Positions 1 through 64,000 are shown, counted from the stretch's first letter. The stretch is DNA of 64,000 nucleotides from an uncultured Candidatus Saccharibacteria bacterium (GCA_964593885.1 CAZQKK010000001.1:361929-425928), one strand, 5' to 3'. Notes: a model not told the origin generated them from the letters alone. Program-made: numbers and translations.

Positions 1-2436
1 TTCCCACACGCACGTACAGATACCCCGAAAGCGCTACAGGTTGGCAAGCAGACGTCTGTTGCCAGGTTTGTCAGGGTTACCCTCCTGGCAGGTTTTTTGG
101 TGCTCAGTTCACTGGTTGGGAGTGCTCCTCTCCAGGTTCAAAAGGCTCAGGCAGCTGCAGGGGTTCCTTACGCTTTCTCCTACCAGGGTAGGCTCTACGA
201 CAGCTCGGGCAACCTCCTTGGAGGATCTGGAACAACCTACTGTTTCAAGTTCTCTCTCTGGGACCACACCACACCTGGATCTGGCTCACGTATTTGGCCA
301 ACAGGAGCGCCTGGGGCGGCTCAACTCACCGTGAAGTACGGGGTATTTACCGCAAATGTGGGTATTGACACCCCAGACCCGCTCACCTTCAACTTCTACG
401 ACAACGATGCTGTCTACCTCCAGGTTGAGGTTGCTGCGTACAGTGGTGGTTGTGGAACGTACGAGACACTTTCGCCACGTAAGCGAATGGTTGCTTCAGG
501 GTACGCTATCAACTCAGATCTCCTAGATGGTGCCACTTCTGGTACGGCCGCAAACAACATCCTCAAGCTCGATGCTAGTGGAAATGTGGGCCTAACTGCT
601 ACCAACCCAAGTGTGCGGGCAAGCAGTACCAATACCCTCACTATCCAGGGAGGTGGTGCTACGGGTGATCTCCAGTTCTTCAGCTCATCAAACAAAATTA
701 CCTCAGCTGGCGCGCTCACCCTTGCTGGTGGTGCTACATTGGGAGGTGGGCTCTCAGCTACCACAGGTGGCTTCTCTGGAGCGATTACCGGTACTAGCGC
801 AAGCTTTAGTTCTGCAAGTGGTATTACCCTTGGTACCGCCTCTTCGGCAAACGGAACGATTGTCCTTCAAAACTCCACCAACGCAAATACCCTCACCATT
901 GCCAGTGGGGCAACCAGTACCAGCTACGCACTCAGCCTGCCAGCGGCGCAGGGAACATCCAACACCGTCCTCAGAAACGACGGTAGTGGAAACCTCACAT
1001 GGGTAACCCTCTCAGCCACCGCCTGTAGCAACTGTATTCTGAACGATGGAACTGCTACCAATGTCACCAACAGCATCGCACCAACCAGCGATATTGTTTC
1101 ACTCCAGGTGAAGCAGACCACAGCAGGGAGTCCTACTAGCAACATCTTTGAGGTTGAGGATAGTGCCGGAAGTGCCCAGTACCTGAAGGTTGATAGCGCA
1201 GGCTCAGTGGTAATGGCTCCAACCGCTGGACAGGCGCTCTTCATGAACATTGCCGCCGGTGCCTACTCAAGGGTGGCAGCAACTGCGGCGCCCACCACCA
1301 GTCTCTTTCAAGTCACCAACACTGGCCAAGCCACCACAACCGCAAATGCCAACGGCATTAGTGTTGACTACGTTGGGGGAGCGGCAGCAGTTGAGGGATC
1401 TGGTGTGAGAATAGATGTGAACCCAGGTAGTACTAGTGGGGGAACCTGGAACGGCATGCGGTTTGTCGCAAACTCAACTGGACCGGTATCAGGGGTTGCC
1501 CTCAACGGGTTGAAGCTTGATGGACCATCTAGTCCAGGTGCCGGAACTGAGACAGCTATCAATATTGGGACTGGCTGGGATGTGGGGTTGAGTATCCAGT
1601 CTGGAGGGATAAAACTAACTGAAATTGCTGATCCAGGTACACCTGCTGCGAATGACCTGCTTGTGTACGCAAGTGACTTTGGCGGAAGAACAATGCTTAA
1701 AGTGAAAAGCTCCTCAGGGGTGCAGTACAGCCTCCAGCCAAGTTTGTTTGAGAACAACGTAGCAATGATCTCGCCAAACACTACTACCTCTGTTTCTACA
1801 ATCGGAACAGCAGTTACCTCAACAGGTACGCTTTCTCACCCAGCGGCAACCGAAGCAACAGGGTTCATGACCAACTTTGTTAGTGGTGCGGTGGCAGGAA
1901 ACACGGCTGGTACCGGTACCGCTGCAACAAACTTCTTTAGAGGTTCTACTGCTGGAGCAAATGGCTGGTTCTTCTTTGCAAGGCTCTACTTCCCGGATTC
2001 ACTCGCAAGCTACGCTCACCTCACGACAGGGTCTCGTATCTTTGTTGGTCTCACCAACCAGACCATGGCAACTGCAGTAGGTGCTGATAACCCAGTGGGA
2101 CACCGAGCTGGTTTCTCCTTAGTTCCTGCTCGTGATACCACCGCCTTCAACTGGAAGTTTAGTACCAAGGATAACACCACAGAGAGCGTTGCAGACCTGG
2201 GTGTCGCCTTTGCAGCTTCCAAGGTCTATGACTTCTACATCTACGTAGCGCCTCAGGGGTCAACCATCTACTACAGGCTTGATAATCTCACCGATAGCGT
2301 TACCACTAACGGTTCAACCTCAAGTAACCTGCCAGGGACCACCACTGCGCTCAGAGCAGGGTTCCAAATTGCAACCCTCAATGCTGTCGCTAAGAACGTG
2401 AGGATGCAGCGTGTCTACGTCGGAACAGATAGGTAG
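1..2436 (+). CDS. Large Gly/Ser/Thr/Ala-rich secreted surface protein (5' partial, >810 aa).
   Basis: The reading frame is open from nt 1; the TTG at 97 in the ORF track lies inside a hydrophobic signal-like segment (RFVRVTLLAGFLVLSSLVGSAPLQVQKAQA), so the true start is upstream of the window. The protein has low-complexity G/S/T/A repeats and a C-terminal beta-rich region. Confidence 0.5.
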   Translation, partial: FPHARTDTPKALQVGKQTSVARFVRVTLLAGFLVLSSLVGSAPLQVQKAQAAAGVPYAFSYQGRLYDSSGNLLGGSGTTYCFKFSLWDHTTPGSGSRIWPTGAPGAAQLTVKYGVFTANVGIDTPDPLTFNFYDNDAVYLQVEVAAYSGGCGTYETLSPRKRMVASGYAINSDLLDGATSGTAANNILKLDASGNVGLTATNPSVRASSTNTLTIQGGGATGDLQFFSSSNKITSAGALTLAGGATLGGGLSATTGGFSGAITGTSASFSSASGITLGTASSANGTIVLQNSTNANTLTIASGATSTSYALSLPAAQGTSNTVLRNDGSGNLTWVTLSATACSNCILNDGTATNVTNSIAPTSDIVSLQVKQTTAGSPTSNIFEVEDSAGSAQYLKVDSAGSVVMAPTAGQALFMNIAAGAYSRVAATAAPTTSLFQVTNTGQATTTANANGISVDYVGGAAAVEGSGVRIDVNPGSTSGGTWNGMRFVANSTGPVSGVALNGLKLDGPSSPGAGTETAINIGTGWDVGLSIQSGGIKLTEIADPGTPAANDLLVYASDFGGRTMLKVKSSSGVQYSLQPSLFENNVAMISPNTTTSVSTIGTAVTSTGTLSHPAATEATGFMTNFVSGAVAGNTAGTGTAATNFFRGSTAGANGWFFFARLYFPDSLASYAHLTTGSRIFVGLTNQTMATAVGADNPVGHRAGFSLVPARDTTAFNWKFSTKDNTTESVADLGVAFAASKVYDFYIYVAPQGSTIYYRLDNLTDSVTTNGSTSSNLPGTTTALRAGFQIATLNAVAKNVRMQRVYVGTDR

Positions 2437-2439
2437 GCT

Positions 2440-2856
2440 ATGAAGGCAGCGAGTATCTCCACATTCCTGATGGTTGCAGGAGCTGCCGTGCTTGGTGCAG
2501 GGTTAGTTATTGGAGCCGGTTACCTTGATCTCCTACCAAAGAACCAGCAAATTGCAGGCGTTACCCCTTCTCCTAAGCTTGAGATTGACCAAATCCTCGA
2601 GAAGCTAGAGGCTTCGCTTGAGCTCCCAAAAAGTGAGGTACCTTCGCTAGCCACGGTGACCGATCCCACCAAGCTCACTGATCAACCTTTCTTTAAGCGG
2701 GCTGAGGTAGGTGATAAGGTACTCCTCTACACAGAAGCAGGGAGAGCCGTTCTCTATCGCCCAAAAACGGGTAAGGTGATAGAGATAGGTCCATTTGTGC
2801 TCACCAACCCCTCCAGCAACCCACTCCTCACCGCAACTCCTCCAACGGGGAAATAG
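2440..2856 (+). CDS. Small N-terminally membrane-anchored hypothetical protein.
   Basis: ATG start 4 nt after the upstream stop, and one N-terminal TM helix (FLMVAGAAVLGAGLVIGAGYL). Confidence 0.4.
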   Translation: MKAASISTFLMVAGAAVLGAGLVIGAGYLDLLPKNQQIAGVTPSPKLEIDQILEKLEASLELPKSEVPSLATVTDPTKLTDQPFFKRAEVGDKVLLYTEAGRAVLYRPKTGKVIEIGPFVLTNPSSNPLLTATPPTGK

Positions 2857-2857
2857 C

Positions 2858-3937
2858 ATGCATACCAGGAAGATCCTCAGTACTCTCGCTGCAATCCTCC
2901 TCCTCACCATGGGGAGTGTTGCGGTTGCTGAAGATTTCTCTTCCGGTAGCTTTACAGTGAAGGACCCAGTTATCGGGCAGGGAGCACTAAATAACGCGAG
3001 TAGCTCAAGCTACCAAAACTCAGGTGGGAGTGGTGATGCTGCCTCTGGTAATAGCAGCTCGGGAAGTTTTGGAGCTGAATCTGGAGGGCAAGAGTTTGAT
3101 ACCACCGAACCAGTTACGGGTACGGTAAGTGACGGTGCAGGAGCAGATGTTGATTCCCAGACGAGCATGACCACCATCCAGGCAAACTGGAGCGGTTGGA
3201 GTGATCCGGAATCAGGTATCTCCCTGTATGAGTATAAGCTCCAACGAGAGGTTGATAACCAGTGCTGGGATGCAACGGGGAACAGCTGGTCAGCCTGCAA
3301 CGTCTGGAACGCAAATGGTACCAGTACCAGCTACAGTTCAAGTCACGCAAACCTCGCTCTGAGGACTGGGACAAACTACATCACCTGTGTGAGGGCGACC
3401 AACAACGCCAACCTCGTGAGTAGCGCCGTCTGCTCGGATGGGGTAGGAATTAGCCCAAGTACCACCCTTTCGTACAGCACCACAGCAAACATCCCAGCTC
3501 TCAACCCGGCAAACAGCTGGAACGCCACCGCAAATACGGTGATTACCATCGTTACCAACGCCTACAATGGGTACATTGTGTACGGCTCAAAGACAGACCT
3601 GCTTCGCTCCCTTTCCTCACCCTCTAAGACCATTTCAGACATCTCTGATGGTGGCTGTAGCGGGTCTGCGGTGCCTTGGCCAGGAGGTGGGGGGTTTGGC
3701 TTCACCAGTTCAGATGACATTGACGGCAACAAGTTCACCACCGCTACCAAGTACTGCAACTTTCCTACCACCATCACTCCAACGCTCGGTAGGCAGGTGG
3801 CAGACAGGGTTTCGGCAATTACCGGCGCAGCAGCTACCGACAACCACACCATTACCTACCGAACCCAGGTAACCACGGCTCAGGAATCTGGTCAGTACCA
3901 GACCGGTATCATTTACACCATTATCCCGCAGTACTAA
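2858..3937 (+). CDS. Secreted Ser/Gly-rich Cys-containing hypothetical protein.
   Basis: ATG at 2858 preceded by GGGGAAA. Signal peptide MHTRKILSTLAAILLLTMGSVAVA. The stop overlaps the next start (TAATG). Confidence 0.5.
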   Translation: MHTRKILSTLAAILLLTMGSVAVAEDFSSGSFTVKDPVIGQGALNNASSSSYQNSGGSGDAASGNSSSGSFGAESGGQEFDTTEPVTGTVSDGAGADVDSQTSMTTIQANWSGWSDPESGISLYEYKLQREVDNQCWDATGNSWSACNVWNANGTSTSYSSSHANLALRTGTNYITCVRATNNANLVSSAVCSDGVGISPSTTLSYSTTANIPALNPANSWNATANTVITIVTNAYNGYIVYGSKTDLLRSLSSPSKTISDISDGGCSGSAVPWPGGGGFGFTSSDDIDGNKFTTATKYCNFPTTITPTLGRQVADRVSAITGAAATDNHTITYRTQVTTAQESGQYQTGIIYTIIPQY

Positions 3938-4899
3938 TGCTCCTACTTCGCCCAGCAAGCGCCATCGTAGGGGTTCTGCTGGTTTTGGGTCTCTTCGCCC
4001 CGTACCGCGCCCCACAGCGCGCCCATGCTGAAGGTAGGGTGAACCTGAGGATAGCGCCGGTACTGATAGAGGATGAGGCAAATCCAGGCGAGACCATTAC
4101 CCGGATGATCAGCGTTGAGAACCTCTCAAACGAGATTCTCCCTGTTCAGGCATTTGCGGCAGATGTCTACAGTATTGATGAAGCAGGGAGGCTTGGGGTA
4201 GATGGCTCAGCAGGGAGTAGCTCGGCTAAAGATTGGTTCAGGTTTGATAGGGAAATGATTCTCGATCCAGGCGTCGAGCGGCAAATTGAAGTAGCAATTG
4301 TCATCCCAAAGAATGCCCAGCCTGGTGGGAGGTACGTCTCGGTGTTTGTGAATCCACTTGCCGACAACGTAACCGAGAGTGGGACCAGTAAGCTCAACGT
4401 TCAATCCCAGATTGGGGTGCTCTTCTTCCTCACCGTGAAGGGAGACGTGCTGAAACGAGGGGAGATCAGTTCCTTCAGTATCCCTTGGGTGAACATCGGG
4501 GGCGAAGTACCAATGAAGGCATCGCTCAAGAATACTGGAAACGTCCACCTGAGACCTCACGGGGTAATTGTGGTCAGGAACATCCTGGGGCTCACCACCG
4601 ATGAGGTGAACATTGAAGACTACGGATCAATCTCAGCGTTACCAGGAAAAGTTCGTACAACTACTGCTAGGTGGGAGGGTGCTTTCCCCATAGGCATTTA
4701 CCGGGCAGAGCTAACGCTCACCAATGGCCCGGGGTTCAGGCTCACTGCGTCTAGGTGGTTTGTGGTTTGGAACATCTGGCTCCTTGTTGTGATGCTGCTT
4801 GCGGGGTTCTTTGGGTGGTTGTACTGGTACACAAACGGCAAGGCATACCGTAGGAGGAGGGTAGCAAAGCGACAGATTTCCCGACACAGACGGATTTAG
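3937..4899 (+). CDS. Cell-surface protein with signal peptide and C-terminal TM anchor plus polybasic tail.
   Basis: N-terminal signal peptide, beta-rich ectodomain, and C-terminus WNIWLLVVMLLAGFFGWLYWY followed by RRRRVAKRQISRHRRI. A resemblance to the DUF916/DUF3324 'DufA' architecture is tentative. Confidence 0.5.
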   Translation: MLLLRPASAIVGVLLVLGLFAPYRAPQRAHAEGRVNLRIAPVLIEDEANPGETITRMISVENLSNEILPVQAFAADVYSIDEAGRLGVDGSAGSSSAKDWFRFDREMILDPGVERQIEVAIVIPKNAQPGGRYVSVFVNPLADNVTESGTSKLNVQSQIGVLFFLTVKGDVLKRGEISSFSIPWVNIGGEVPMKASLKNTGNVHLRPHGVIVVRNILGLTTDEVNIEDYGSISALPGKVRTTTARWEGAFPIGIYRAELTLTNGPGFRLTASRWFVVWNIWLLVVMLLAGFFGWLYWYTNGKAYRRRRVAKRQISRHRRI

Positions 4900-4922
4900 T
4901 GTTTAGTGTATTAAACTTACCA

Positions 4923-4953
4923 AATATACGCTCCAGTAAGCGTATATTTTTTG
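4923..4953 (+). terminator. Rho-independent terminator after the surface-protein operon.
   Basis: AATATACGCT-ccagta-AGCGTATATT hairpin followed by TTTTTTG. Confidence 0.6.
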
Positions 4954-5119
4954 TTTATAGCTAAGAACAGCAATTTACAGGTTCAAACTTCCACTTTTCA
5001 GGTTAACTATCTAGCTCAATTTCACCTTAGACTAAAGACTACTCCTAGAGCAGGTTATCCCTCTCTGCAAACCTGCGGGGGGTTAAAATGCTCGATTTTG
5101 CAGGTTCGTTCTCGGTATA

Positions 5120-8100
5120 ATGACAGAGATGCGAAGTTCAGACACGATTTTCGAGGTTCAGGCACTCCCGCCAAAGCACCGTCCGCTCAAGCGAGCGCAC
5201 CATCTTTTGATGTCCAAGGGTGGTACTTATCACCGCTGGCACCAGCACCCTCACCACAAGAAAATTCACTGGGCCATCTTCGGACACTACGTAGCTGCCA
5301 TTGCCATAGTTGGGGCCCTCGTTCTCCAGGGTGGCTTTGGGTCTACCGCCCTTGCAGCTCCGCTCACCTACACGGTTTCAAACAAGGATGCCTGGAACCA
5401 GGGAACCCTAAGTAATACTGACAGTGAAACTACCGCTGGAGACCTCAAGGTTGCCCCAGATGGTGCTTGGACAGCCAGAACCTGGAAAACCCCACCAGAA
5501 ACCCTCACGCTAGGGGCGGCATTTGCCACTGATGACACTGACGTTTTTGTCCTCAAGGGTAACGGAGACAACGCTTTCTGGAAGTACTCGCCAACCCTCA
5601 ACACTTGGTCGGTGCTCACAAACGCTCCATACGGTGCCTACGGTTCAAGCTTGCGGATGGGCGGAGCAGATACGCTCTACGCCATCTTTGGTGGCTACAT
5701 CGCAAAGTTTGCCAAGTACACCATCTCAACTAACACCTGGACGCTACTAGCAGATCTACCTGATACCGTGTTCAACGGCTCAACACTCGGGTGGACTGGG
5801 TCTGCCCTCTACCTGCTGCGCGCCGGTGGCACCCAAGATTTCTGGCTCTATGATACGGCACTTGATTCTTGGTCTTCGGTGGCAGGTCCTCCAGCCACGG
5901 TTGGCTACGGAGCTGACCTAATTTGGGATGGTTCAACGTACTTCTACACCCCAAGGGGGGCTGGTACTAACACCATCTACCGGTTCGCTCCTGGTACCAG
6001 CACGTGGTCAACCATGAGTACCAACTACAGTACCACCATCAGTGAAACCTCGTTTGGGGTCTACTACTCAGGTGCCCTCTACTTCATGCGCGGTACCAAT
6101 ACCGCAAACTTTGACAGGTGTACTATTAGCGCGCTCACCTGTAGTGGGGGAGCATGGACGGCGCTCACCGCGTTTCCAGCGGCAACCCGCTACGCCGGCA
6201 TGGTCTACATCCCAAGTCTCACCCAGTTCCTCGTATTCAGAGGAAATACCACTATGGAGCACTGGCGGTACAACATTGCCGGCAACAGCTTTGTTGGACC
6301 AGCAGCGTACCCAGCAACAACCGGTACCGGGAATGATTTACTCTGGGATGGATCAGATACGGTGTACAGTCTGCGAGGAGGGAATACCAATAACTTCTAC
6401 AAGTACACAATCTCTACCAATACCTGGGCAGCCCTGACGGTTACTGGTCTTGGCACCATCAACAGTGATAGTACCAACCTGGCAAAGAGCGGAAACTACG
6501 TTTATGCCCTGAGAGGTAACGGTACCAATACGCTCTACCGGTACGATGTCACTAACGATGCAGGTGGCTGGACAACCATGACCAACGCCCCAGCTACCAT
6601 CGCTGATGGTGGTGACTTTGTGTACCCGGGGAGTGGGAGCTACATCTACGCAACGAGAGGTACAAATACGGTAAGCTTCTACGCCTACCACATTGGGAAC
6701 AACAACTGGACCACCCTAGATCCAACTGATCCGGGAGTTGCGGTGAGTACGGGGGGAAGGCTTGTGAGCGATGGTACCAACGTCTACATGAACCCAGGCT
6801 TGGGTAACACCAATCTCTACCGCTATAACGTTGCAGGCAACAACTGGACTACCCTCAGTAGGATGCCATTTGCTCCCTACTACGGTTTTGATTTTGCGTA
6901 CAACAGCGGCAAAATCTACGCCACCGCGGGCAACTACGCTAACACCTTCTGGGAGTACAACATTGCGGGCGGCACCTGGAGGCAGCTCAAGTCAACCCAG
7001 AACGATACCACCAACGAACGCGGTTTCTACAACGGTGCTGCCATTGAGTACATTGGTTCAAACACCATCTTGGCAACCAGGGGAGCAGGGAGTTCCGAGG
7101 TCCTCAGCTTTAGTACGGGAAGCTACGAGTACGCAGCAACCGGAACCTACGTTTCGCAAACTTTAGACCTCTCCTACGTCGCCAGCTGGAATAGCCTGAC
7201 CCTTTCCACCTCAATTCCAAGTGGAGCTGCGGTAAGCTCGGATACCCGCACCAGTGCCGATGGGAGTACCTGGTCTTCGTGGGCTGCCGTCAGTGGTACC
7301 ACCATTAGTTCGCCCACCAACCGCTACCTCCAGATTAGAATAAATCTCACCGCCGGAACGGGAAGGTCTACTACTCCTACGGTTAGTGATTACGTACTCT
7401 CGTACAATACTGATGAAGCGCTTCCTACTAACCCGGCCACCTTTACCTGTAACTCGCAGGATGTGGGGGGTGTTGCGCTTACCTCTGGTAATACCTATAC
7501 CTACCCTAAACCATCGTGTAGCTGGACTGCTGGGAGCGATGGGGAGTCTGGTTTGGCTGGCTACTACGTCTACTTTGGTACCAACGCAAGTGCCGATCCA
7601 GCATCACTTGGGTGGCAGCAAACGGCTACTACCTATACGGTAGAGCAGCCAATTAGTGCAGGAACCTACTACCTGAGGGTTGCTTCTGTAGATGCTAAGA
7701 ACAACGTAGCAACAGCAACCACTGGCTTTACCTACGTCTATGCTGGTGTTTCACCCCCAACAACGGTAACTAAAACGCTTACCGCAGACTTTAGTGGGGG
7801 AACCGAGTCAAACGTAGTTACCACTTCAGACCAAATTAGGCTCACCAGTAAGGCTGGTTTCTGGCAGGAAGAGCGGCTCACCGCGGTACCTGCTGGTGTG
7901 GGAGCTGGAGCTGGGATGGTCTACAAATCAACCACTGGGCTCATCTACGTGCTACGTGGAAACGGTACCAACACCTTCTACTCGTACAACCCAACCACTG
8001 ACGCATGGGTAACGCTCAGTAGTACCAACTTGCCAGTGGTAAACGTCGGAGGCATGCTCGTTAACGGACCAGGAAACTACCTGTACGCTCATGCCGGTAA

Positions 8101-11100
8101 CAGTACCCAGAAGATGTATCGGTACGATATCACCAACGACGCCGCGGGGTGGGATGACCTGAGCGCCGAAGATTCTCCTTCTGCCTTTTCTACAGGCGGG
8201 TTCATGGTCAGTAATGGTACCTACATCTACGCCATGCGTGGAAACAACGATGATGCCTTCTATCGCTACGATCCTGCAACCACCAGCGATGGACAGTGGA
8301 CTACCATGGCAAACGTGGACTTTGGTTTCCCAACGGTGGGCCAAAACAACATTCCAACCACTGGTGCCGGTCTGGCATTTGATGGTGCCAGTAGCATCTA
8401 TGCAATTCAAGGTAATGGTCAATCTGGTGGGTTTGCTAAGTACAACATTGGGAGCAACACCTGGACACAGCTCTACAGTACGCCTCTCCCAATCATGCCA
8501 AATGCCGGAGCTTTCATTGCCTGGGATCCAGATCTCCAGAAGCTGCTCTACAACGCTGGAGCAATCTCAACCAAGACCTACCTCTACGACCCTGCTAACC
8601 CAGGTTGGACGGCGGTAGCTTCCGCTCCTGCCCAGATGAGTACCGGTGCCTTTGCCTTCAAGCAGGGGACGAAGTTCTACGTCTTGAGGGGTGGAAATAA
8701 CACCCAGATGTACACCTACAACTCAGCCAAGAACACCTGGCGTGTACCTGCAGCCGGCCTCTTCGGCTACAACTACGCAAGTGGTAGCAACTTTGGGGTT
8801 GGGTACGGAGCTGACATGATTACTGCTTCAGATGGCACTGTCTATGCTACCAGGGGTAACTACTCTTCAGACTTCATTAAGTACAACCCAACCACAGGGG
8901 CGGTTACCCGTTTGAGTAACCTACCTTCGGGTGTCTACCTAGGAGGTTCGCTGGTCTACCGGGCAAATACCCAGCAAATCTATGCAACTGTGGGAACTGG
9001 TACCAACAATGGTACTGCCTTCTTCATCTACACCATCTCCACCGATACGTGGGCAGAGCAAACCTCAGACCCACTTCCTATCATTGCTGGGGCGGGCTCT
9101 TCTATGGCTTACGACGGTTCACGCTACATCTACTACACGCGAGCAGGTACCTCTACCGGTTGGTACCGCTACGATACCTCTGCTTCAGTTGGGGCAAGGT
9201 GGTCAGCGGCCCTCCCTACCACTAACTTGCTCAACCTAGACTACGGTTCAGACCTCGTGTACCGCAGCGGCTACATCTACACACTTCGTGGTAGCAACGT
9301 CAATCCAAACATTCTCTACAGGTTTGATACCACCGCTCTTCCTGGTGGAACCTGGACAGCGCTTGCCTCAATTCCAAACCCAGTCTACAACGATGGCTTC
9401 ATGGTTGATGGTGGAAACGGTTACCTCTATGCAGCACGTGGTATCAACACTAACAGCGTCTATCGTTACGACATTGTAGGAAACACGTGGGCAACCGTAG
9501 CAAACTTCCCAGGTCAGGTTTCTATCGGAGGTGAGGGAACCACTAATGGTACTAGCAAGATCTACTCCTTCGCTGGGCAGGGAACCGCTACCTGGACAGA
9601 CGCTATCTACAGCTACGTTATTCAGAGCAGTAACTCTAGCTTTGAAGAAACTGGTTCATACACCTCACCTTCAATAGACCTCTCAACTGTCTACAAGTGG
9701 GCAAACCTCACGGTGGACTACACGGTGCCAAGTAACGGTGGGGTAACCATCGAAACCCGTAGTTCTGCTGATAATAGTTCATGGTCAGGTTGGGCAAGTA
9801 CCGGTACTGGTCAGCGCAACGGTACAACCTACACCTACGCCATTTCATCTCCTTACAACCGCTACATCCAGGTGAGATTCAGTCTCAGCTCCACCGATGG
9901 TGTCTTCAGTCCTACGGTGAGTAGCTTCCAGGTTAACTACTACCAAGATACTACTGCTCCTACTAACCCTACTGCTCTTGCGCTGGCAAAGTCACAGGCT
10001 TCTGGCGGAGTGAACATCACATCTGATACCTGGTACAACTACAGCGCCCCGTACTTTGAGTGGCCTGCCGCTGGCGACGTGAACGGTGCCGCAGATACAG
10101 CAGGTGGCAGTGGAGTAGCTAACTACTACGTCTACTACGGCACAGATAACACGGCAGTTCCAAGTACTGCTGGGGTGCTCCAGAGTGGGCGAAGCTACAC
10201 GGCGGGAGCAATGAGTAGCGGGCAGACGTACTACCTGAGAATCCAGACTGTAGACGATGCGGGTAACATTCAGGGAGCTATTTGGGATGCCTACACCTAC
10301 AAGCTTGATACTACGGCACCTACGAACCCAGGAAGTATTGGGGTAAATCCAGTTGGCTACACCAACGTAGACTCGTACACGTTTACCATTTCAGGTGGAG
10401 CTAGTGACGCAAACTCTGGTCTCCTCAAGTACCAGTACCGCACTGGGGCAGATGGTGCCAATACCTGGTACGACGTCTCGCCAGCTCTCAGTGCAACGGT
10501 AACACTCCCAGATGGTGCCCATACCCCCGCCCACTATGTAGACGGGGCAAATGTCTTCTACTTGAGAACTGTTGATGCTGCAGGCAACGTCGCTCCAACC
10601 CCAATTTCGGTGCAGTACTACTTTGGGAGCAGCGCTCCTTCGCCACCAACAAACCTTCAGGTAACACCAGCTACCAACACTACCAACTCGTTTACCTTTG
10701 AGTGGGAAGATCCAGCTGCCTTCATTGGTGAAGCCAATAAGCTTACCTACTACTACAGCGTCAACACCCTTCCAAATGAGTTCAATACCAATAGTACTAC
10801 TGCAAAGGCTGTGGGGCCTGCTCCATTTGCCAGCCAGCGTGGCACTAACCGCTTCTACGTTGTTGCTAAAGATGAGGCAGGTAACATTGACTACGACCAG
10901 TACGCCTATGTAGACTTCACCGCTGATACCTCAGCTCCTCCTGCACCTACTGCGGTTACCGCAAGTGATATCTCAAACAAAGAGGGAGGCGAGTTTAGGC
11001 TGGTTATCTCTTGGCTGGTTCCTACCATTACCGACCCTAACAACTTCAACGGGTACGACATTTACGCTGCCTCTGACGAAGCCGGTCCTTACACAAAGAT

Positions 11101-12463
11101 TGCAAACACTAGCGGTACCGCTTACGTACACACAGACCTGGTGAAAGATGGTGAGTACTTCTACTACGTCCAGTCTATTGATAAGACCGGAAACCACTCA
11201 GCATCTTCCTCAACTGCTTCAGCCATTGCCACAGGTAGGTACACCAAGGCGCCAGCCATCGTTTCTGAGCCGTCAGCAGTGTCACAGGCACGATCAGCCA
11301 AGGTAAGTTGGGCAACTGCTCGCCAGGCCACATCTGCAGTTGAGTACGGAACCACTGAAGAATTTGGTAATACCACAGGTAATTCACCTACCCAGCTGGT
11401 TACCAGCCACGAGGTGCTCTTGGGTAACCTACAGCCAGACACCGTCTACTTCTACCGTGCGGTATTCTTGGATGAAGATGGAAACACGGGAGTTTCTCCA
11501 GTTGCCTCCTTCCTTACCAAGCCAGCACCAGTTGTGGCAGGCCTCGAGGTAACCGACATTACCCTCAGCAGCTTCTGGGTAAGTTGGCAGTCAAATGTAC
11601 CTTCCCAGGGTGAGGTTGTCTACGGTGCTACCCAGGCATTTGGGGGAACAGTGAAAGAAGATCCTTTCTACACCACCACCCACCGGGTAAAACTTGAAGG
11701 GCTGCCAAGTGACACCATCCAGAACTTCCAGATTAAAGCTACGGATGAAGAGGGCAACATCTTCACCTCAGACATCTACACCCAAAGTACCTTGGCACTT
11801 CCTAAGGTGAGCAACGTGAAGCTTGAGAACAAGGTAGGGGTTGATACACCTACGGTGATCGTTCAGTTCTCTACCAACGTTGATGCAACCACCATCGTGA
11901 GGTACAGCACTGAGGGAAGCACTGAGAAGATCTACAGCGGTGTGGATTACTCTCTCGAACACGAACTTATTCTGGATGGCCTCCTACCTACCAAACCTTA
12001 CGTTCTGAAGATCAGTGGTAGAGATAGGTACGGAAACGAGTCAGCCCAGCAGCTCCACACCATTACCACCAAGTCTGATACCCTCCCTCCTAAGGTAGAG
12101 GCAATTACCGAGCGCCAAAGGGTTAGTGGAGAAGGTGCGGCGGCAGAAGCACAGCTTACCGTTAGGTTGACCACCAATGAGCCTGCTAAAGTAGTAGTTG
12201 AAGCAGCTCAGGGTACCGGGGCAACCCAGTTCACCATTGTTTCTCCTGAGCAGGCACTCAGTAGGGAGCACACCGTCCTCCTTCGCCTCGGAAAGCCAAA
12301 CGCCGCCTACACCTACAGGGTTACGGTGACAGATGAAGCAGGTAACCAGGCACAGACAGAAACCAAGACAATTGTGGTAGGTAGGGCAAACAAGGGAGCC
12401 TTTGAGCAGATTCTGGCTATCTTCAGCAGGAGCTTTGGCTGGCTCGGTTCAGTATTCAAGTAA
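5120..12463 (+). CDS. Giant surface protein (about 2447 aa): N-terminal TM, multiple Kelch-like beta-propeller repeats, a repeated beta-sandwich domain, and multiple FN3-like domains.
   Basis: Long ORF with one N-terminal TM helix (IHWAIFGHYVAAIAIVGALVL). It carries many '..GTNT.YRYD....W..L' Kelch-like repeats and repeated 'TAPTNP' FN3-like linkers. An alternative ATG start at 5210 is possible because TATAATG overlaps the 5120 ATG. Confidence 0.75.
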   Translation: MTEMRSSDTIFEVQALPPKHRPLKRAHHLLMSKGGTYHRWHQHPHHKKIHWAIFGHYVAAIAIVGALVLQGGFGSTALAAPLTYTVSNKDAWNQGTLSNTDSETTAGDLKVAPDGAWTARTWKTPPETLTLGAAFATDDTDVFVLKGNGDNAFWKYSPTLNTWSVLTNAPYGAYGSSLRMGGADTLYAIFGGYIAKFAKYTISTNTWTLLADLPDTVFNGSTLGWTGSALYLLRAGGTQDFWLYDTALDSWSSVAGPPATVGYGADLIWDGSTYFYTPRGAGTNTIYRFAPGTSTWSTMSTNYSTTISETSFGVYYSGALYFMRGTNTANFDRCTISALTCSGGAWTALTAFPAATRYAGMVYIPSLTQFLVFRGNTTMEHWRYNIAGNSFVGPAAYPATTGTGNDLLWDGSDTVYSLRGGNTNNFYKYTISTNTWAALTVTGLGTINSDSTNLAKSGNYVYALRGNGTNTLYRYDVTNDAGGWTTMTNAPATIADGGDFVYPGSGSYIYATRGTNTVSFYAYHIGNNNWTTLDPTDPGVAVSTGGRLVSDGTNVYMNPGLGNTNLYRYNVAGNNWTTLSRMPFAPYYGFDFAYNSGKIYATAGNYANTFWEYNIAGGTWRQLKSTQNDTTNERGFYNGAAIEYIGSNTILATRGAGSSEVLSFSTGSYEYAATGTYVSQTLDLSYVASWNSLTLSTSIPSGAAVSSDTRTSADGSTWSSWAAVSGTTISSPTNRYLQIRINLTAGTGRSTTPTVSDYVLSYNTDEALPTNPATFTCNSQDVGGVALTSGNTYTYPKPSCSWTAGSDGESGLAGYYVYFGTNASADPASLGWQQTATTYTVEQPISAGTYYLRVASVDAKNNVATATTGFTYVYAGVSPPTTVTKTLTADFSGGTESNVVTTSDQIRLTSKAGFWQEERLTAVPAGVGAGAGMVYKSTTGLIYVLRGNGTNTFYSYNPTTDAWVTLSSTNLPVVNVGGMLVNGPGNYLYAHAGNSTQKMYRYDITNDAAGWDDLSAEDSPSAFSTGGFMVSNGTYIYAMRGNNDDAFYRYDPATTSDGQWTTMANVDFGFPTVGQNNIPTTGAGLAFDGASSIYAIQGNGQSGGFAKYNIGSNTWTQLYSTPLPIMPNAGAFIAWDPDLQKLLYNAGAISTKTYLYDPANPGWTAVASAPAQMSTGAFAFKQGTKFYVLRGGNNTQMYTYNSAKNTWRVPAAGLFGYNYASGSNFGVGYGADMITASDGTVYATRGNYSSDFIKYNPTTGAVTRLSNLPSGVYLGGSLVYRANTQQIYATVGTGTNNGTAFFIYTISTDTWAEQTSDPLPIIAGAGSSMAYDGSRYIYYTRAGTSTGWYRYDTSASVGARWSAALPTTNLLNLDYGSDLVYRSGYIYTLRGSNVNPNILYRFDTTALPGGTWTALASIPNPVYNDGFMVDGGNGYLYAARGINTNSVYRYDIVGNTWATVANFPGQVSIGGEGTTNGTSKIYSFAGQGTATWTDAIYSYVIQSSNSSFEETGSYTSPSIDLSTVYKWANLTVDYTVPSNGGVTIETRSSADNSSWSGWASTGTGQRNGTTYTYAISSPYNRYIQVRFSLSSTDGVFSPTVSSFQVNYYQDTTAPTNPTALALAKSQASGGVNITSDTWYNYSAPYFEWPAAGDVNGAADTAGGSGVANYYVYYGTDNTAVPSTAGVLQSGRSYTAGAMSSGQTYYLRIQTVDDAGNIQGAIWDAYTYKLDTTAPTNPGSIGVNPVGYTNVDSYTFTISGGASDANSGLLKYQYRTGADGANTWYDVSPALSATVTLPDGAHTPAHYVDGANVFYLRTVDAAGNVAPTPISVQYYFGSSAPSPPTNLQVTPATNTTNSFTFEWEDPAAFIGEANKLTYYYSVNTLPNEFNTNSTTAKAVGPAPFASQRGTNRFYVVAKDEAGNIDYDQYAYVDFTADTSAPPAPTAVTASDISNKEGGEFRLVISWLVPTITDPNNFNGYDIYAASDEAGPYTKIANTSGTAYVHTDLVKDGEYFYYVQSIDKTGNHSASSSTASAIATGRYTKAPAIVSEPSAVSQARSAKVSWATARQATSAVEYGTTEEFGNTTGNSPTQLVTSHEVLLGNLQPDTVYFYRAVFLDEDGNTGVSPVASFLTKPAPVVAGLEVTDITLSSFWVSWQSNVPSQGEVVYGATQAFGGTVKEDPFYTTTHRVKLEGLPSDTIQNFQIKATDEEGNIFTSDIYTQSTLALPKVSNVKLENKVGVDTPTVIVQFSTNVDATTIVRYSTEGSTEKIYSGVDYSLEHELILDGLLPTKPYVLKISGRDRYGNESAQQLHTITTKSDTLPPKVEAITERQRVSGEGAAAEAQLTVRLTTNEPAKVVVEAAQGTGATQFTIVSPEQALSREHTVLLRLGKPNAAYTYRVTVTDEAGNQAQTETKTIVVGRANKGAFEQILAIFSRSFGWLGSVFK

Positions 12464-12471
12464 GGAGGGGA

Positions 12472-13398
12472 ATGGCTACGAAGAAACACGAAAAGAAAGG
12501 GGGGTTGAGCATTGCAGAGCTTGCAAAGTCTGCTGCTACTTTTCGTGCAACTGGAATGGAGTCTGTCGCCCCACGAAGGCATGAGCGAGGCCTGAGAGAT
12601 GACAAGGAGCACACCCCAAAGCCAGGTGCTCCTGCTATTGAGGCTAAAAACATTGTGAAGAACTTTAAAACAGGGGATGGAAGTACCGTGAGCGTTCTTA
12701 AAGATATTGATGTCACCATTCAGCCTGGCGAATTCATCATGATCCAGGGTCAGTCCGGTAGTGGTAAGTCTACATTCCTCAACGTCATGAACGGCTGGGA
12801 GCAGCCAACAGGAGGAAAACTGCTCATTGAGGGGCAGAACATCTACGAGTGGACTGAAGATGAAAGGGCACGTTTGAGGTGGGATGCCATCGCTCTCGTA
12901 CACCAGACGCCAAACTGGGTGAAGGCACTCAACGTGATTGATAACATTGCCATCCCTCACATGCTGGCTCGGCATACCCAGATTGAAGCTAGAAAACGCG
13001 CCTATGAGCTCTTGAGACTCCTGGAGTTTGAGCGGTTTGCCTACTACAAGCCGGTAGATCTCTCGGGAGGACAGCAGCAGCGTATGAGTTTCCTACGAGG
13101 CCTCATCAACAACCCCCGGATTATCATGGCAGACGAGCCAACGGGAAACCTTGACTCTGTGTCTTCAGATATTGTCATGGAGTTCTTTGACAGGATTAAT
13201 AAAGAGCTTTCGCGCACTATCATCATGGTTACCCACAACCTTGATCTCCTTCACTACGCCGATAGGGTGATCCACATTAAGGATGGAAAGGTAGATAAGA
13301 TTGCCGTGAATCGAAAGCGCAAGATTGAACCTCCTAAGTACCGAGATGTCCTTGAAATGGTCTTCTCAGACAACATCAAGCGGGAGGATCTCAAATGA
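12472..13398 (+). CDS. ABC transporter ATP-binding protein (MacB/LolD/FtsE family).
   Basis: Strong SD (AAGGAGGGG) before the ATG. Walker A GQSGSGKST, signature LSGGQQQR, Walker B IIMADEP. It has an N-terminal extension of about 60 aa. Confidence 0.9.
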   Translation: MATKKHEKKGGLSIAELAKSAATFRATGMESVAPRRHERGLRDDKEHTPKPGAPAIEAKNIVKNFKTGDGSTVSVLKDIDVTIQPGEFIMIQGQSGSGKSTFLNVMNGWEQPTGGKLLIEGQNIYEWTEDERARLRWDAIALVHQTPNWVKALNVIDNIAIPHMLARHTQIEARKRAYELLRLLEFERFAYYKPVDLSGGQQQRMSFLRGLINNPRIIMADEPTGNLDSVSSDIVMEFFDRINKELSRTIIMVTHNLDLLHYADRVIHIKDGKVDKIAVNRKRKIEPPKYRDVLEMVFSDNIKREDLK

Positions 13399-14597
13399 GG
13401 TGGCGCTACATCCTCGCTATTAGCTGGAAGAGCCTGATGGACAGTAAGATCAGGTCTATCCTTACCATCATGGGAGTTATTATTGGCGTGAGCGCGGTAA
13501 CCTTTCTAATCGCACTTGGGTACGGTTTTGAGAAGATGACCACTAGCCAGGTGAGTACCGAGAACGCTCTCAGAAGCTTTGATGTAAACCTTGATGATAG
13601 TGACCTTGTGGCAATTAGCCCCGAGGACCTTTCACGTTTCAAGGGAATCTCAGGTGTAGAGGATGTTGAGGCTGCCGTTAACCTTGCCGGCAAGGTGCTC
13701 TACAAGAACGTCAAGAGCGACATTGTAATCAATGGGTACAGCAAGAAGTTCTTTGAGATGAGCAACCTTAGGCTCCTGCGAGGTGAGGTGTACCAGGACG
13801 ACGCAAAGAGTGATGGCGTTGTGGTGAGTACTGCCCTCCTCACCACCCTCAACATTGCGGTGAACGATTTTGCCGGTACCACCCTGGGGGTGGAGGTGCA
13901 GGCAAGTAAGTCACTCTCACCTTCGCTCAAGGATGGTGAGAAGCGCACCATTGAGAACCTCAAGATTGTAGGGGTTATCGATGAGAATGAATCTCCGTTT
14001 ATTGTCCTGCCGTATGAGCGAATTAAAGCGGATGTGTTAGTAGCAAACTACAACACCGCAAAGTTGGTGACTACAAGCGAAGAGAAGGTGCCAGATATTC
14101 GTGAGCAGGTGAGTAGGGATGGGTTCTTCACCAGCTACGTAGGGGATACCATCGCCCAGATTAACTCGTTCTTTACCATCTTCAGGTACGTGGTAGCTGG
14201 ATTTGGCCTGATTGGAATGCTCGTTGCCGTACTTGGCATGTTCAATACCCTTACCGTTTCGCTTTTGGAGAGAACGAGGGAAATTGGTGTTCTCAAGTCT
14301 AACGGCGCTACTAGCCAGGATATCTGGAGGATGTTCCTCACCGAGGCAATGATCATTAGTACAGTAGGAGGTATTGCCGGCCTCGTGATGGGAGCCATTA
14401 TTGGCGAGACCATCAACTTCATCTTCAACGTCTACGCCAACCGCAACGGAGCCCTGCCAGTAGACTTCTTCTACGTGCCATTCTTCTTTGTGGTTGCAAT
14501 GGTTCTCTTCGTCCTCTTGATGGGAATTGGTACGGGGTACTACCCATCCAAGCGGGCAAGTAGGATTAGAGTTCTCGACGCACTTAAGTACGAGTGA
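13395..14597 (+). CDS. ABC transporter permease, FtsX/MacB-like.
   Basis: 4-nt ATGA overlap with the ATPase gene. N-terminal TM, large extracytoplasmic domain, three C-terminal TMs, about 400 aa. Confidence 0.8.
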   Translation: MRWRYILAISWKSLMDSKIRSILTIMGVIIGVSAVTFLIALGYGFEKMTTSQVSTENALRSFDVNLDDSDLVAISPEDLSRFKGISGVEDVEAAVNLAGKVLYKNVKSDIVINGYSKKFFEMSNLRLLRGEVYQDDAKSDGVVVSTALLTTLNIAVNDFAGTTLGVEVQASKSLSPSLKDGEKRTIENLKIVGVIDENESPFIVLPYERIKADVLVANYNTAKLVTTSEEKVPDIREQVSRDGFFTSYVGDTIAQINSFFTIFRYVVAGFGLIGMLVAVLGMFNTLTVSLLERTREIGVLKSNGATSQDIWRMFLTEAMIISTVGGIAGLVMGAIIGETINFIFNVYANRNGALPVDFFYVPFFFVVAMVLFVLLMGIGTGYYPSKRASRIRVLDALKYE

Positions 14598-14920
14598 TGC
14601 TCTCAGAAGCCCAACTCCTCCAGCAACGTAAACGCGAGAAGCAGTTCCACAGCCTGCTCCACAACGTGTGGTTTATCAGGTTTACCTCTGTTGTCGCCTT
14701 TGGCCTCTCAACAGTTCTCTTTGGAGCGATGCAGAGCTACCAGTCTGGTGGCTACTCGCTCCTGATCATTATCTTTGGTGCACTCCTCAACTTCATCTTC
14801 TCCTTCAGTAAGAACGTCGATATTAGGGAGGCAGTTCACGTACTCACCTTTGTGCTGTACTTGGGTATTCTCTACGCGGGTGGGATTAGCTTCTTCTTTT
14901 TCCTTGTGATAAGAGGGTAG
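14594..14920 (+). CDS. Small 3-TM membrane protein, hypothetical.
   Basis: ATGA overlap with the permease gene; hydrophobic segments. Confidence 0.4.
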   Translation: MMLSEAQLLQQRKREKQFHSLLHNVWFIRFTSVVAFGLSTVLFGAMQSYQSGGYSLLIIIFGALLNFIFSFSKNVDIREAVHVLTFVLYLGILYAGGISFFFFLVIRG

Positions 14921-14924
14921 GAAC

Positions 14925-15668
14925 GTGGGAGGCGCGGCCAAAAACCGGCGAGGGATAGGGTTTGCTGCAGCACTGATTGTGAGTGCTATTTCAGGTTTTT
15001 TTGCAGCTGCAGTGCCTTTTGGAGGTGAGCTCTCAGCAGTATCAAACCTGGCTGTCATAGTTTTTGCACTCCCAGCGCTCGTAGCCCTCTACCGTGTGGT
15101 GTCGCCGCAAAAGCTCTGGATACTCTTGGTACTAGCCTCATTCGCCATCCTAGTTGAGGCACTTTCAATTACCACGGGGTTTCCCTACGGTTTTTTCACC
15201 TACGGCTCAAAGATGGGGTGGCGGCTCGGAGGATTGGTGCCGTGGACGGTACCTTTTGCCTGGGTACCACTGGTGGTTGGTGCCGTGGCAATCTCTGCAA
15301 AGGTTGTGCCTAGGGGTGCCGCCAGGTTTGTCCTGGCCGTGTTGCTTCTCGTATTCACTGATCTCCTCCTAGATCCAGTTGCCGTTAAGCTTGGTTTTTG
15401 GAGCTACACATCTCCGGGTAGCTACTTTGGGGTACCCTTGAGTAACTTCATTGGGTGGGTTGTAAGCGGCGCCATTGGCGTGTTCCTCCTCAACCAGATG
15501 CTTCGTGGTAAACAAATGGGCAACCTCGCCACCAAGGGCTTCATCGCCATCCTCATCTTCTGGTCTGCAGCAGCCTGTACCCTTGGTCTGTACCTACCAC
15601 TACTCGTGGGCTGTGCCCTCATCCTCTTCACCTGGGGGACACAGGAGCAACAATTTAGGCTATTCTGA
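14925..15668 (+). CDS. Polytopic membrane protein; a link to the DUF422/carotenoid-biosynthesis-associated family is tentative.
   Basis: GTG start. Multi-TM with GFPYGFFTYG and LDPVAVKLGFWSY motifs. Confidence 0.45.
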   Translation: MGGAAKNRRGIGFAAALIVSAISGFFAAAVPFGGELSAVSNLAVIVFALPALVALYRVVSPQKLWILLVLASFAILVEALSITTGFPYGFFTYGSKMGWRLGGLVPWTVPFAWVPLVVGAVAISAKVVPRGAARFVLAVLLLVFTDLLLDPVAVKLGFWSYTSPGSYFGVPLSNFIGWVVSGAIGVFLLNQMLRGKQMGNLATKGFIAILIFWSAAACTLGLYLPLLVGCALILFTWGTQEQQFRLF

Positions 15669-15692
15669 AGGGGTAACTGTAACATACAACCT

Positions 15693-16574
15693 ATGGCTAT
15701 TCGTACCGCTCTCATTACGGCAAGTGGATTTGGCAGCAGGTTCTTTCCTGTTTCAAAGAGTGTTCAGAAGGAAATGCTCCCTGTACTCAATCGCCCCGTA
15801 CTGGACTACCTGGTAGACGACTGTATCGCTGCAGGGATCACCAACATCATCCTTACGGTGCGAGAAGGCCAGCCTTTAGTTCCTTACTACTACACCGAGC
15901 AACCCGCGGTGAAGCAGTTCTTTGATGAGCGTGGTTGGGGCGAAAAGTACGCAGCCCTTGAGACCCTCCACAACAAGGCTACCTTCACCTTTGTCACCCA
16001 GAGTCACGAAGATGGCTACGGAACAGGGGTGCCGGTGAGACTTGCCCAGAAGTACCTGGAGAACGAGGAAGCCTTCCTCTACCTCACTGGTGATGACTTT
16101 ACCTACAGCGGCCAGGGAAGTAGCAGTGCCTCTCAACTCATGTCGGTATGGGAGGAGACGAGAGCTGCTGCAGTTTTGAGTTGCCGAGAAGTTGAGTCAG
16201 AGCTAACCCACAAGTATGGCATTGTAGAGACCAGGGAAGAGGGTGGTAAGCAGTTCCTCACTACCTTCATTGAAAAGCCTGCCCAGGGAACTACCGCCTC
16301 TCGTCTAGCAAACATCAGTAAGTACGTCTTTACCCCAAGCATCTTCCCACTCCTTGAGAACCAGGGAGTTGATCAGAAGTCTGGTGAGCTCTACGTCACC
16401 GATACGGTACTCTCGCTATCAAAACAGCAGCCAGTAGCCGTGCACGTCCCACAGGGAGACTACCTGGACTGTGGTAACGTAGCGGGTTGGTTGAAAGCAA
16501 ACCTGAAGCTAGCATCCGCAGATCCAGCGCTCTGGGGTGAGCTTTCAGCCTACGTGTCTGAGCTGAATAAGTAG
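15693..16574 (+). CDS. galU: UTP--glucose-1-phosphate uridylyltransferase (GalU family nucleotidyltransferase).
   Basis: N-terminus AIRTALITASGFGSRFFPVSKSVQKEMLPVLNRPVLDY matches the GalU motif G-x-G-T-R-x-L-P-x-T-K-x-x-P-K-E-M-L-P. Confidence 0.75.
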   Translation: MAIRTALITASGFGSRFFPVSKSVQKEMLPVLNRPVLDYLVDDCIAAGITNIILTVREGQPLVPYYYTEQPAVKQFFDERGWGEKYAALETLHNKATFTFVTQSHEDGYGTGVPVRLAQKYLENEEAFLYLTGDDFTYSGQGSSSASQLMSVWEETRAAAVLSCREVESELTHKYGIVETREEGGKQFLTTFIEKPAQGTTASRLANISKYVFTPSIFPLLENQGVDQKSGELYVTDTVLSLSKQQPVAVHVPQGDYLDCGNVAGWLKANLKLASADPALWGELSAYVSELNK

Positions 16575-16575
16575 C

Positions 16576-17535
16576 ATGCAGGTACGAAAGCTACTGTACT
16601 GGGCTCTTGCGGGTCTCCTCGTTTTTTACCTGGTTAACCACCGTAACGAGCTTCTCCGTGTGGTTGAGGTTATGCTCCACGGAACGTGGTACTGGATGGC
16701 TTTTGCCGTAGTGTTCCAATCGTTTCACTACATCTTTCACGCAAATTCGCTTCGTGAGAGCTTTGCCTGCATGGGGATGGAGAGGAGGAGGCGGGAGTAC
16801 CTCCCAATTACCCTGGCTTCCCTTGCGGTAAACGTGGTGGCTCCAAGCCTCAATGTGTCGGGTGCCGCCTTTGTGGTAGATGAGATGAGGAAGAAGGGCT
16901 ACAAAGCAGTGGGAAGTGTCGTTGCAACGGCCATTGCGGTACTTTCTGACGGAGTGGCTTTCGTGGTTGGGGCCCTCTTAGTTGCCTGTTTCCTCTTCAT
17001 TAAACAGGAACTTTCAGCCCCAGTACTCCTCGGAGTACTCTTCCTCACCTCAACGGTTCTTACCCTGGTAGGACTGATTCTCTACTTCTGGAAGCGACCA
17101 AACTCTCTCAACTGGCTGTTTGCAATTATCGGGAAGAAGCGTGCTCACACCTGGAAAGAGGAGTGGCACAAGATTACCGAAGTGGCACTACCTTTCAAAA
17201 AGATTACCCCTGTAGTGATGTACGAGGGGCTTTCCCACCTCTCAAACTTTATTTCCCTCTGCTGCGCCTTCTTGGCATTTGGTGTGGATCCGGTGAGCCT
17301 CGTTCCGGCAACCGCCTACGTGGTAGCGGTGATCTTCATCATTTTTTCGCCAACCCCCATGGGCATTGGCTTTGCGGAGGGTGGAATGGCGCTGGCAATG
17401 GTAGGGCAGGGGGTGCCAGAGGCCGAAGCTACAGCCATAACCATCGCCTTTCGAGGTGTAAGTTTCTGGTTACCTTTCCTGATTGGGACCTTCTTTTTAC
17501 ACAAGATTCAGCAAGGAGCAGGACATGAAGCCTAA
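16576..17535 (+). CDS. Flippase-like integral membrane protein (UPF0104/LPG-synthase TM-domain-like).
   Basis: About 8 TM helices; the architecture resembles the lysylphosphatidylglycerol synthase TM region. Tentative. Confidence 0.45.
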   Translation: MQVRKLLYWALAGLLVFYLVNHRNELLRVVEVMLHGTWYWMAFAVVFQSFHYIFHANSLRESFACMGMERRRREYLPITLASLAVNVVAPSLNVSGAAFVVDEMRKKGYKAVGSVVATAIAVLSDGVAFVVGALLVACFLFIKQELSAPVLLGVLFLTSTVLTLVGLILYFWKRPNSLNWLFAIIGKKRAHTWKEEWHKITEVALPFKKITPVVMYEGLSHLSNFISLCCAFLAFGVDPVSLVPATAYVVAVIFIIFSPTPMGIGFAEGGMALAMVGQGVPEAEATAITIAFRGVSFWLPFLIGTFFLHKIQQGAGHEA

Positions 17536-18685
17536 CAGTAGAGACCAATCCAAAGACCTCATTTGGCTGGAGGTGAGCAAGTCAGCTTTCGCCCACAACC
17601 TTTCTCAAATACGTAAGCTAGTGGGGGACGAGGTATTAATTGCAGCCTGTGTGAAGGGGAATGCCTACGGTCACGGAATCATCGAGAGCTCAAAGCTACT
17701 CGCTGAGCTTGGGGTTGATTGGCTGTGCGTCTTTAACCCTGATGAGGGCTTGGCACTTCGGGAGGAGGGGATTACTAAGCCTATCCTAGTGCTGGGGTAC
17801 ATTCCACACGCCAGAATGGCAGAGGTTGTCCAGGCAGATTTGGTGCCGTTTCTCTCGAGCATTGAAGATGCCCTCTCGCTTGCCAGGGTGGCCAAGGAGG
17901 TGGGTAAGCGTGCGAAGGTACACCTGAAGCTGGATAGCGGATTAACACGCTTTGGTGTGCGTCCTGAAGCGTTTCAGGAGTTTGCCCTTGGCGTCCTTGC
18001 GCTCAAAGACCTGGAGGTAACCGGTGTAGGTACCCACTTTGCAACCTCTGATGCAGTAGGTGCAAACCCATACTTTGAAGATCAGCTTGGGGTGTTTGAA
18101 CACGCGCTCATGGAGCTCTCAGAGGCTGGCTTCGTCCCGCAGATCAGGCACGCCGCAAACAGCGCTGCCATCTTGCGCTACCCAGAGAGCCACTACGAGA
18201 TGGTGAGACCAGGGCGTGCCCTGTACGGCTACCTTCCCCACCCTACCGATGTCGCTCACTACGAGGCGAAGGGGGTTACTCTCAAGCAGGTGCTTCGGGT
18301 AAAGTCTCGGGTGGTGCAGCTCAAAAAGGTGCCAAAAGGTACAGCGGTGAGCTACGGTGGGACCTTCGTGACAGAGCGGGAAACAACGTTGGCAATGCTT
18401 CCGGTTGGCTACGCTGATGGGTACAGCCGATTTCTCAGCAACTGTGGCTCGGTGATTGTGAGCGGAAAGCGGGCGCCAATCAGGGGGAAGGTCTGCATGA
18501 ACGTGACGATAGTTGATGTGACAGATATTCCCCACGTAGAGGTAGGCGATGAGGTGGTACTCTTGGGCGAACAGGATGGTGAGCTCCTCAGTACCTACGA
18601 GATGGCAGAGCTCTGCATGCAAACCCTCCCGTACAACGTGATTACCGCCTTTCAAGAGACGCTGCCACGTTTCGTTGTAGATTAG
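17525..18685 (+). CDS. alr: Alanine racemase.
   Basis: PLP-lysine motif CVKGNAYGHG, typical length, and a C-terminal beta domain. The start was chosen at the ATG at 17525 (MKPNS..). Confidence 0.85.
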   Translation: MKPNSRDQSKDLIWLEVSKSAFAHNLSQIRKLVGDEVLIAACVKGNAYGHGIIESSKLLAELGVDWLCVFNPDEGLALREEGITKPILVLGYIPHARMAEVVQADLVPFLSSIEDALSLARVAKEVGKRAKVHLKLDSGLTRFGVRPEAFQEFALGVLALKDLEVTGVGTHFATSDAVGANPYFEDQLGVFEHALMELSEAGFVPQIRHAANSAAILRYPESHYEMVRPGRALYGYLPHPTDVAHYEAKGVTLKQVLRVKSRVVQLKKVPKGTAVSYGGTFVTERETTLAMLPVGYADGYSRFLSNCGSVIVSGKRAPIRGKVCMNVTIVDVTDIPHVEVGDEVVLLGEQDGELLSTYEMAELCMQTLPYNVITAFQETLPRFVVD

Positions 18686-18689
18686 GAAA

Positions 18690-18720
18690 TAAAAAAAGGT
18701 AGAACTGGTGTTCTACCTTG
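18690..18720 (-). terminator. Intrinsic terminator for the minus-strand plsY-fusion gene; the hairpin overlaps its stop codon.
   Basis: AGGTAGAAC-tggt-GTTCTACCT hairpin with a T-run on the minus strand. Confidence 0.5.
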
Positions 18721-20497
18721 TGAAGGTGATCTCGCGGTCGGTGTGGGGGTCGTAGAAAGCATCTACGGTGATTCCCAGCTGTCCAGCCAGGTTTCGGAGC
18801 TCTTCTGCATACTCACGATTTGGGGCGCCAACGTAGGCGTCATCCCTGGCATCTCGCCACATGGCGGTGAGGCCAGTGGCGTGGATGATGGTCTCGGCGC
18901 AGCAGGCAAAGACCACGTGACCAAAGAGGCCGATGATCTTGCCCATGCCCATCCCTTTACCAGGGAGCTTCACGTGACCGCCGGCTACCAGGGTGGCATC
19001 CGGGAGGATATCCTTAAGGTTCTTGGGGCTGTTGGCAGGTTTGCCGACATCCACAATCTTCAGGCGCTTCCTGCAGTGAGCCGGGTCGAAGGCCAACCCG
19101 CCACTTGCGTTGGTACACAGGAAGAGGGTAGCGGCTTCAGTAGTTGCCTGGTTGAGGCTCACGATCCTTACGGGTTTCTCGGGGTTGATGGCTTGCCAGT
19201 CGAGGAGGAGGCGATCAAGACCGCCACCTTCCTTGTCAGGGTTGCCTACCACCAAGAGCTCAGCGCAGTCGGGGTTGCGGAGCTGCTGCTCCACTACCTT
19301 CCTACCAACCGAGCCGGCGGCTCCAACCACTGCCTTAACCTCAGCTTCGCCACGGCGCAACCTGTCGGTATCAACCGTCTGCTGGAGCCTTGCTTCGGTG
19401 AGGGTGGCGGCAACCTCAGTGAAGGTGTTGCCGTTGGTCACCTTAAGGTCTGGGTGTTTCTCCCGGATGCGCTTGAGGTAGTCGTAGCCGTTCTTGTGGG
19501 TGATACCTGTGCCTGCACCCTGACCAACTACCTCAAGCTCTGGGATGAGCACCATGTAGTAGTCAGTGAGATCTAGCATGTGCACGAAAGCAACCTCGTA
19601 ATGAGGGTGCTTCGGGTCAACGAAAGCGCTCATCTCGTAGGGAATACCCACAGAGTGGCAGATGATGGGTTGTCCGTTGAGCATGGTGATGCCCTTGGAG
19701 TGACCCATGTAGCTCATCCACTTTGGCATGTGGGGCATTGCCTTCTGAATCAAGGTTGCCGGGAGAAACCTCGCCCACCAGATGCGATTAACTGCTGCTT
19801 CCTTGCACGCCTCGGCGGTGTCGCCAGGAACGTGGATGAAGAACAGACAGTGCCTCGCGTTTTCTGGGAACTTACGTAACCCTAACCTCCAGTGGAAGAT
19901 CGGTTTCTCTTCGTCCCGAAGGATTCTGAGAATGTTCTTCTTGTGGAGTAGGGCAACCGTAATACCGAGAAGTACCCCTGTTACGGTGTAGGTGAGATTT
20001 CCCATCATGAAGGGTGAGAGAACCACCAGTGCTACCGCAGCAAGGACAGACCCTACCGTCACAATCCCTGTTGGCACGAAGCCGAGCAAGAATATGACAA
20101 GGCAGATGAGTGCTAGGACTGGTTGGAGAGCCAGGAGGACGCCGAGGCCGGTGGCCACAGCTTTTCCTCCCTTTCCACCAAACGGATAGGTGTGACCAAG
20201 AACGGCGAGAGCAGCAACTACCAGGGTTTCCCCAGGGTTGAGCTGGAGCTTGTGGGCGAAGTAGACGGGTAGGTACCCCTTCAACACATCCCAGGCAAAG
20301 GCTAATCCGGTGAAGGAAAACCTTTGCACGCGGGAGTGGTGCTTGAGGGCTCTGAAAAGGTTGGTTGCACCAACGCTGCCGCTTCCGATTCGTACTAGGT
20401 CTACACCTAGCAAGCGGGCAAACATGCGAGCGAGCGAGGCACAGCCAAGGACGTAGGCCACAAGGGCCAAAGGAATAACGAGAGGATTGATGAGCAT
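18713..20497 (-). CDS. plsY: Glycerol-3-phosphate acyltransferase PlsY fused to a C-terminal acyl-ACP reductase (AAR)-like NAD(P)-binding domain.
   Basis: N-terminal 200 aa carry the PlsY motifs GSGSVGATN, VLKG and LGHTYPFGGKGGKAVAT. The C-terminal 380 aa match cyanobacterial AAR blocks (TNGNTFTE, AVVGAAGSVG, GGHV, FACCAE with a Cys at the catalytic position). No stop codon separates the two parts. Confidence 0.8.
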   Translation of the reverse strand: MLINPLVIPLALVAYVLGCASLARMFARLLGVDLVRIGSGSVGATNLFRALKHHSRVQRFSFTGLAFAWDVLKGYLPVYFAHKLQLNPGETLVVAALAVLGHTYPFGGKGGKAVATGLGVLLALQPVLALICLVIFLLGFVPTGIVTVGSVLAAVALVVLSPFMMGNLTYTVTGVLLGITVALLHKKNILRILRDEEKPIFHWRLGLRKFPENARHCLFFIHVPGDTAEACKEAAVNRIWWARFLPATLIQKAMPHMPKWMSYMGHSKGITMLNGQPIICHSVGIPYEMSAFVDPKHPHYEVAFVHMLDLTDYYMVLIPELEVVGQGAGTGITHKNGYDYLKRIREKHPDLKVTNGNTFTEVAATLTEARLQQTVDTDRLRRGEAEVKAVVGAAGSVGRKVVEQQLRNPDCAELLVVGNPDKEGGGLDRLLLDWQAINPEKPVRIVSLNQATTEAATLFLCTNASGGLAFDPAHCRKRLKIVDVGKPANSPKNLKDILPDATLVAGGHVKLPGKGMGMGKIIGLFGHVVFACCAETIIHATGLTAMWRDARDDAYVGAPNREYAEELRNLAGQLGITVDAFYDPHTDREITFTR

Positions 20498-20622
20498 AGA
20501 GCACCGTGTTGTCAGGGGACGCGTGCTTCCTTCGGTGTAACCACAATTGGTACGGCGAATTTAGCGTCGCAAAAATACCTGAAATCAGGTAAAAAGTCAA
20601 TCACAATGGGAGTAAAACCAGC

Positions 20623-21705
20623 CTATTCTTCGTCGGCAAGGTGCTTCTCAAGGAAGAGGTGGAGGGCAACGATGAACATGCTCTCAGACCAGCCCAAAGG
20701 TGAGTTCTCGTTGTGGACCTCACTGTGCGAGAAGTAGAGCTCGGGGATATCGCCTACAGAGTTAATGGTAGCCATAGAGCGCTGCATGAACTCTTTTGCC
20801 TTTTCAGTGTTGCCAAGCTGCTGGTAGATGATGGCAAGCCAAGAGAGGCCAAAGGTCCACTCCGCTTCCTGCGACGTGCCGTCTACGTTGTCTCGGTTGT
20901 AGTACCTATCACCTTTGTACCTGAGGACTCCTAGGTCTTTCACCAGGTGGTACTCAACGTTTGAGAGGATTTGATCGCGCTCCTTGGCGGGCACGATGTT
21001 GTAGGGGAAGATCAGCGAGAGTAGCGCCAAATCTACAAACTTCTGCTGTGATTCCCTCGGGAGGAGCTTAGCCAGTACCGCTTCACCCTTGGCGATGAGT
21101 CCACGTGGTACCCTGATGTACGAGAGCTTTGAGACCTTCTTGAGGCCAGCTACACACGCTCCAACCGATGAGGCGTGCACTTCCTCGTTCTCTTCCCACA
21201 TCCCGTTGTCTGGCTCTAGCCAGTACTCAATGCTTGAGAGGTAGTTGACCAGCTTCTGGATGATCCGTTTGTCAGCCGCACTGCTCACAATGTGGAAGCC
21301 AGGCTTCTGCTCTAACTCGCCAATCCTGAAGAGGATGGCGCCAACGGCGTCGTGCTGTTTGTTGCCCCAGTCCTCCCAGAACTGATCAAAGCTGTCTGGG
21401 TGGTACCTCGGGTGGATGAAGTCGTTACGGTCTACTGGTTTCTCAGCAATGGCGGCATCAATCTTTGCCTCGTGCTTGAGGAAGATATCCAGGATGGCGC
21501 GGTACGTTTTGGCAACTACATCCCACCTGTCTACATACTCAAAGGCGAGGCATTCGTAGAAGTTATCGCGCAGCCAGGCTTTGTCGTAGCCAGTTTTGAC
21601 CGAGTGGGCAGATGCCATGAAGAGCCCCGAGGATTTCTGGAGCTTTTCGAGGTTTTTTACGTGGCGCCTGAGAACCTTCTCGTAGTCAATCCTGATCCGA
21701 GGCAT
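20623..21705 (-). CDS. Glycoside hydrolase family 15-like (glucoamylase-like) protein.
   Basis: YDKAWLRDNF and GMWEENEEV motifs typical of the GH15 (alpha/alpha)6 catalytic domain. Confidence 0.6.
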   Translation of the reverse strand: MPRIRIDYEKVLRRHVKNLEKLQKSSGLFMASAHSVKTGYDKAWLRDNFYECLAFEYVDRWDVVAKTYRAILDIFLKHEAKIDAAIAEKPVDRNDFIHPRYHPDSFDQFWEDWGNKQHDAVGAILFRIGELEQKPGFHIVSSAADKRIIQKLVNYLSSIEYWLEPDNGMWEENEEVHASSVGACVAGLKKVSKLSYIRVPRGLIAKGEAVLAKLLPRESQQKFVDLALLSLIFPYNIVPAKERDQILSNVEYHLVKDLGVLRYKGDRYYNRDNVDGTSQEAEWTFGLSWLAIIYQQLGNTEKAKEFMQRSMATINSVGDIPELYFSHSEVHNENSPLGWSESMFIVALHLFLEKHLADEE

Positions 21706-21708
21706 GGG

Positions 21709-23502
21709 TTACTTCGCTCCGTACATCTTACTGACGTACTCGTTGACCATACGGGTGCTTGAGAACATTGGTGAGATGGTGGCCATGGTGTCGCGCATCA
21801 TTGCTACCCAGAGGCGAGGGATGCCGTTCTTGTCGTGCTTGTAGAAGGTTGGGATGATCTTCTTCTCGAAGAGGCTGTAGATGTGGGTTTCAGCCTTGTG
21901 GATAGGGAGGGCGTAGCCAAGGCCGTACCAGTCTACTTCGTATGCCCAACCATCAGGGGTGGTGAACTGGATGGCGCCGTTTGCCGCTGCTTTCATGCCA
22001 CTGGTTCCCGAAGCCTCAAGTCCAAAGATTGGGGTGTTGAGCCAGATGTCGGCACCAGCAACAAGGTACTTTGCCAGGGTGATGGAGTAGTCATCTACGA
22101 ATACTGCGCGACGCTTGAGGTCGTAGTTGGCGAGGTACTCAATGTGGGCGATGATGTCTTTGCCCTGCTGATCAGCTGGATGTGACTTTCCTGCTACAAT
22201 AATTTGTATTGGCTTGTCAGAGCTGAAAACTAGCTCTTTTAGTTTTTCAATATCGTTGAACAACAGGTCTGGGCGCTTGTACGTGGCAAACCTACGAGCC
22301 CATACAATGGTGAGTACATCTTCCTCAAGTCTGACGCCTGTTTCGTCGTACACCTTACCCAAGAGCTTGCGCTTGAGTTCCATGTGCGTGCCCCAGAGGT
22401 CGGCATCCGAGAGCTTGCTGAGGGCGCGCCACATCTTTGGGTCTGAGGTGGTAGTCTTCCAGGTTGGCATCAGCTTAGTCCAGTGGTCTTGCCACTCTTT
22501 CGCTACCCACTGGGGGAGGTGGACACCGTTGGTAACTGCCTCAAGCTTGAAGTCTGGCCAGAGGTCCTTTGCCTTCTTGGCGTGGAGCTTGGAAACGGCG
22601 TTGCTCTTGCGTGACATACGGAGTGCCAGCATGGTCATGGAGAAGTTGCCTGGCTTTTCAGGGGCGTCTCCTAGGGAGATTACGGTATCAATGCCAACTC
22701 CTGAGTCAAAGGCGTACTTCCCGAGGAGGGTTTTCACCATGTCGTGGGGGAAGGCGTCATTTCCAGCTGCAACCAGGGTGTGGTTGGTGAAGATGAGCTG
22801 CTGCCTAGCTGCTGCTTTGGCGGCCTCAAGGCTCATTCCCGATTTCATGTGCTTGCTGATGAGCTCAAGACTGAGGAAGGCCGAGTGACCTTCGTTCATG
22901 TGGAAGATGGTAGGGACAATGCCAAGTCTCTCCAGGGCGCGGTAGCCACCCACAGCGAGAACGAGCTCTTGCTGGATGCGCTTTGCCTGGTCTCCAGCGT
23001 AGAGCTGGTCGGTGATGTTACGGTCAGCATCACTGTTCTTCCAGTGGTCGGTATCGAGGAGGAAGAGCGAGGTGCCATCGATGTTGAATCTCCAGATCTG
23101 GGCGTAGACAATTCGCTCCTGAACGGGAACCTCAATGAGGACGGTCTCGCCCTTCTCATCTACGGCGAGGTGGAGGGGTACCTTGGCGGGGGTGATGAGC
23201 GTGGTGCTCTCGTGCTGGCCTGAGGTATCTACAAACTGGTGGAAGTACCCCTTCTTGTAGAAGAGGCCAACCGCTACAAACGGCAGCTTCTGGGCAGCTG
23301 CTTCCTGGACAATATCTCCAGCAAGAACTCCAAGACCTCCTGAGTAGATGGGTAGCTTGTCAGTAATGCCGTACTCGGCACAGAAGTAGGCAACGTAATC
23401 GTGGGCACCCAAACCAGAAGCCCCTCTTTTTGGTGTGGAAGATGTAAACATGGTACCTACAGTATAGAAGCTGAAGCACACCTTGAGCAACAGGTGGAGC
23501 AT
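21709..23502 (-). CDS. glgP: Alpha-glucan (glycogen/maltodextrin) phosphorylase, GT35 short form.
   Basis: FCAEYGITDKLPIYSGGLGVLAGD and the PLP-site motif EASGTSGMKAAANG. Confidence 0.85.
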   Translation of the reverse strand: MLHLLLKVCFSFYTVGTMFTSSTPKRGASGLGAHDYVAYFCAEYGITDKLPIYSGGLGVLAGDIVQEAAAQKLPFVAVGLFYKKGYFHQFVDTSGQHESTTLITPAKVPLHLAVDEKGETVLIEVPVQERIVYAQIWRFNIDGTSLFLLDTDHWKNSDADRNITDQLYAGDQAKRIQQELVLAVGGYRALERLGIVPTIFHMNEGHSAFLSLELISKHMKSGMSLEAAKAAARQQLIFTNHTLVAAGNDAFPHDMVKTLLGKYAFDSGVGIDTVISLGDAPEKPGNFSMTMLALRMSRKSNAVSKLHAKKAKDLWPDFKLEAVTNGVHLPQWVAKEWQDHWTKLMPTWKTTTSDPKMWRALSKLSDADLWGTHMELKRKLLGKVYDETGVRLEEDVLTIVWARRFATYKRPDLLFNDIEKLKELVFSSDKPIQIIVAGKSHPADQQGKDIIAHIEYLANYDLKRRAVFVDDYSITLAKYLVAGADIWLNTPIFGLEASGTSGMKAAANGAIQFTTPDGWAYEVDWYGLGYALPIHKAETHIYSLFEKKIIPTFYKHDKNGIPRLWVAMMRDTMATISPMFSSTRMVNEYVSKMYGAK

Positions 23503-23581
23503 TCCTGGGACGAAACTACCCAGTGAGAAGTGGTCTCAGGGGGAGTTTTGCGTGAAGCCTTTCTTGGTGTAGCATGTACGT

Positions 23582-24136
23582 ATGTACGACGAGACCCACC
23601 CAGACTACAGTCACAAGATTACAAAAGATCTCTCACGCGAGCACCTCCTCCACAGGCTGGTTGCGGGGAGTGCTTTCATCTTTGCCCTCTGCATTCTCCC
23701 TGTTGCCCAGTACTTCCTCGTCCAGAGCAGAACTGAGGTTACAACAACTCAGGAGAAGGGTGAGGTTGCAGGTGTGAGTACCTCAAACAAGGACGCTGAT
23801 CCTGAAGTGCTCGGTGTCGCTGCTACCCCTGAAGCTTCACCAAAGACAAAGGCCGAGTGTGAGGCGAAGAAGACTAAAGACCTCGCAGACCTCCAGCGTT
23901 TCATTGACGGGAAGAAAAAGGCCATGCTTACCGGCTACGAGGTAAAGGTGCAGCCTTACCGCTACGCGCTCTCTGCCATCGATCCAAATAGTCCTTCAGC
24001 CTCAGCCGAGAGATCAGAGCTCACCAGCCTCATTGATGCCGAGTACCAGCCATACCTCAAAGAGTTAGCTACGGTTGAACAGCTAGTTGTAGATGAGAGC
24101 GCAAGAATTAACGGTACTGCCTGTCCGCTAGAGTAG
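23582..24136 (+). CDS. Hypothetical membrane-anchored protein.
   Basis: One TM helix followed by a charged/Lys-rich region; followed by a bidirectional terminator. Confidence 0.4.
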   Translation: MYDETHPDYSHKITKDLSREHLLHRLVAGSAFIFALCILPVAQYFLVQSRTEVTTTQEKGEVAGVSTSNKDADPEVLGVAATPEASPKTKAECEAKKTKDLADLQRFIDGKKKAMLTGYEVKVQPYRYALSAIDPNSPSASAERSELTSLIDAEYQPYLKELATVEQLVVDESARINGTACPLE

Positions 24137-24151
24137 TCCTCGGTAGGGGCG

Positions 24152-24186
24152 ATGAAAAAATGAGGCTTTAGGCCTCATTTTTTGTT
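24152..24186. terminator. Bidirectional intrinsic terminator.
   Basis: AAAAAATGAGGC-ttta-GGCCTCATTTTTTG. Confidence 0.6.
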
Positions 24187-25925
24187 TCGGTGAGCAGTTT
24201 CACCAGTGGACCTCCGGCAAAGCCTTGGATACCACATCCCCAGGAAGCGCCACTCTCAGCCGATGCAATTTCGCCAGGTGTTCCTAGGTAGTGCTGCCAG
24301 AGGAGTTCACTGCAGGCACTGTCGGTGAGCATGGCGATGACGCTGTGGTAGAGCTCCTTGTTGTGCCTGTGGAGGGATATGGCGGCGAGACAGTTGATGT
24401 GGAACCAGCTATCTCCTTGGTGGTAGCTCAGGTTATTTTCGCCGGTACTCTGTTTCTGGAACTCAGGATCCTGCCAGTTGAGCGAGGTAATTCCTCCCCA
24501 GCGGGTCCAGCAGTTATCTAGGACGGTGGTGAAGGTGGCATCCCACTGATCTCTGGTGAGGAGATCGGGTTGGATGAGGTATGCCAGGAAGACATTTGGG
24601 CGTTTCTGGTTTGAGAGCGAGAGATCTTCCTCAAGACCATCACGCAGGTACTCTTGGAAGAGGGTGTGCCTGATTGTCCCAAGGTGTGCTTCGCGATCGG
24701 TTTCAAACTGCTGGCTACCGGTGAGCTCAGCTAAGAGCTGGAGGCAGAGGCCGTACATTGCCTGAATCTCAATGCGGCAGCCAACCCTCCCGATGGTGTC
24801 CATCCAGGTTGTGTTGTGTCCAGACCAGATGAGACCAGTAGGGGTTTTTCGAGACTGGTTGAGTCCTGAGATTGCACCCTGGAGGAACGTGGTGATTTCG
24901 CCCCGCATAGCCTCAGGGATGTTTGAGATGCCTACCTCGCGGATGAGGAGGGAGAGCCAACCTACGCCATCAGAGCAGTAGGTGCCAGACCCAGCGTAGG
25001 TGGGAAGCTCACCCATGTAGGTTGAGGTGTTGAGGTAGCGGGAAATGAGGGTGAGCTGCTGATCAAGGGGGAGTCCAAGACCTGTAATCAGTTCATCCCT
25101 GCTCCAGTGCTGGTGGAACCAAGGGAAGCCAGCGTAGTAGCCGGTACTGACGTGGAGGTACTGGAGGGAAGTTTCTGCAAGGTAGAGGCTAACCTGGTGG
25201 GGAGTTGCAGAAGGCATGGTCTCAAAGCTTGCAGGTTTGAGGCTAGAAGCTGCTCTGGCACCCGCACGTGCCTGCTCCTCACTGAAACCAATGCCCAGGT
25301 AAAGGTTAGTAGTCTCAACCGTGCCAAGGCTGACAATGTGGAGGTTAGATGGCTCGGAGTTTCGCTGGGAGTCCCTCCCGTACCTCACAGGCTTCCAGGT
25401 AATTTCAGGTTTATTGAGACGGTCACCCGAGGTAACGCAGAGGTAGAGGGTGGTACCAGCGAGAGTTGGATCGGTGTAGCTTACCATGTAGCCGCCACGT
25501 TCTGTGGCTACCTCGTAAGTTCGCCCCTCATCTGGCTGCAGGTAGATACCGCGCATATCCAGGTTGAGTTCTAGCTCAGCGGGCTTGCTGCAGGTGATAC
25601 GCATACCGCCAGCACTTGGAAGGTCTGTAACCAGTTGGAAGGTAACATCACGACCGTTTGAGTACTGGTGCTTCACAGCTCCCGGGGTTGCATGAATGCT
25701 CTCGGGGAGCTCTGGTTTGCTAGGGAATATCTCAACTCTCTCGAGGAACTTCCAGAACTGGTGAGGCTCATCCTGCTCGTTGGTGAGGAACCAGCCCTCG
25801 TACCGGGTGGCTCTGCCAAAGTTAAACTGGCTGAACCAGTCACGTTTTCCGCGCAGGAAAGAAGCGGAGTAGCCGGTGGGCTCTCCCGAGGCTTCTCCTA
25901 CAGCAGTAACGTGCCTGATGATCAT
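24168..25925 (-). CDS. Amylo-alpha-1,6-glucosidase / glycogen debranching enzyme-like (GDE_C) protein.
   Basis: An approximately 585-aa (alpha/alpha)6-type protein with a WSRDE motif, in alpha-glucan context. Confidence 0.55.
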   Translation of the reverse strand: MIIRHVTAVGEASGEPTGYSASFLRGKRDWFSQFNFGRATRYEGWFLTNEQDEPHQFWKFLERVEIFPSKPELPESIHATPGAVKHQYSNGRDVTFQLVTDLPSAGGMRITCSKPAELELNLDMRGIYLQPDEGRTYEVATERGGYMVSYTDPTLAGTTLYLCVTSGDRLNKPEITWKPVRYGRDSQRNSEPSNLHIVSLGTVETTNLYLGIGFSEEQARAGARAASSLKPASFETMPSATPHQVSLYLAETSLQYLHVSTGYYAGFPWFHQHWSRDELITGLGLPLDQQLTLISRYLNTSTYMGELPTYAGSGTYCSDGVGWLSLLIREVGISNIPEAMRGEITTFLQGAISGLNQSRKTPTGLIWSGHNTTWMDTIGRVGCRIEIQAMYGLCLQLLAELTGSQQFETDREAHLGTIRHTLFQEYLRDGLEEDLSLSNQKRPNVFLAYLIQPDLLTRDQWDATFTTVLDNCWTRWGGITSLNWQDPEFQKQSTGENNLSYHQGDSWFHINCLAAISLHRHNKELYHSVIAMLTDSACSELLWQHYLGTPGEIASAESGASWGCGIQGFAGGPLVKLLTETKNEA

Positions 25926-27694
25926 TTGGTGGCGAGGGCGTACGCCTCGTGGTACCTATCGTAGAGCTCGTGCCAGTCAAACTTCTGGATCACCTGGTAG
26001 GCTCTCATTCTATCCAGCATGTGGACGCGGGGATCTAGGTTTACCGCAGTCTTGAGCATCTTGGTGAGGGTGGCAGCAACTTCTGAGTCACTTAGCCCTT
26101 CACGTTCTAGGATGAGCGAACCTCTCTCGTCTTTGGCGCGCTCTGAAGCGGCAAGGCCAAACCCGGCAAGGTTACTGGTGATTCCTGGTACTCCCATGGC
26201 AAGGCTCTCCATAGGGGTGTAGCCCCAAGGCTCGTAGAGGGAAGGGAAGACGCCGAGGTCACAGCCGGAGATGAGCTGGTAGAGGGAGCGATTAAAGATG
26301 CCGTCAAAGCCATCAAAGTAGGCAGGGAAAAAGATAACCTTTACCCGGTCTTCTTCTCTGTTGGTAAGGCCGGCTGCCTTGGCGGCATTGAGGATACCGT
26401 CTTGATCGGGGTTTCTCAGGTCAAATGGTGAGATAGGAGGTTGCTCGTACACGGGGAGCTTCACGATGAGCTGCTTGAGCTGCTCGATAACCTGGGCAGG
26501 CAAGATGGTAATGTTGGCGCAGTGCTCGCCCTCTTCCCACAGTGACTGGTAGAGCTCACGCTGCTGGCGGGCGCTGTAGGTGTGGAGGGTGTGGGTGAGG
26601 TGGTTGTTTACCGCAAGCTGGAAGGTAACCTCGGGTCTAATTCTCAAGGCATCACCTGGGACGAAGAAAAAGGCGACAACAGTCTTGGGCGAGTTCTCAG
26701 CAATGAGCTCCTTGTTGAGAGTACCGAGGGACTGGAGGTAGAGGTCGTAGCCCTTGTTGTGGGTTTCGTACCTCCCCATGGTGAACTGGTAGGTGGTGCT
26801 ACTGAGGTCAAAACGGTAGCTAGAGAAGAAGTAGGCACTGACGAAATCGTGGAGAACCTCGCGATTTTCATCGTGCATATCGCAGAGCGCATCAAAGGCA
26901 GGGAAGAGCTTACTATCTACCCCATTCTCAGTGATGATGTCTGGTTTTCGCCCAAGGAACTGCGAAGCTTCGCGCCCGGTAAGGTGCGAGACGGTGGTGA
27001 AAACCGTTGAGAGCTGGGCTGAGAGGGCTTCAAGCTGGTGCTTGGCAATTACGTTGTGGCTCTCTGAAGCCTCGGTTGGGTCTATCTTTTCGATGTGGGT
27101 GTAGATGTCTTCGCCACCAGAAGAGAGAGCTCTTCCAAGGACGGTGGCGTGGGTGGTGAACACCGTTTTTACCGCAGGGTAGTCGTGGAGGACGAGGAAG
27201 GCACCAGCAGCCAGCCACTCGTGGCCATGGAAGAGGGTGCTCTCACCAGTCTCAGCTTGGTACTCGGCTACCAGGTGACCTACCGCGATAGACCAGAGGA
27301 GTGGGGTGTCTACATCAAAGAAGTCGGTGTTCAGGGTGTTGAGCTTGTGGTGCTCCCAGAAGCTTGCCTTGTAGGTATTGAGCGAACTAGCAAGACCGCC
27401 CCATCCAAGGAGGATGCAGGGTGGGTGACCCTCGGTGATCCAGTACCCGTACTGGGCTTCTATGCCGCGTTCAGCGAGCTTGGCGAACACCTTGGCAAAC
27501 ACCTCTGGGGTGTCTTCCTGGTGGAAGTTTGGGTTGCTAGAGAGGAGTGGTCCTACGGTGGTGTAGGAATCAGGAAACTTGGCTTGCGCGTAGGCAAGCT
27601 TTGTGGTGAGAACGGTGTGGATGCCGCCTACCTTATTGCAAACTTCCCAACTAGCCTCGAAGAGGTGGGCTGATGTTGGCTTCACGTGAGCCAA
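25922..27694 (-). CDS. Glycogen synthase, GT3 (eukaryotic-type) family.
   Basis: N-terminus LFEASWEVCNKVGGIHTVL is the hallmark of GT3 glycogen synthases. Confidence 0.8.
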   Translation of the reverse strand: MAHVKPTSAHLFEASWEVCNKVGGIHTVLTTKLAYAQAKFPDSYTTVGPLLSSNPNFHQEDTPEVFAKVFAKLAERGIEAQYGYWITEGHPPCILLGWGGLASSLNTYKASFWEHHKLNTLNTDFFDVDTPLLWSIAVGHLVAEYQAETGESTLFHGHEWLAAGAFLVLHDYPAVKTVFTTHATVLGRALSSGGEDIYTHIEKIDPTEASESHNVIAKHQLEALSAQLSTVFTTVSHLTGREASQFLGRKPDIITENGVDSKLFPAFDALCDMHDENREVLHDFVSAYFFSSYRFDLSSTTYQFTMGRYETHNKGYDLYLQSLGTLNKELIAENSPKTVVAFFFVPGDALRIRPEVTFQLAVNNHLTHTLHTYSARQQRELYQSLWEEGEHCANITILPAQVIEQLKQLIVKLPVYEQPPISPFDLRNPDQDGILNAAKAAGLTNREEDRVKVIFFPAYFDGFDGIFNRSLYQLISGCDLGVFPSLYEPWGYTPMESLAMGVPGITSNLAGFGLAASERAKDERGSLILEREGLSDSEVAATLTKMLKTAVNLDPRVHMLDRMRAYQVIQKFDWHELYDRYHEAYALATK

Positions 27695-27695
27695 C

Positions 27696-28052
27696 CTACG
27701 CTTGTGGGGTAGCTGAATCGCCTACGGTGAACTGCGGTGTTTCAGCGGCAGGGGCTGCTGGGGTGTTTCCCATGCGCAGGAACTTCTCAATGCTTACCAT
27801 CATCCTGAGAGGAGTAGGGTGCTCGCGGAGGCGTGAGGCAAGCTCAGGCTCTTCAAACACACCCTCTACCCAACTGGCGAAGTCATTCTTGTGCTCGTTG
27901 ACGTGGTTGTGGAATACCTCAGGCTCAATGAGATTGATGGCTTCTGAGAGCTCATCGAGGGTAAAAAGTTTGTCTCCGTTGACGAGGGTGAAAGACTTTT
28001 CTTCAGCAACCCTAAAGTTTCGCTTGTCTTCAACACTGCTTAGTATTCCCAT
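27696..28052 (-). CDS. Hypothetical protein (118 aa).
   Basis: ATG at 28052 preceded by AAAGGAGGAG SD; 2 nt upstream of the GT3 gene on the same strand. Confidence 0.45.
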   Translation of the reverse strand: MGILSSVEDKRNFRVAEEKSFTLVNGDKLFTLDELSEAINLIEPEVFHNHVNEHKNDFASWVEGVFEEPELASRLREHPTPLRMMVSIEKFLRMGNTPAAPAAETPQFTVGDSATPQA

Positions 28053-28224
28053 GTCTCCTCCTTTGCTAACCGGTGAATGATAGTTTGTTGAAATGTATGA
28101 ACATTTTATGTAAGTATTGTACACCCGCTGCAACCTTTTTTGCAATAGTTTGCGCGGTGGTACTAGGCTTCTTTGCAGGGGTTCATGTTTTGTAACAGGT
28201 TACGCGAAAGGGTATACTTTTGGT

Positions 28225-30189
28225 GTGGATCAGTCACGTCGAAAACGAATTTTCGCTCACCTCGCCATTCTTACACTGATTGGTGGGTGTACTTCAGCTG
28301 CAGCAGGTCTGTGGTACTCAGGTATGTCTGGAGAATTCTCACCAAAACGTGTTGCAAATGTGGGAGAGACACTTGGTGCGAGGAGCTTTGCTTCTAACCC
28401 TGTTGCGGTAACTCCAAAATCATCTGACAGCTTTGTTGAAGGTATCGGGGTGGATACCCACCTAACCTACAGTACCTATCAGGCTCAGTTGGGAACCATA
28501 AAAACACTCTTGAGCCAGAGTGGTATTAGGTTTATTCGGGATGGACTGCCGGGCACCGATAACACCTCCACCGGCTTTAAGGTATTTACTGACAACCTTT
28601 CCCAGTTGGTTACACCTCAGGGAAACCGAGTGAAACTCCTCCTGAGTACTTCATACGGCGAGGATATCTCTTCCAGCAACTACCCAACCCACCACTGCTT
28701 CATTGTACGCGTGAAACGGATTGTCCAGGCCGGAACGATAACGTGCGGGAACGAGCAGATGCACTCTACTGTGGGGGGAACGCCTCTGGTTGCGGTGGAG
28801 GGTCCAAATGAGGTTGATCACTGTGGATCCTTTGAAACAGCGTGTCAGACAGGTGGAGGCACATGGTACGATAAGTCGCTCCGAAAGAGTCCAAACTGGC
28901 CAGTTGTGCTACCAACCTACATGCAGGATTTAAAGACGGTACTTGCAAGTGAACCTGCCACGAGTGGGGTGAGCATTCTAGCGCCATCGCTCGTACATAT
29001 AGAAGAGTACTCAGCGGTTGCAACAGCTGGGCCCTCTAACCTGTACGCCGATATGAAGGCTTCGTTCCAACCAAGTATTAGCTACGGAAACCTGCATGCG
29101 TACTGTGATGATTTTCCACTGAGCACCTGCCTTACTAACCCTGCTAACCTACCGCTCTACCAGCTAAACTCTCCTAAAGACTTCTTCTCCAACAAGCCGC
29201 TCATTGTCAGTGAGACTGGATACTCCAGGTACAATGCATCTGGTAACGACAGCGTGACGCAGGTTGAGCAGTCAAAGATGGGGCTGCGCAGCATAGTTGA
29301 TCTCTTTGACCTAGGTGCATCGCGCTACGTCTTCTACGAGTTCTACGACCAAGGAGCAGGTGCTGCAACACCAAGAGAAGGTAACTTTGGTTTGGTAGGG
29401 AATAACGGCACGCCAAAGCTTGCCTACACCTCGCTCAAAAATACCATTTCACTCCTCCAGGAGACACCAGGAACTTCAATTACCGCAACACCACTGAGCT
29501 ACGCAATTACCAGTACCGGTTCTGCGGTGAAAGGAACGCTGCTGCGAAAGTCTACTGGTACGTACTACCTCCTCCTCAGGAATGAGGTTGCCAGCGTTTC
29601 TGATGCAGACCAAAACCTATCAGCAACCCTAGACTTTGGCACAGCAATCGAAAGCTTGAAAACCTACCGTCCAAGCCTGGGGACTGGGGTGCAGGGGACA
29701 TTCACCGGTCAGTCTATTACACTCACAGTTCCAGATGACCTCCTCATTGCAGAGGTGACGTTGGCATCTGCCTCAAGCGCTTCCTCAGGTCAATCTGGTG
29801 GTTCTACCACTACCGCTACCCCAAAAGCTGGGTCAACCGCAAAGAGCACCGCAAAGGCTACCACATCGCCTGAGGCTACAGCGGTTGGTGGCACAAGTGG
29901 CACCGGTAACGATGAAGGTCAGGGAAGTACCGGAGGCGGCACTGCCGGCGGAGAAACAACTATCGCTCCAGGTGCTACCCCAGGTAGTACTCCGGCGGTA
30001 GAAGAATTTGTTGCAGCGCTGAGTAGTGGCCAGTACGCGGGGATGCTTGGCGGCTCAGCTACGGTACTAGCAGGGATTATCCTAGGAGTTATTGAGCGCG
30101 TGAGGAGGTTACGGAGACTTGCCAATCTCCACGCTGCAACCAGCTACCCGCCCCACCTCCCAGGTGGAGGAGGGTTACTTCCTCACTAA
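28225..30189 (+). CDS. Secreted/lipoprotein-like clan GH-A TIM-barrel glycoside hydrolase with Ser/Thr-rich linker and C-terminal TM anchor.
   Basis: Signal/lipobox-like LTLIGGC. NE acid/base motif in EGPNEVD and nucleophile-like IVSETGYS. C-terminus TVLAGIILGVIERVRRLRRL. Start uncertain (GTG 28225 or TTG 28117). Confidence 0.5.
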   Translation: MDQSRRKRIFAHLAILTLIGGCTSAAAGLWYSGMSGEFSPKRVANVGETLGARSFASNPVAVTPKSSDSFVEGIGVDTHLTYSTYQAQLGTIKTLLSQSGIRFIRDGLPGTDNTSTGFKVFTDNLSQLVTPQGNRVKLLLSTSYGEDISSSNYPTHHCFIVRVKRIVQAGTITCGNEQMHSTVGGTPLVAVEGPNEVDHCGSFETACQTGGGTWYDKSLRKSPNWPVVLPTYMQDLKTVLASEPATSGVSILAPSLVHIEEYSAVATAGPSNLYADMKASFQPSISYGNLHAYCDDFPLSTCLTNPANLPLYQLNSPKDFFSNKPLIVSETGYSRYNASGNDSVTQVEQSKMGLRSIVDLFDLGASRYVFYEFYDQGAGAATPREGNFGLVGNNGTPKLAYTSLKNTISLLQETPGTSITATPLSYAITSTGSAVKGTLLRKSTGTYYLLLRNEVASVSDADQNLSATLDFGTAIESLKTYRPSLGTGVQGTFTGQSITLTVPDDLLIAEVTLASASSASSGQSGGSTTTATPKAGSTAKSTAKATTSPEATAVGGTSGTGNDEGQGSTGGGTAGGETTIAPGATPGSTPAVEEFVAALSSGQYAGMLGGSATVLAGIILGVIERVRRLRRLANLHAATSYPPHLPGGGGLLPH

Positions 30190-31482
30190 CTTTTTTGCGG
30201 GGTGCTTTACCTTTGTAGGGGTGGTAACACGTGCTGTCTTTGGTGTTACACTGACCTTTTTCTTGACTGCTGGGGGAACTGGCAGGCTTGTGGTGGGCTC
30301 AGCAAGTTTCAACCTAATCTCAAGGTCGGTGAGGACGTTGCTCATGATGACGTAGGAGTCATGGGGCGAATCGTACACTGAGAAGTACTTGTGCACGTCA
30401 CCGTCAGACCAGTACTTGGTACACATGTAGTAGAAGTGGTCTGAAGTCTGCAGTTTGCGCCAGGTGTGCAGGAGGTGGGCATCGTTGAGCGCCTTCAACC
30501 TTTTTTCAAAGGTGTAGACCCAGGCAATAGAGTTATCCTGCATGGGGTTACCTAGCCAGGCGGAGAGGTCGCGCTCGGTGTCTGCCCAAGAGACAGCGTC
30601 AGGCATGTCAACCTTGGCTACTGGAGGGTACATGGTAGCAACCTCTGATGGAGTGTTGAAGCTAAACGAGGGGTGCTGCCAGATGGCTTCAGGGAGGTTT
30701 CTAAAGAAGTCAAAGATGCCGGTTTCCACCCACTGGTGCTCACCAATAGTCTCGTAGTCCATGAAGAGGTTGATGGTATCGCCACCACCTGCAACCTGGT
30801 GTACCCACTTGGCAAACTTTTCAGTAGTGAGCGGGTAGTCACCCCAAGTTCTCTGGGAAAACCTGAAGGCAATGTCGTCTGAGAGCTTGTAGTTCTTGAG
30901 GAGGAGCTTCATCCCTCTGCCGTTCTGGGGCTCGTAGACAAAGTTAGGTGATCTCCAGTCTAGGATCCTGTCTACACCTTCGGTGAGCATGGTCTTGAAA
31001 CCAAGGTCTTCAACCATGTCAGCAATACCGTTGCTGTAGATGAGCTCGGTGTTCCTGAAAGTGGTAGGGGTGATACCAAAGAAGTGCTTGGTGGTCTCCT
31101 GGTGCTTCTTCACCTGCTCTCTAAACTCGGTGGCGTTGAAAAGGGCAGCGAGGGAGTGGTAGTAGGTCTCGGTAATGAACTCCACGCAGCCGGTGGCCGC
31201 AAGCTTCTTGAAACTCTCGAGGACGTCTGGGGCATACTCCTCAAACTGTTCCAGGGCTACCCCTGAAATTGAGTAGGCTACCTTGAACTTTCCCTGGTGC
31301 TTGTTAATGAGCTCCAACATGAGCGCGTTGGCGGGGAGGTAGCACTTTTCAGCAACTTTTCGGCAAATTTCTCGATTTACCTTATCGTCAAAGTAGGGCT
31401 TATTTTCGCCAATATCAAAGACGTGGAAGTGCCGCATTCGGTACGGCTGGTGTACCTGAAAGTAGAAACAGACGCTTGGCAT
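30175..31482 (-). CDS. Glycoside hydrolase family 57 protein (alpha-amylase/branching enzyme family).
   Basis: N-terminus FYFQVHQPYR and overall GH57 features. Confidence 0.8.
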   Translation of the reverse strand: MPSVCFYFQVHQPYRMRHFHVFDIGENKPYFDDKVNREICRKVAEKCYLPANALMLELINKHQGKFKVAYSISGVALEQFEEYAPDVLESFKKLAATGCVEFITETYYHSLAALFNATEFREQVKKHQETTKHFFGITPTTFRNTELIYSNGIADMVEDLGFKTMLTEGVDRILDWRSPNFVYEPQNGRGMKLLLKNYKLSDDIAFRFSQRTWGDYPLTTEKFAKWVHQVAGGGDTINLFMDYETIGEHQWVETGIFDFFRNLPEAIWQHPSFSFNTPSEVATMYPPVAKVDMPDAVSWADTERDLSAWLGNPMQDNSIAWVYTFEKRLKALNDAHLLHTWRKLQTSDHFYYMCTKYWSDGDVHKYFSVYDSPHDSYVIMSNVLTDLEIRLKLAEPTTSLPVPPAVKKKVSVTPKTARVTTPTKVKHPAKKLVRK

Positions 31483-31484
31483 AC

Positions 31485-32798
31485 CTACACTACCCCGGCA
31501 ATTGCAGGTTGGAGTTGGAGAGTGGCTGGGGTGAGGCTACCCAAGATATCACGGTAAACGTCATGCATTTTAGCCGCAGCGTGATCCCAGGTGAGGTGTA
31601 GGAGATCCTGGTGACCACCGGCTTTGAGGGCAGCGTGGTGCTCTGGGTGTTTCAGGGTGTGGAGTACTGATGCCGCCATTTCCTCAATGTTCCAGAAGTC
31701 TACCTTCATCACGTTGTCTGATACCTCAGCAACCCCTGACTGCTTTGAGACAAGGGTAGGGGTGCCGTTCTGCATTGCTTCAAGAGCGACGATACCAAAT
31801 GGCTCTGATACTGAAGGCATCACGAAGAGGTCTGCTAGTTGATAGGCACGGTCAACATCGCTCCCTCGGAGGAATGAGCTGAAGAGCATCTTACCGGTGA
31901 GGCCGGTACGCGCGGCGTCTTCAATGCAGCGCTTTTCCATGTCACCACTTCCTACCATGACAAACCTGATGCTTGGGTCTTGGTCTGTAACCGCCTTTGC
32001 AAGCTGAACAAAGTACTCAGGTCCTTTCTGCATGGTGATTCTTCCCATGAAGAGGACGATCTTGTGGTGTGCCTTGAGGGCAGCAAGGTTGAAACGAGCT
32101 GGCTGGCGGTGCTTTGGGATGCCGTTGTGAACCACAGAAATCTTGGCGAGGGGAATTTGGTAGTAGCGGTGGATGATTTCTTTGGTGTAGTGGCTTACCG
32201 CAATGACCCTGTCTGCTTCCTGGAGGCCACGACGTTCAATTTCGATGATGGCTGGATCGCCAAACTCACCACACCTGTCGTACTCGGTTGCGTGAACGTG
32301 GGCGATGAAGGGAACTGTCCTACCGGCGGCCTTAGCCACGGCGCGGGCGGCAATGCCACCATAGTACGTCATCCAATCGTGAGCGTGAACAACCTGGAAG
32401 GATTTGTCTTTCTTGGCAATTGCCTCAGCCTGCTGTGCATACCAAACGGCCTGGGTATTAGGTGAGACGGGAAGGCTCTGGCTAAGGTGTTCAACGAGGA
32501 GACGCTTCTGTTCATCAACAGAGACTCTGGCTCCGTAGGCGAGCTGGTGGGTGATGAGTTCTTTCTGGATATCCTCACGCTCTAATAGCTGTTTCAGGAG
32601 GCTGTCATCGCCAAAATCTACGGCACTAACTACCTCCATGTGGTTGAAGGGAAGTGGACCGAAAATTTTAGGGACAACAAACCTGATGTTGATGTCTTGG
32701 GATGACAAACCTTCAGTCAAACCCAAACATGCGGTACCAAGACCGCCAGAATTGTAGGGAGGTAACTCCCAGCCAAGCATGAGAACGTTGATGGCCAC
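31485..32798 (-). CDS. Glycosyltransferase, GT4/GT5 (glycogen-synthase-like) family.
   Basis: SGGLGTACLGL, HAHDWMT and E..G motifs (FGIVALEAMQNG); 3 nt upstream of GH57 on the same strand. Confidence 0.7.
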   Translation of the reverse strand: MAINVLMLGWELPPYNSGGLGTACLGLTEGLSSQDINIRFVVPKIFGPLPFNHMEVVSAVDFGDDSLLKQLLEREDIQKELITHQLAYGARVSVDEQKRLLVEHLSQSLPVSPNTQAVWYAQQAEAIAKKDKSFQVVHAHDWMTYYGGIAARAVAKAAGRTVPFIAHVHATEYDRCGEFGDPAIIEIERRGLQEADRVIAVSHYTKEIIHRYYQIPLAKISVVHNGIPKHRQPARFNLAALKAHHKIVLFMGRITMQKGPEYFVQLAKAVTDQDPSIRFVMVGSGDMEKRCIEDAARTGLTGKMLFSSFLRGSDVDRAYQLADLFVMPSVSEPFGIVALEAMQNGTPTLVSKQSGVAEVSDNVMKVDFWNIEEMAASVLHTLKHPEHHAALKAGGHQDLLHLTWDHAAAKMHDVYRDILGSLTPATLQLQPAIAGVV

Positions 32799-33115
32799 TC
32801 CTTATAATCTCTTGGGTGGTAGGTGCTTTCTAACTCGCAACCACTATAATCTATACACACCTGGCACGCAACTAGTACAAAAGGCTGTAGGAGCACGCAA
32901 ACAGAAAAACTCTTTCTAGTAGTACTTTTCTCTTTTGTTTAGTGATTCCAACAGTACTACTGGCAACAAATTGCAGTAACAAAAAAATCGGTCTACCGGC
33001 ATCATTCGACTTCCAAGTTATGCTGTGCCGGTAGAATTGGCGCTGAGAGGCCTATGCTGGACTAACGAGATACTTCTGGATACGATACAAGTACTAGTCC
33101 CTAGATGTAACCACC

Positions 33116-34198
33116 ATGCGTAACCGTCCTTTCTGGACCGCGGCAGTAGCACTCCTTGCCTCTCTGGTCTTTGGTGCTTCGCCAATTCTTGCCTCAGGTC
33201 CTGTTCTTGATACTGGAAAACAGCTTGATTCTGAGAAGCCATACGAAACAGCGCAGGTTGTTAGCGATGTCTACTCAAACACCGCAATCTACGGAAAGCT
33301 GGTTGGGGATATCCCTATTGATATCTACAAGTTTGTTCCTGAGAGAGATGGCGAACAAACTATTTCACTCCTCACGGTAAAGCAGGAAGTGAGTGCTAAC
33401 AGCGATCCAATCCTCATTTTGATGGACCCAACTGATGCTACTGAATCTCGTGAGCTAGGTCTTCCGCTACCAAACGATACCTACCACTCAGCACTCATTG
33501 CCCAAGACACAACCGGTAGGAGTATGAGTGAGCCGCTGCTCCTCCAGAGCTACACCGTTGCTTCAGAACAGAGGATTAACCTCAAGAAAGATAAGGAGTA
33601 CTACCTCATCGTCCTTGATCCAGGTCGTCAGGCAGTTCACTACGTTGTGAAGTTTGGTGATGCAAAGTCATGGGGAGCCAAGACGCTATTCAGTAACTTC
33701 GGAACCTGGTTCAAGGTAAAAACTGACAGTTTTGCAGGCACCACTCCTTTCTACTTCAACCCTTCTGTGCTGGGCATTCTCCTCCTGATGCTAGGGCTTG
33801 CTGCAACCTTTGGGATGTGGCTGGTACTCCAGGTGTTTAGCCTCGGTGCAAATCGTTCCAAGAGTGCAGCCTACCTCCTAGTTAAGCTGCAGCCATTCAG
33901 TAGGATTGTAACCTGGGCTGGACTCTGGTTTGTCCTCATTGGAACCTACATCTACTTCTCACGCACTAGTTGGTTTGGCATTCCTTTCGCTGCTATTGTC
34001 TGTTTCATCCCAGCATTTATCACCCAGCTAGTTGAGACCTTTGTGCTCAACCCTCAGCTCCAGAAGATTGATGTTGCTAAGCGCGAGGCTGTTATCCCAC
34101 TTACCCTCAGAAAGAAGCTCTTCGTTGCCTTCGTGATCAACACGCTCAGCTTTGCGGCAACAATCACTTTCCTCAGCATGTACTTCGTTAAGAACTAA
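33116..34198 (+). CDS. Hypothetical secreted-domain plus 4-TM membrane protein.
   Basis: Signal peptide, approximately 200-aa ectodomain, C-terminal TM bundle. Confidence 0.45.
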   Translation: MRNRPFWTAAVALLASLVFGASPILASGPVLDTGKQLDSEKPYETAQVVSDVYSNTAIYGKLVGDIPIDIYKFVPERDGEQTISLLTVKQEVSANSDPILILMDPTDATESRELGLPLPNDTYHSALIAQDTTGRSMSEPLLLQSYTVASEQRINLKKDKEYYLIVLDPGRQAVHYVVKFGDAKSWGAKTLFSNFGTWFKVKTDSFAGTTPFYFNPSVLGILLLMLGLAATFGMWLVLQVFSLGANRSKSAAYLLVKLQPFSRIVTWAGLWFVLIGTYIYFSRTSWFGIPFAAIVCFIPAFITQLVETFVLNPQLQKIDVAKREAVIPLTLRKKLFVAFVINTLSFAATITFLSMYFVKN

Positions 34199-34214
34199 CT
34201 AGTAACGGATCTGT

Positions 34215-34538
34215 ATGGCAAAAATTGCAGCAGCAAAAGGGATGATGGGAGGATTCATGGACTTTGTGCACAAGTACAACGTTCTGCCGCTGGCAGTAGG
34301 TGTGGTGATTGGTGTGGCAGTCAATGATTTGGTAAAGGTTATCGTTGATGGGTTGGTTTCACCTCTCGTATCTTTGGTTACACCAGATGGCGTACTCTCG
34401 AAACTGACCTTTCAAGTAGGAGATTCAGTATTCATGTATGGGGCGGTGATTGATGCCTTCATTAGGTTCCTCTCAGTAGCATTTGTGGTCTACATTGTGG
34501 TGAAGATGGTGCTCCGCAAGAATCCTCAAGAGCTCTAG
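34215..34538 (+). CDS. mscL: Large-conductance mechanosensitive channel MscL.
   Basis: FMDFVHKYNVLPLAVGVVIGVAVNDLVKVIV matches the MscL TM1 core. Confidence 0.8.
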   Translation: MAKIAAAKGMMGGFMDFVHKYNVLPLAVGVVIGVAVNDLVKVIVDGLVSPLVSLVTPDGVLSKLTFQVGDSVFMYGAVIDAFIRFLSVAFVVYIVVKMVLRKNPQEL

Positions 34539-34556
34539 GAATCCTTAGGTGGGTAA

Positions 34557-34595
34557 CGAAAAAAGGACCGGCAGCAATGCCTGGTCCTTTTGAAA
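34557..34595 (+). terminator. Intrinsic terminator after mscL.
   Basis: AAAGGACC-loop-GGTCCTTTT. Confidence 0.6.
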
Positions 34596-34703
34596 ATGGC
34601 GGAGAATGTAGCTTTGGCGAGGCTACCTTGTGCTAAACAGACTGTTCAACACGTCCTTTCACGACTGACTTTGGACGGCGCCGTGAACCTAGAATTCTCC
34701 ATG

Positions 34704-34799
34704 TGGAGCGGGAAAGGGGATTTGAACCCCTGGTGTCCTCAGACACATGGCCTATCGAGTTGCAATATGGGTTGAGCAAAACGAAACACAACTTCCCGC
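34704..34799 (-). tRNA. tRNA-like element (possible class II tRNA or tRNA-derived pseudogene) with encoded CCA.
   Basis: Canonical T-arm AGGGGTTCAAATCCCCT, 3' acceptor strand TTCCCGC plus T plus CCA, and a perfectly complementary 5' strand GCGGGAA 96 nt upstream. The D and anticodon arms could not be folded canonically by eye. Confidence 0.3.
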
Positions 34800-34853
34800 A
34801 CGAGGAAGAAAATACCAAAAGTATAAGGGTTGGTCAAGTAAGTTTATGTCGTC

Positions 34854-35186
34854 CTAGAGAACCGGCCAAATCTGGTTACCTGCTTCGTCTTTCACGATAA
34901 TTGCGTTGAAGGGGCAAATTTGAGCTGATTCAAGGACCCGTTCCTGCATTTCTGCAAGGGAGACATCCTCGGTGTTGAGTAGGTCATTCACGAGCACGGT
35001 ACCATCAGGCGTGGTGAGCAGGTTTCCTGGGTCATCAGAGTTACTACCGTTGTTGGTGAGGAGAACTGCTTTAGATTCATCGTCTAATTCGTAGATATTC
35101 CAGGCGAGGCAGGTCATAGCAGATTGGCAGAGCTCGCGGTCTACCTGCACACTGTGGGGTCTCCCAGTAGGGTTAACTTCGCTCAT
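34854..35186 (-). CDS. Ferredoxin-like protein (single 4Fe-4S cluster domain family) with a degenerate Cys motif.
   Basis: VDRELCQSAMTC...AQICPFNAI aligns with the mono-cluster ferredoxin pattern VD..TC..C..C....CP but lacks the middle Cys. Confidence 0.45.
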   Translation of the reverse strand: MSEVNPTGRPHSVQVDRELCQSAMTCLAWNIYELDDESKAVLLTNNGSNSDDPGNLLTTPDGTVLVNDLLNTEDVSLAEMQERVLESAQICPFNAIIVKDEAGNQIWPVL

Positions 35187-36742
35187 GACGAGGCGGGACT
35201 AAAGACAGAAGCAACACTTCCGGGGGTGAGATCTGAAGGAGGGGTATCTTGCCCGCTCTGGCTACTTGAGATCTGGCGCTTTGGCTGAGGCTTTGGGATT
35301 GCCTGGTTTACGAGGTACTTCACTGCCCACGTGAAGCCTGTGGCCTCTTTCAGAGCATCTTGCACAAGGTAAAGGTTTTTCTTCTCTGAGAGCTTGTCTG
35401 CGTGAAACTTATACTTCACGTAGATGGTGATGGTATTTGCCTCGGCTACGTGGAAAACGGTCTGCCTGAGCAGCTGGCTGATAGGGTAGTTTACCACGGC
35501 TATTGCTTCGCAGCAGGCTTTCCAAGCTTTACGAACATCTACGCTTGCCGGAGCAGGTTCAGCCTCTCGTAGCTCTACCACGGGCACACTTGCAGGAGCT
35601 TTTGCTGGTGAGCTAGTTGGTTTGACGGTAACAATTTGAGGGGTAGCTGCTTCAACCGGGGAAACTGGCTCTTGTGAGGTTTTCTTTGGGGCAACTATTG
35701 GTTTTGGAGAGCTCATACTTTCACCGGAGCCTGCAGAAATTGCCTCAGCGCTCTCTAAACAGGCAATGGTGAGGGGAAGGTTCTGGACAGGAGAGCTCTT
35801 TTGGAGGATGTGTGCCTCGAGGAGGTTCTTGAGAAAGGTGAGGTGGGATGGTTCCAGCTTTACTGAAGTTCTAACCTGGGTAATTGCCTCCTGGATGATC
35901 CAGCTGTACCTCAGGCTTTGGTCAGAGAAGTGCTTGGAGAGGATACTACTAGTAGCATCAGAGGATCCGGAAAGGACCGCTTCACAGAGGCTGCTAATGT
36001 GGTTTGCTGAAACGGTGCCTAGGGCTTCCTCGGCGAGTGCTGTGGTGACGTGAGGGTGTTGGGTGGTGAGCTGCTCGAGGATGGTTTCAGCATCGCGGAA
36101 GCTTCCGTCTGCAGCAGCCGCGATAATCTGGAGAACCTGTGCATCGACCTTCAAAGTATTAGCTGCCGTAATCTTCTCAAGCTTGGTAACGATGCTCTCA
36201 ATGCTGGCTCTTTCAAACCTGATGAGCTGGCAGCGCGACCTAACCGTAGCTGGTAGCTTATGCACATCTGTTGTGGCGAGAATGAAGAGGCAGTGAGAAG
36301 GGGGTTCCTCGAGAGTTTTAAGGAGTGCGTTAAATGCCTCGTTGGTCAACATATGAACCTCATCCACGATGTATATTTTGCGTGGAAGTTGAATTGGTCC
36401 GTACTGTGCCTGCTCGCGCAAGCTCCTCATTTCCTCAATGCCCCTATTTGAGGCAGCATCAATTTCAAGGAGGTCTGGGGTGTGGCCGTTGGTGATAGCT
36501 ATGCAGTTTGGACAGGTACCACACGCCTCAATGCTAGTTTTTGTGAGAACAGGGGAGGTGCAGCAGATGGTTCTGGCAAATACCCTTGCAGTGCTTGTCT
36601 TACCAGTTCCCCTTGGTCCGCTGAAAAGGTAGGCATGGGAGACCCTATCCTTCAAAATAGCCTGTTGGAGGATGTTTCTCGCTTGGTTTTGACCGATGAG
36701 ATCTTTGAACTGGGTAGGGCGGTGCTGGCGGTAGAGTGTCAT
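35183..36742 (-). CDS. dnaX: DNA polymerase III subunit gamma/tau.
   Basis: MTLYRQHRPTQFKDLIGQ..., Walker A GPRGTGKTS and a Zn-module CxxC. Start set at the internal ATG at 36742. Confidence 0.85.
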   Translation of the reverse strand: MTLYRQHRPTQFKDLIGQNQARNILQQAILKDRVSHAYLFSGPRGTGKTSTARVFARTICCTSPVLTKTSIEACGTCPNCIAITNGHTPDLLEIDAASNRGIEEMRSLREQAQYGPIQLPRKIYIVDEVHMLTNEAFNALLKTLEEPPSHCLFILATTDVHKLPATVRSRCQLIRFERASIESIVTKLEKITAANTLKVDAQVLQIIAAAADGSFRDAETILEQLTTQHPHVTTALAEEALGTVSANHISSLCEAVLSGSSDATSSILSKHFSDQSLRYSWIIQEAITQVRTSVKLEPSHLTFLKNLLEAHILQKSSPVQNLPLTIACLESAEAISAGSGESMSSPKPIVAPKKTSQEPVSPVEAATPQIVTVKPTSSPAKAPASVPVVELREAEPAPASVDVRKAWKACCEAIAVVNYPISQLLRQTVFHVAEANTITIYVKYKFHADKLSEKKNLYLVQDALKEATGFTWAVKYLVNQAIPKPQPKRQISSSQSGQDTPPSDLTPGSVASVFSPASS

Positions 36743-36797
36743 GCCCCTAGTATAGCGAAAAGCATGGTACAATGAACCTGTTACAAAGCGAGGGGCA

Positions 36798-38765
36798 ATG
36801 ATCACATCACCAGACATTATTGAACACATTGTGAGTACCGCAGAGCTCAGCAAAGCAGAAGCTGAGCGTCTTGAAGGCGCACTCTGGGAAGTGATTGGGA
36901 GGGAGATCTCCGTTGGTGAAGAAGTTGAAGTGCCGGGTCTCGGGCACTTTTTCACGGTGAAGTACCCTGGCCACGAGTCTGAATCTGGTGAAATTGGCCT
37001 TCCAACGGTTGAGCCAGAGTTTGAGCCGTCATCAGAGCTTGTTGGAGTGGTGAAGAAAGCCATGGAAGACCACGCAGAGCTGTTTGAGGAGGAGCATGGT
37101 GAGGGTGAACCAGATGAAGCGCCGCTCCGAGAGGTATCTCCTCCTGATCCTTCAGAGCCAGAAGCCGAAAAGCCTGTAAAGAAAGAGCGTCCTCTGGGGC
37201 GGGCCTCAACGGTAACCTACGTTGATATTTCAAAGCTGAAGGTTGAGAAGGATATTCTCTCACTCCTCCCACTTCCGCTCGCCCAAAAGTACAGCGCTGT
37301 CCCAATTGATCTGAAAGAAGGAGAGCTTACTGTTGCGATGATTAACCCTGAGGACTTCGATGCAGTGCAGCTGCTTCGCAAGGAGACAGGGCTCTCTATC
37401 AAGCCAGTGCTTACTTCAAGAGATGACCTCCAGTTTGTCCTTGACCAGTACACGGGTCTGCAAGCAGAGGTGCAAGAAGTTATTGCAAGCTCAGAGTTTG
37501 GCATTTCAAAGCAGGATTTGGCTGCAGCCAAAGAGGAGCAGGCAACCCTCGAGGAAGATAATGAGGATGCTCCAACTGCCAAGATTGTTGGTTCGCTCCT
37601 GAAACGGGCGGTAAAAGAGCGTGCTTCAGACATCCACATTGAGCCCTACGAGCACAAGGTGGTGGTGAGGTTCAGGATTGACGGCATCCTCATGGTGAGG
37701 GTTGAACTTCCTAAGGAGATCCAAGATGCCATGGCGGCACGTCTCAAAATCCTCGCAAACCTCAAGATTGACGAGCAACGTCTTCCGCAAGACGGTAGGT
37801 TCAGTATGAACCTGGACAGGAGGGAGGTAGACTTCCGTATCTCAACCATTCCGGTGGTATTTGGCGAGAAGGTGGTTATGCGTATCCTCGATAAACAGCA
37901 AGGAATCAGGGACCTTTCAGAGGTAGGACTCCAGGGAAGTGGCCTTGAAATTCTCAAGAAAAATATTGAGCGAAGCCACGGGATGATCTTGGTTACCGGA
38001 CCTACGGGATCGGGTAAAACTACCACGCTCTATGCAGTACTCGGGCGTCTCATGAAGCCAGATGTGAACATCCTCACCCTCGAGGATCCTGTTGAGTACC
38101 GCATTGAGAGCATCAACCAGAGCCAGGTGCACAACGATATTGGCTACAGCTTTGCAAACGGGCTTCGAGCAGTGGTAAGGCAAGACCCAGATGTGGTGAT
38201 GCTTGGAGAGATTAGGGATAAAGAGACAGCTGAAATGGCGGTGCAGGCTGCCCTTACTGGTCACGTTGTGCTTTCAACCCTCCACACCAACGATGCTGCG
38301 GGAGCCTTCCCAAGGTTGATTGATATGGGAATTGAGCCATTCCTGATCACTTCATCAATTCACACCGTTATCGCCCAACGTTTGGCACGAAAGTTAGACC
38401 CCGAACATCGCCAGGAGCGAAAACTCACCGGGGATGAGCTTGACGAGGTTGTGGCTGAGATTGAGAAGATGCCAGAAGCCGTGCAGAAGCAGCTGAAGGA
38501 CGAAGGGGTGGATCTCAAGAACCCTGTGGTCTACCAGCCAAAGGAGGAGAATGGGAGCAGTGGCTACATTGGGAGAATGGGAATCTTTGAAGTCCTCGAC
38601 ATGACTGAAAAGATTAGAGCCCACATTCTGGAGCGAAAGTCAGGCTCGATTATCAGGGATGAAGCGGTGAGTAACGGCATGCTGACCATGGTCCAAGATG
38701 GTATCGCAAAAGCTGTCACCGGGCAGATTAGCCTAGAAGAGGTCTGGCGAGTAACCAGAGAGTAG
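36798..38765 (+). CDS. pilB: Type IV pilus assembly ATPase PilB/GspE with an N-terminal HU/IHF-fold domain.
   Basis: SD GAGGGG before the ATG. Residues 1-90 align to HU (AELSKAEAERLE..VPGLGHFFTVK...). Then a T2SSE_N domain and the ATPase with Walker A GPTGSGKTT. Confidence 0.85.
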   Translation: MITSPDIIEHIVSTAELSKAEAERLEGALWEVIGREISVGEEVEVPGLGHFFTVKYPGHESESGEIGLPTVEPEFEPSSELVGVVKKAMEDHAELFEEEHGEGEPDEAPLREVSPPDPSEPEAEKPVKKERPLGRASTVTYVDISKLKVEKDILSLLPLPLAQKYSAVPIDLKEGELTVAMINPEDFDAVQLLRKETGLSIKPVLTSRDDLQFVLDQYTGLQAEVQEVIASSEFGISKQDLAAAKEEQATLEEDNEDAPTAKIVGSLLKRAVKERASDIHIEPYEHKVVVRFRIDGILMVRVELPKEIQDAMAARLKILANLKIDEQRLPQDGRFSMNLDRREVDFRISTIPVVFGEKVVMRILDKQQGIRDLSEVGLQGSGLEILKKNIERSHGMILVTGPTGSGKTTTLYAVLGRLMKPDVNILTLEDPVEYRIESINQSQVHNDIGYSFANGLRAVVRQDPDVVMLGEIRDKETAEMAVQAALTGHVVLSTLHTNDAAGAFPRLIDMGIEPFLITSSIHTVIAQRLARKLDPEHRQERKLTGDELDEVVAEIEKMPEAVQKQLKDEGVDLKNPVVYQPKEENGSSGYIGRMGIFEVLDMTEKIRAHILERKSGSIIRDEAVSNGMLTMVQDGIAKAVTGQISLEEVWRVTRE

Positions 38766-38770
38766 CCATC

Positions 38771-39973
38771 ATGCCAACATTCAAGTTTGTTTTCAAAGAT
38801 GGTGGGGTGAAGCCGGTGAAGGGCACGTTAGAGGCGCCATCGTACGCTGAGGCGCTCAGCCAGCTGCGCAAGCGTGACGGGATTATCGTTGAGCTAGCTG
38901 AGGCAAAATCAGGAGGGTTGAGCAGAATATTTGGCAAAAAAGGTCTCAACCTCAAAGAGAGGATCATCTTTACCGAGCAGCTTGCGGTAATGCTTAATGC
39001 TGGAATTACGCTACTCCAGGCACTGAAGAGTCTGGAGGAAGAAGCCCAAAACAAGAAGTCAAAACGTCTGTTTGGGGCACTTGCAACAGAGCTAGAGGGG
39101 GGAACTCCTTTCTCAAAGATTCTCGAGAAGTACCCTGAGTCATTCTCCGAGGTGTACTCACACATGGTGAAGTCTGCAGAGAAGAGTGGAAACCTCGCTG
39201 ATATCCTCCTGAAACTCACCGACCAGCAACGCAAAGAGTACGACCTCAAGGGTAAAGTGAAGGGAGCACTCATCTACCCGGCGGTAGTTTCGGTACTCCT
39301 GGTAGGAGTTATCACCTTGGTTATCACCTTCGTTATCCCAAGGCTGTCTAGTCTCTTCACTGAAACTGGTACCGCACTTCCGCTCAGTACCAGGATTGTC
39401 TTGGCACTCTCCAACTTCATGACAACCAAGTGGTACGTCCTTGTTATCATCATTGGTGGGATCATTTTTGGCCTCAAGGCGATGTACAAAACCTACCGGG
39501 GTAGGCGAATTCTAGATGGTATTAAGCTCAAAGTTCCGATTATTGGAGGCTTCACCAGTAAGGCTATCATCGCACGGTTTGCCCAGACCTTCAGCTTTCT
39601 CTCGCAGGCAGGGGTGCCGGTGCTCGAGATTTTTGAAACCCTCAAAGGGGTTATGGGTAATGCTATTTACGCAGATGAAATTGAGCGAATGTCTAGGGAA
39701 GTTGAGAACGGCACACCTCTCTCAACCTCAATTAGGAAGAGCAAGCACTTCCCAGCCATGGTGGGACAGCTGGTTAAGGTGGGGGAACAGTCAGGAGACC
39801 TGGCAGGGATGTTCAAGGTGCTAGGGAACTTCTTTGAAAAGGAGGTTGATACCATGGCCAAGAACCTCTCAACACTCTTGGAGCCAATCATCATGATTAT
39901 CATGGGTGTGGTAATTGGCTTCATCTTGATTGCCGTTCTCCAGCCAATCTATGGTTTAATTAATGCAGTCTAG
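38771..39973 (+). CDS. pilC: Type IV pilus inner-membrane platform protein PilC (GspF family).
   Basis: Two T2SSF repeats, three TMs, typical N-terminus MPTFKFVFKD. Confidence 0.9.
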   Translation: MPTFKFVFKDGGVKPVKGTLEAPSYAEALSQLRKRDGIIVELAEAKSGGLSRIFGKKGLNLKERIIFTEQLAVMLNAGITLLQALKSLEEEAQNKKSKRLFGALATELEGGTPFSKILEKYPESFSEVYSHMVKSAEKSGNLADILLKLTDQQRKEYDLKGKVKGALIYPAVVSVLLVGVITLVITFVIPRLSSLFTETGTALPLSTRIVLALSNFMTTKWYVLVIIIGGIIFGLKAMYKTYRGRRILDGIKLKVPIIGGFTSKAIIARFAQTFSFLSQAGVPVLEIFETLKGVMGNAIYADEIERMSREVENGTPLSTSIRKSKHFPAMVGQLVKVGEQSGDLAGMFKVLGNFFEKEVDTMAKNLSTLLEPIIMIIMGVVIGFILIAVLQPIYGLINAV

Positions 39974-39992
39974 CTAAACGGAGCACCAAAGG

Positions 39993-41021
39993 ATGGGACT
40001 CTTCCAGAAAACTGTTGTCGGGGTAGAAGCAATTGCCGCAGGGGTGCGGGTGGTTGAGGTTGAGCTTTCGCGTAGTCCCAGGGTGGTAAGCATTGGTGAA
40101 GCTCTCATTCCAGCTGAAGAACAACACCACGGCACCGGCTTGGATATTATCGCTATGGGGGGAAAGCTTGATGAGGCACTCACAGCCGCAAAACCTAAGC
40201 GAATTACTACACGCGATGCCTACCTCTCCGTTCCAGAAGATAAGGTTTTCAGGAAAATTCTCGAGATACCTGCCAGCGTAACTGATGCGGAACTTGCAGG
40301 GGTGGTGAGGTCTGAGGTCTCAAGCTACCTGCCTAGTGAGCTTGATACCATGGAAATTGATTTCCAGGTGCTCCCTCGTCGTGCCAACCAGGCAACTCAA
40401 CCTGAGCGAGATCCAAAAGAAAAGAAGCGTGAAGATAAAGGAGATAAGGATGAGAAGGAAGACAAAGAAGACAAAGAAGAGAAAGCACCTGCTCAGCCTC
40501 CACTTTACGTTTCGGTGGTTGCCGTTGATAAACAGGTTGTGCACGAGATCATTGCCCTCTGTGAGCATGCAAAACTGAGGCCTGTGAGCATTGATACCCG
40601 CCCAGCGGCTATTTCACGTGCCGTGGTGCCACCAAAAGATCAGAATGTTGCCATTGTGGTGGAGTGGCACGGGGGCGAAGCGATGGTTGCCGTGGTTGAG
40701 CGAGGTGTTGTTTGGGTGACAGGTATGACCAAAGCAGGCGAAGATACTGATGTTGCGGCTTCAGCAATTGCCGACGAAATTGAGCACGCGGTGAAGTTTT
40801 TCACCAATCGAACGGGAAGTAGCACCTCAATTTCGCAAGCCTACGTTGTCTCAGCCAACCCAGAGGCTGCAGAGCTTAGGAAGAAGCTCGAGAAGCTCAT
40901 GGATAGCGACATTGCCGTAGTTGAGGGGGTTCCTGTGGTACCTCTTCCTGGGGGAAGCGATGCCCGCTACAGCGCTGCTCTCGGTGCAGCTCTCTACTCG
41001 CTGTATAGTACCCTTGTATGA
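39993..41021 (+). CDS. pilM: Type IV pilus assembly protein PilM (actin-like).
   Basis: N-terminus LFQKTVVGVEAIAAGVRVVEV and a PilM-like fold; contains a K/D/E low-complexity insert. Confidence 0.75.
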   Translation: MGLFQKTVVGVEAIAAGVRVVEVELSRSPRVVSIGEALIPAEEQHHGTGLDIIAMGGKLDEALTAAKPKRITTRDAYLSVPEDKVFRKILEIPASVTDAELAGVVRSEVSSYLPSELDTMEIDFQVLPRRANQATQPERDPKEKKREDKGDKDEKEDKEDKEEKAPAQPPLYVSVVAVDKQVVHEIIALCEHAKLRPVSIDTRPAAISRAVVPPKDQNVAIVVEWHGGEAMVAVVERGVVWVTGMTKAGEDTDVAASAIADEIEHAVKFFTNRTGSSTSISQAYVVSANPEAAELRKKLEKLMDSDIAVVEGVPVVPLPGGSDARYSAALGAALYSLYSTLV

Positions 41022-41596
41022 AGCAGATAAACCTCCTCCCACCCGAACTTGCATCACAGCGTTCAAGGCAGCGCGCCGTTCCTGCACTAGTATTGGCTGT
41101 TCTGATGGCATCAGGAACCATCCTGCTTCCGTGGTGGATGCTCAGGGGAGTAGAGGCTTCGCTGGATGAGCAGATCGTTCACCAGCAGGAGGTGCTTGGG
41201 ATTAGTACAGGCACCGGAAAGGTAGTTGATGAGAGCTTTGAGGTACTTTCAGTGGGTGAGATTGGGGGTAAGGTAGCGGCACTCAACCAGCTGGCAGCAA
41301 GGGAGCTCTCTTGGTTAGACGTTCTGACTTCGGTAGGTAATTTGGTGCCAAAAGATATTACACTCTCTACCTACTCAGTTAGCACTAACCCAACCGACGT
41401 GAATATTAGGTTGGTAGGTGAAGCCCCCTCAAACTTGAGTTTTGCCACATTCGTAGAGTCTCTCAGGCAGAATAAAACAGTGTCAAAAGTGGTGGTTGAG
41501 GGCTTTCAGTTCTCACCAACTAAGGGCACGGTAAGCTTTGTGGTTCAGGTTTCAAGTCCAATCAAGAATTACCGGTACAGTGAGGTGGCAAAGTGA
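41018..41596 (+). CDS. pilN: Type IV pilus assembly protein PilN.
   Basis: MKQINLLPPEL hallmark and a single TM helix. Confidence 0.75.
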   Translation: MKQINLLPPELASQRSRQRAVPALVLAVLMASGTILLPWWMLRGVEASLDEQIVHQQEVLGISTGTGKVVDESFEVLSVGEIGGKVAALNQLAARELSWLDVLTSVGNLVPKDITLSTYSVSTNPTDVNIRLVGEAPSNLSFATFVESLRQNKTVSKVVVEGFQFSPTKGTVSFVVQVSSPIKNYRYSEVAK

Positions 41597-42231
41597 AGAA
41601 AATAGCACCAGCAGTAGTAGTGATTTTCGTTTTCTGTGTCGTTTTTGCTGGTGGCTTCTTTGGTCTGGTGTACCCTTCAATTAAGCCAATTGGGAGGAAG
41701 CTTTCAAAACTTGCGGCGTACAGTCAGCAATCAACAAAAGCGGTGGCTCCTAGCTCTCGGAGTGCTGAACTAGAGGCGCAACGTCAGCAACTTGAACTCG
41801 AGAAGGATAAGATTTCAAAGCTCCTTCCAGACGAGAGCAACGTGTACGATCTTTCTATCCAGATTGAGGCGTTGGCAAAGAGTACCGGGGTTACCATGAC
41901 ATCGGTAAGTCTGCTTCCAGCCGCTGAAACAACCGTAGCAAAGACAAAGAGCACCACGGCAATAGCTACGGTACAGGCGCCTCCAGCTGGTACCGCTACT
42001 TCGACAATTGCCGTCAGTCTCTCCGGGAGCTACGATGCCCTCAGGAGTTTCTTGGATGGCATAACCCAACTTGAGCGGTACATAGAGGTAGTAGATGTAT
42101 CCTTTGCATCGGGGACTTCAGGAGTGAGCATGACGCTCAGTGCTGTGGCATTCTCTGCTCAAAAGGCACCTGCGGCAACCCCTGCACCAGCTGCAACTTC
42201 CAAGCCAACAACAGGAGGGAAAGATGAGTAG
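41593..42231 (+). CDS. pilO: PilO-like pilus assembly protein.
   Basis: N-terminal TM, coiled-coil, translational coupling with pilN. Confidence 0.5.
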   Translation: MKKIAPAVVVIFVFCVVFAGGFFGLVYPSIKPIGRKLSKLAAYSQQSTKAVAPSSRSAELEAQRQQLELEKDKISKLLPDESNVYDLSIQIEALAKSTGVTMTSVSLLPAAETTVAKTKSTTAIATVQAPPAGTATSTIAVSLSGSYDALRSFLDGITQLERYIEVVDVSFASGTSGVSMTLSAVAFSAQKAPAATPAPAATSKPTTGGKDE

Positions 42232-42529
42232 CGTGAAACGTCAGGCAAAGAGGATTGCTCTCGTTGAGCCGATCAACTGGGTGCTACTCATCCTCTCACT
42301 CATGCTCTTGAGTGGTGCAACGGCAATTACCTGGATTGGTTTGCAGCCTGCTACCTATGAGACTGCCGTTACCAAAGAAGTCCAGGATGAGGTGCAGGCA
42401 TCCCTGGCTAAGCAAATTGATAGCCCAGAGATACCTACCTTAAATCTCAACAAGAAGAATAAGCGTCAGGGACCAGAGGTAACGGTAGATCCAAACAACA
42501 TTGGCAAAACCAATCCTTTCGTAAAGTAG
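42224..42529 (+). CDS. Small TM protein in the pilus operon (PilP-like or accessory).
   Basis: Strong SD AGGAGGG before the ATG at 42224; one TM helix. Confidence 0.4.
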   Translation: MSSVKRQAKRIALVEPINWVLLILSLMLLSGATAITWIGLQPATYETAVTKEVQDEVQASLAKQIDSPEIPTLNLNKKNKRQGPEVTVDPNNIGKTNPFVK

Positions 42530-42543
42530 TGTTGATAGGCTAT

Positions 42544-42572
42544 GAAAAAACCACCCGGGCGGGTGGTTTTTC
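42544..42572. terminator. Bidirectional intrinsic terminator.
   Basis: AAAAAACCACCC-gggc-GGGTGGTTTTTC. Confidence 0.6.
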
Positions 42573-42591
42573 TGTGTCTCGTTACTAGAGC

Positions 42592-43101
42592 TTAGGCTGC
42601 GGCAGGAGGCTCTGAAGAAACGGTATCCTCTGCTGGTACCTCTAGAGGCTGCTGAGGGCCTCCACCGCCTTCGTACACGCCGAGAGGGGATGGTGATGCG
42701 CTTGCGTCTGGGGTGCCAGCAGCGTTATTCAGGCGCTTCTTTACCTCCTCAATAATTTCTCCTGGGAGAACCTCAGATTTCACAACGTAGGCATCAGCTT
42801 GAGTCATGATCTTGTTGAGCTTCTCAATTTCCTGCACCAGGGCGGTGACAATAATGACAGGGATTTTGGCGGTTTCAGGGTTCTCTTTGAGGCTCTTCAA
42901 GACATCGAGGCCGTTCATCTTTGGCATCATGATGTCCAGGATGATGAGGGAGGGGTTGTACTCCTTCACAAACTCCAGGGCCTCTTCACCATTTCCAGCA
43001 TGTACAACGGTAAAACCCTCTTGCTTTAAGCGCTCAGTGTAGAGCTCTGAAAGGATGATGTCATCTTCTGCCAGGAGAATGGTTGTGCCTTCGTACGCCA
43101 T
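42592..43101 (-). CDS. Single-domain response regulator (CheY-like receiver) with disordered C-terminal tail.
   Basis: TILLAEDD...ILDIMMPKMNG...VIIVTA receiver motifs. Confidence 0.8.
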   Translation of the reverse strand: MAYEGTTILLAEDDIILSELYTERLKQEGFTVVHAGNGEEALEFVKEYNPSLIILDIMMPKMNGLDVLKSLKENPETAKIPVIIVTALVQEIEKLNKIMTQADAYVVKSEVLPGEIIEEVKKRLNNAAGTPDASASPSPLGVYEGGGGPQQPLEVPAEDTVSSEPPAAA

Positions 43102-43203
43102 AGGTGTGAGGTGCTGGTGAAATGTAACAGGTTCATTGTAGCATCGAAAGAATGACACGCAAGGACTGCGAGGTCTTGTGGAACGATGACCAGAGGTGGC
43201 TGA

Positions 43204-45411
43204 CTACGTAGCGAGAGACTTTTCAACCTCGAGGAGGGGTAGGGTGAAGGTAAAGGCGCTACCTTTGCCTGGGGTACTCTGCACCACAATGGAGCCACCC
43301 ATTCGCTCAACAATAGACTTGGTGATGTAGAGCCCAAGCCCCGTTCCGATGATCCCAACCGTCTCTTTTGAATCTGCTCGGTAGAACTTTTCAAAGAGGT
43401 GTGACATTTGCTCTTTATCCATCCCTAGGCCGTTATCGGCAACCGTAATGCTGACCATACGCTCCTTCTTGAGGAGCTCGGTGGTTACTGAAACTTCGCC
43501 ACCAGATCTGTTGTACTTAATGGCGTTACTCACCAGGTTAATGAGTACCTGCGAGGTCCTATCTGGGTCTGCCAGTACTGGTGGGAATGCAACTTCTGGC
43601 TTCTTGAACTTCAGGGTGATGTTCTTTTCCTGAGCGATGAACCTTAGCTGATCGATGGTGTCCTGGATAGACTTGATGCTATCGAGCTGCTGGGCGGTAA
43701 ACTTCATCTTGCCAGACTCAATGCGTGAAACTGAGAGGAGGTCTTTCACCAGCATCGAGAGGCGTTTTGCAGAAGAGAAACACTTGCTCAGGTAGTCGGT
43801 GGTTTGAGGATCTAGTCCCTTTCCGGCAATCTTCTCGTCTAGGATCATGCTGAGGTACCCCTCAATAGCCGAGATAGGGGTGAGGAGCTCGTGTGAGGCA
43901 ATGGAGACAAACTCGCTCTTCATCTGGTCGCCCTCGTAGAGCTTTGCTTTCTGGATAGACGAAATGGCCTGGTCTCCCACCAGCTCAAGGAGGGTGAGGT
44001 CTTGCTTACTGTAGCTCTCGTTGGACTGCTTGCTTGAGAGAAGGATGAGCCCAATTGGCTGGTCTTTGAGGATGAGTGGCATGGCCACGGCTACCTCAAG
44101 CTGTTCCAGCTTCTTGGCAACGGCAGACCTAATGGCGTGCTCCCGGATGAACTCGGCTTGCGTTTTGCCAGCCTCCAGCTTTCGCTTACCCTCAATGAGG
44201 AGTTTTTCATGGGCGAGTTCAGCAGCCAGGCTTTCAGTGAAGAGAATCTTTGGGTGGTTGCAGAAGTAGTGCATCACAAAGTCGCGTTCTTCCAGAATGA
44301 GCCTCTGGGTGGTTGAGTAGCCAATCTGTTTGATGCGCTTGATGGCTTGTTCGCCCCGGTCAGCCTGCTGGAAAACGTAGGTAACGGCATGGTGGAGGTG
44401 GAGGGCCTTGGCGGTTGTCTGCATCACTACCTCCAGGGCTTCGTCTAGGGCAATAACGTTGTTGAGCTTCTGGGAGAGCTCTTTAATGACCACCTCTTGC
44501 TCGTACTCTTTCTTGAAGAGCCACTTGTCGGTTCGCTCCGAGACCCAAACTTTTAGTGGCTGGAAGCTGTAGCCAATGATCAGAGCGGCAATGAGGTTAA
44601 CAATGAAAGAAGCACTGTTGAGGCTATCAAGCTGGAAGAGCTGGGCGAAGAGGGTAAGTACGGTGGCGTATACCACAAAGATGAAGGTAAGGAGCGATGC
44701 AAAAATTACCGTTCGCCTGATGAATAGCCTGATATCAAAGAGGTGCTGGGTTACGATGGCGTACGTGGTGAACCCAACGAAGATAACGGTGAAGAGAGGG
44801 CTGAGAGCGATACCCGCATTTGTTGAATTGAGGAGCGGGAGGAAGAGGTTGAAAATAATAATGAGCCCAAACATGAGGCCGAGTCCTAAGAGGAGGAGGA
44901 AGATTTGGTGGCGTTTTGTACCCCGTGATGAGAGGTACTTCTTGATGAGGACGTAGAGACCACTAAAGACGAGCCCTAGTGCGTAGGGGAGGAAGGCGGC
45001 AAAGCCAGGACCTGGGGTTGGGCTGTAGCTACCATCGGCTGCAGTGGTGAGACCAGTGAAGAGGTAGGGGCTCATCGTGATGAATCCTACAATCGCTCCA
45101 ATAACTAAGAGGAGCTGGTAGCGGGAGCTCTTGAGAGGCTGTCTCTGGTCTGGGAAGGTGATCACCAGCAGGTAGACAAAGAGGGATTGGGCTGTAGCGG
45201 TGAGCATCACGGCTCTCGTCCAGAAGAGGGCTACCTCGATGGTGGTAGCATGGAGCGAAAGGTATGTTGCGATAATCCAGGATGCAATGGAGAGGCAGAG
45301 GTAGAAGAAGAACTTGTTGGTGGCACTCTGCTTGTTAAAGATGAACACAACAAGTCCCATTGCCACATTTGCAATGGCAGCGATACTCGCAATGTAGAGC
45401 TCTAGTCCCAT
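43204..45411 (-). CDS. Sensor histidine kinase with N-terminal multi-TM sensor region.
   Basis: H-box SIASHELLTPISAIEGY; N-box LINLVSNAIKYN; G-boxes DNGLGMD and GTGLGLYI. Confidence 0.85.
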   Translation of the reverse strand: MGLELYIASIAAIANVAMGLVVFIFNKQSATNKFFFYLCLSIASWIIATYLSLHATTIEVALFWTRAVMLTATAQSLFVYLLVITFPDQRQPLKSSRYQLLLVIGAIVGFITMSPYLFTGLTTAADGSYSPTPGPGFAAFLPYALGLVFSGLYVLIKKYLSSRGTKRHQIFLLLLGLGLMFGLIIIFNLFLPLLNSTNAGIALSPLFTVIFVGFTTYAIVTQHLFDIRLFIRRTVIFASLLTFIFVVYATVLTLFAQLFQLDSLNSASFIVNLIAALIIGYSFQPLKVWVSERTDKWLFKKEYEQEVVIKELSQKLNNVIALDEALEVVMQTTAKALHLHHAVTYVFQQADRGEQAIKRIKQIGYSTTQRLILEERDFVMHYFCNHPKILFTESLAAELAHEKLLIEGKRKLEAGKTQAEFIREHAIRSAVAKKLEQLEVAVAMPLILKDQPIGLILLSSKQSNESYSKQDLTLLELVGDQAISSIQKAKLYEGDQMKSEFVSIASHELLTPISAIEGYLSMILDEKIAGKGLDPQTTDYLSKCFSSAKRLSMLVKDLLSVSRIESGKMKFTAQQLDSIKSIQDTIDQLRFIAQEKNITLKFKKPEVAFPPVLADPDRTSQVLINLVSNAIKYNRSGGEVSVTTELLKKERMVSITVADNGLGMDKEQMSHLFEKFYRADSKETVGIIGTGLGLYITKSIVERMGGSIVVQSTPGKGSAFTFTLPLLEVEKSLAT

Positions 45412-45443
45412 ATTGCCCCTGCTATGCTACTTCTCGTTCAAGT

Positions 45444-46598
45444 TTACAGTTTACCCAGGGTCTCCACAAATGTTTGGGTCATCGCCTGGCGCTCTTTAAC
45501 CTGTTCGTCGCTCATGAAGTCTGGGATGAGCAGCTCATCGAGGGAGAGGTGAATTCGCCCAGACACTACGGGGAGACCTAGGATGAGCCTCCTGGCGATG
45601 TATGCACCCGCAGCTCCGGTAAGGGTGGTGGCAGTGCCAAGCTGGGGAACTGAGGGAATGGTTCTGCCCATTTCAAGGAGGGACTTTTGCATCCTCGGGG
45701 TGCTGTTTTCGGCACTGATGATCTTGAGTGCCATCTTTACCCTGGTAGGTGGGTCAATGATGGGAGCTGAGAAGAGGCGTTGAGCCTCGTGCTCCTCAAG
45801 GGCGCCATGGAAGAGGGTGGTGATACCTTGGTCAAACCTTTCAATGTCAATCATGACGTTGTCGCCGTTATCGGTAACCATGACAACGGGGATCTTGCTC
45901 TCTCGGGCGTGGAGGCGGAGGTCAATTTTTATCTTGAGGTCATCTATCTCATCAAAGAGTACGTTGATTGGGTGCTCGCCCCCCAAGAATTCATTGATGT
46001 TTTCGGTGGTGATTCCTTCAGGGAAGACCTCAACTTGGGCAAAGGGGTTGAGCTCGTAGATTCTGCGCGCGGTGATTACTACCTTGCTAAGCCCTAGGTT
46101 AGCAACTGAGTTGTTGATCCTATTTAGGTTGGTGATGGCGAGGGTATCAAAGTCTGCAATTTTAATTACCTCAGAGCCGTTGGTGAGGGCGATAACAGTG
46201 GCAATGCTTGAGCCTACACTCATACCTGCAATACCAACTACACCTCTCTCGTACTGGTGTTGCTCGTCCTCAAGAATGATGTAGCGGTTTCTCGCAGTCC
46301 TCAAGCGGTAGAAAATCTCTTTTGGAGCAACCTTGATTGCCTTGAAGAGCCACGGGTAGATTACCCAAACGCCAGCGTCTTCTAGGGAAGGACCAAAATG
46401 CTCGGTAGTAAAGGCTGCAAAGTGGGATTCGTCGCGGTTGCGGCTAGCGGCGGTATGGGTGACCTCGTACAGCTCTTCTACCTGCTCCATGAGGTTGTCT
46501 ACCCGGTCAGAAACGCTGTACTGAGAGCATGCAGCATCAAAACCTGCCTTGTCAGTTGCTTGGATGAGGATGGGTTGGTAGAGCTTGCTGGTGTCCAT
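45444..46598 (-). CDS. ThiF/MoeB/E1-like adenylyltransferase-family protein with an approximately 110-aa N-terminal extra domain.
   Basis: GVVGIAGMSVGS Rossmann motif plus IADFDTLAITNLNRI and ELNPFAQVEV E1 signature blocks. Confidence 0.7.
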   Translation of the reverse strand: MDTSKLYQPILIQATDKAGFDAACSQYSVSDRVDNLMEQVEELYEVTHTAASRNRDESHFAAFTTEHFGPSLEDAGVWVIYPWLFKAIKVAPKEIFYRLRTARNRYIILEDEQHQYERGVVGIAGMSVGSSIATVIALTNGSEVIKIADFDTLAITNLNRINNSVANLGLSKVVITARRIYELNPFAQVEVFPEGITTENINEFLGGEHPINVLFDEIDDLKIKIDLRLHARESKIPVVMVTDNGDNVMIDIERFDQGITTLFHGALEEHEAQRLFSAPIIDPPTRVKMALKIISAENSTPRMQKSLLEMGRTIPSVPQLGTATTLTGAAGAYIARRLILGLPVVSGRIHLSLDELLIPDFMSDEQVKERQAMTQTFVETLGKL

Positions 46599-46600
46599 GG

Positions 46601-48127
46601 CTATGGTTTCTTTACGTACTGCACTTTGATCCGGCTTGGGAAGTGTTTGGGGTGGGCGTAGGTGTGAAACTTGACCCGCGGCTTTGCTCGCTTGGGGAAG
46701 GTATCGCTCAAGACCTTAAACTCAGCGTTCATCTCCCTGATTGTCTCGTAGATGATTTTCCTGATTCTCGTATGGGTTCTACGGTCAAGGTTTGCACCTT
46801 TCTTCAGCTCTAGTCTCAGGGAGAGGTACTGGTCATGGGAGCGATTGTACTCTGTTGCCAAGAGGAACTTTCCTGAAAGGTGGGGGAATACCTCATCGTG
46901 TTCAAGAGCCATCTTGATATTTTCTGGGTAGATGTTGAGTCCGTAGATGGTTGCAGCTGCATTTGTCCTACCAAAGAGGTACACGAAAGGTAGTTTCCAG
47001 TTGAGTGACTTTCTTGGGAGCTTGCTGGTGATGCTATTTTCGGTGTAGCCGTGTTTCTTGAGGATGGCCATTATCTCTCTGTGGGTGTAGGTTCCGCCTC
47101 TATCCTCAATGTTGTAGCGGGTGAGGGGTAGGCCAGCATCTGTGGTGAAGCAGAGCTCATTGTCTTCGGTGGTGGAAACCTGTTTCCAGAAAGGGTAGTA
47201 CTGGTGGAACGAAGGGACGGTTACCCTACCAAAGAGTTCCTTGCAGAGATCTTTATCATCACTTGCCAGTTTCCTAATCAGGATGCTCAAAGGGGTTTCA
47301 TGCCCAAGAATGGCGGCATCAGCCGAGCCGTAGGTGTTTACCGATGAGGTGAGGTAGCGTTCTTCTGGAACCCCAGCGCTCTTGTAGAGGTGGTTTCGCC
47401 ACTTCTCGCTGTAGGCTTCGCCCCCAGAAATGAAGTGCATATTGTATTTTTCCCAGTTGATACCGAGTATCTTTCCCTCATCAATAATATCTTTTGCCAG
47501 GGGTGGGTAGGCGCAGAGGACAATTTGGTCGAAGCTATCGCCAATTTTCTGAACAATCTTGAGGACATCATCTTTGTTGATACCAGGAGTAATGACGGTT
47601 AGCGGGTAGCCTTTCTTGGCGATGGTAATGCAGCTGTTGAGGGTGAAGGTTCCCGCAACGTAGAGACCCATGGAGTAGGCGTTGATGACGAGAGTTTTTT
47701 TGTGTTCGAGGTTAAAAAACTCTCTGAATAGAATCTCGTACGCGAGTGACGTTTCCGTTTCCAACTTGTCGCCCCGTGGCCAGAACTGTGGCTCACCAGA
47801 TGATCCTGAGCTTGTTGAGAGCATTACCGCATCAACCTCTCCATCCCAGCTGAGCTCTTTCAGGGTGTACTGCTTGATGTAGTTTTCTTTTGTGGTTGGA
47901 GGAACCTTCAGGAAGTCATCGTAGGTAACGATACTCTTTGGGTCTACTCCATTTCTTGCGAGGAAGTCTCGGTAGGCTGGAACCCGCTTAGCCATTGCAT
48001 GAAACAGATCAACTGCCTGTGCCTCTTCCTGTTTCTTGAGGTTAGCTGAACTACGCCAGCTGAATGACGAAATGAGGTTAATAACCTTGAGGTGTTTTTT
48101 CCGAGGAAGAGCATCTGAGAACGACAT
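46601..48127 (-). CDS. Adenylate-forming enzyme, PaaK/coenzyme-F390-synthetase-like (ANL superfamily).
   Basis: P-loop-like LSTSSGSSGEP and ISGGEAYSE motifs. Confidence 0.65.
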   Translation of the reverse strand: MSFSDALPRKKHLKVINLISSFSWRSSANLKKQEEAQAVDLFHAMAKRVPAYRDFLARNGVDPKSIVTYDDFLKVPPTTKENYIKQYTLKELSWDGEVDAVMLSTSSGSSGEPQFWPRGDKLETETSLAYEILFREFFNLEHKKTLVINAYSMGLYVAGTFTLNSCITIAKKGYPLTVITPGINKDDVLKIVQKIGDSFDQIVLCAYPPLAKDIIDEGKILGINWEKYNMHFISGGEAYSEKWRNHLYKSAGVPEERYLTSSVNTYGSADAAILGHETPLSILIRKLASDDKDLCKELFGRVTVPSFHQYYPFWKQVSTTEDNELCFTTDAGLPLTRYNIEDRGGTYTHREIMAILKKHGYTENSITSKLPRKSLNWKLPFVYLFGRTNAAATIYGLNIYPENIKMALEHDEVFPHLSGKFLLATEYNRSHDQYLSLRLELKKGANLDRRTHTRIRKIIYETIREMNAEFKVLSDTFPKRAKPRVKFHTYAHPKHFPSRIKVQYVKKP

Positions 48128-48182
48128 AGGTACATCATAGAATAATCTGTTCGCACCTGCTAGCCTGTGCTACTATTCTTTC

Positions 48183-49262
48183 ATGCATCGTCATAAGAAG
48201 TACCTCATTCTCGGTGGGGCAGGGTTAGTTGGGAGTACCTTCGCGCGTGCTGTTGCCAAGCACGGGGCAACTGTTGTGGTGGTTGACCTCCCAAGTAAGC
48301 TATCTGAGACTGAGTTCCCAAAAGTGGTGAAGAAGGTTGAAGCAGATATTCTCGTGCCCGGGTTTCTGGATAAGCTAGTGCAGAAAGAGGAGCCAAGCGT
48401 CATCCTCAATACGGTGAACCTGGCAACCATTTTCTCGGGGAACGAAGGTGAGGGCTACAACTCGCTCATCTCTTTCTACACCAGGTTGTACGAGGTACTC
48501 TCTCACGTAACCACACCACTCCACTACGTTCAGGTAGGAACCACAGGATCGGGTGGTCTTGGGTTCAACATTCCCTTCACCCACGGTGAGAACCTTGAGC
48601 ATCGGCCAATTATTCACAAGGCAGCATTTTCAGGGATCACATCACAGCTCTTGGTGATGCTCTCGCGCTCATTTCCAGAAGGAAACGTGAGGGTTTCAGA
48701 GTTAAAGCCTGGGCTTGCCATCTTTGACGACACCTTCCACCAATCAAAGATTGCAGGAGCTAACTGCGTCACCCTTGATGGCGGCGAGAGCGGGCACTAC
48801 ACCTACAACGAGGTTGCCCTCCTCATGAAAATGATGGGCTTCACCACCGCCTCAATGGTGGTAGAGAAAATCATCGGAATCATCACCAGTGAGAAGGGCT
48901 TCAGCCACGCCAACGGCTACGATCTCACTGCTGCCATGAACCGAGCAATTGTTTCTGAGGGGAGAAGCGATAGCGCTAAGCGGAAGAAGATTCTCGATGA
49001 GATGAAGAAACGACAGGGGACTTACAACGTGATTGCAACCGGTAACCTGGGACCACGTAGCATTACGGCAGCCCTCCTCCAGGCGTACATGCGTCTCAAC
49101 GGGGTAACGATGATGGATCCAGATCCATCGGTGAGGGCAACCCTCGCGTACCTGGCACAGAAGGATATCGCTCTCGCAGAGTACGTTGAGAAGTGCTGCC
49201 AGCAGCTCCCACCAATCGAGAGTTCTCGTGAGCAGCGAGAGCCATGGCAACTAGTGATGTAG
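48183..49262 (+). CDS. NAD(P)-binding Rossmann-fold protein, function unknown.
   Basis: ILGGAGLVGS dinucleotide-binding motif at the N-terminus. Confidence 0.5.
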   Translation: MHRHKKYLILGGAGLVGSTFARAVAKHGATVVVVDLPSKLSETEFPKVVKKVEADILVPGFLDKLVQKEEPSVILNTVNLATIFSGNEGEGYNSLISFYTRLYEVLSHVTTPLHYVQVGTTGSGGLGFNIPFTHGENLEHRPIIHKAAFSGITSQLLVMLSRSFPEGNVRVSELKPGLAIFDDTFHQSKIAGANCVTLDGGESGHYTYNEVALLMKMMGFTTASMVVEKIIGIITSEKGFSHANGYDLTAAMNRAIVSEGRSDSAKRKKILDEMKKRQGTYNVIATGNLGPRSITAALLQAYMRLNGVTMMDPDPSVRATLAYLAQKDIALAEYVEKCCQQLPPIESSREQREPWQLVM

Positions 49263-49263
49263 C

Positions 49264-49725
49264 ATGAAACGTTTCGACGACTTCGATCCAGAGGATCTCG
49301 AGGACCCAGATAGCAAGCGGCTAGGAAAAACCGGCCGCAAGCTGCTCAAACAGGCGCGCGCTGAAAACTTCAGGTGCCAGCACTGTGGGTTTGACGTACC
49401 TATGCAGGCGGTTGGCTCAACCCAGCGCAACCACTGCCCGCGCTGCCTCTGGTCTCGCCACGTGGATGAGGAGGTTGGTGATAGGCGTGCTACCTGCCTA
49501 GCTTCCATGGAGCCCATTGCACTTTCGCTCAAATCAAACGGGGGCGAACTGATGCTCGTGCACCGCTGCTGTGGGTGCGGGAAGGTGGGGAGGAACCGTC
49601 TTTCTGGTGATGACGATACCAAGGTGGTAGAGGAGGTATTTGGAGCATCGCTCCACACTCATGATTTGCCAGGCGGGATTGAGTACCTACGCGACGCCGA
49701 GGAGCTCAGGCGGCAGTTGGGCTAG
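49264..49725 (+). CDS. RNHCP domain-containing Cys-rich (Zn-binding) protein.
   Basis: RNHCPRCLWSRH motif plus additional CxxC pairs. Confidence 0.6.
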   Translation: MKRFDDFDPEDLEDPDSKRLGKTGRKLLKQARAENFRCQHCGFDVPMQAVGSTQRNHCPRCLWSRHVDEEVGDRRATCLASMEPIALSLKSNGGELMLVHRCCGCGKVGRNRLSGDDDTKVVEEVFGASLHTHDLPGGIEYLRDAEELRRQLG

Positions 49726-50139
49726 ATCTTGGTTTGCCTGTTCTAAAAGTTTTCTGGCTGAGGCGAAGGTGAGCTGCTGGTAGCATGGGGCAAAGGGCAG
49801 CCACTTAGCGTCCTTCACCTCTTCATCTTGGAGGGTCAGCTCTTTGGATGGGATGATGCCGAGGAAAAAGTCTACCTGCTTCACAATTGGCACACCTCCG
49901 TCGCCGGTAAACTGGTAGGTGACGCTGTACTCGCAGTTTGGAATGAGTTTACAGCTTTCAACACCAGTCTCTTCTTGGAGCTCTCTTAGAGCTGCACGCT
50001 TTGGGTCTTCACCATCTTCTGGGTGACCTTTGGGAAAATCCCAGTGTCCTCCAGTGAGGTTTTGGATGGTTAAAAAGTGAGCCTCTCCTGAGGCTTCTAG
50101 GTGGAAGGGAATGATTCCGTATGAGTGATCGTGCTGCAT
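49687..50139 (-). CDS. NUDIX hydrolase.
   Basis: Nudix box GHWDFPKGHPEDGEDPKRAALRELQEETGV. Confidence 0.8.
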   Translation of the reverse strand: MQHDHSYGIIPFHLEASGEAHFLTIQNLTGGHWDFPKGHPEDGEDPKRAALRELQEETGVESCKLIPNCEYSVTYQFTGDGGVPIVKQVDFFLGIIPSKELTLQDEEVKDAKWLPFAPCYQQLTFASARKLLEQANQDLAQLPPELLGVA

Positions 50140-50201
50140 ACTTCCACTCTAGCATTGCCAGGTTGAGACTGCTACCATGACAGGAGACTAATTCACCTCC
50201 T

Positions 50202-51170
50202 ATGGCAGCAAAACGCTTGGTTACTGGCATCCGTCCAACTGGGGATATTCACCTTGGTAACTACTTTGCGGCCATTAAACCCACGGTGGCGCTGCAAGAT
50301 GCTTACGAGTGTTTCATTTTTGTTGCCGATCTCCATGCCCTCAACCAAGTTTCTGATCCAGTAGTCCTCAATAAGGCAATCTTGGAGATTACCAAGGCCT
50401 ACCTTGCCGCCGGTCTTAACCCAGAGAAGGTCCACCTCTTCCAGCAGTCAGCTCTCCCTCACCCAGAGCTTGCCTGGATGGTTGGTGCACAGGTTGGTAT
50501 TGGGGTGCTTGAGCGGGCACACGCTTTTAAAGACTCGGTTGCCAACGGGAGCGATATCAACTTTGGCCTATTTAGCTACCCTGTGCTCATGGCCGCAGAT
50601 ATCCTGATGTACCAGGCTGAGGTAGTACCTGTTGGGAAAGATCAACAGCAGCACGTTGAGTTTGCAAGAGACTGGGCTGAGCGGTTCAATAACCTGTACG
50701 GTCAGACATTTACCCTACCAAAAGCCATCCACCCTGAGGGCATTGAGACGGTACCCGGTATTGATGGGCGAAAGATGAGCAAGCGTTACGATAACGTTAT
50801 TGGCCTCTTTGATAGCGCTGAGGTACTCGAGAAGAAGATCATGAGAATTACCACAGACTCAAAGCGCCCAGAAGAGCCAAAGGATAGTAACGATGTTATC
50901 GCTCAGCTCTTCACCCTCGTTGCCTCAGAAGAGAGCTCACGCTCGTTTACCGAGAGGTACACCTCAGGCGGCATGGGCTACAAGGAGGCCAAGGAGCTCC
51001 TCTTGGGAGCTGTGGTTGAGTTCCTTCGCCCTATCCAGGAGCGCAAAGCCTCACTAGATCAGAACGAACAAGAGGTGAGAGATATCCTCCACAGAGGAGC
51101 AGAAGCGGCGCGCAAGGTGGCAGCTGAAACTATCGCTGAAGCTCGTCAACACTTGGGACTGGTAATCTAG
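50202..51170 (+). CDS. trpS: Tryptophan--tRNA ligase.
   Basis: Class I HIGH-type HLGN motif, KMSKR motif, and a length of about 322 aa. Confidence 0.9.
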   Translation: MAAKRLVTGIRPTGDIHLGNYFAAIKPTVALQDAYECFIFVADLHALNQVSDPVVLNKAILEITKAYLAAGLNPEKVHLFQQSALPHPELAWMVGAQVGIGVLERAHAFKDSVANGSDINFGLFSYPVLMAADILMYQAEVVPVGKDQQQHVEFARDWAERFNNLYGQTFTLPKAIHPEGIETVPGIDGRKMSKRYDNVIGLFDSAEVLEKKIMRITTDSKRPEEPKDSNDVIAQLFTLVASEESSRSFTERYTSGGMGYKEAKELLLGAVVEFLRPIQERKASLDQNEQEVRDILHRGAEAARKVAAETIAEARQHLGLVI

Positions 51171-51174
51171 ATTC

Positions 51175-52581
51175 ATGGCAGATCAGAAGAAAACATCACG
51201 GCGAGACGCCTCAAGCCAGGACAGCTCTCCTCGCCCTGTTTTGGCGGGGAGAATTCCTCCACAGAACCTTGATGCTGAGGTTTCTACCCTAGGCTCCCTC
51301 CTCCTAGATCCTGAGGCGGTGATGAAGGTGGCAGATTCCCTGCACGCTGAGGATTTCTACATGCCCGAGCACCAGATGATCTACGAGGCAATGCTCGCCC
51401 TCTTCGAGAAGCGTACCCCTATTGATCTCCTCACCGTTAGTGAGGAGCTCACCAACCAGAAGCGTCTCGATATTGCGGGTGGTCCTGCTAAGATCTCGTC
51501 ACTGGTGAGCGCTGTTGCTAGCGCAACCAACGTTTCCTACTACGCCCAGATTATTAGGCAGAAATCGCTCCTACGAAAGCTCATTGGGGCAGCAAACCAG
51601 ATTGGGGATCTAGCGTACCAGGAGGACAGAACCTCGGAGGAGATTTTGGATGAAGCCGAGAGGAACCTCTTCAACGTAACCCAGCGCTACCTCAAGCAGA
51701 ACTTCGTCTCAATCAGGAGCGTCCTTGATGACAGCTTTGAGCGGCTTGGCATGCTGGCAAAGAACGATGGTTCGCTTCGCGGGATTCCTACAGGGTTTAG
51801 CCAGTTGGATAGGCTCATGGGTGGCCTGCAGCGTTCTGATTTGGTGATTATCGCCGCCCGTCCTTCCATGGGAAAAACAACCTTTGCCCTCAACATTGCT
51901 GAGGCAGTTGCTCTTGAGGGGAAGACGGTGGGTATCTTCTCTCTCGAGATGGCAAAAGAGCAGCTGGTTGATAAGCTGGTTTCTTCAATTGGGCGAGTAG
52001 ACTCCTGGAAGCTACGTAACGGCCAGCTGAGCGAAATTGACATGGGCAACCTGATTCAGGCCCAGGCTCAACTAGCTGAAGTGCCACTCTTCATTGACGA
52101 TGCTGGAATGGCAACGGTTATGGAGGTACGAGCAAAAGCTAGGAGGCTGCAGGCTGAGCACGGCCTGGATCTGATTGTGATTGACTACCTCCAGCTCATG
52201 TCGGGCTCGGGGAGGGCTAGCCAGGACAACCGTGTGCAGGAGGTCTCAGAGATCTCACGCTCCTTGAAGGCGCTTGCTAAGGAGCTCAACTGCCCGGTAG
52301 TGGCTCTGTCGCAGCTCTCACGTGCTGTAGAGGCCAGGAACGACAAGCGACCAATGCTCTCAGACCTTAGGGAATCAGGATCCATTGAGCAGGACGCAGA
52401 TGTGGTAATGTTCCTCTACCGTGATGACTACTACAACAAGAACAAGGAAGAGCACGATCACCTCGTAGAAATCATCGTTTCTAAGCACCGTAACGGACCA
52501 ACAGGGGACGTAAAGCTCTCTACTCAGTTGCAGTACAGCCGTTTCTACGACCTAGACCTGAGGAATCAACAGCAAGGGTAG
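51175..52581 (+). CDS. dnaB: Replicative DNA helicase DnaB.
   Basis: N-terminal PPQNLDAEVSTLGSLL and Walker A ARPSMGKTTFALN. Confidence 0.9.
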   Translation: MADQKKTSRRDASSQDSSPRPVLAGRIPPQNLDAEVSTLGSLLLDPEAVMKVADSLHAEDFYMPEHQMIYEAMLALFEKRTPIDLLTVSEELTNQKRLDIAGGPAKISSLVSAVASATNVSYYAQIIRQKSLLRKLIGAANQIGDLAYQEDRTSEEILDEAERNLFNVTQRYLKQNFVSIRSVLDDSFERLGMLAKNDGSLRGIPTGFSQLDRLMGGLQRSDLVIIAARPSMGKTTFALNIAEAVALEGKTVGIFSLEMAKEQLVDKLVSSIGRVDSWKLRNGQLSEIDMGNLIQAQAQLAEVPLFIDDAGMATVMEVRAKARRLQAEHGLDLIVIDYLQLMSGSGRASQDNRVQEVSEISRSLKALAKELNCPVVALSQLSRAVEARNDKRPMLSDLRESGSIEQDADVVMFLYRDDYYNKNKEEHDHLVEIIVSKHRNGPTGDVKLSTQLQYSRFYDLDLRNQQQG

Positions 52582-52677
52582 AGGGGCGATGTATATGCCC
52601 CAAAAAGTAAATATTTGAGAAAGTGGCACTGGTGGCTTTTTTCGCCCATAGGCAGCCTCCCAACAGGTTACAACTGA

Positions 52678-52706
52678 TTGACCTAGAGCCTAAAAAATCA
52701 TATAAT
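52678..52706 (+). promoter_or_regulatory. Consensus sigma70-type promoter.
   Basis: TTGACC - 17 nt - TATAAT. Confidence 0.6.
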
Positions 52707-52713
52707 GATTGCG

Positions 52714-52980
52714 TTGAGAGGTTACACATATAGCGCCTCTCAAAAGTTCCGCACCACAAAACAAAAAGAAATTAATAGTTTTGTACCTTTACTAGCGGAG
52801 CGAACGTCAGGATGCCTGCCATCCTAAGTAAGACTCAATGTTTTGTTTGGAATAAGCAAGACACCTGGCGAGTCATCAAGCAGTCTACACGCAACGGTTT
52901 ATACACACACAGACCCGAGCGTCCTAATATGTAGACTGCTTTTTGTTTTACCTGAGAAGCCCTACGGAGGGGCTTTTTTT
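52714..52980 (+). ncRNA. Candidate structured sRNA, or riboswitch/attenuator leader, ending in tandem intrinsic terminators.
   Basis: Downstream of the consensus promoter there are internal hairpins (GAGAGG..CTCTC, GGATG..CATCC), a 12-bp stem (52878-52889 with 52930-52941) plus TTTTTG, and AGCCC-tacggag-GGGCT plus T7 (52956-52980). No protein-like ORF. Confidence 0.4.
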
Positions 52981-53044
52981 GGTACCAGGTAGGGGCAAAG
53001 TGTGCTACTGTTTCACTAATTGGCCTTTGTCAATTTGAGTTGAT

Positions 53045-53944
53045 ATGAAGCAAGAACCTGATGTCTTTACCCCAGATGAGGGGGAAGTTCACTTTCCCTT
53101 TGTGTGGTTTGTCGTTTCGGTGGTGGTGAATCTCGCCGCTGCCATCTATCTCTACTGGCTATGGGCAAACAAGGCCTTAACGGCCGAGTACGTCATGCCA
53201 AGCTACAGTGTCCTTGGCTGGACGGTTGTCTTGGGGCTGCCACTGAGCCTCTTTGAGTACCTCTACCACAGGTACCTCTTACACCACCCAACCCTTCCTT
53301 ACCTTGAGCGCATGTGCAATTCACACAAGAACCACCATGGGCTCACCAACGTCACTACCAGTGTCAAAAAGGCGGAAGGCGGTCTGGTTCCGGTAGATAA
53401 CCGGTACCCGATTGAATGCAAAGAGCAAGAGGCATCAATGCACTTCCCGCTGTACAGCATGGTAATCTTCCACGGTGTCTTCGGGATTCTCTTGGCCCTG
53501 CCGCTTAAGCTGATCTTCCCAGGTCAGCCGATACTCCTAGCCACCATCACCGCGGTAACGGTGTACTTCGTTTGGTACGAAGTCTGGCACATGGTTCAGC
53601 ACCTTCCGTACTCCAAGTACTGGGAGCCTCTGCTGGCCAGGTCAGCCATTATCAGGAGGGTCTACAACTTCCACCTGGTGCACCACTTTAGGCAGAACAT
53701 GAACATGGCCGTGGTGGGCTTCTACGGATTCGCCATCTGGGACCACGTGTTCAGGACCTGCTACCGCATGGCAAAGCTGCCCGTGAAGGGTGCTCGCGTC
53801 CCGCTTGGGGATGCAATTAGCAAGCTGGAACCCCGTTGGCCAATCAGCATGGTAGATAGCTGGAAGGCACCGATGCAACGCTGGTCACGAAGGGTAGAGG
53901 AGAGGACGAGGAAACTCTTCGGCATCAAAAAGACGGCTCTCTGA
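53045..53944 (+). CDS. Fatty acid hydroxylase / sterol desaturase superfamily membrane enzyme.
   Basis: His boxes HRYLLHH, HKNHH and HLVHH in a 4-TM protein. Confidence 0.75.
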   Translation: MKQEPDVFTPDEGEVHFPFVWFVVSVVVNLAAAIYLYWLWANKALTAEYVMPSYSVLGWTVVLGLPLSLFEYLYHRYLLHHPTLPYLERMCNSHKNHHGLTNVTTSVKKAEGGLVPVDNRYPIECKEQEASMHFPLYSMVIFHGVFGILLALPLKLIFPGQPILLATITAVTVYFVWYEVWHMVQHLPYSKYWEPLLARSAIIRRVYNFHLVHHFRQNMNMAVVGFYGFAIWDHVFRTCYRMAKLPVKGARVPLGDAISKLEPRWPISMVDSWKAPMQRWSRRVEERTRKLFGIKKTAL

Positions 53945-54059
53945 GCATGTTCAAGCTCCTCAACTCACATTCCCTTACCACCCGCTCTGGGTGGTTTTTT
54001 TGTGGGTTGTAACCTGTAGGTAGGTTGACATTATCAGTGGATTATGCTAGGTTGGTTGC

Positions 54060-54323
54060 GTGATGACTGCTACTGGAATGACGCCAACTGGTTCTGCGAT
54101 TTACAATAAGCTTCAGGGAAGGGTCCGCGAAATCCGCGCTGGCGGAGACGCTGAGACAGCTGCTCGTTTGAGTAGCGATATCGCGGCCATTCTGGCCGAG
54201 TTTCCTGGGGTTAGAGGAGAAATGGCACTTGTTCATTTCGATCGGTACTTCGAGACTGACGGCCAGTTCCTTAGGGAACAGGTCACATCCTTCAGGATGA
54301 TCAAACTGGTTGTACACGCCTAA
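54060..54323 (+). CDS. Hypothetical small protein.
   Basis: ORF followed by the terminator AAGCCTCCC-gcg-GGAGGCTTTTTT (54343-54370). Confidence 0.4.
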   Translation: MMTATGMTPTGSAIYNKLQGRVREIRAGGDAETAARLSSDIAAILAEFPGVRGEMALVHFDRYFETDGQFLREQVTSFRMIKLVVHA

Positions 54324-54389
54324 CGCGTGCTCACCTCAAATTCAAAAGCCTCCCGCGGGAGGCTTTTTTCGTACCTGTAACACCGCGTT

Positions 54390-54809
54390 TTACGCTGCTA
54401 GTCTGTTCTCTGCGTTGGCAAATTGCTCTGGGTTGGTTACCGTCATGCCGTGAGAGTTTACCTCTGGTCCACCCTCAAGTTGGGTGCGCATAATTTGGTC
54501 ATAGAGTGCGCGATCTGCTTCCATTCTGGAAACTACAGAGGCTGCAGCGTTTGCTCGCGCCTTTGCCTCTAGTTCCTTAATCTCAGCTGGTGAGAACTTT
54601 TCAAGCATGAGCTTCTGCATCTCTTCGTCAACGAGACGAGCTGCCTCTCCTCTGCTCTTGCCTTCACCAACGTGAGTTTCAAAGCTGTCAGCTGCCGATT
54701 CTCTGACCACAGCAACTTCATCAGGACTGGCGCTTCCACCCATAATAGTGTCGGCCACACCTTGGGCGACGGTTGTATCTACGAGTACTGCAGGTTGCTC
54801 TAGAGGCAT
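54390..54809 (-). CDS. Hypothetical protein (140 aa, helical/charged).
   Basis: Internal ATG at 54809; the longer ORF would overlap the groES promoter and coding region on the opposite strand. Confidence 0.4.
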   Translation of the reverse strand: MPLEQPAVLVDTTVAQGVADTIMGGSASPDEVAVVRESAADSFETHVGEGKSRGEAARLVDEEMQKLMLEKFSPAEIKELEAKARANAAASVVSRMEADRALYDQIMRTQLEGGPEVNSHGMTVTNPEQFANAENRLAA

Positions 54810-54888
54810 ATAACTCTCACTTACTTGTGTAACCAGTATAGGTGCAGGAGTGTCACAAGCGCAAGCGATGGTTTCATTACGTTTCAAC

Positions 54889-54928
54889 AGGTTAAATGTC
54901 AAGTATACTTGACATTTTTTTTGAGGCT
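54889..54928 (+). promoter_or_regulatory. groESL promoter with a 16-bp perfect palindromic operator overlapping the -35 box.
   Basis: GTCAAGTATACTTGAC (54889-54904); TTGACA (54900-54905), 17 nt, then TAACGT (54923-54928). No CIRCE element is visible. Confidence 0.5.
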
Positions 54929-54972
54929 CAGTAACGTGAGAAGCGAAAGATTTAGCCGTAACCAGTACTGCT

Positions 54973-56906
<1,934 letters not shown>

Positions 56907-56927
56907 CTCATGTAAGTTACGGGACGA

Positions 56928-56960
56928 AGAAAACCAGGTTAGAGTGACCTGGTTTTCTTG
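56928..56960 (+). terminator. Intrinsic terminator after groEL.
   Basis: GAAAACCAGGT-tagagtg-ACCTGGTTTTC. Confidence 0.6.
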
Positions 56961-57004
56961 ATGTGGCGGAAGTTTTTTGCTAGGTTACCAGTGTTAGGTG
57001 CTAC

Positions 57005-57232
57005 ATGCATGGGAAAGATGGAGAAAGCATTGAAGACCTTCTAGGTCTTGAGAACCCCTCGTCAACTGAAATGATGCCAGCAGCCTGGTACGGTGCTGGA
57101 GAGCCAAGCTACTTTGGCAGGATTGGCCTCGGGCTACTTGCTCTGGGGACGGTGCTTGCCATTGGGGCAGTTGCAGTACTCCACGCTAGAGAAAAGCGTT
57201 CGAAACAGGATTCCGATTTTACGGGAATCTAA
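57005..57232 (+). CDS. Small membrane protein, hypothetical.
   Basis: One TM helix; followed by a bidirectional terminator (57237-57266). Confidence 0.35.
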   Translation: MHGKDGESIEDLLGLENPSSTEMMPAAWYGAGEPSYFGRIGLGLLALGTVLAIGAVAVLHAREKRSKQDSDFTGI

Positions 57233-57284
57233 ATCACAAAACCAGGTTTTCACCTGGTTTTTTTCGTCCCGTTTCTGAACGTAG

Positions 57285-58337
57285 CTACAGTGCTGAAATA
57301 TCCTTTACAACCTTGTCTAGAGTGGTGAGTGCTTCCTGCTTCTTGAACTCCCAGCCTGTCTTTGACCTCTCAACCTGAACCTGTTCGTTCTCAAGCTTGA
57401 GCTTCTTAGCCATGAGCTCTTGCTGCTCACGCTCCACATCAACGAGGGCTCCGCTAATCTCAGCATGGCGCTTCTCTAGCTTGCTGAGCTCACTGTTTGC
57501 CAAGGTAATCCAGCGTTCCTGGAGGATGCGCTTAATGTCGCCCGAAACGTCTGGGAGATCTGGGCTATCTGCTGGCTCGATAGGTGTTGCTACAGGCTCT
57601 GCAGCTTTCTCTGCCGTAAACACAACCTCTTCAGGCTTTGGTGTTTCTGGGACCACAACTTCTTCCTTTGGCTCTACCTTTGCTACTACTGGTTCCTGGA
57701 CAGGTGCTACGGGATTTTCAGGTTTAGGAGTCTCAGGTGCCGGAGTTGAAGGGACTACAAAGGTAGCGGGTTCATGACTTTCAACTGAAGCTGGTTCAGA
57801 AGCGGTAGGAGCTACCTGCTCTACAACAGGAGCTTCCTCTACCTTTACAGCTTCTGGGCTGGCTGGCTCACTGTCTACAGAACTTGGGGCTGGGGTAAAC
57901 GAGAAGGATGGCTCCTGGGGAGCTGGTTGCTCCATTGAACTGCTGAGGGCTTCACTGAGGAGGTCACCGGCGTTACCAAGCCTATCGCTCATGGTAATGG
58001 TTGCACCTTGATCCTGTGGGGTAGCTGGTGCTTCTGCTGCCTTTTCCTCAACCTTCTCTACTACAGGCTGAGCAGTTGGGGTTACTGGGATTTCAGGGAG
58101 CTGTGGCAGAGGTGGAGCAGGAGGGGTAGGTGGAACTGGGGTGGCTACTGGAGCAGGTTCTTTGGCTTCAACAAAGACTACCCTGGCTGGCTGGCTGGCA
58201 GCAACAGGAGGAGTTGGTGCAGGGGCTGCTGGCGTTGGTGGTGGTGGAGGTGTGGGGAGTGAACCTGAAGAACCTCCTGCAGCTGGTACAGGTGGTGGAG
58301 TTGTCTGCTGGTCTCCCATTAGCCACTTCATGATCAT
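57285..58337 (-). CDS. Pro/Ala/Glu-rich protein with C-terminal coiled-coil, hypothetical.
   Basis: Extended PPxP/TPxP repeats and a C-terminal heptad-like region. Confidence 0.5.
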   Translation of the reverse strand: MIMKWLMGDQQTTPPPVPAAGGSSGSLPTPPPPPTPAAPAPTPPVAASQPARVVFVEAKEPAPVATPVPPTPPAPPLPQLPEIPVTPTAQPVVEKVEEKAAEAPATPQDQGATITMSDRLGNAGDLLSEALSSSMEQPAPQEPSFSFTPAPSSVDSEPASPEAVKVEEAPVVEQVAPTASEPASVESHEPATFVVPSTPAPETPKPENPVAPVQEPVVAKVEPKEEVVVPETPKPEEVVFTAEKAAEPVATPIEPADSPDLPDVSGDIKRILQERWITLANSELSKLEKRHAEISGALVDVEREQQELMAKKLKLENEQVQVERSKTGWEFKKQEALTTLDKVVKDISAL

Positions 58338-58404
58338 GGTACTGCCCCTCTTGAGTTAACCACTAGTGTAAAACAAGTATAGCATTGTATGTGGGGACGA
58401 TTCA

Positions 58405-58440
58405 ACAAAAAAACCGGCTAGTTTGGGGCCGGTTTTTTTA
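58405..58440. terminator. Bidirectional terminator downstream of efp.
   Basis: AAAAAAACCGGC-loop-GCCGGTTTTTTT. Confidence 0.55.
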
Positions 58441-58455
58441 TCTGACCTACCTGGG

Positions 58456-59016
58456 CTACTTTGCGCGCTCTACGTACGTTCCCTCGTCGGTGTTAACCCT
58501 GATCTTTTCGCCAATCTTGATGAAGAGTGGAACGGTAATGACGGCTCCAGTTTCAAGGGTGGCAGGTTTGGTGCCACCAGTGGCGGTGTCTCCTTTTACA
58601 CCTGGCTCGGTGTGGGTGACCTCAAAGTCCATCTTGATGGGGAATACGACACTCACCGGTTTATCTTCGTAGAAGAGAATCTGGATGTCGCTACCTTCCT
58701 TGAGGAAGCGAGACTTTGGTCCTACTTCTTCAGGGGAGAGGGTGAACTGTTCAAAGCTGGTGCTATCCATGAATGCGTAGCCATTTCCCTCTTGGTAGAG
58801 GTAGGTGCAAGCACGTCTATCGAGGACGGCTTCTTCAAACTTATCGCTGCTCTTGAAGGTAATATCTACTACAGCACCAGTTTTGAGGTTGCGGAGCTTG
58901 GTTCTGAGAACAGCTCCACCACGCCCCATTTTACTGTGCTGGTAGTCCAGGACAACAAACGGACTTCCGTCCATGTCGATGCTGGTACCGGTTTTGAGGT
59001 CCGTAATACTCAACAT
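58456..59016 (-). CDS. efp: Elongation factor P.
   Basis: Three-domain EF-P pattern with the ..GDTATGGTKPATLETGA.. motif. Arg occupies the loop position that is Lys34 in E. coli. Confidence 0.9.
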   Translation of the reverse strand: MLSITDLKTGTSIDMDGSPFVVLDYQHSKMGRGGAVLRTKLRNLKTGAVVDITFKSSDKFEEAVLDRRACTYLYQEGNGYAFMDSTSFEQFTLSPEEVGPKSRFLKEGSDIQILFYEDKPVSVVFPIKMDFEVTHTEPGVKGDTATGGTKPATLETGAVITVPLFIKIGEKIRVNTDEGTYVERAK

Positions 59017-59026
59017 ACAACGGAGC

Positions 59027-59272
59027 TTAGCGCTTTACGAAAGGCAGGAGGGCGAGGTGACGGGCACGCTTGATAGCGGTACCAATCATTCGCTGGGTAA
59101 CAGGAGCGTTTCCGCTTCGGCGGCGAGACTCAATCTGGCCGAACTCGTTGGTGTAACGCTTGATGAGCGCAAGGTTCTTGTGGTCAATTTCCTTGACGGC
59201 TCTGGTTACGGTTGCGCGACGGGTTCGCTTGATAGGGTAGCCACCCTTGAGAACAGGTTTACGTGGAGGCAT
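59027..59272 (-). CDS. rpsR: 30S ribosomal protein S18.
   Basis: Conserved S18 core (RRSGNAPVTQRMIGTAIKRARHLALLPF). Confidence 0.85.
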   Translation of the reverse strand: MPPRKPVLKGGYPIKRTRRATVTRAVKEIDHKNLALIKRYTNEFGQIESRRRSGNAPVTQRMIGTAIKRARHLALLPFVKR

Positions 59273-59281
59273 GAAAGTTGG

Positions 59282-59761
59282 TTAAAATGGAATGTCGTCA
59301 ATGTTGATTTCCTCTTCTGGGTTTGCCTTCTTTGGGGCTTTGCCAGCTGCAGGCTTGCTAGAAGAAACAGGGCTGCTTGGAGCGAAATCGTCACCTGAGG
59401 CTGAGGCGCCTCCGCTGAGATTCTTGTTTACCGCATCTGGTCCGATGACCGTGTCTGCGACAATCTCAGTCTTGTACTTTTTCTGACCGTCTGGGGCTTC
59501 CCATGAACGGGTCTGAAGTCTTCCGGCGATGAATACTCGCTCACCTTTGTGGAGTACCTGGCTGCAACGTTCTCCGATCTGGCCCCAGACAACGATGTCG
59601 TGGTACTCAGGTGGGGAGTCTACCCAGTTGCCGGTTTGGTCCTTGTAGCGCCTGTTGGTGGCGACGGCAAACGAGGTGACAGCCTGCTGGCTAGGGGTAA
59701 AACGGAGCTCAGGATCTCTGGTAAGGTTTCCGATGACTTCAACGCGGTTGAGATTCTGCAT
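59282..59761 (-). CDS. ssb: Single-stranded DNA-binding protein.
   Basis: OB-fold N-terminus and acidic C-terminal tip DDIPF. Confidence 0.9.
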   Translation of the reverse strand: MQNLNRVEVIGNLTRDPELRFTPSQQAVTSFAVATNRRYKDQTGNWVDSPPEYHDIVVWGQIGERCSQVLHKGERVFIAGRLQTRSWEAPDGQKKYKTEIVADTVIGPDAVNKNLSGGASASGDDFAPSSPVSSSKPAAGKAPKKANPEEEINIDDIPF

Positions 59762-59777
59762 GGTGCGAAATTAAGAT

Positions 59778-60326
59778 TTACGCTTCGTCCTTGAGAATGT
59801 CGCCGAGAGCGGCGTCTAGCTTTTCCATACGCTCTTCTTCGCTCTGATCGTCCTCTGCAACTACCTCAGTTTTAGCAGCCTTCTTAGCAGGCTTGCTTGA
59901 GGTGCGGCGGAGCTCTTCTTCAGCTCCAGCGGCTTCAGTTGATTCTGCTGCTGCACCACGCTTGTTACCTCTAGCTGGCTTCTCGTCTTCTTCCTTTACA
60001 GGGTAGAGACTGCCAGGCTGGGCTGAGGTGTAGGCGATGGTAACGAGACTGCGAAGAATCTTTTCATCAAACCTGAGGAGTTTTTCAAGAGCGTTCACCT
60101 TGTCTGCTGGGAGTTCAAACCAGAAGGTGGTGTAGAAACCGTTGAGGTTTCGTTTGATAGGGTAGGCGAGCTCGCGCTTGCCCCAGAGCTCTGATTTGCT
60201 GACGCTTCCACCAAAACCCTTAACGGTTTCAGTGAGGGTAGCCAACTTTTCTTTGGCTGTGGTCTCGGTTGCATCTTCTCCGAGGAGGAAGGTGGCTTCG
60301 TAGTTTTTTAGTGAGGGGGTACGCAT
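59778..60326 (-). CDS. rpsF: 30S ribosomal protein S6 with acidic C-terminal extension.
   Basis: YEATFLL...LAYPIKRNLNGFY; start at the ATG at 60326. Confidence 0.85.
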   Translation of the reverse strand: MRTPSLKNYEATFLLGEDATETTAKEKLATLTETVKGFGGSVSKSELWGKRELAYPIKRNLNGFYTTFWFELPADKVNALEKLLRFDEKILRSLVTIAYTSAQPGSLYPVKEEDEKPARGNKRGAAAESTEAAGAEEELRRTSSKPAKKAAKTEVVAEDDQSEEERMEKLDAALGDILKDEA

Positions 60327-60433
60327 ACACAAAAGAGCGGACTGCTCAGAGTAGTTTAGCTAGATACAATGTTGGTGGAGCAATAACCAATGGCTTCGCT
60401 ACTGTACCAGATTAGATTGGGCTGGGCAAGTAG

Positions 60434-60826
60434 CTAAAGTTGGTTGGGTTCACTGTGTGCGTTAAGCCACACGGCCATTTGGGTTTCATCTACCTTATCG
60501 GTGGCAACTTTGAGGGCGAAATCAACGATTTCCCCTGTTGCTGCCTTGAAAGTGTGCCCATTACTTTCCAAGAAAAAAATAGTGGTTACGATGCCGGTTC
60601 GCTTATTTGCATCTCGAAAAGGGTGATTTTTGATTAATGAATGACAGAGCACTGCAGCCTTCATAAAAATATCTGTATATGTCTCATAGTCACCGAAACC
60701 AGCAGCAGGTCTAGCGAGTGCTGATTCCAAAAGTCCTATGTCACGTACGCCAGGTAACCCACCAAATTTGGAGAGTTGTTCTTCATGAATATAGTGGACA
60801 GTTTCGATTGTGACGTACGTTACCAT
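60434..60826 (-). CDS. doc: Doc/Fic-family toxin (death-on-curing).
   Basis: Fic/Doc motif HPFRDANKRTG. Confidence 0.8.
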   Translation of the reverse strand: MVTYVTIETVHYIHEEQLSKFGGLPGVRDIGLLESALARPAAGFGDYETYTDIFMKAAVLCHSLIKNHPFRDANKRTGIVTTIFFLESNGHTFKAATGEIVDFALKVATDKVDETQMAVWLNAHSEPNQL

Positions 60827-60829
60827 TAT

Positions 60830-61063
60830 CTACTTATCTGCAAGGGTGCGCAGATCCTCCTGAAATCTTTTTGTAATTGAGTTTACTTGAGCAATTATCT
60901 CCGGTGTAATCGTAGGGGATGTATTAGCGTCTGTACCAGTAATTTTCGCTGTGTTCTTCCCATGTTTCATAACAATGTATTCTGTCTCAGAAAACGAGAC
61001 TTCGTCTATGATCTCAGCAAAACGCTTCCTGGCTTCAGCGGCAGAGATAGTTTTAGTTGTCAT
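60830..61063 (-). CDS. phd: Phd/YefM-family antitoxin.
   Basis: 77 aa, N-terminus TISAAEARKRFAEIIDEV, immediately upstream of doc. Confidence 0.75.
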   Translation of the reverse strand: MTTKTISAAEARKRFAEIIDEVSFSETEYIVMKHGKNTAKITGTDANTSPTITPEIIAQVNSITKRFQEDLRTLADK

Positions 61064-61084
61064 AGAGACTAATGGTGAATAATT

Positions 61085-61099
61085 TGTACAAATTGTACA
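61085..61099. promoter_or_regulatory. Putative phd-doc operator: two TGTACA palindromes spaced by AAT.
   Basis: TGTACAAATTGTACA lies 22 nt upstream of the phd start in an AT-rich promoter region. Confidence 0.4.
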
Positions 61100-61234
61100 T
61101 AATTAAACCTCACTAGTCAAGAAGTACCAGCTCACGCACCTTACTCACCAGGTTTGCATACTTGACAAAAGTGCCGTTTAGCCGTATACTTATATAATTT
61201 CTTGAAACAAAAAAACAAAAAGAAAAGAGGTGAC

Positions 61235-61420
61235 ATGGCCACAGTAACAACCACAACTCAAACCGAGGCAAGCATCGTTCAAAAGAAGCTCGAGAGTCTT
61301 AGGGGACTTACCAAGCAGCACGAGGCACGCATTAAGCAGATTAAGGACTTTGTAGGTCAGCCAGTAGACGTAAATAAGCCAATCCCACTCTTCCAGCAGC
61401 TGAAGCGTTGGACTACCTAA
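61235..61420 (+). CDS. Small hypothetical protein (61 aa).
   Basis: Strong SD AAGAGGTGAC before the ATG. Confidence 0.35.
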   Translation: MATVTTTTQTEASIVQKKLESLRGLTKQHEARIKQIKDFVGQPVDVNKPIPLFQQLKRWTT

Positions 61421-62454
61421 GCCTCAACGTCCTGGATAGTATTGCTACTAGTAGCCTCTCCCTCTGGAGAGGTTTCTTTGTGGTCGGGGGAACCTTCGTG
61501 GAGCTGTTTACCGTGAAACTTACTGTGCACCTCGTGGAGCTGGCTGTTGGTGATGTGGGTGTAGATCTGGGTGGTGGTGATTGAAGCGTGCCCGAGGAGG
61601 GTTTGGACGCTACGGATGTCGGCACCATTGAGGAGGAGGTCGGTGGCGAAGGAGTGTCTCAGGGTGTGGGGAGTAACCTTCTTCACGAGACCCGCAACCA
61701 CTGCGTGTTTCTCGATTGCCCTCTCGATACTACGAGGGGTGAGGGCTGTTGCTTGAGATTCAACCTTGGGTGAAGGCTGGTCTCCAACACCTTTTCCTCG
61801 GTACCCAACAAAGGCTGAGTTTAGGTCATCGCATCGCCTATCGATGTATGCCTGGTACCACTCGGCAGCGCGGGGAGAGATGAAGACAATTCTCTCCTTT
61901 CGTCCCTTACCAACAACCCTCATTTCACCTGTGGAAGTGTTGATTCGCTCCCGGGTGAGGGAGGCAAGCTCACTGACTCGCAAACCTGTTGAGAAGAAGA
62001 GCTCCATGATCGCCCTGTCGCGCAAACCTGTCATGGTGGTCTCGTCAGGGGTGGTGAGGAGAGTCTCAAGCTCATCGGCAGTCATGAAGGAAACCTCACG
62101 CGGATCTAGTTTGGGGAGCTCAAGCTGATCTGCTGAGAGGGTGGCGAGACCACGCTTCCTGGCGTACCTGAAGAGAGACCTGAGGGCTACCACGTGGTAG
62201 CTCTGGGTTTGAAGCTCGAGGGGATCGTTTCGTTCATCTAGGTAGTTGTGGAGGTAGAGCCTGAACTTTCGTACCTGATCCAGGGTGATACTCTCAATTT
62301 CTACGTCTTTCTTGACCCAGGTGGCAAACCGGTTGAAGTAGTGCTGGTAGAGGGCGATGGTTCTTGGGGAACGGTTCTTCTCAACAGCGAGGTGCTCGAG
62401 GAAATCAGATATGGCGGTGGAGAGCTGCATACCAGCATGATACACTGGATGCAT
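61417..62454 (-). CDS. xerC: Tyrosine site-specific recombinase (XerC/XerD family).
   Basis: Catalytic blocks GLRVSEL and HTLRHSFATDLLLNGADIRSVQTLLGHASITTTQIYTH. Confidence 0.8.
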   Translation of the reverse strand: MHPVYHAGMQLSTAISDFLEHLAVEKNRSPRTIALYQHYFNRFATWVKKDVEIESITLDQVRKFRLYLHNYLDERNDPLELQTQSYHVVALRSLFRYARKRGLATLSADQLELPKLDPREVSFMTADELETLLTTPDETTMTGLRDRAIMELFFSTGLRVSELASLTRERINTSTGEMRVVGKGRKERIVFISPRAAEWYQAYIDRRCDDLNSAFVGYRGKGVGDQPSPKVESQATALTPRSIERAIEKHAVVAGLVKKVTPHTLRHSFATDLLLNGADIRSVQTLLGHASITTTQIYTHITNSQLHEVHSKFHGKQLHEGSPDHKETSPEGEATSSNTIQDVEA

Positions 62455-63022
62455 GTTTCCCGCAGTACATGCCCTAGACTATAACGTCTCAAAATGGCTG
62501 GTAGACTTTGGGATTAGTCACCAGTGGTTTGGCTTTGCTTCCTACGTTTGTGCACAGCTCATCATCTACGTGATGGCGGCTAACTTAGCGCTCATGTGGT
62601 ACCAGCGTGGTGGTAACGGGGCACCTCGCCAGTTGGGGAGTAGGAAGGCTGTGGTCTTGGCGCTTATGGGAGTGGTGTTTGTAGTAGCGCTCAAGAGCGC
62701 CATCGTGATGTTTCTCTTTAGGGAACGTCCTTTTGTTTCGCACCCAGATATCTTTGCGCTCCCTATTCCTGTAGACCCAGGTAGTTTCCCATCGGCTCAT
62801 GCCATGGTTGCGGCGGTGATTGCGTGCTCACTCTGGTTCAGTAAGATGCCAGGTAGGGCAGCTGTAGCCACAGTACTGGCTCTCCTTGTAGGATTTGGGA
62901 GGGTGGCAGTTGGGGTGCACTACACCACAGATGTGTTAGGAGGCTTCCTTCTGGCTTTCCTGGTTGCCTACTTCCTCCACAGTGAATCAAGTAGCATTAA
63001 GCACTACCTACCTAACGAGTAG
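62453..63022 (+). CDS. PAP2-family membrane phosphatase.
   Basis: PSAHA and SRVAVGVHYTTDV motifs. Confidence 0.7.
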   Translation: MFPAVHALDYNVSKWLVDFGISHQWFGFASYVCAQLIIYVMAANLALMWYQRGGNGAPRQLGSRKAVVLALMGVVFVVALKSAIVMFLFRERPFVSHPDIFALPIPVDPGSFPSAHAMVAAVIACSLWFSKMPGRAAVATVLALLVGFGRVAVGVHYTTDVLGGFLLAFLVAYFLHSESSSIKHYLPNE

Positions 63023-63032
63023 GTTGCCACCT

Positions 63033-63179
63033 ATGCCCAACCGAAAACTTCGCTACGTCATTGGTATCCTCCTCCTAGCCCTGATTGGCTACGGGATAGG
63101 GTTTGTTGTAGGAAAGCTGATCGATAAACCCAGCGACGCCCAGATTCAGGCTGAGAGTCAGCCCATTCCTTCTTTCTAA
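63033..63179 (+). CDS. Small TM protein (48 aa), hypothetical.
   Basis: ATG start and a single TM helix. Confidence 0.3.
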   Translation: MPNRKLRYVIGILLLALIGYGIGFVVGKLIDKPSDAQIQAESQPIPSF

Positions 63180-63194
63180 GCCACCTGGCATACT

Positions 63195-64000
63195 GTGGAG
63201 GTGTCTACCCTCCTCCAAGACCTCAACGAACAGCAGCAGCTAGCCGTCACCACCATTCAGGGTCCGGTGCTCATTTTGGCAGGAGCGGGGAGTGGTAAAA
63301 CCAAGGCTCTCACCCACCGCTTCGCCTACCTCATGCAGGAACAGGGTGTCAGCCCACTCCAGATGCTCTGTGTGACTTTCACCAACAAAGCGGCAAACGA
63401 GATGCGAATCAGGGTAGCTAGGCTCTTAGGGGGCGATGATGCGCCAGGGCGCTTTCCGTGGCTTGGTACCTTCCACTCGGTGTGCGGCAGAATCCTCAGG
63501 CGCGAGCTAGACCTGGCGGGGATGGGAATCAGCTCACGGTTTGTGATCTTTGACGAAGGAGATTCGCTCTCGGCGGTGAAGCGGGCTATGACTGAGCTCA
63601 ACCTAGACCCGAAGCAGTTCAACCCTCGCGCAATCCTTGGACAAATTGGCGGAGCGAAGAACGAGATGCTCAGCCCTCAAGACTATGCCAAGTTTGCCAC
63701 AGGTTTTTTCCAGCAGGTGGTGCACAAGGTGTACGTGAGGTACCAAGAGCTCCTGAAGGCTGGTAATGCCCTAGATTTTGACGACATCCTCCTCACCACC
63801 ATCAGGCTCTTCGACAAGAACCCAGAAATCCTCAGGAAGTACCAAGAGCGTTTCAGGTACATCATGGTTGATGAGTACCAGGACACCAACAAGGCACAGT
63901 ACCGCTTGGTGAAAATTCTGGCAGCTGCCCACCGTAACCTCTTTGTGATTGGGGATGACTGGCAGTCTGTCTACTCTTGGCGCGGTGCAGACTTTAGGAA
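63195..64000 (+). CDS. ATP-dependent DNA helicase, UvrD/PcrA/Rep family (3' end beyond the window).
   Basis: Q-motif region and Walker A LILAGAGSGKT, then TFTNKAANEM and DEYQDTN motifs. GTG start at about 63195-63201; the frame is open to the window end. Confidence 0.8.
   Translation, partial: MEVSTLLQDLNEQQQLAVTTIQGPVLILAGAGSGKTKALTHRFAYLMQEQGVSPLQMLCVTFTNKAANEMRIRVARLLGGDDAPGRFPWLGTFHSVCGRILRRELDLAGMGISSRFVIFDEGDSLSAVKRAMTELNLDPKQFNPRAILGQIGGAKNEMLSPQDYAKFATGFFQQVVHKVYVRYQELLKAGNALDFDDILLTTIRLFDKNPEILRKYQERFRYIMVDEYQDTNKAQYRLVKILAAAHRNLFVIGDDWQSVYSWRGADFR

Follow-up and report, generated by a model that had tools for sequence, protein, structure and literature searches.

A TrzS-type cyclase and a PaaK-family ligase encoded with a 7TM histidine kinase suggest a variant oxazolone-type pathway in Patescibacteria

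In Mycobacterium tuberculosis, TrzAS (Rv1356c-Rv1355c) carries out N-acyl tryptazolone synthesis, and a D217A replacement renders TrzS inactive (Kleetz et al. 2025, PMC12856293). Members of the Rv1355c/TrzS family are cyclases which use ATP to form oxazolones from N-acyl amino acids, and TyzB/TyzC and OxzB are their analogues; in every characterised oxazolone system the cyclase is accompanied by a flavin oxidase (PMC12856293, PMC10404671, bioRxiv 10.1101/2020.06.11.147165). TyzACB (Rv2336-2338c) and OxzAB from Pseudoalteromonas rubra share a common logic, in which an N-acyl aromatic amino acid undergoes ATP-dependent cyclisation by a ThiF-type enzyme and nitroreductase-type desaturation (PMC10404671; bioRxiv 10.1101/2020.06.11.147165). 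In indolmycin biosynthesis, the hydroxy acid made by the NADH ketoreductase Ind2 is coupled by Ind3 and Ind6, at the expense of ATP, into an oxazolinone (PMC8246080).

The window analysed here is a stretch of DNA of 64,000 nucleotides. Its host is an ultra-small (Patescibacteria/CPR) bacterium, and the locus is a small-molecule biosynthesis operon with a minus-strand run of four genes for a PaaK-family ligase, a ThiF-like enzyme, a sensor kinase and a receiver-only regulator (Table 1). The sequence-only reading had described four close-set genes divergent from an NAD-binding and an RNHCP gene, and ORF coordinates and domain matches confirm this; of the gaps it gave, those of 32 nt (ThiF/kinase) and 102 nt (kinase/regulator, 45 nt with the GTG start) stand, whereas that between ligase and ThiF genes measures 2 nt and not 3. 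The regulator probably starts at the ATG at 43101, giving 169 aa. The divergent spacer holds a single weak sigma-70-like match (+ strand, 48115-48143), which is no evidence for a promoter since promoter-like matches in this region are rarer than expected from shuffled sequence.

Table 1. Features of the locus (positions counted from the first nucleotide of the window)
Feature	Coordinates	Strand	Remarks
Response regulator (RR)	42592-43158	-	188 aa from GTG
Histidine kinase (HK)	43204-45411	-	735 aa
HK, cytoplasmic part	43204-44574	-	GAF-like, HisKA (H-box SHELLTP), HATPase_c
HK, membrane sensor part	44575-45411	-	residues 1 to about 280, with HisKA_7TM and two more hydrophobic segments
ThiF-like protein	45444-46598	-	384 aa; probable Rv1355c/TrzS-family (oxazolone synthetase) cyclodehydratase, ATP-dependent; N-terminal half on its own, without flavin-oxidase domain
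ANL (PaaK-family) ligase	46601-48127	-	508 aa; first gene of the operon
Divergent intergenic region, ligase/NAD-binding gene	48128-48182		only 55 nt
NAD-binding protein	48183-49262	+	359 aa
RNHCP protein	49264-49725	+	153 aa

By its sequence, the ThiF-like protein belongs to the Rv1355c/TrzS family: residues 16-369 match positions 23-349 of the 722-position model NF005901 (Rv1355c family) with E = 1.9e-85, the next-best ThiF model being at 4.7e-16. Its identity is 36% (E = 3e-55) with a protein annotated as Rv1355c family and 35%, over residues 11-357 and with the N-terminal domain included, with a standalone Streptomyces homologue, both of them actinobacterial. Invariant residues are G125/S127/G129, D149, R160, K172 and D219, the last being the adenylation-motif Asp shared with TrzS; the alignment contains no invariant Cys. 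In the AF2 model (pLDDT 91.3), the ThiF domain is best matched by AclA from Tenacibaculum discolor (PDB 9egb, 2025; Foldseek E = 2.9e-12, TM 0.80 on target, 19% identity), which has 250 aa and, unlike our protein, no N-terminal domain. TyzB has 318 aa, about 65 fewer than the window's protein. In a PDB sequence search the ThiF domain matches TcdA best (E = 5.5e-12), but a TcdA-type identity was rejected, since among the family models the TrzS-family match is 70 orders of magnitude better than that to TcdA. We hold the assignment to the Rv1355c/TrzS family, together with a small-molecule substrate, to be quite probable, and the earlier proposal of an uncharacterised small-molecule modification module, distinct from housekeeping MoeB/ThiF/TcdA enzymes, is supported.

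PF00899 begins at residue 107, which leaves an N-terminal extension of about 105 aa, close to the 110 aa previously estimated. In MccB (microcin C7) and PaaA (pantocin A), too, an additional N-terminal domain accompanies the ThiF/E1 adenylation fold, and for the window's protein, as for them, cyclisation and not thioester formation would be expected after adenylation. The analogy with their peptide clamp is not supported, because the entire protein, N-domain included, matches Rv1355c/TrzS and a profile of the N-domain searched against the PDB retrieved no MccB, PaaA or RRE protein and nothing at E < 0.1. The predicted order of the N-domain (strand-helix-strand-helix-helix-helix-strand-strand) also appears to differ from that of MccB-type clamps, in which three strands are followed by three helices. 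Peptide or protein C-terminal modification, the other suggestion, finds no support either, given the N-acyl amino acid substrates of the nearest family and the lack of a conserved Cys and of a precursor-peptide or Ubl ORF; a search now shows that no free-standing small ORF of at least 20 aa fits any intergenic gap, where inspection by eye had seen no ubiquitin-like or GG-ended one. The protein is a member of the Rv1355c/TrzS family and not a ubiquitin or peptide E1.

For the ligase, Pfam gave no match; the NCBIfam PaaK model matches at E = 6e-13 but with 48 bits against a cutoff of 700, and the PDB sequence match is 4r1l (E = 7e-10). Foldseek with the AF2 model (pLDDT 88.5) retrieved BT_0428 (E = 7e-23), then PaaK1/2, HCL, ClxA and JAR1, and the conserved motifs are an SSGSSG P-loop, YGSADA and K501 near the C-terminus. 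Among these, ClxA has the PaaK fold and was crystallised in the presence of an aryl acid and of the corresponding adenylate; it forms an amide and not a CoA thioester. Ind3 is also PaaK-like. We propose that the ligase activates an acid derived from an aromatic amino acid and links the activated acid to an amino acid, a role to which we give an even chance; amide formation is putative, and the product could instead be a plain CoA thioester.

The nature of the acid was deduced from neighbouring genes only. Putative acid-supply genes lie beside the ligase gene in 40/76 loci, and the gene upstream of it is ELFV-type in 17 loci, with the Trp dehydrogenase ScyB as best model (291 bits). It encodes an aromatic lyase in nine (best model the tyrosine ammonia-lyase FlxA with 602 bits, versus 470 for HutH), a HisC-like aminotransferase in three and the NAD protein in five. 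This variable set of Trp-dehydrogenase-, tyrosine-ammonia-lyase-, HisC- or Ind2-like genes points to an aromatic acid as substrate. The window's NAD-binding protein matches Epimerase at its N-terminus (E = 1e-8), and nearly all of the 79 cluster representatives of its family (90% identity clusters) carry PF27054, Beta_methylindole_red_C, whose meaning is taken from its name alone. The gene occurs in 5 of 80 related loci, always divergent and adjoining the ligase gene, so its inclusion in the module is supported in the window's sub-lineage; the divergent position beside the ligase was recorded at L001, L012, L020, L044, L066, L082, L083 and L085. We propose that this SDR-like protein is an Ind2-like 2-oxo-acid (arylpyruvate) reductase supplying the ligase substrate. 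On a non-CPR contig, a gene of this family overlaps a Trp 2,3-dioxygenase gene. As proposed here, the indolmycin pathway pairs a ketoreductase for an indolepyruvate-type acid with an ATP-dependent coupling enzyme, and the PF27054 name adds a name-based likeness; unlike it, the window has no homologues of Ind1, Ind4, Ind5, Ind6 or Ind7, and indolmycin biosynthesis uses no ThiF-like enzyme. The RNHCP gene (PF12647, E = 2e-32), also counted in the module at first, probably lies outside it: it is near the cluster in only 2/80 loci, and L082 and L083, both close relatives, keep it, as the window does, in a housekeeping block with NUDIX, TrpS and DnaB.

The co-occurrence of the two adenylating enzymes was examined in 80 related loci, nearly all from Patescibacteria, out of about 423 loci in all. 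The ligase gene adjoins the ThiF gene in 78 of the 80, and among the 59 with enough sequence, 48 have a 7TM kinase gene downstream in the same orientation, an arrangement far beyond chance. The usual order is a variable deaminating or reducing enzyme, the PaaK-family ligase, the TrzS-type cyclase, an Acg/TyzC-type flavin oxidase and the kinase, with median gaps of 7, 6 and 3 nt at the cassette junctions; ligase, ThiF and oxidase genes are translationally coupled in most loci. This cassette is widespread in Patescibacteria, and the window carries it in reduced form as its run of four minus-strand genes.

What the window lacks is the oxidase, absent from its entire 64 kb. Of the 80 related loci, 67 encode a flavin oxidase of the tandem-nitroreductase type, which makes up the remaining half of TrzS; these neighbour proteins of 350 aa correspond to positions 374-713 of NF005901. 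At L023 the model scores 332 + 186 bits, and at L052 and P0036 the two parts are fused, so that, at the sequence level, the relatives reconstitute TrzS from adjacent or fused halves; separate cyclase and oxidase are also found in TyzB/TyzC. Since the oxidase is missing, the product of the window's copy cannot be the usual unsaturated oxazolone. A Streptomyces ThiF-GNAT pair likewise has no oxidase.

The kinase carries HisKA_7TM at residues 12-227 (E = 2e-18), with hydrophobic segments extending to residue 286, HisKA (2.5e-16), HATPase_c (1.6e-30) and a weak GAF match; HisKA_7TM was present in all ten kinases tested. The regulator matches Response_reg only (E = 9e-23, residues 27-129) and ends in a tail rich in Pro/Ala; as it lacks a DNA-binding output domain, it is unlikely to control transcription of the operon directly. 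Its REC domain, 81-99% identical in relatives, is the best-conserved protein part of the neighbourhood.

Between the window and its closest relative, L082, identity is 91% for DnaB, 92% for GroEL, 99% for the regulator, 90% for the kinase core and 83% for GAF, versus 29% for the 7TM part, 32% for ThiF and 38% for the ligase, and L082 has the oxidase. Along the kinase, identity steps from 16-45% to 96-100% at residues 280-290, directly after the last hydrophobic segment, and from about residue 290 it stays at 96-100% in 25-aa windows over most of the cytoplasmic part. Enzymes and kinase membrane domain have thus been swapped together, in a single block, between near-identical genomes; this is the one sharp swap seen, and L083 has a third cassette type. 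Across 1766 locus pairs, which are phylogenetically non-independent, 7TM identity correlates with that of ThiF and ligase (Spearman 0.37 and 0.34) and kinase-core identity does not (0.05 and 0.02). The earlier proposal of a link to the histidine kinase is therefore real, as judged from the operonic junctions and from co-inheritance of the enzymes with the sensor domain. Against a signal-and-receptor reading, sensor domains generally evolve faster than kinase cores, and in the pairs L004/L006 and L010/L023 a 7TM identity of only 39-41% goes with 68-86% for the enzymes; mere physical adjacency could also carry the sensor domain along in recombination. That the sensor part was swapped along with the enzymes suggests an undescribed signal-and-receptor pair.

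As a whole, the best explanation in our view is a variant oxazolone-type pathway with the co-inherited kinase as sensor of its product, and we give it a chance of about one half of being right; the sensing step by itself is held more tentatively, at somewhat less than even. The Ind2-like reductase would convert an arylpyruvate into an aryl-2-hydroxy acid, and in other lineages the Trp-dehydrogenase-, tyrosine-ammonia-lyase- or HisC-like enzyme would make the acid. After adenylating the aryl acid, the ligase would couple it with an amino acid to yield an N-acyl amino acid, and would thereby stand in for the acyl-CoA-dependent N-acyltransferase (OxzA/TyzA/TrzA), none being present at the locus; TyzACB and OxzAB, by contrast, draw on an acyl-CoA donor through a FeeM/AHL-synthase-like acyltransferase, and kinase linkage is unreported for them. 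The ThiF-like enzyme would then adenylate the carboxylate of this N-acyl amino acid, and the amide oxygen would close an oxazol-5(4H)-one ring, as with OxzB/TyzB/TrzS; without oxidase the product would stay saturated, or the ring would close differently. This small, probably membrane-permeant product would be perceived by the membrane domain of the kinase, which would phosphorylate the receiver-only regulator, so that the module would form a signal-synthase and receptor pair.

With identical enzymology, the product could be a secondary metabolite without a signalling role, such as an envelope lipid-like oxazolone of the type proposed for mycobacteria or an antibiotic against host or competitors (for example an indolmycin-like TrpRS inhibitor), the kinase being only a regulator or merely co-transcribed. 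For known oxazolones, stress-related and antimicrobial roles have been proposed; indolmycin targets TrpRS, a TrpS gene lies beside the window's module and within 10 kb in 14/80 loci, and the L083 cassette contains an MFS exporter gene. This explanation, which we consider rather unlikely, leaves unexplained both the breakpoint exactly at the membrane/cytoplasm boundary of the kinase and the enzyme identity that follows the sensor domain and not the core, and it fits poorly with a receiver-only regulator.

Aromatic amino-acid salvage or catabolism, in which a deaminating enzyme and an aryl-acid CoA ligase feed aryl-CoA metabolism and the ThiF protein has an unrelated role (for example TcdA-like tRNA modification), is improbable. 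The best structural matches of the ligase are indeed aryl-acetate CoA ligases (BT_0428, PaaK), TcdA is the PDB match noted above, and the module lies among housekeeping genes (TrpS, DnaB); but the far stronger TrzS-family match and the translational coupling argue against it, neither IOR nor other CoA-dependent downstream enzymes were found near related loci, a Pseudodesulfovibrio ligase homologue stands alone without ThiF, and CoA biosynthesis is missing from most CPR genomes.

A decaying remnant, in which ligase and cyclase lost their functional product with the oxidase and are kept by kinase linkage, would agree with the presence of the oxidase in L082. We judge it very improbable, given that the oxidase-less arrangement is kept in L001, L085 and L086 (59-74% identity) with ATP-binding residues, ligase motifs and ORFs all intact, that L020 and L066 (about 40% identical) also lack it, and that the Streptomyces pair exists.

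Least credible is an MccB/PaaA-like or ubiquitin-like E1 using an N-terminal clamp to adenylate a ribosomal peptide or a small protein at its C-terminus: apart from the fold and the extension, Foldseek matches PaaA (E = 1.6e-9) and aligns MccB over 340-350 columns, beyond the E1 core alone, but at an rmsd of 10-11 Å and TM 0.42-0.46, the N-domain is common to the Streptomyces homologue and to most of the Rv1355c model, no Ubl/E2/JAB genes were found, and CBASS E1-E2 models match merely at a generic Rossmann level.

Several known synthase-receptor loci, agrBDCA, comQXPA and cqsA/cqsS, have co-diversifying specificity. There, as in the window, biosynthetic genes adjoin a polytopic membrane histidine kinase, and the variable block comprises synthases and kinase sensor part, with cytoplasmic kinase and regulator nearly identical; unlike them, the window shows no homology to their synthases or sensors. 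If the reading of a variant oxazolone-type pathway sensed by its kinase is true, a heterocyclised acyl amino acid would act as the signal in place of a peptide, an AHL or a hydroxyketone.

The best NCBIfam match of the ThiF-like protein is NF005901, the 'Rv1355c family protein' model (E 1.9e-85, 287.6 bits), with residues 16-369 aligned to model positions 23-349 of 722; since the protein covers just the N-terminal half of the model, the score falls short of the 476-bit cutoff set for full length. The next ThiF-type model reached E 4.7e-16, and TcdA 1.6e-14. A Mycolicibacterium plasmid encodes an annotated Rv1355c family protein with 36% identity to the window protein (E 3e-55), and residues 11-357 of the latter, N-terminal domain included, are 35% identical to a standalone Streptomyces homologue. 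By sequence, its ThiF domain (PF00899, beginning at residue 107) belongs to the Rv1355c/TrzS-OxzB-TyzB cyclase family; a housekeeping MoeB, ThiF or TcdA identity was ruled out by model scores and synteny. Among 26 family members, G125, S127 and G129 of the glycine-rich loop, D149, R160, K172 and D219 are invariant, and no cysteine is. In the alignment with the Rv1355c family protein, D219 falls on the DxxD motif, and it probably corresponds to TrzS D217. With an AF2 model of the protein (pLDDT 91.3), the best PDB matches found by Foldseek were AclA (9egb), ThiF, PaaA, MoeB and TcdA; a literature search on AclA found no paper.

TrzS acts on N-acyl-tryptophan, the product of the acyltransferase TrzA, and yields an N-acyl tryptazolone through an ATP-dependent cyclisation and a subsequent O2-dependent desaturation; the D217A replacement abolishes cyclisation, and with the oxidase inactivated the saturated cyclised intermediate is still formed (PMC12856293). 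TyzB/TyzC of M. tuberculosis and OxzB of Pseudoalteromonas rubra carry out equivalent reactions on N-acyl tyrosine (PMC10404671; bioRxiv 10.1101/2020.06.11.147165). The oxazolone publications mention neither Patescibacteria nor a ligase partner nor a kinase, and a full-text literature search combining Patescibacteria, ThiF and nitroreductase returned nothing.

ORF coordinates confirmed the positions that the sequence-only reading had assigned to six genes. The gaps in the minus-strand run are 2, 32 and 102 nt (45-102 nt for the third, according to the start used), and a 55-nt spacer separates the divergent ligase and NAD-binding genes. Promoter and terminator scans of the region gave matches at or below shuffle expectation. 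The module is flanked on one side by a type IV pilus operon and on the other by NUDIX, TrpS, DnaB and GroEL genes. The organism belongs to the Patescibacteria (CPR), and the named homologues are likewise patescibacterial. The pilus operon converges on the response-regulator gene, as it also does in the related loci L001, L082, L085 and L086. The NUDIX gene and the 3' end of the RNHCP gene have 39 nt in common, and L082 and L083 conserve RNHCP-NUDIX-TrpS-DnaB as a block.

Coordinates of the module, its surroundings and features of related loci
Feature	Sequence	Position	Strand	Length
Type IV pilus operon (pilB, pilC, pilM, pilN, pilO, 129-aa ORF)	window	36798-42529		
Response regulator	window	42592-43158 (probable ATG at 43101)	-	188 aa
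Receiver domain	window	42760-43101		
Histidine kinase	window	43204-45411	-	735 aa
ThiF-like	window	45444-46598	-	384 aa
Ligase (ANL)	window	46601-48127	-	508 aa
NAD-binding	window	48183-49262	+	359 aa
RNHCP	window	49264-49725	+	153 aa
NUDIX	window	49687-50139	-	
Tryptophanyl-tRNA synthetase (TrpS)	window	50202-51170		
DsbD-like membrane protein and thioredoxin/AhpC-like genes	L023	14405-16349		
Protein without Pfam match	L059	12145-13062		~300 aa
Lone ligase homologue	L081	10001-11503		
Third cassette type	L083	500-9107		
NAD-protein homologue and tryptophan 2,3-dioxygenase	L084 (JBPMDV010000189.1)	8001-9978		
ThiF homologue and GNAT gene	L087	6899-8697		388 aa (ThiF homologue)

A scan of one genome per species gave 423 loci with a ThiF relative (at least 423 species-level genomes), and synteny was counted in the best 80 of them, which come almost all from Patescibacteria, of many lineages. 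In 78 of these 80 the PaaK-family ligase adjoins the ThiF gene and fills the position of the acyltransferase partner, so the pairing of the two adenylating enzymes holds across genomes; in the window, no acyltransferase was found among the genes between 42.1 and 52.6 kb, all of which were assigned. A 350-aa tandem nitroreductase, matching positions 374-713 of the Rv1355c model as well as an Acg-family model, comes next after the ThiF gene in 67 of the best 80. The two proteins of L023 score 332 bits (ThiF) and 186 bits (nitroreductase) against NF005901, and L052 and P0036 carry both halves as a fusion. Of the 59 loci whose downstream sequence extends for 4 kb or more, 48 have a same-strand histidine kinase there, and the HisKA_7TM membrane domain was found in all ten kinases tested. 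Median junctions are 7 nt between ligase and ThiF, 6 nt between ThiF and oxidase and 3 nt between oxidase and kinase, the last being at most 30 nt in 33 of 37 cases. From this synteny and these short junctions, ligase, cyclase, oxidase and kinase therefore form an operon conserved across a phylum-level radiation. In six or seven loci (L031, L038, L040, L041, L058, L059) a protein of about 300 aa without Pfam match sits between oxidase and kinase, with junctions of a few nt. Genes for a DsbD-like membrane protein and thioredoxin/AhpC-like proteins lie 3' of the kinase in L023, L014, L030 and L054.

The kinase contains HisKA_7TM, a weak GAF, HisKA and HATPase_c domains (Pfam) and the H-box SHELLTP. 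The regulator is a receiver domain alone (Pfam), in which EDD...LDIMMP...T...K is visible, with no output domain; kinase and receiver, with its phospho-acceptor Asp, are predicted from their sequences to form a two-component system. No protein of the neighbourhood is better conserved than the receiver domain, which shows 81-99% identity among relatives (DnaB 68-91%, TrpS 52-80%). A CheY-like regulator beside pilus genes may hint at the kinase output.

L082 is far closer to the window than L001, L085 and L086 are, and carries at the same slot a different cassette, which includes the oxidase. We observed that the two genomes share 91% identity in DnaB, 92% in GroEL, 80% in TrpS, 84% in RNHCP, 99% in the receiver domain, 90% in the kinase core and 83% in the kinase GAF domain, and only 29% in the kinase membrane domain, 32% in the ThiF-like protein and 38% in the ligase. 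Along the kinase, identity in a 25-residue sliding window is 16-45% up to about residue 275 and mostly 96-100% from residue 290; hydrophobic segments extend as far as residue 286. The breakpoint of the exchange lies near 44,540-44,600 of the window; on the opposite side, identity rises again inside the NAD gene. L001, L085 and L086, which are more distant, have the cassette type of the window, with 50-62% identity in the membrane domain. L083 holds a third cassette type in the same slot and in reversed gene order: NAD gene divergent from an MFS transporter, short ThiF (257 aa), ligase, separate 7TM ORF, kinase, regulator. Over 1766 locus pairs, which are non-independent, membrane-domain identity correlates with that of ThiF and ligase (Spearman 0.37 and 0.34), and kinase-core identity does not (0.05 and 0.02); some pairs (L004/L006, L010/L023) show the opposite pattern.

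This exchange of enzymes and membrane domain as a block between near-identical genomes, a natural experiment documented by one sharp swap, suggests a ligand-receptor relationship. The link of the histidine kinase to the enzymes, proposed from the sequence alone, is borne out by the operon junctions and by the joint exchange. Sensor domains evolve fast in any case, and the product could instead be a non-signal metabolite, a lipid or an antibiotic, with the kinase a mere regulator; we consider this alternative doubtful, though it deserves serious weight.

The ligase has no Pfam match; NCBIfam (E 6e-13), PDB sequence comparison (4r1l, E 7e-10) and fold all class it as PaaK-like. Foldseek searches with its AF2 model (pLDDT 88.5) gave BT_0428 and PaaK1/2 as best matches (E 1e-20 to 7e-23; TM 0.62-0.73 to BT_0428 and PaaK), besides 2-hydroxyisobutyryl-CoA ligase, ClxA and, lower down, JAR1. 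The two-domain fold, the P-loop and the C-terminal catalytic Lys make it a PaaK-family member of the ANL enzymes, and the motifs SSGSSG, YGSADA and K501 are conserved. It is not an orthologue of the phenylacetate-CoA ligase PaaK, against which it scores 47-48 bits (cutoffs 646-700) and aligns over the N-terminal half only. A GH3 amido synthetase was also rejected, JAR1 being merely rank 33 in the fold search and no GH3 Pfam match being found. In Pseudodesulfovibrio mercurii (L081), a 41%-identical ligase homologue stands alone, flanked by adenylate kinase and secDF and with no ThiF gene, so the family of the ligase reaches beyond CPR and beyond the cassette. Ind3 of the indolmycin pathway is likewise PaaK-like.

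The gene directly upstream of the ligase differs between loci. It encodes an ELFV-type amino-acid dehydrogenase in 17 loci (best match the tryptophan dehydrogenase ScyB, 291 bits; glutamate dehydrogenases about 80 bits), an aromatic amino-acid ammonia-lyase in 9 (flexirubin tyrosine ammonia-lyase FlxA, 602 bits; HutH 470) and a HisC-like aminotransferase in 3 (histidinol-phosphate transaminase model, hisC); in 5 loci the arrangement is that of the window, with a divergent NAD-binding gene (PF27054). The NAD protein is a member of a small family, with 79 cluster representatives, that carries PF27054, 'Beta_methylindole_red_C', a name that points to a relationship with Ind2. Ind2 is an NADH-dependent reductase converting 3-methyl-indolepyruvate to indolmycenic acid, and Ind3 with Ind6 couples this hydroxy acid into an oxazolinone in an ATP-dependent manner (PMC8246080). 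In L084, a non-CPR contig, a tryptophan 2,3-dioxygenase gene has its start within the gene for a homologue of the NAD protein. A simple rule by which the NAD protein replaces the oxidase was discarded, L012 and L082 carrying both.

All four upstream alternatives start from an aromatic amino acid or the corresponding keto acid and yield a carboxylic acid, and such an acid is a natural substrate for a PaaK-family ligase. Salvage of aromatic acids, the neighbouring ThiF-like protein having an unrelated role, appears improbable to us.

In 14 of the best 80 loci (among them L016, L022, L027, L043, L045, L051, L053, L058, L059, L061, L062, L073) the TrpS gene is no more than 10 kb away from the ThiF gene, mostly on the same strand and 3' of the kinase; in the lineage of the window it is on the opposite side of the module. 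Together with the Trp-related enzymes and the oxazolinone indolmycin, which targets TrpRS, this proximity is suggestive of a connection, or it may be inherited synteny instead.

No ORF of the 64-kb window is homologous to nitroreductase, ELFV dehydrogenase or aminotransferase, and the 32 nt between ThiF and kinase genes hold no oxidase remnant. The copy could be a decaying remnant, but L001, L085 and L086 have kept this layout without an oxidase, at a slot likewise flanked by the pilus operon and TrpS-DnaB, and their ThiF and ligase proteins are 59-74% and 61-67% identical to those of the window with motifs intact. It is therefore a maintained variant and not debris, and we judge decay very improbable. 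On a Streptomyces linear plasmid (L087), a ThiF homologue with the N-terminal domain overlaps a GNAT gene and no flavin oxidase is present, so the oxidase can be missing beside a classical acyltransferase partner as well.

The sequence-only reading had likened the N-terminal extension to the peptide clamp of MccB/PaaA-type enzymes. This extension is a feature common to the small-molecule Rv1355c/TrzS family, and its sequence profile matches nothing in the PDB. The MccB clamp, an RRE-like winged helix, consists of three strands followed by three helices; the predicted order here is strand-helix-strand-helix-helix-helix-strand-strand. MccB aligns to the ThiF-like model over 340-350 columns with an rmsd of 10-11 A. 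We see no support for the clamp analogy, and a remote common origin of the two domains is possible. The search for a precursor peptide found no free ORF of at least 20 aa in the intergenic gaps (2, 32, 45-102 and 55 nt); neighbouring genes encode no ubiquitin-like protein with C-terminal Gly, no E2 and no JAB partner; PADLOC defence E1-E2 models gave only Rossmann-level matches (best E 6.5e-7, 27 bits). A peptide or ubiquitin-like system built on an E1-like enzyme was rejected as extremely improbable, since it gained no support from the searches for small ORFs, a conserved Cys, defence E1-E2 models and similarity of the N-terminal domain to MccB/PaaA.

Family match and synteny thus uphold one part of the initial interpretation, an uncharacterised small-molecule module linked to a kinase, and not the other, peptide or protein modification. 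In these CPR bacteria the module probably encodes a pathway of the oxazolone-synthetase type whose first enzyme is new, whose oxidase is optional and to which a sensor kinase is coupled both physically and in evolution. The analysis establishes the family of the cyclase, the fold of the ligase, the operon structure, the lack of the oxidase and the block exchange; the steps that follow are proposed. An Ind2-like reductase would yield an aryl-2-hydroxy acid, which the ligase would adenylate and then use to acylate an amino acid, standing in for an acyl-CoA-dependent acyltransferase; such a substitution is plausible because CPR organisms mostly lack CoA biosynthesis. The membrane domain of the kinase would perceive the product and signal to the receiver-only regulator, a perception step that resembles agr, comQXP and cqsA/cqsS in logic only.

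We tentatively raise the possibility that Patescibacteria hold a polymorphic, pherotype-like chemical communication system, in which ligase-cyclase products are read by a cognate 7TM kinase, cassette and sensor being exchanged together. The ligase and the TrzS-type cyclase, with or without flavin oxidase, would turn aromatic amino acids into lineage-specific heterocyclised acyl amino acids, each recognised by the corresponding membrane domain of the kinase transcribed with the enzymes. The kinase would act through the almost invariant CheY-like regulator, possibly on the adjacent type IV pilus machinery, by which these episymbionts make contact with their hosts; strain-to-strain exchange of cassette and sensor domain would create distinct signal types at one chromosomal slot.

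Oxazolone synthetases were found between 2020 and 2025 in proteobacteria and mycobacteria; here the same cyclase family occurs in Patescibacteria, whose metabolism is minimal and in which secondary-metabolite genes are not expected to persist. The findings also correct two routine annotations, 'ThiF family adenylyltransferase' and 'phenylacetate-CoA ligase family protein'. The module differs from known systems in that an ATP-dependent ligase, fed by deamination of aromatic amino acids, comes first, and in that the enzymes share one operon with a membrane sensor kinase. If the signalling proposal is true, oxazolones would gain a function, and the mostly uncultured CPR bacteria their first candidate system for cell-cell or symbiont-host signalling.
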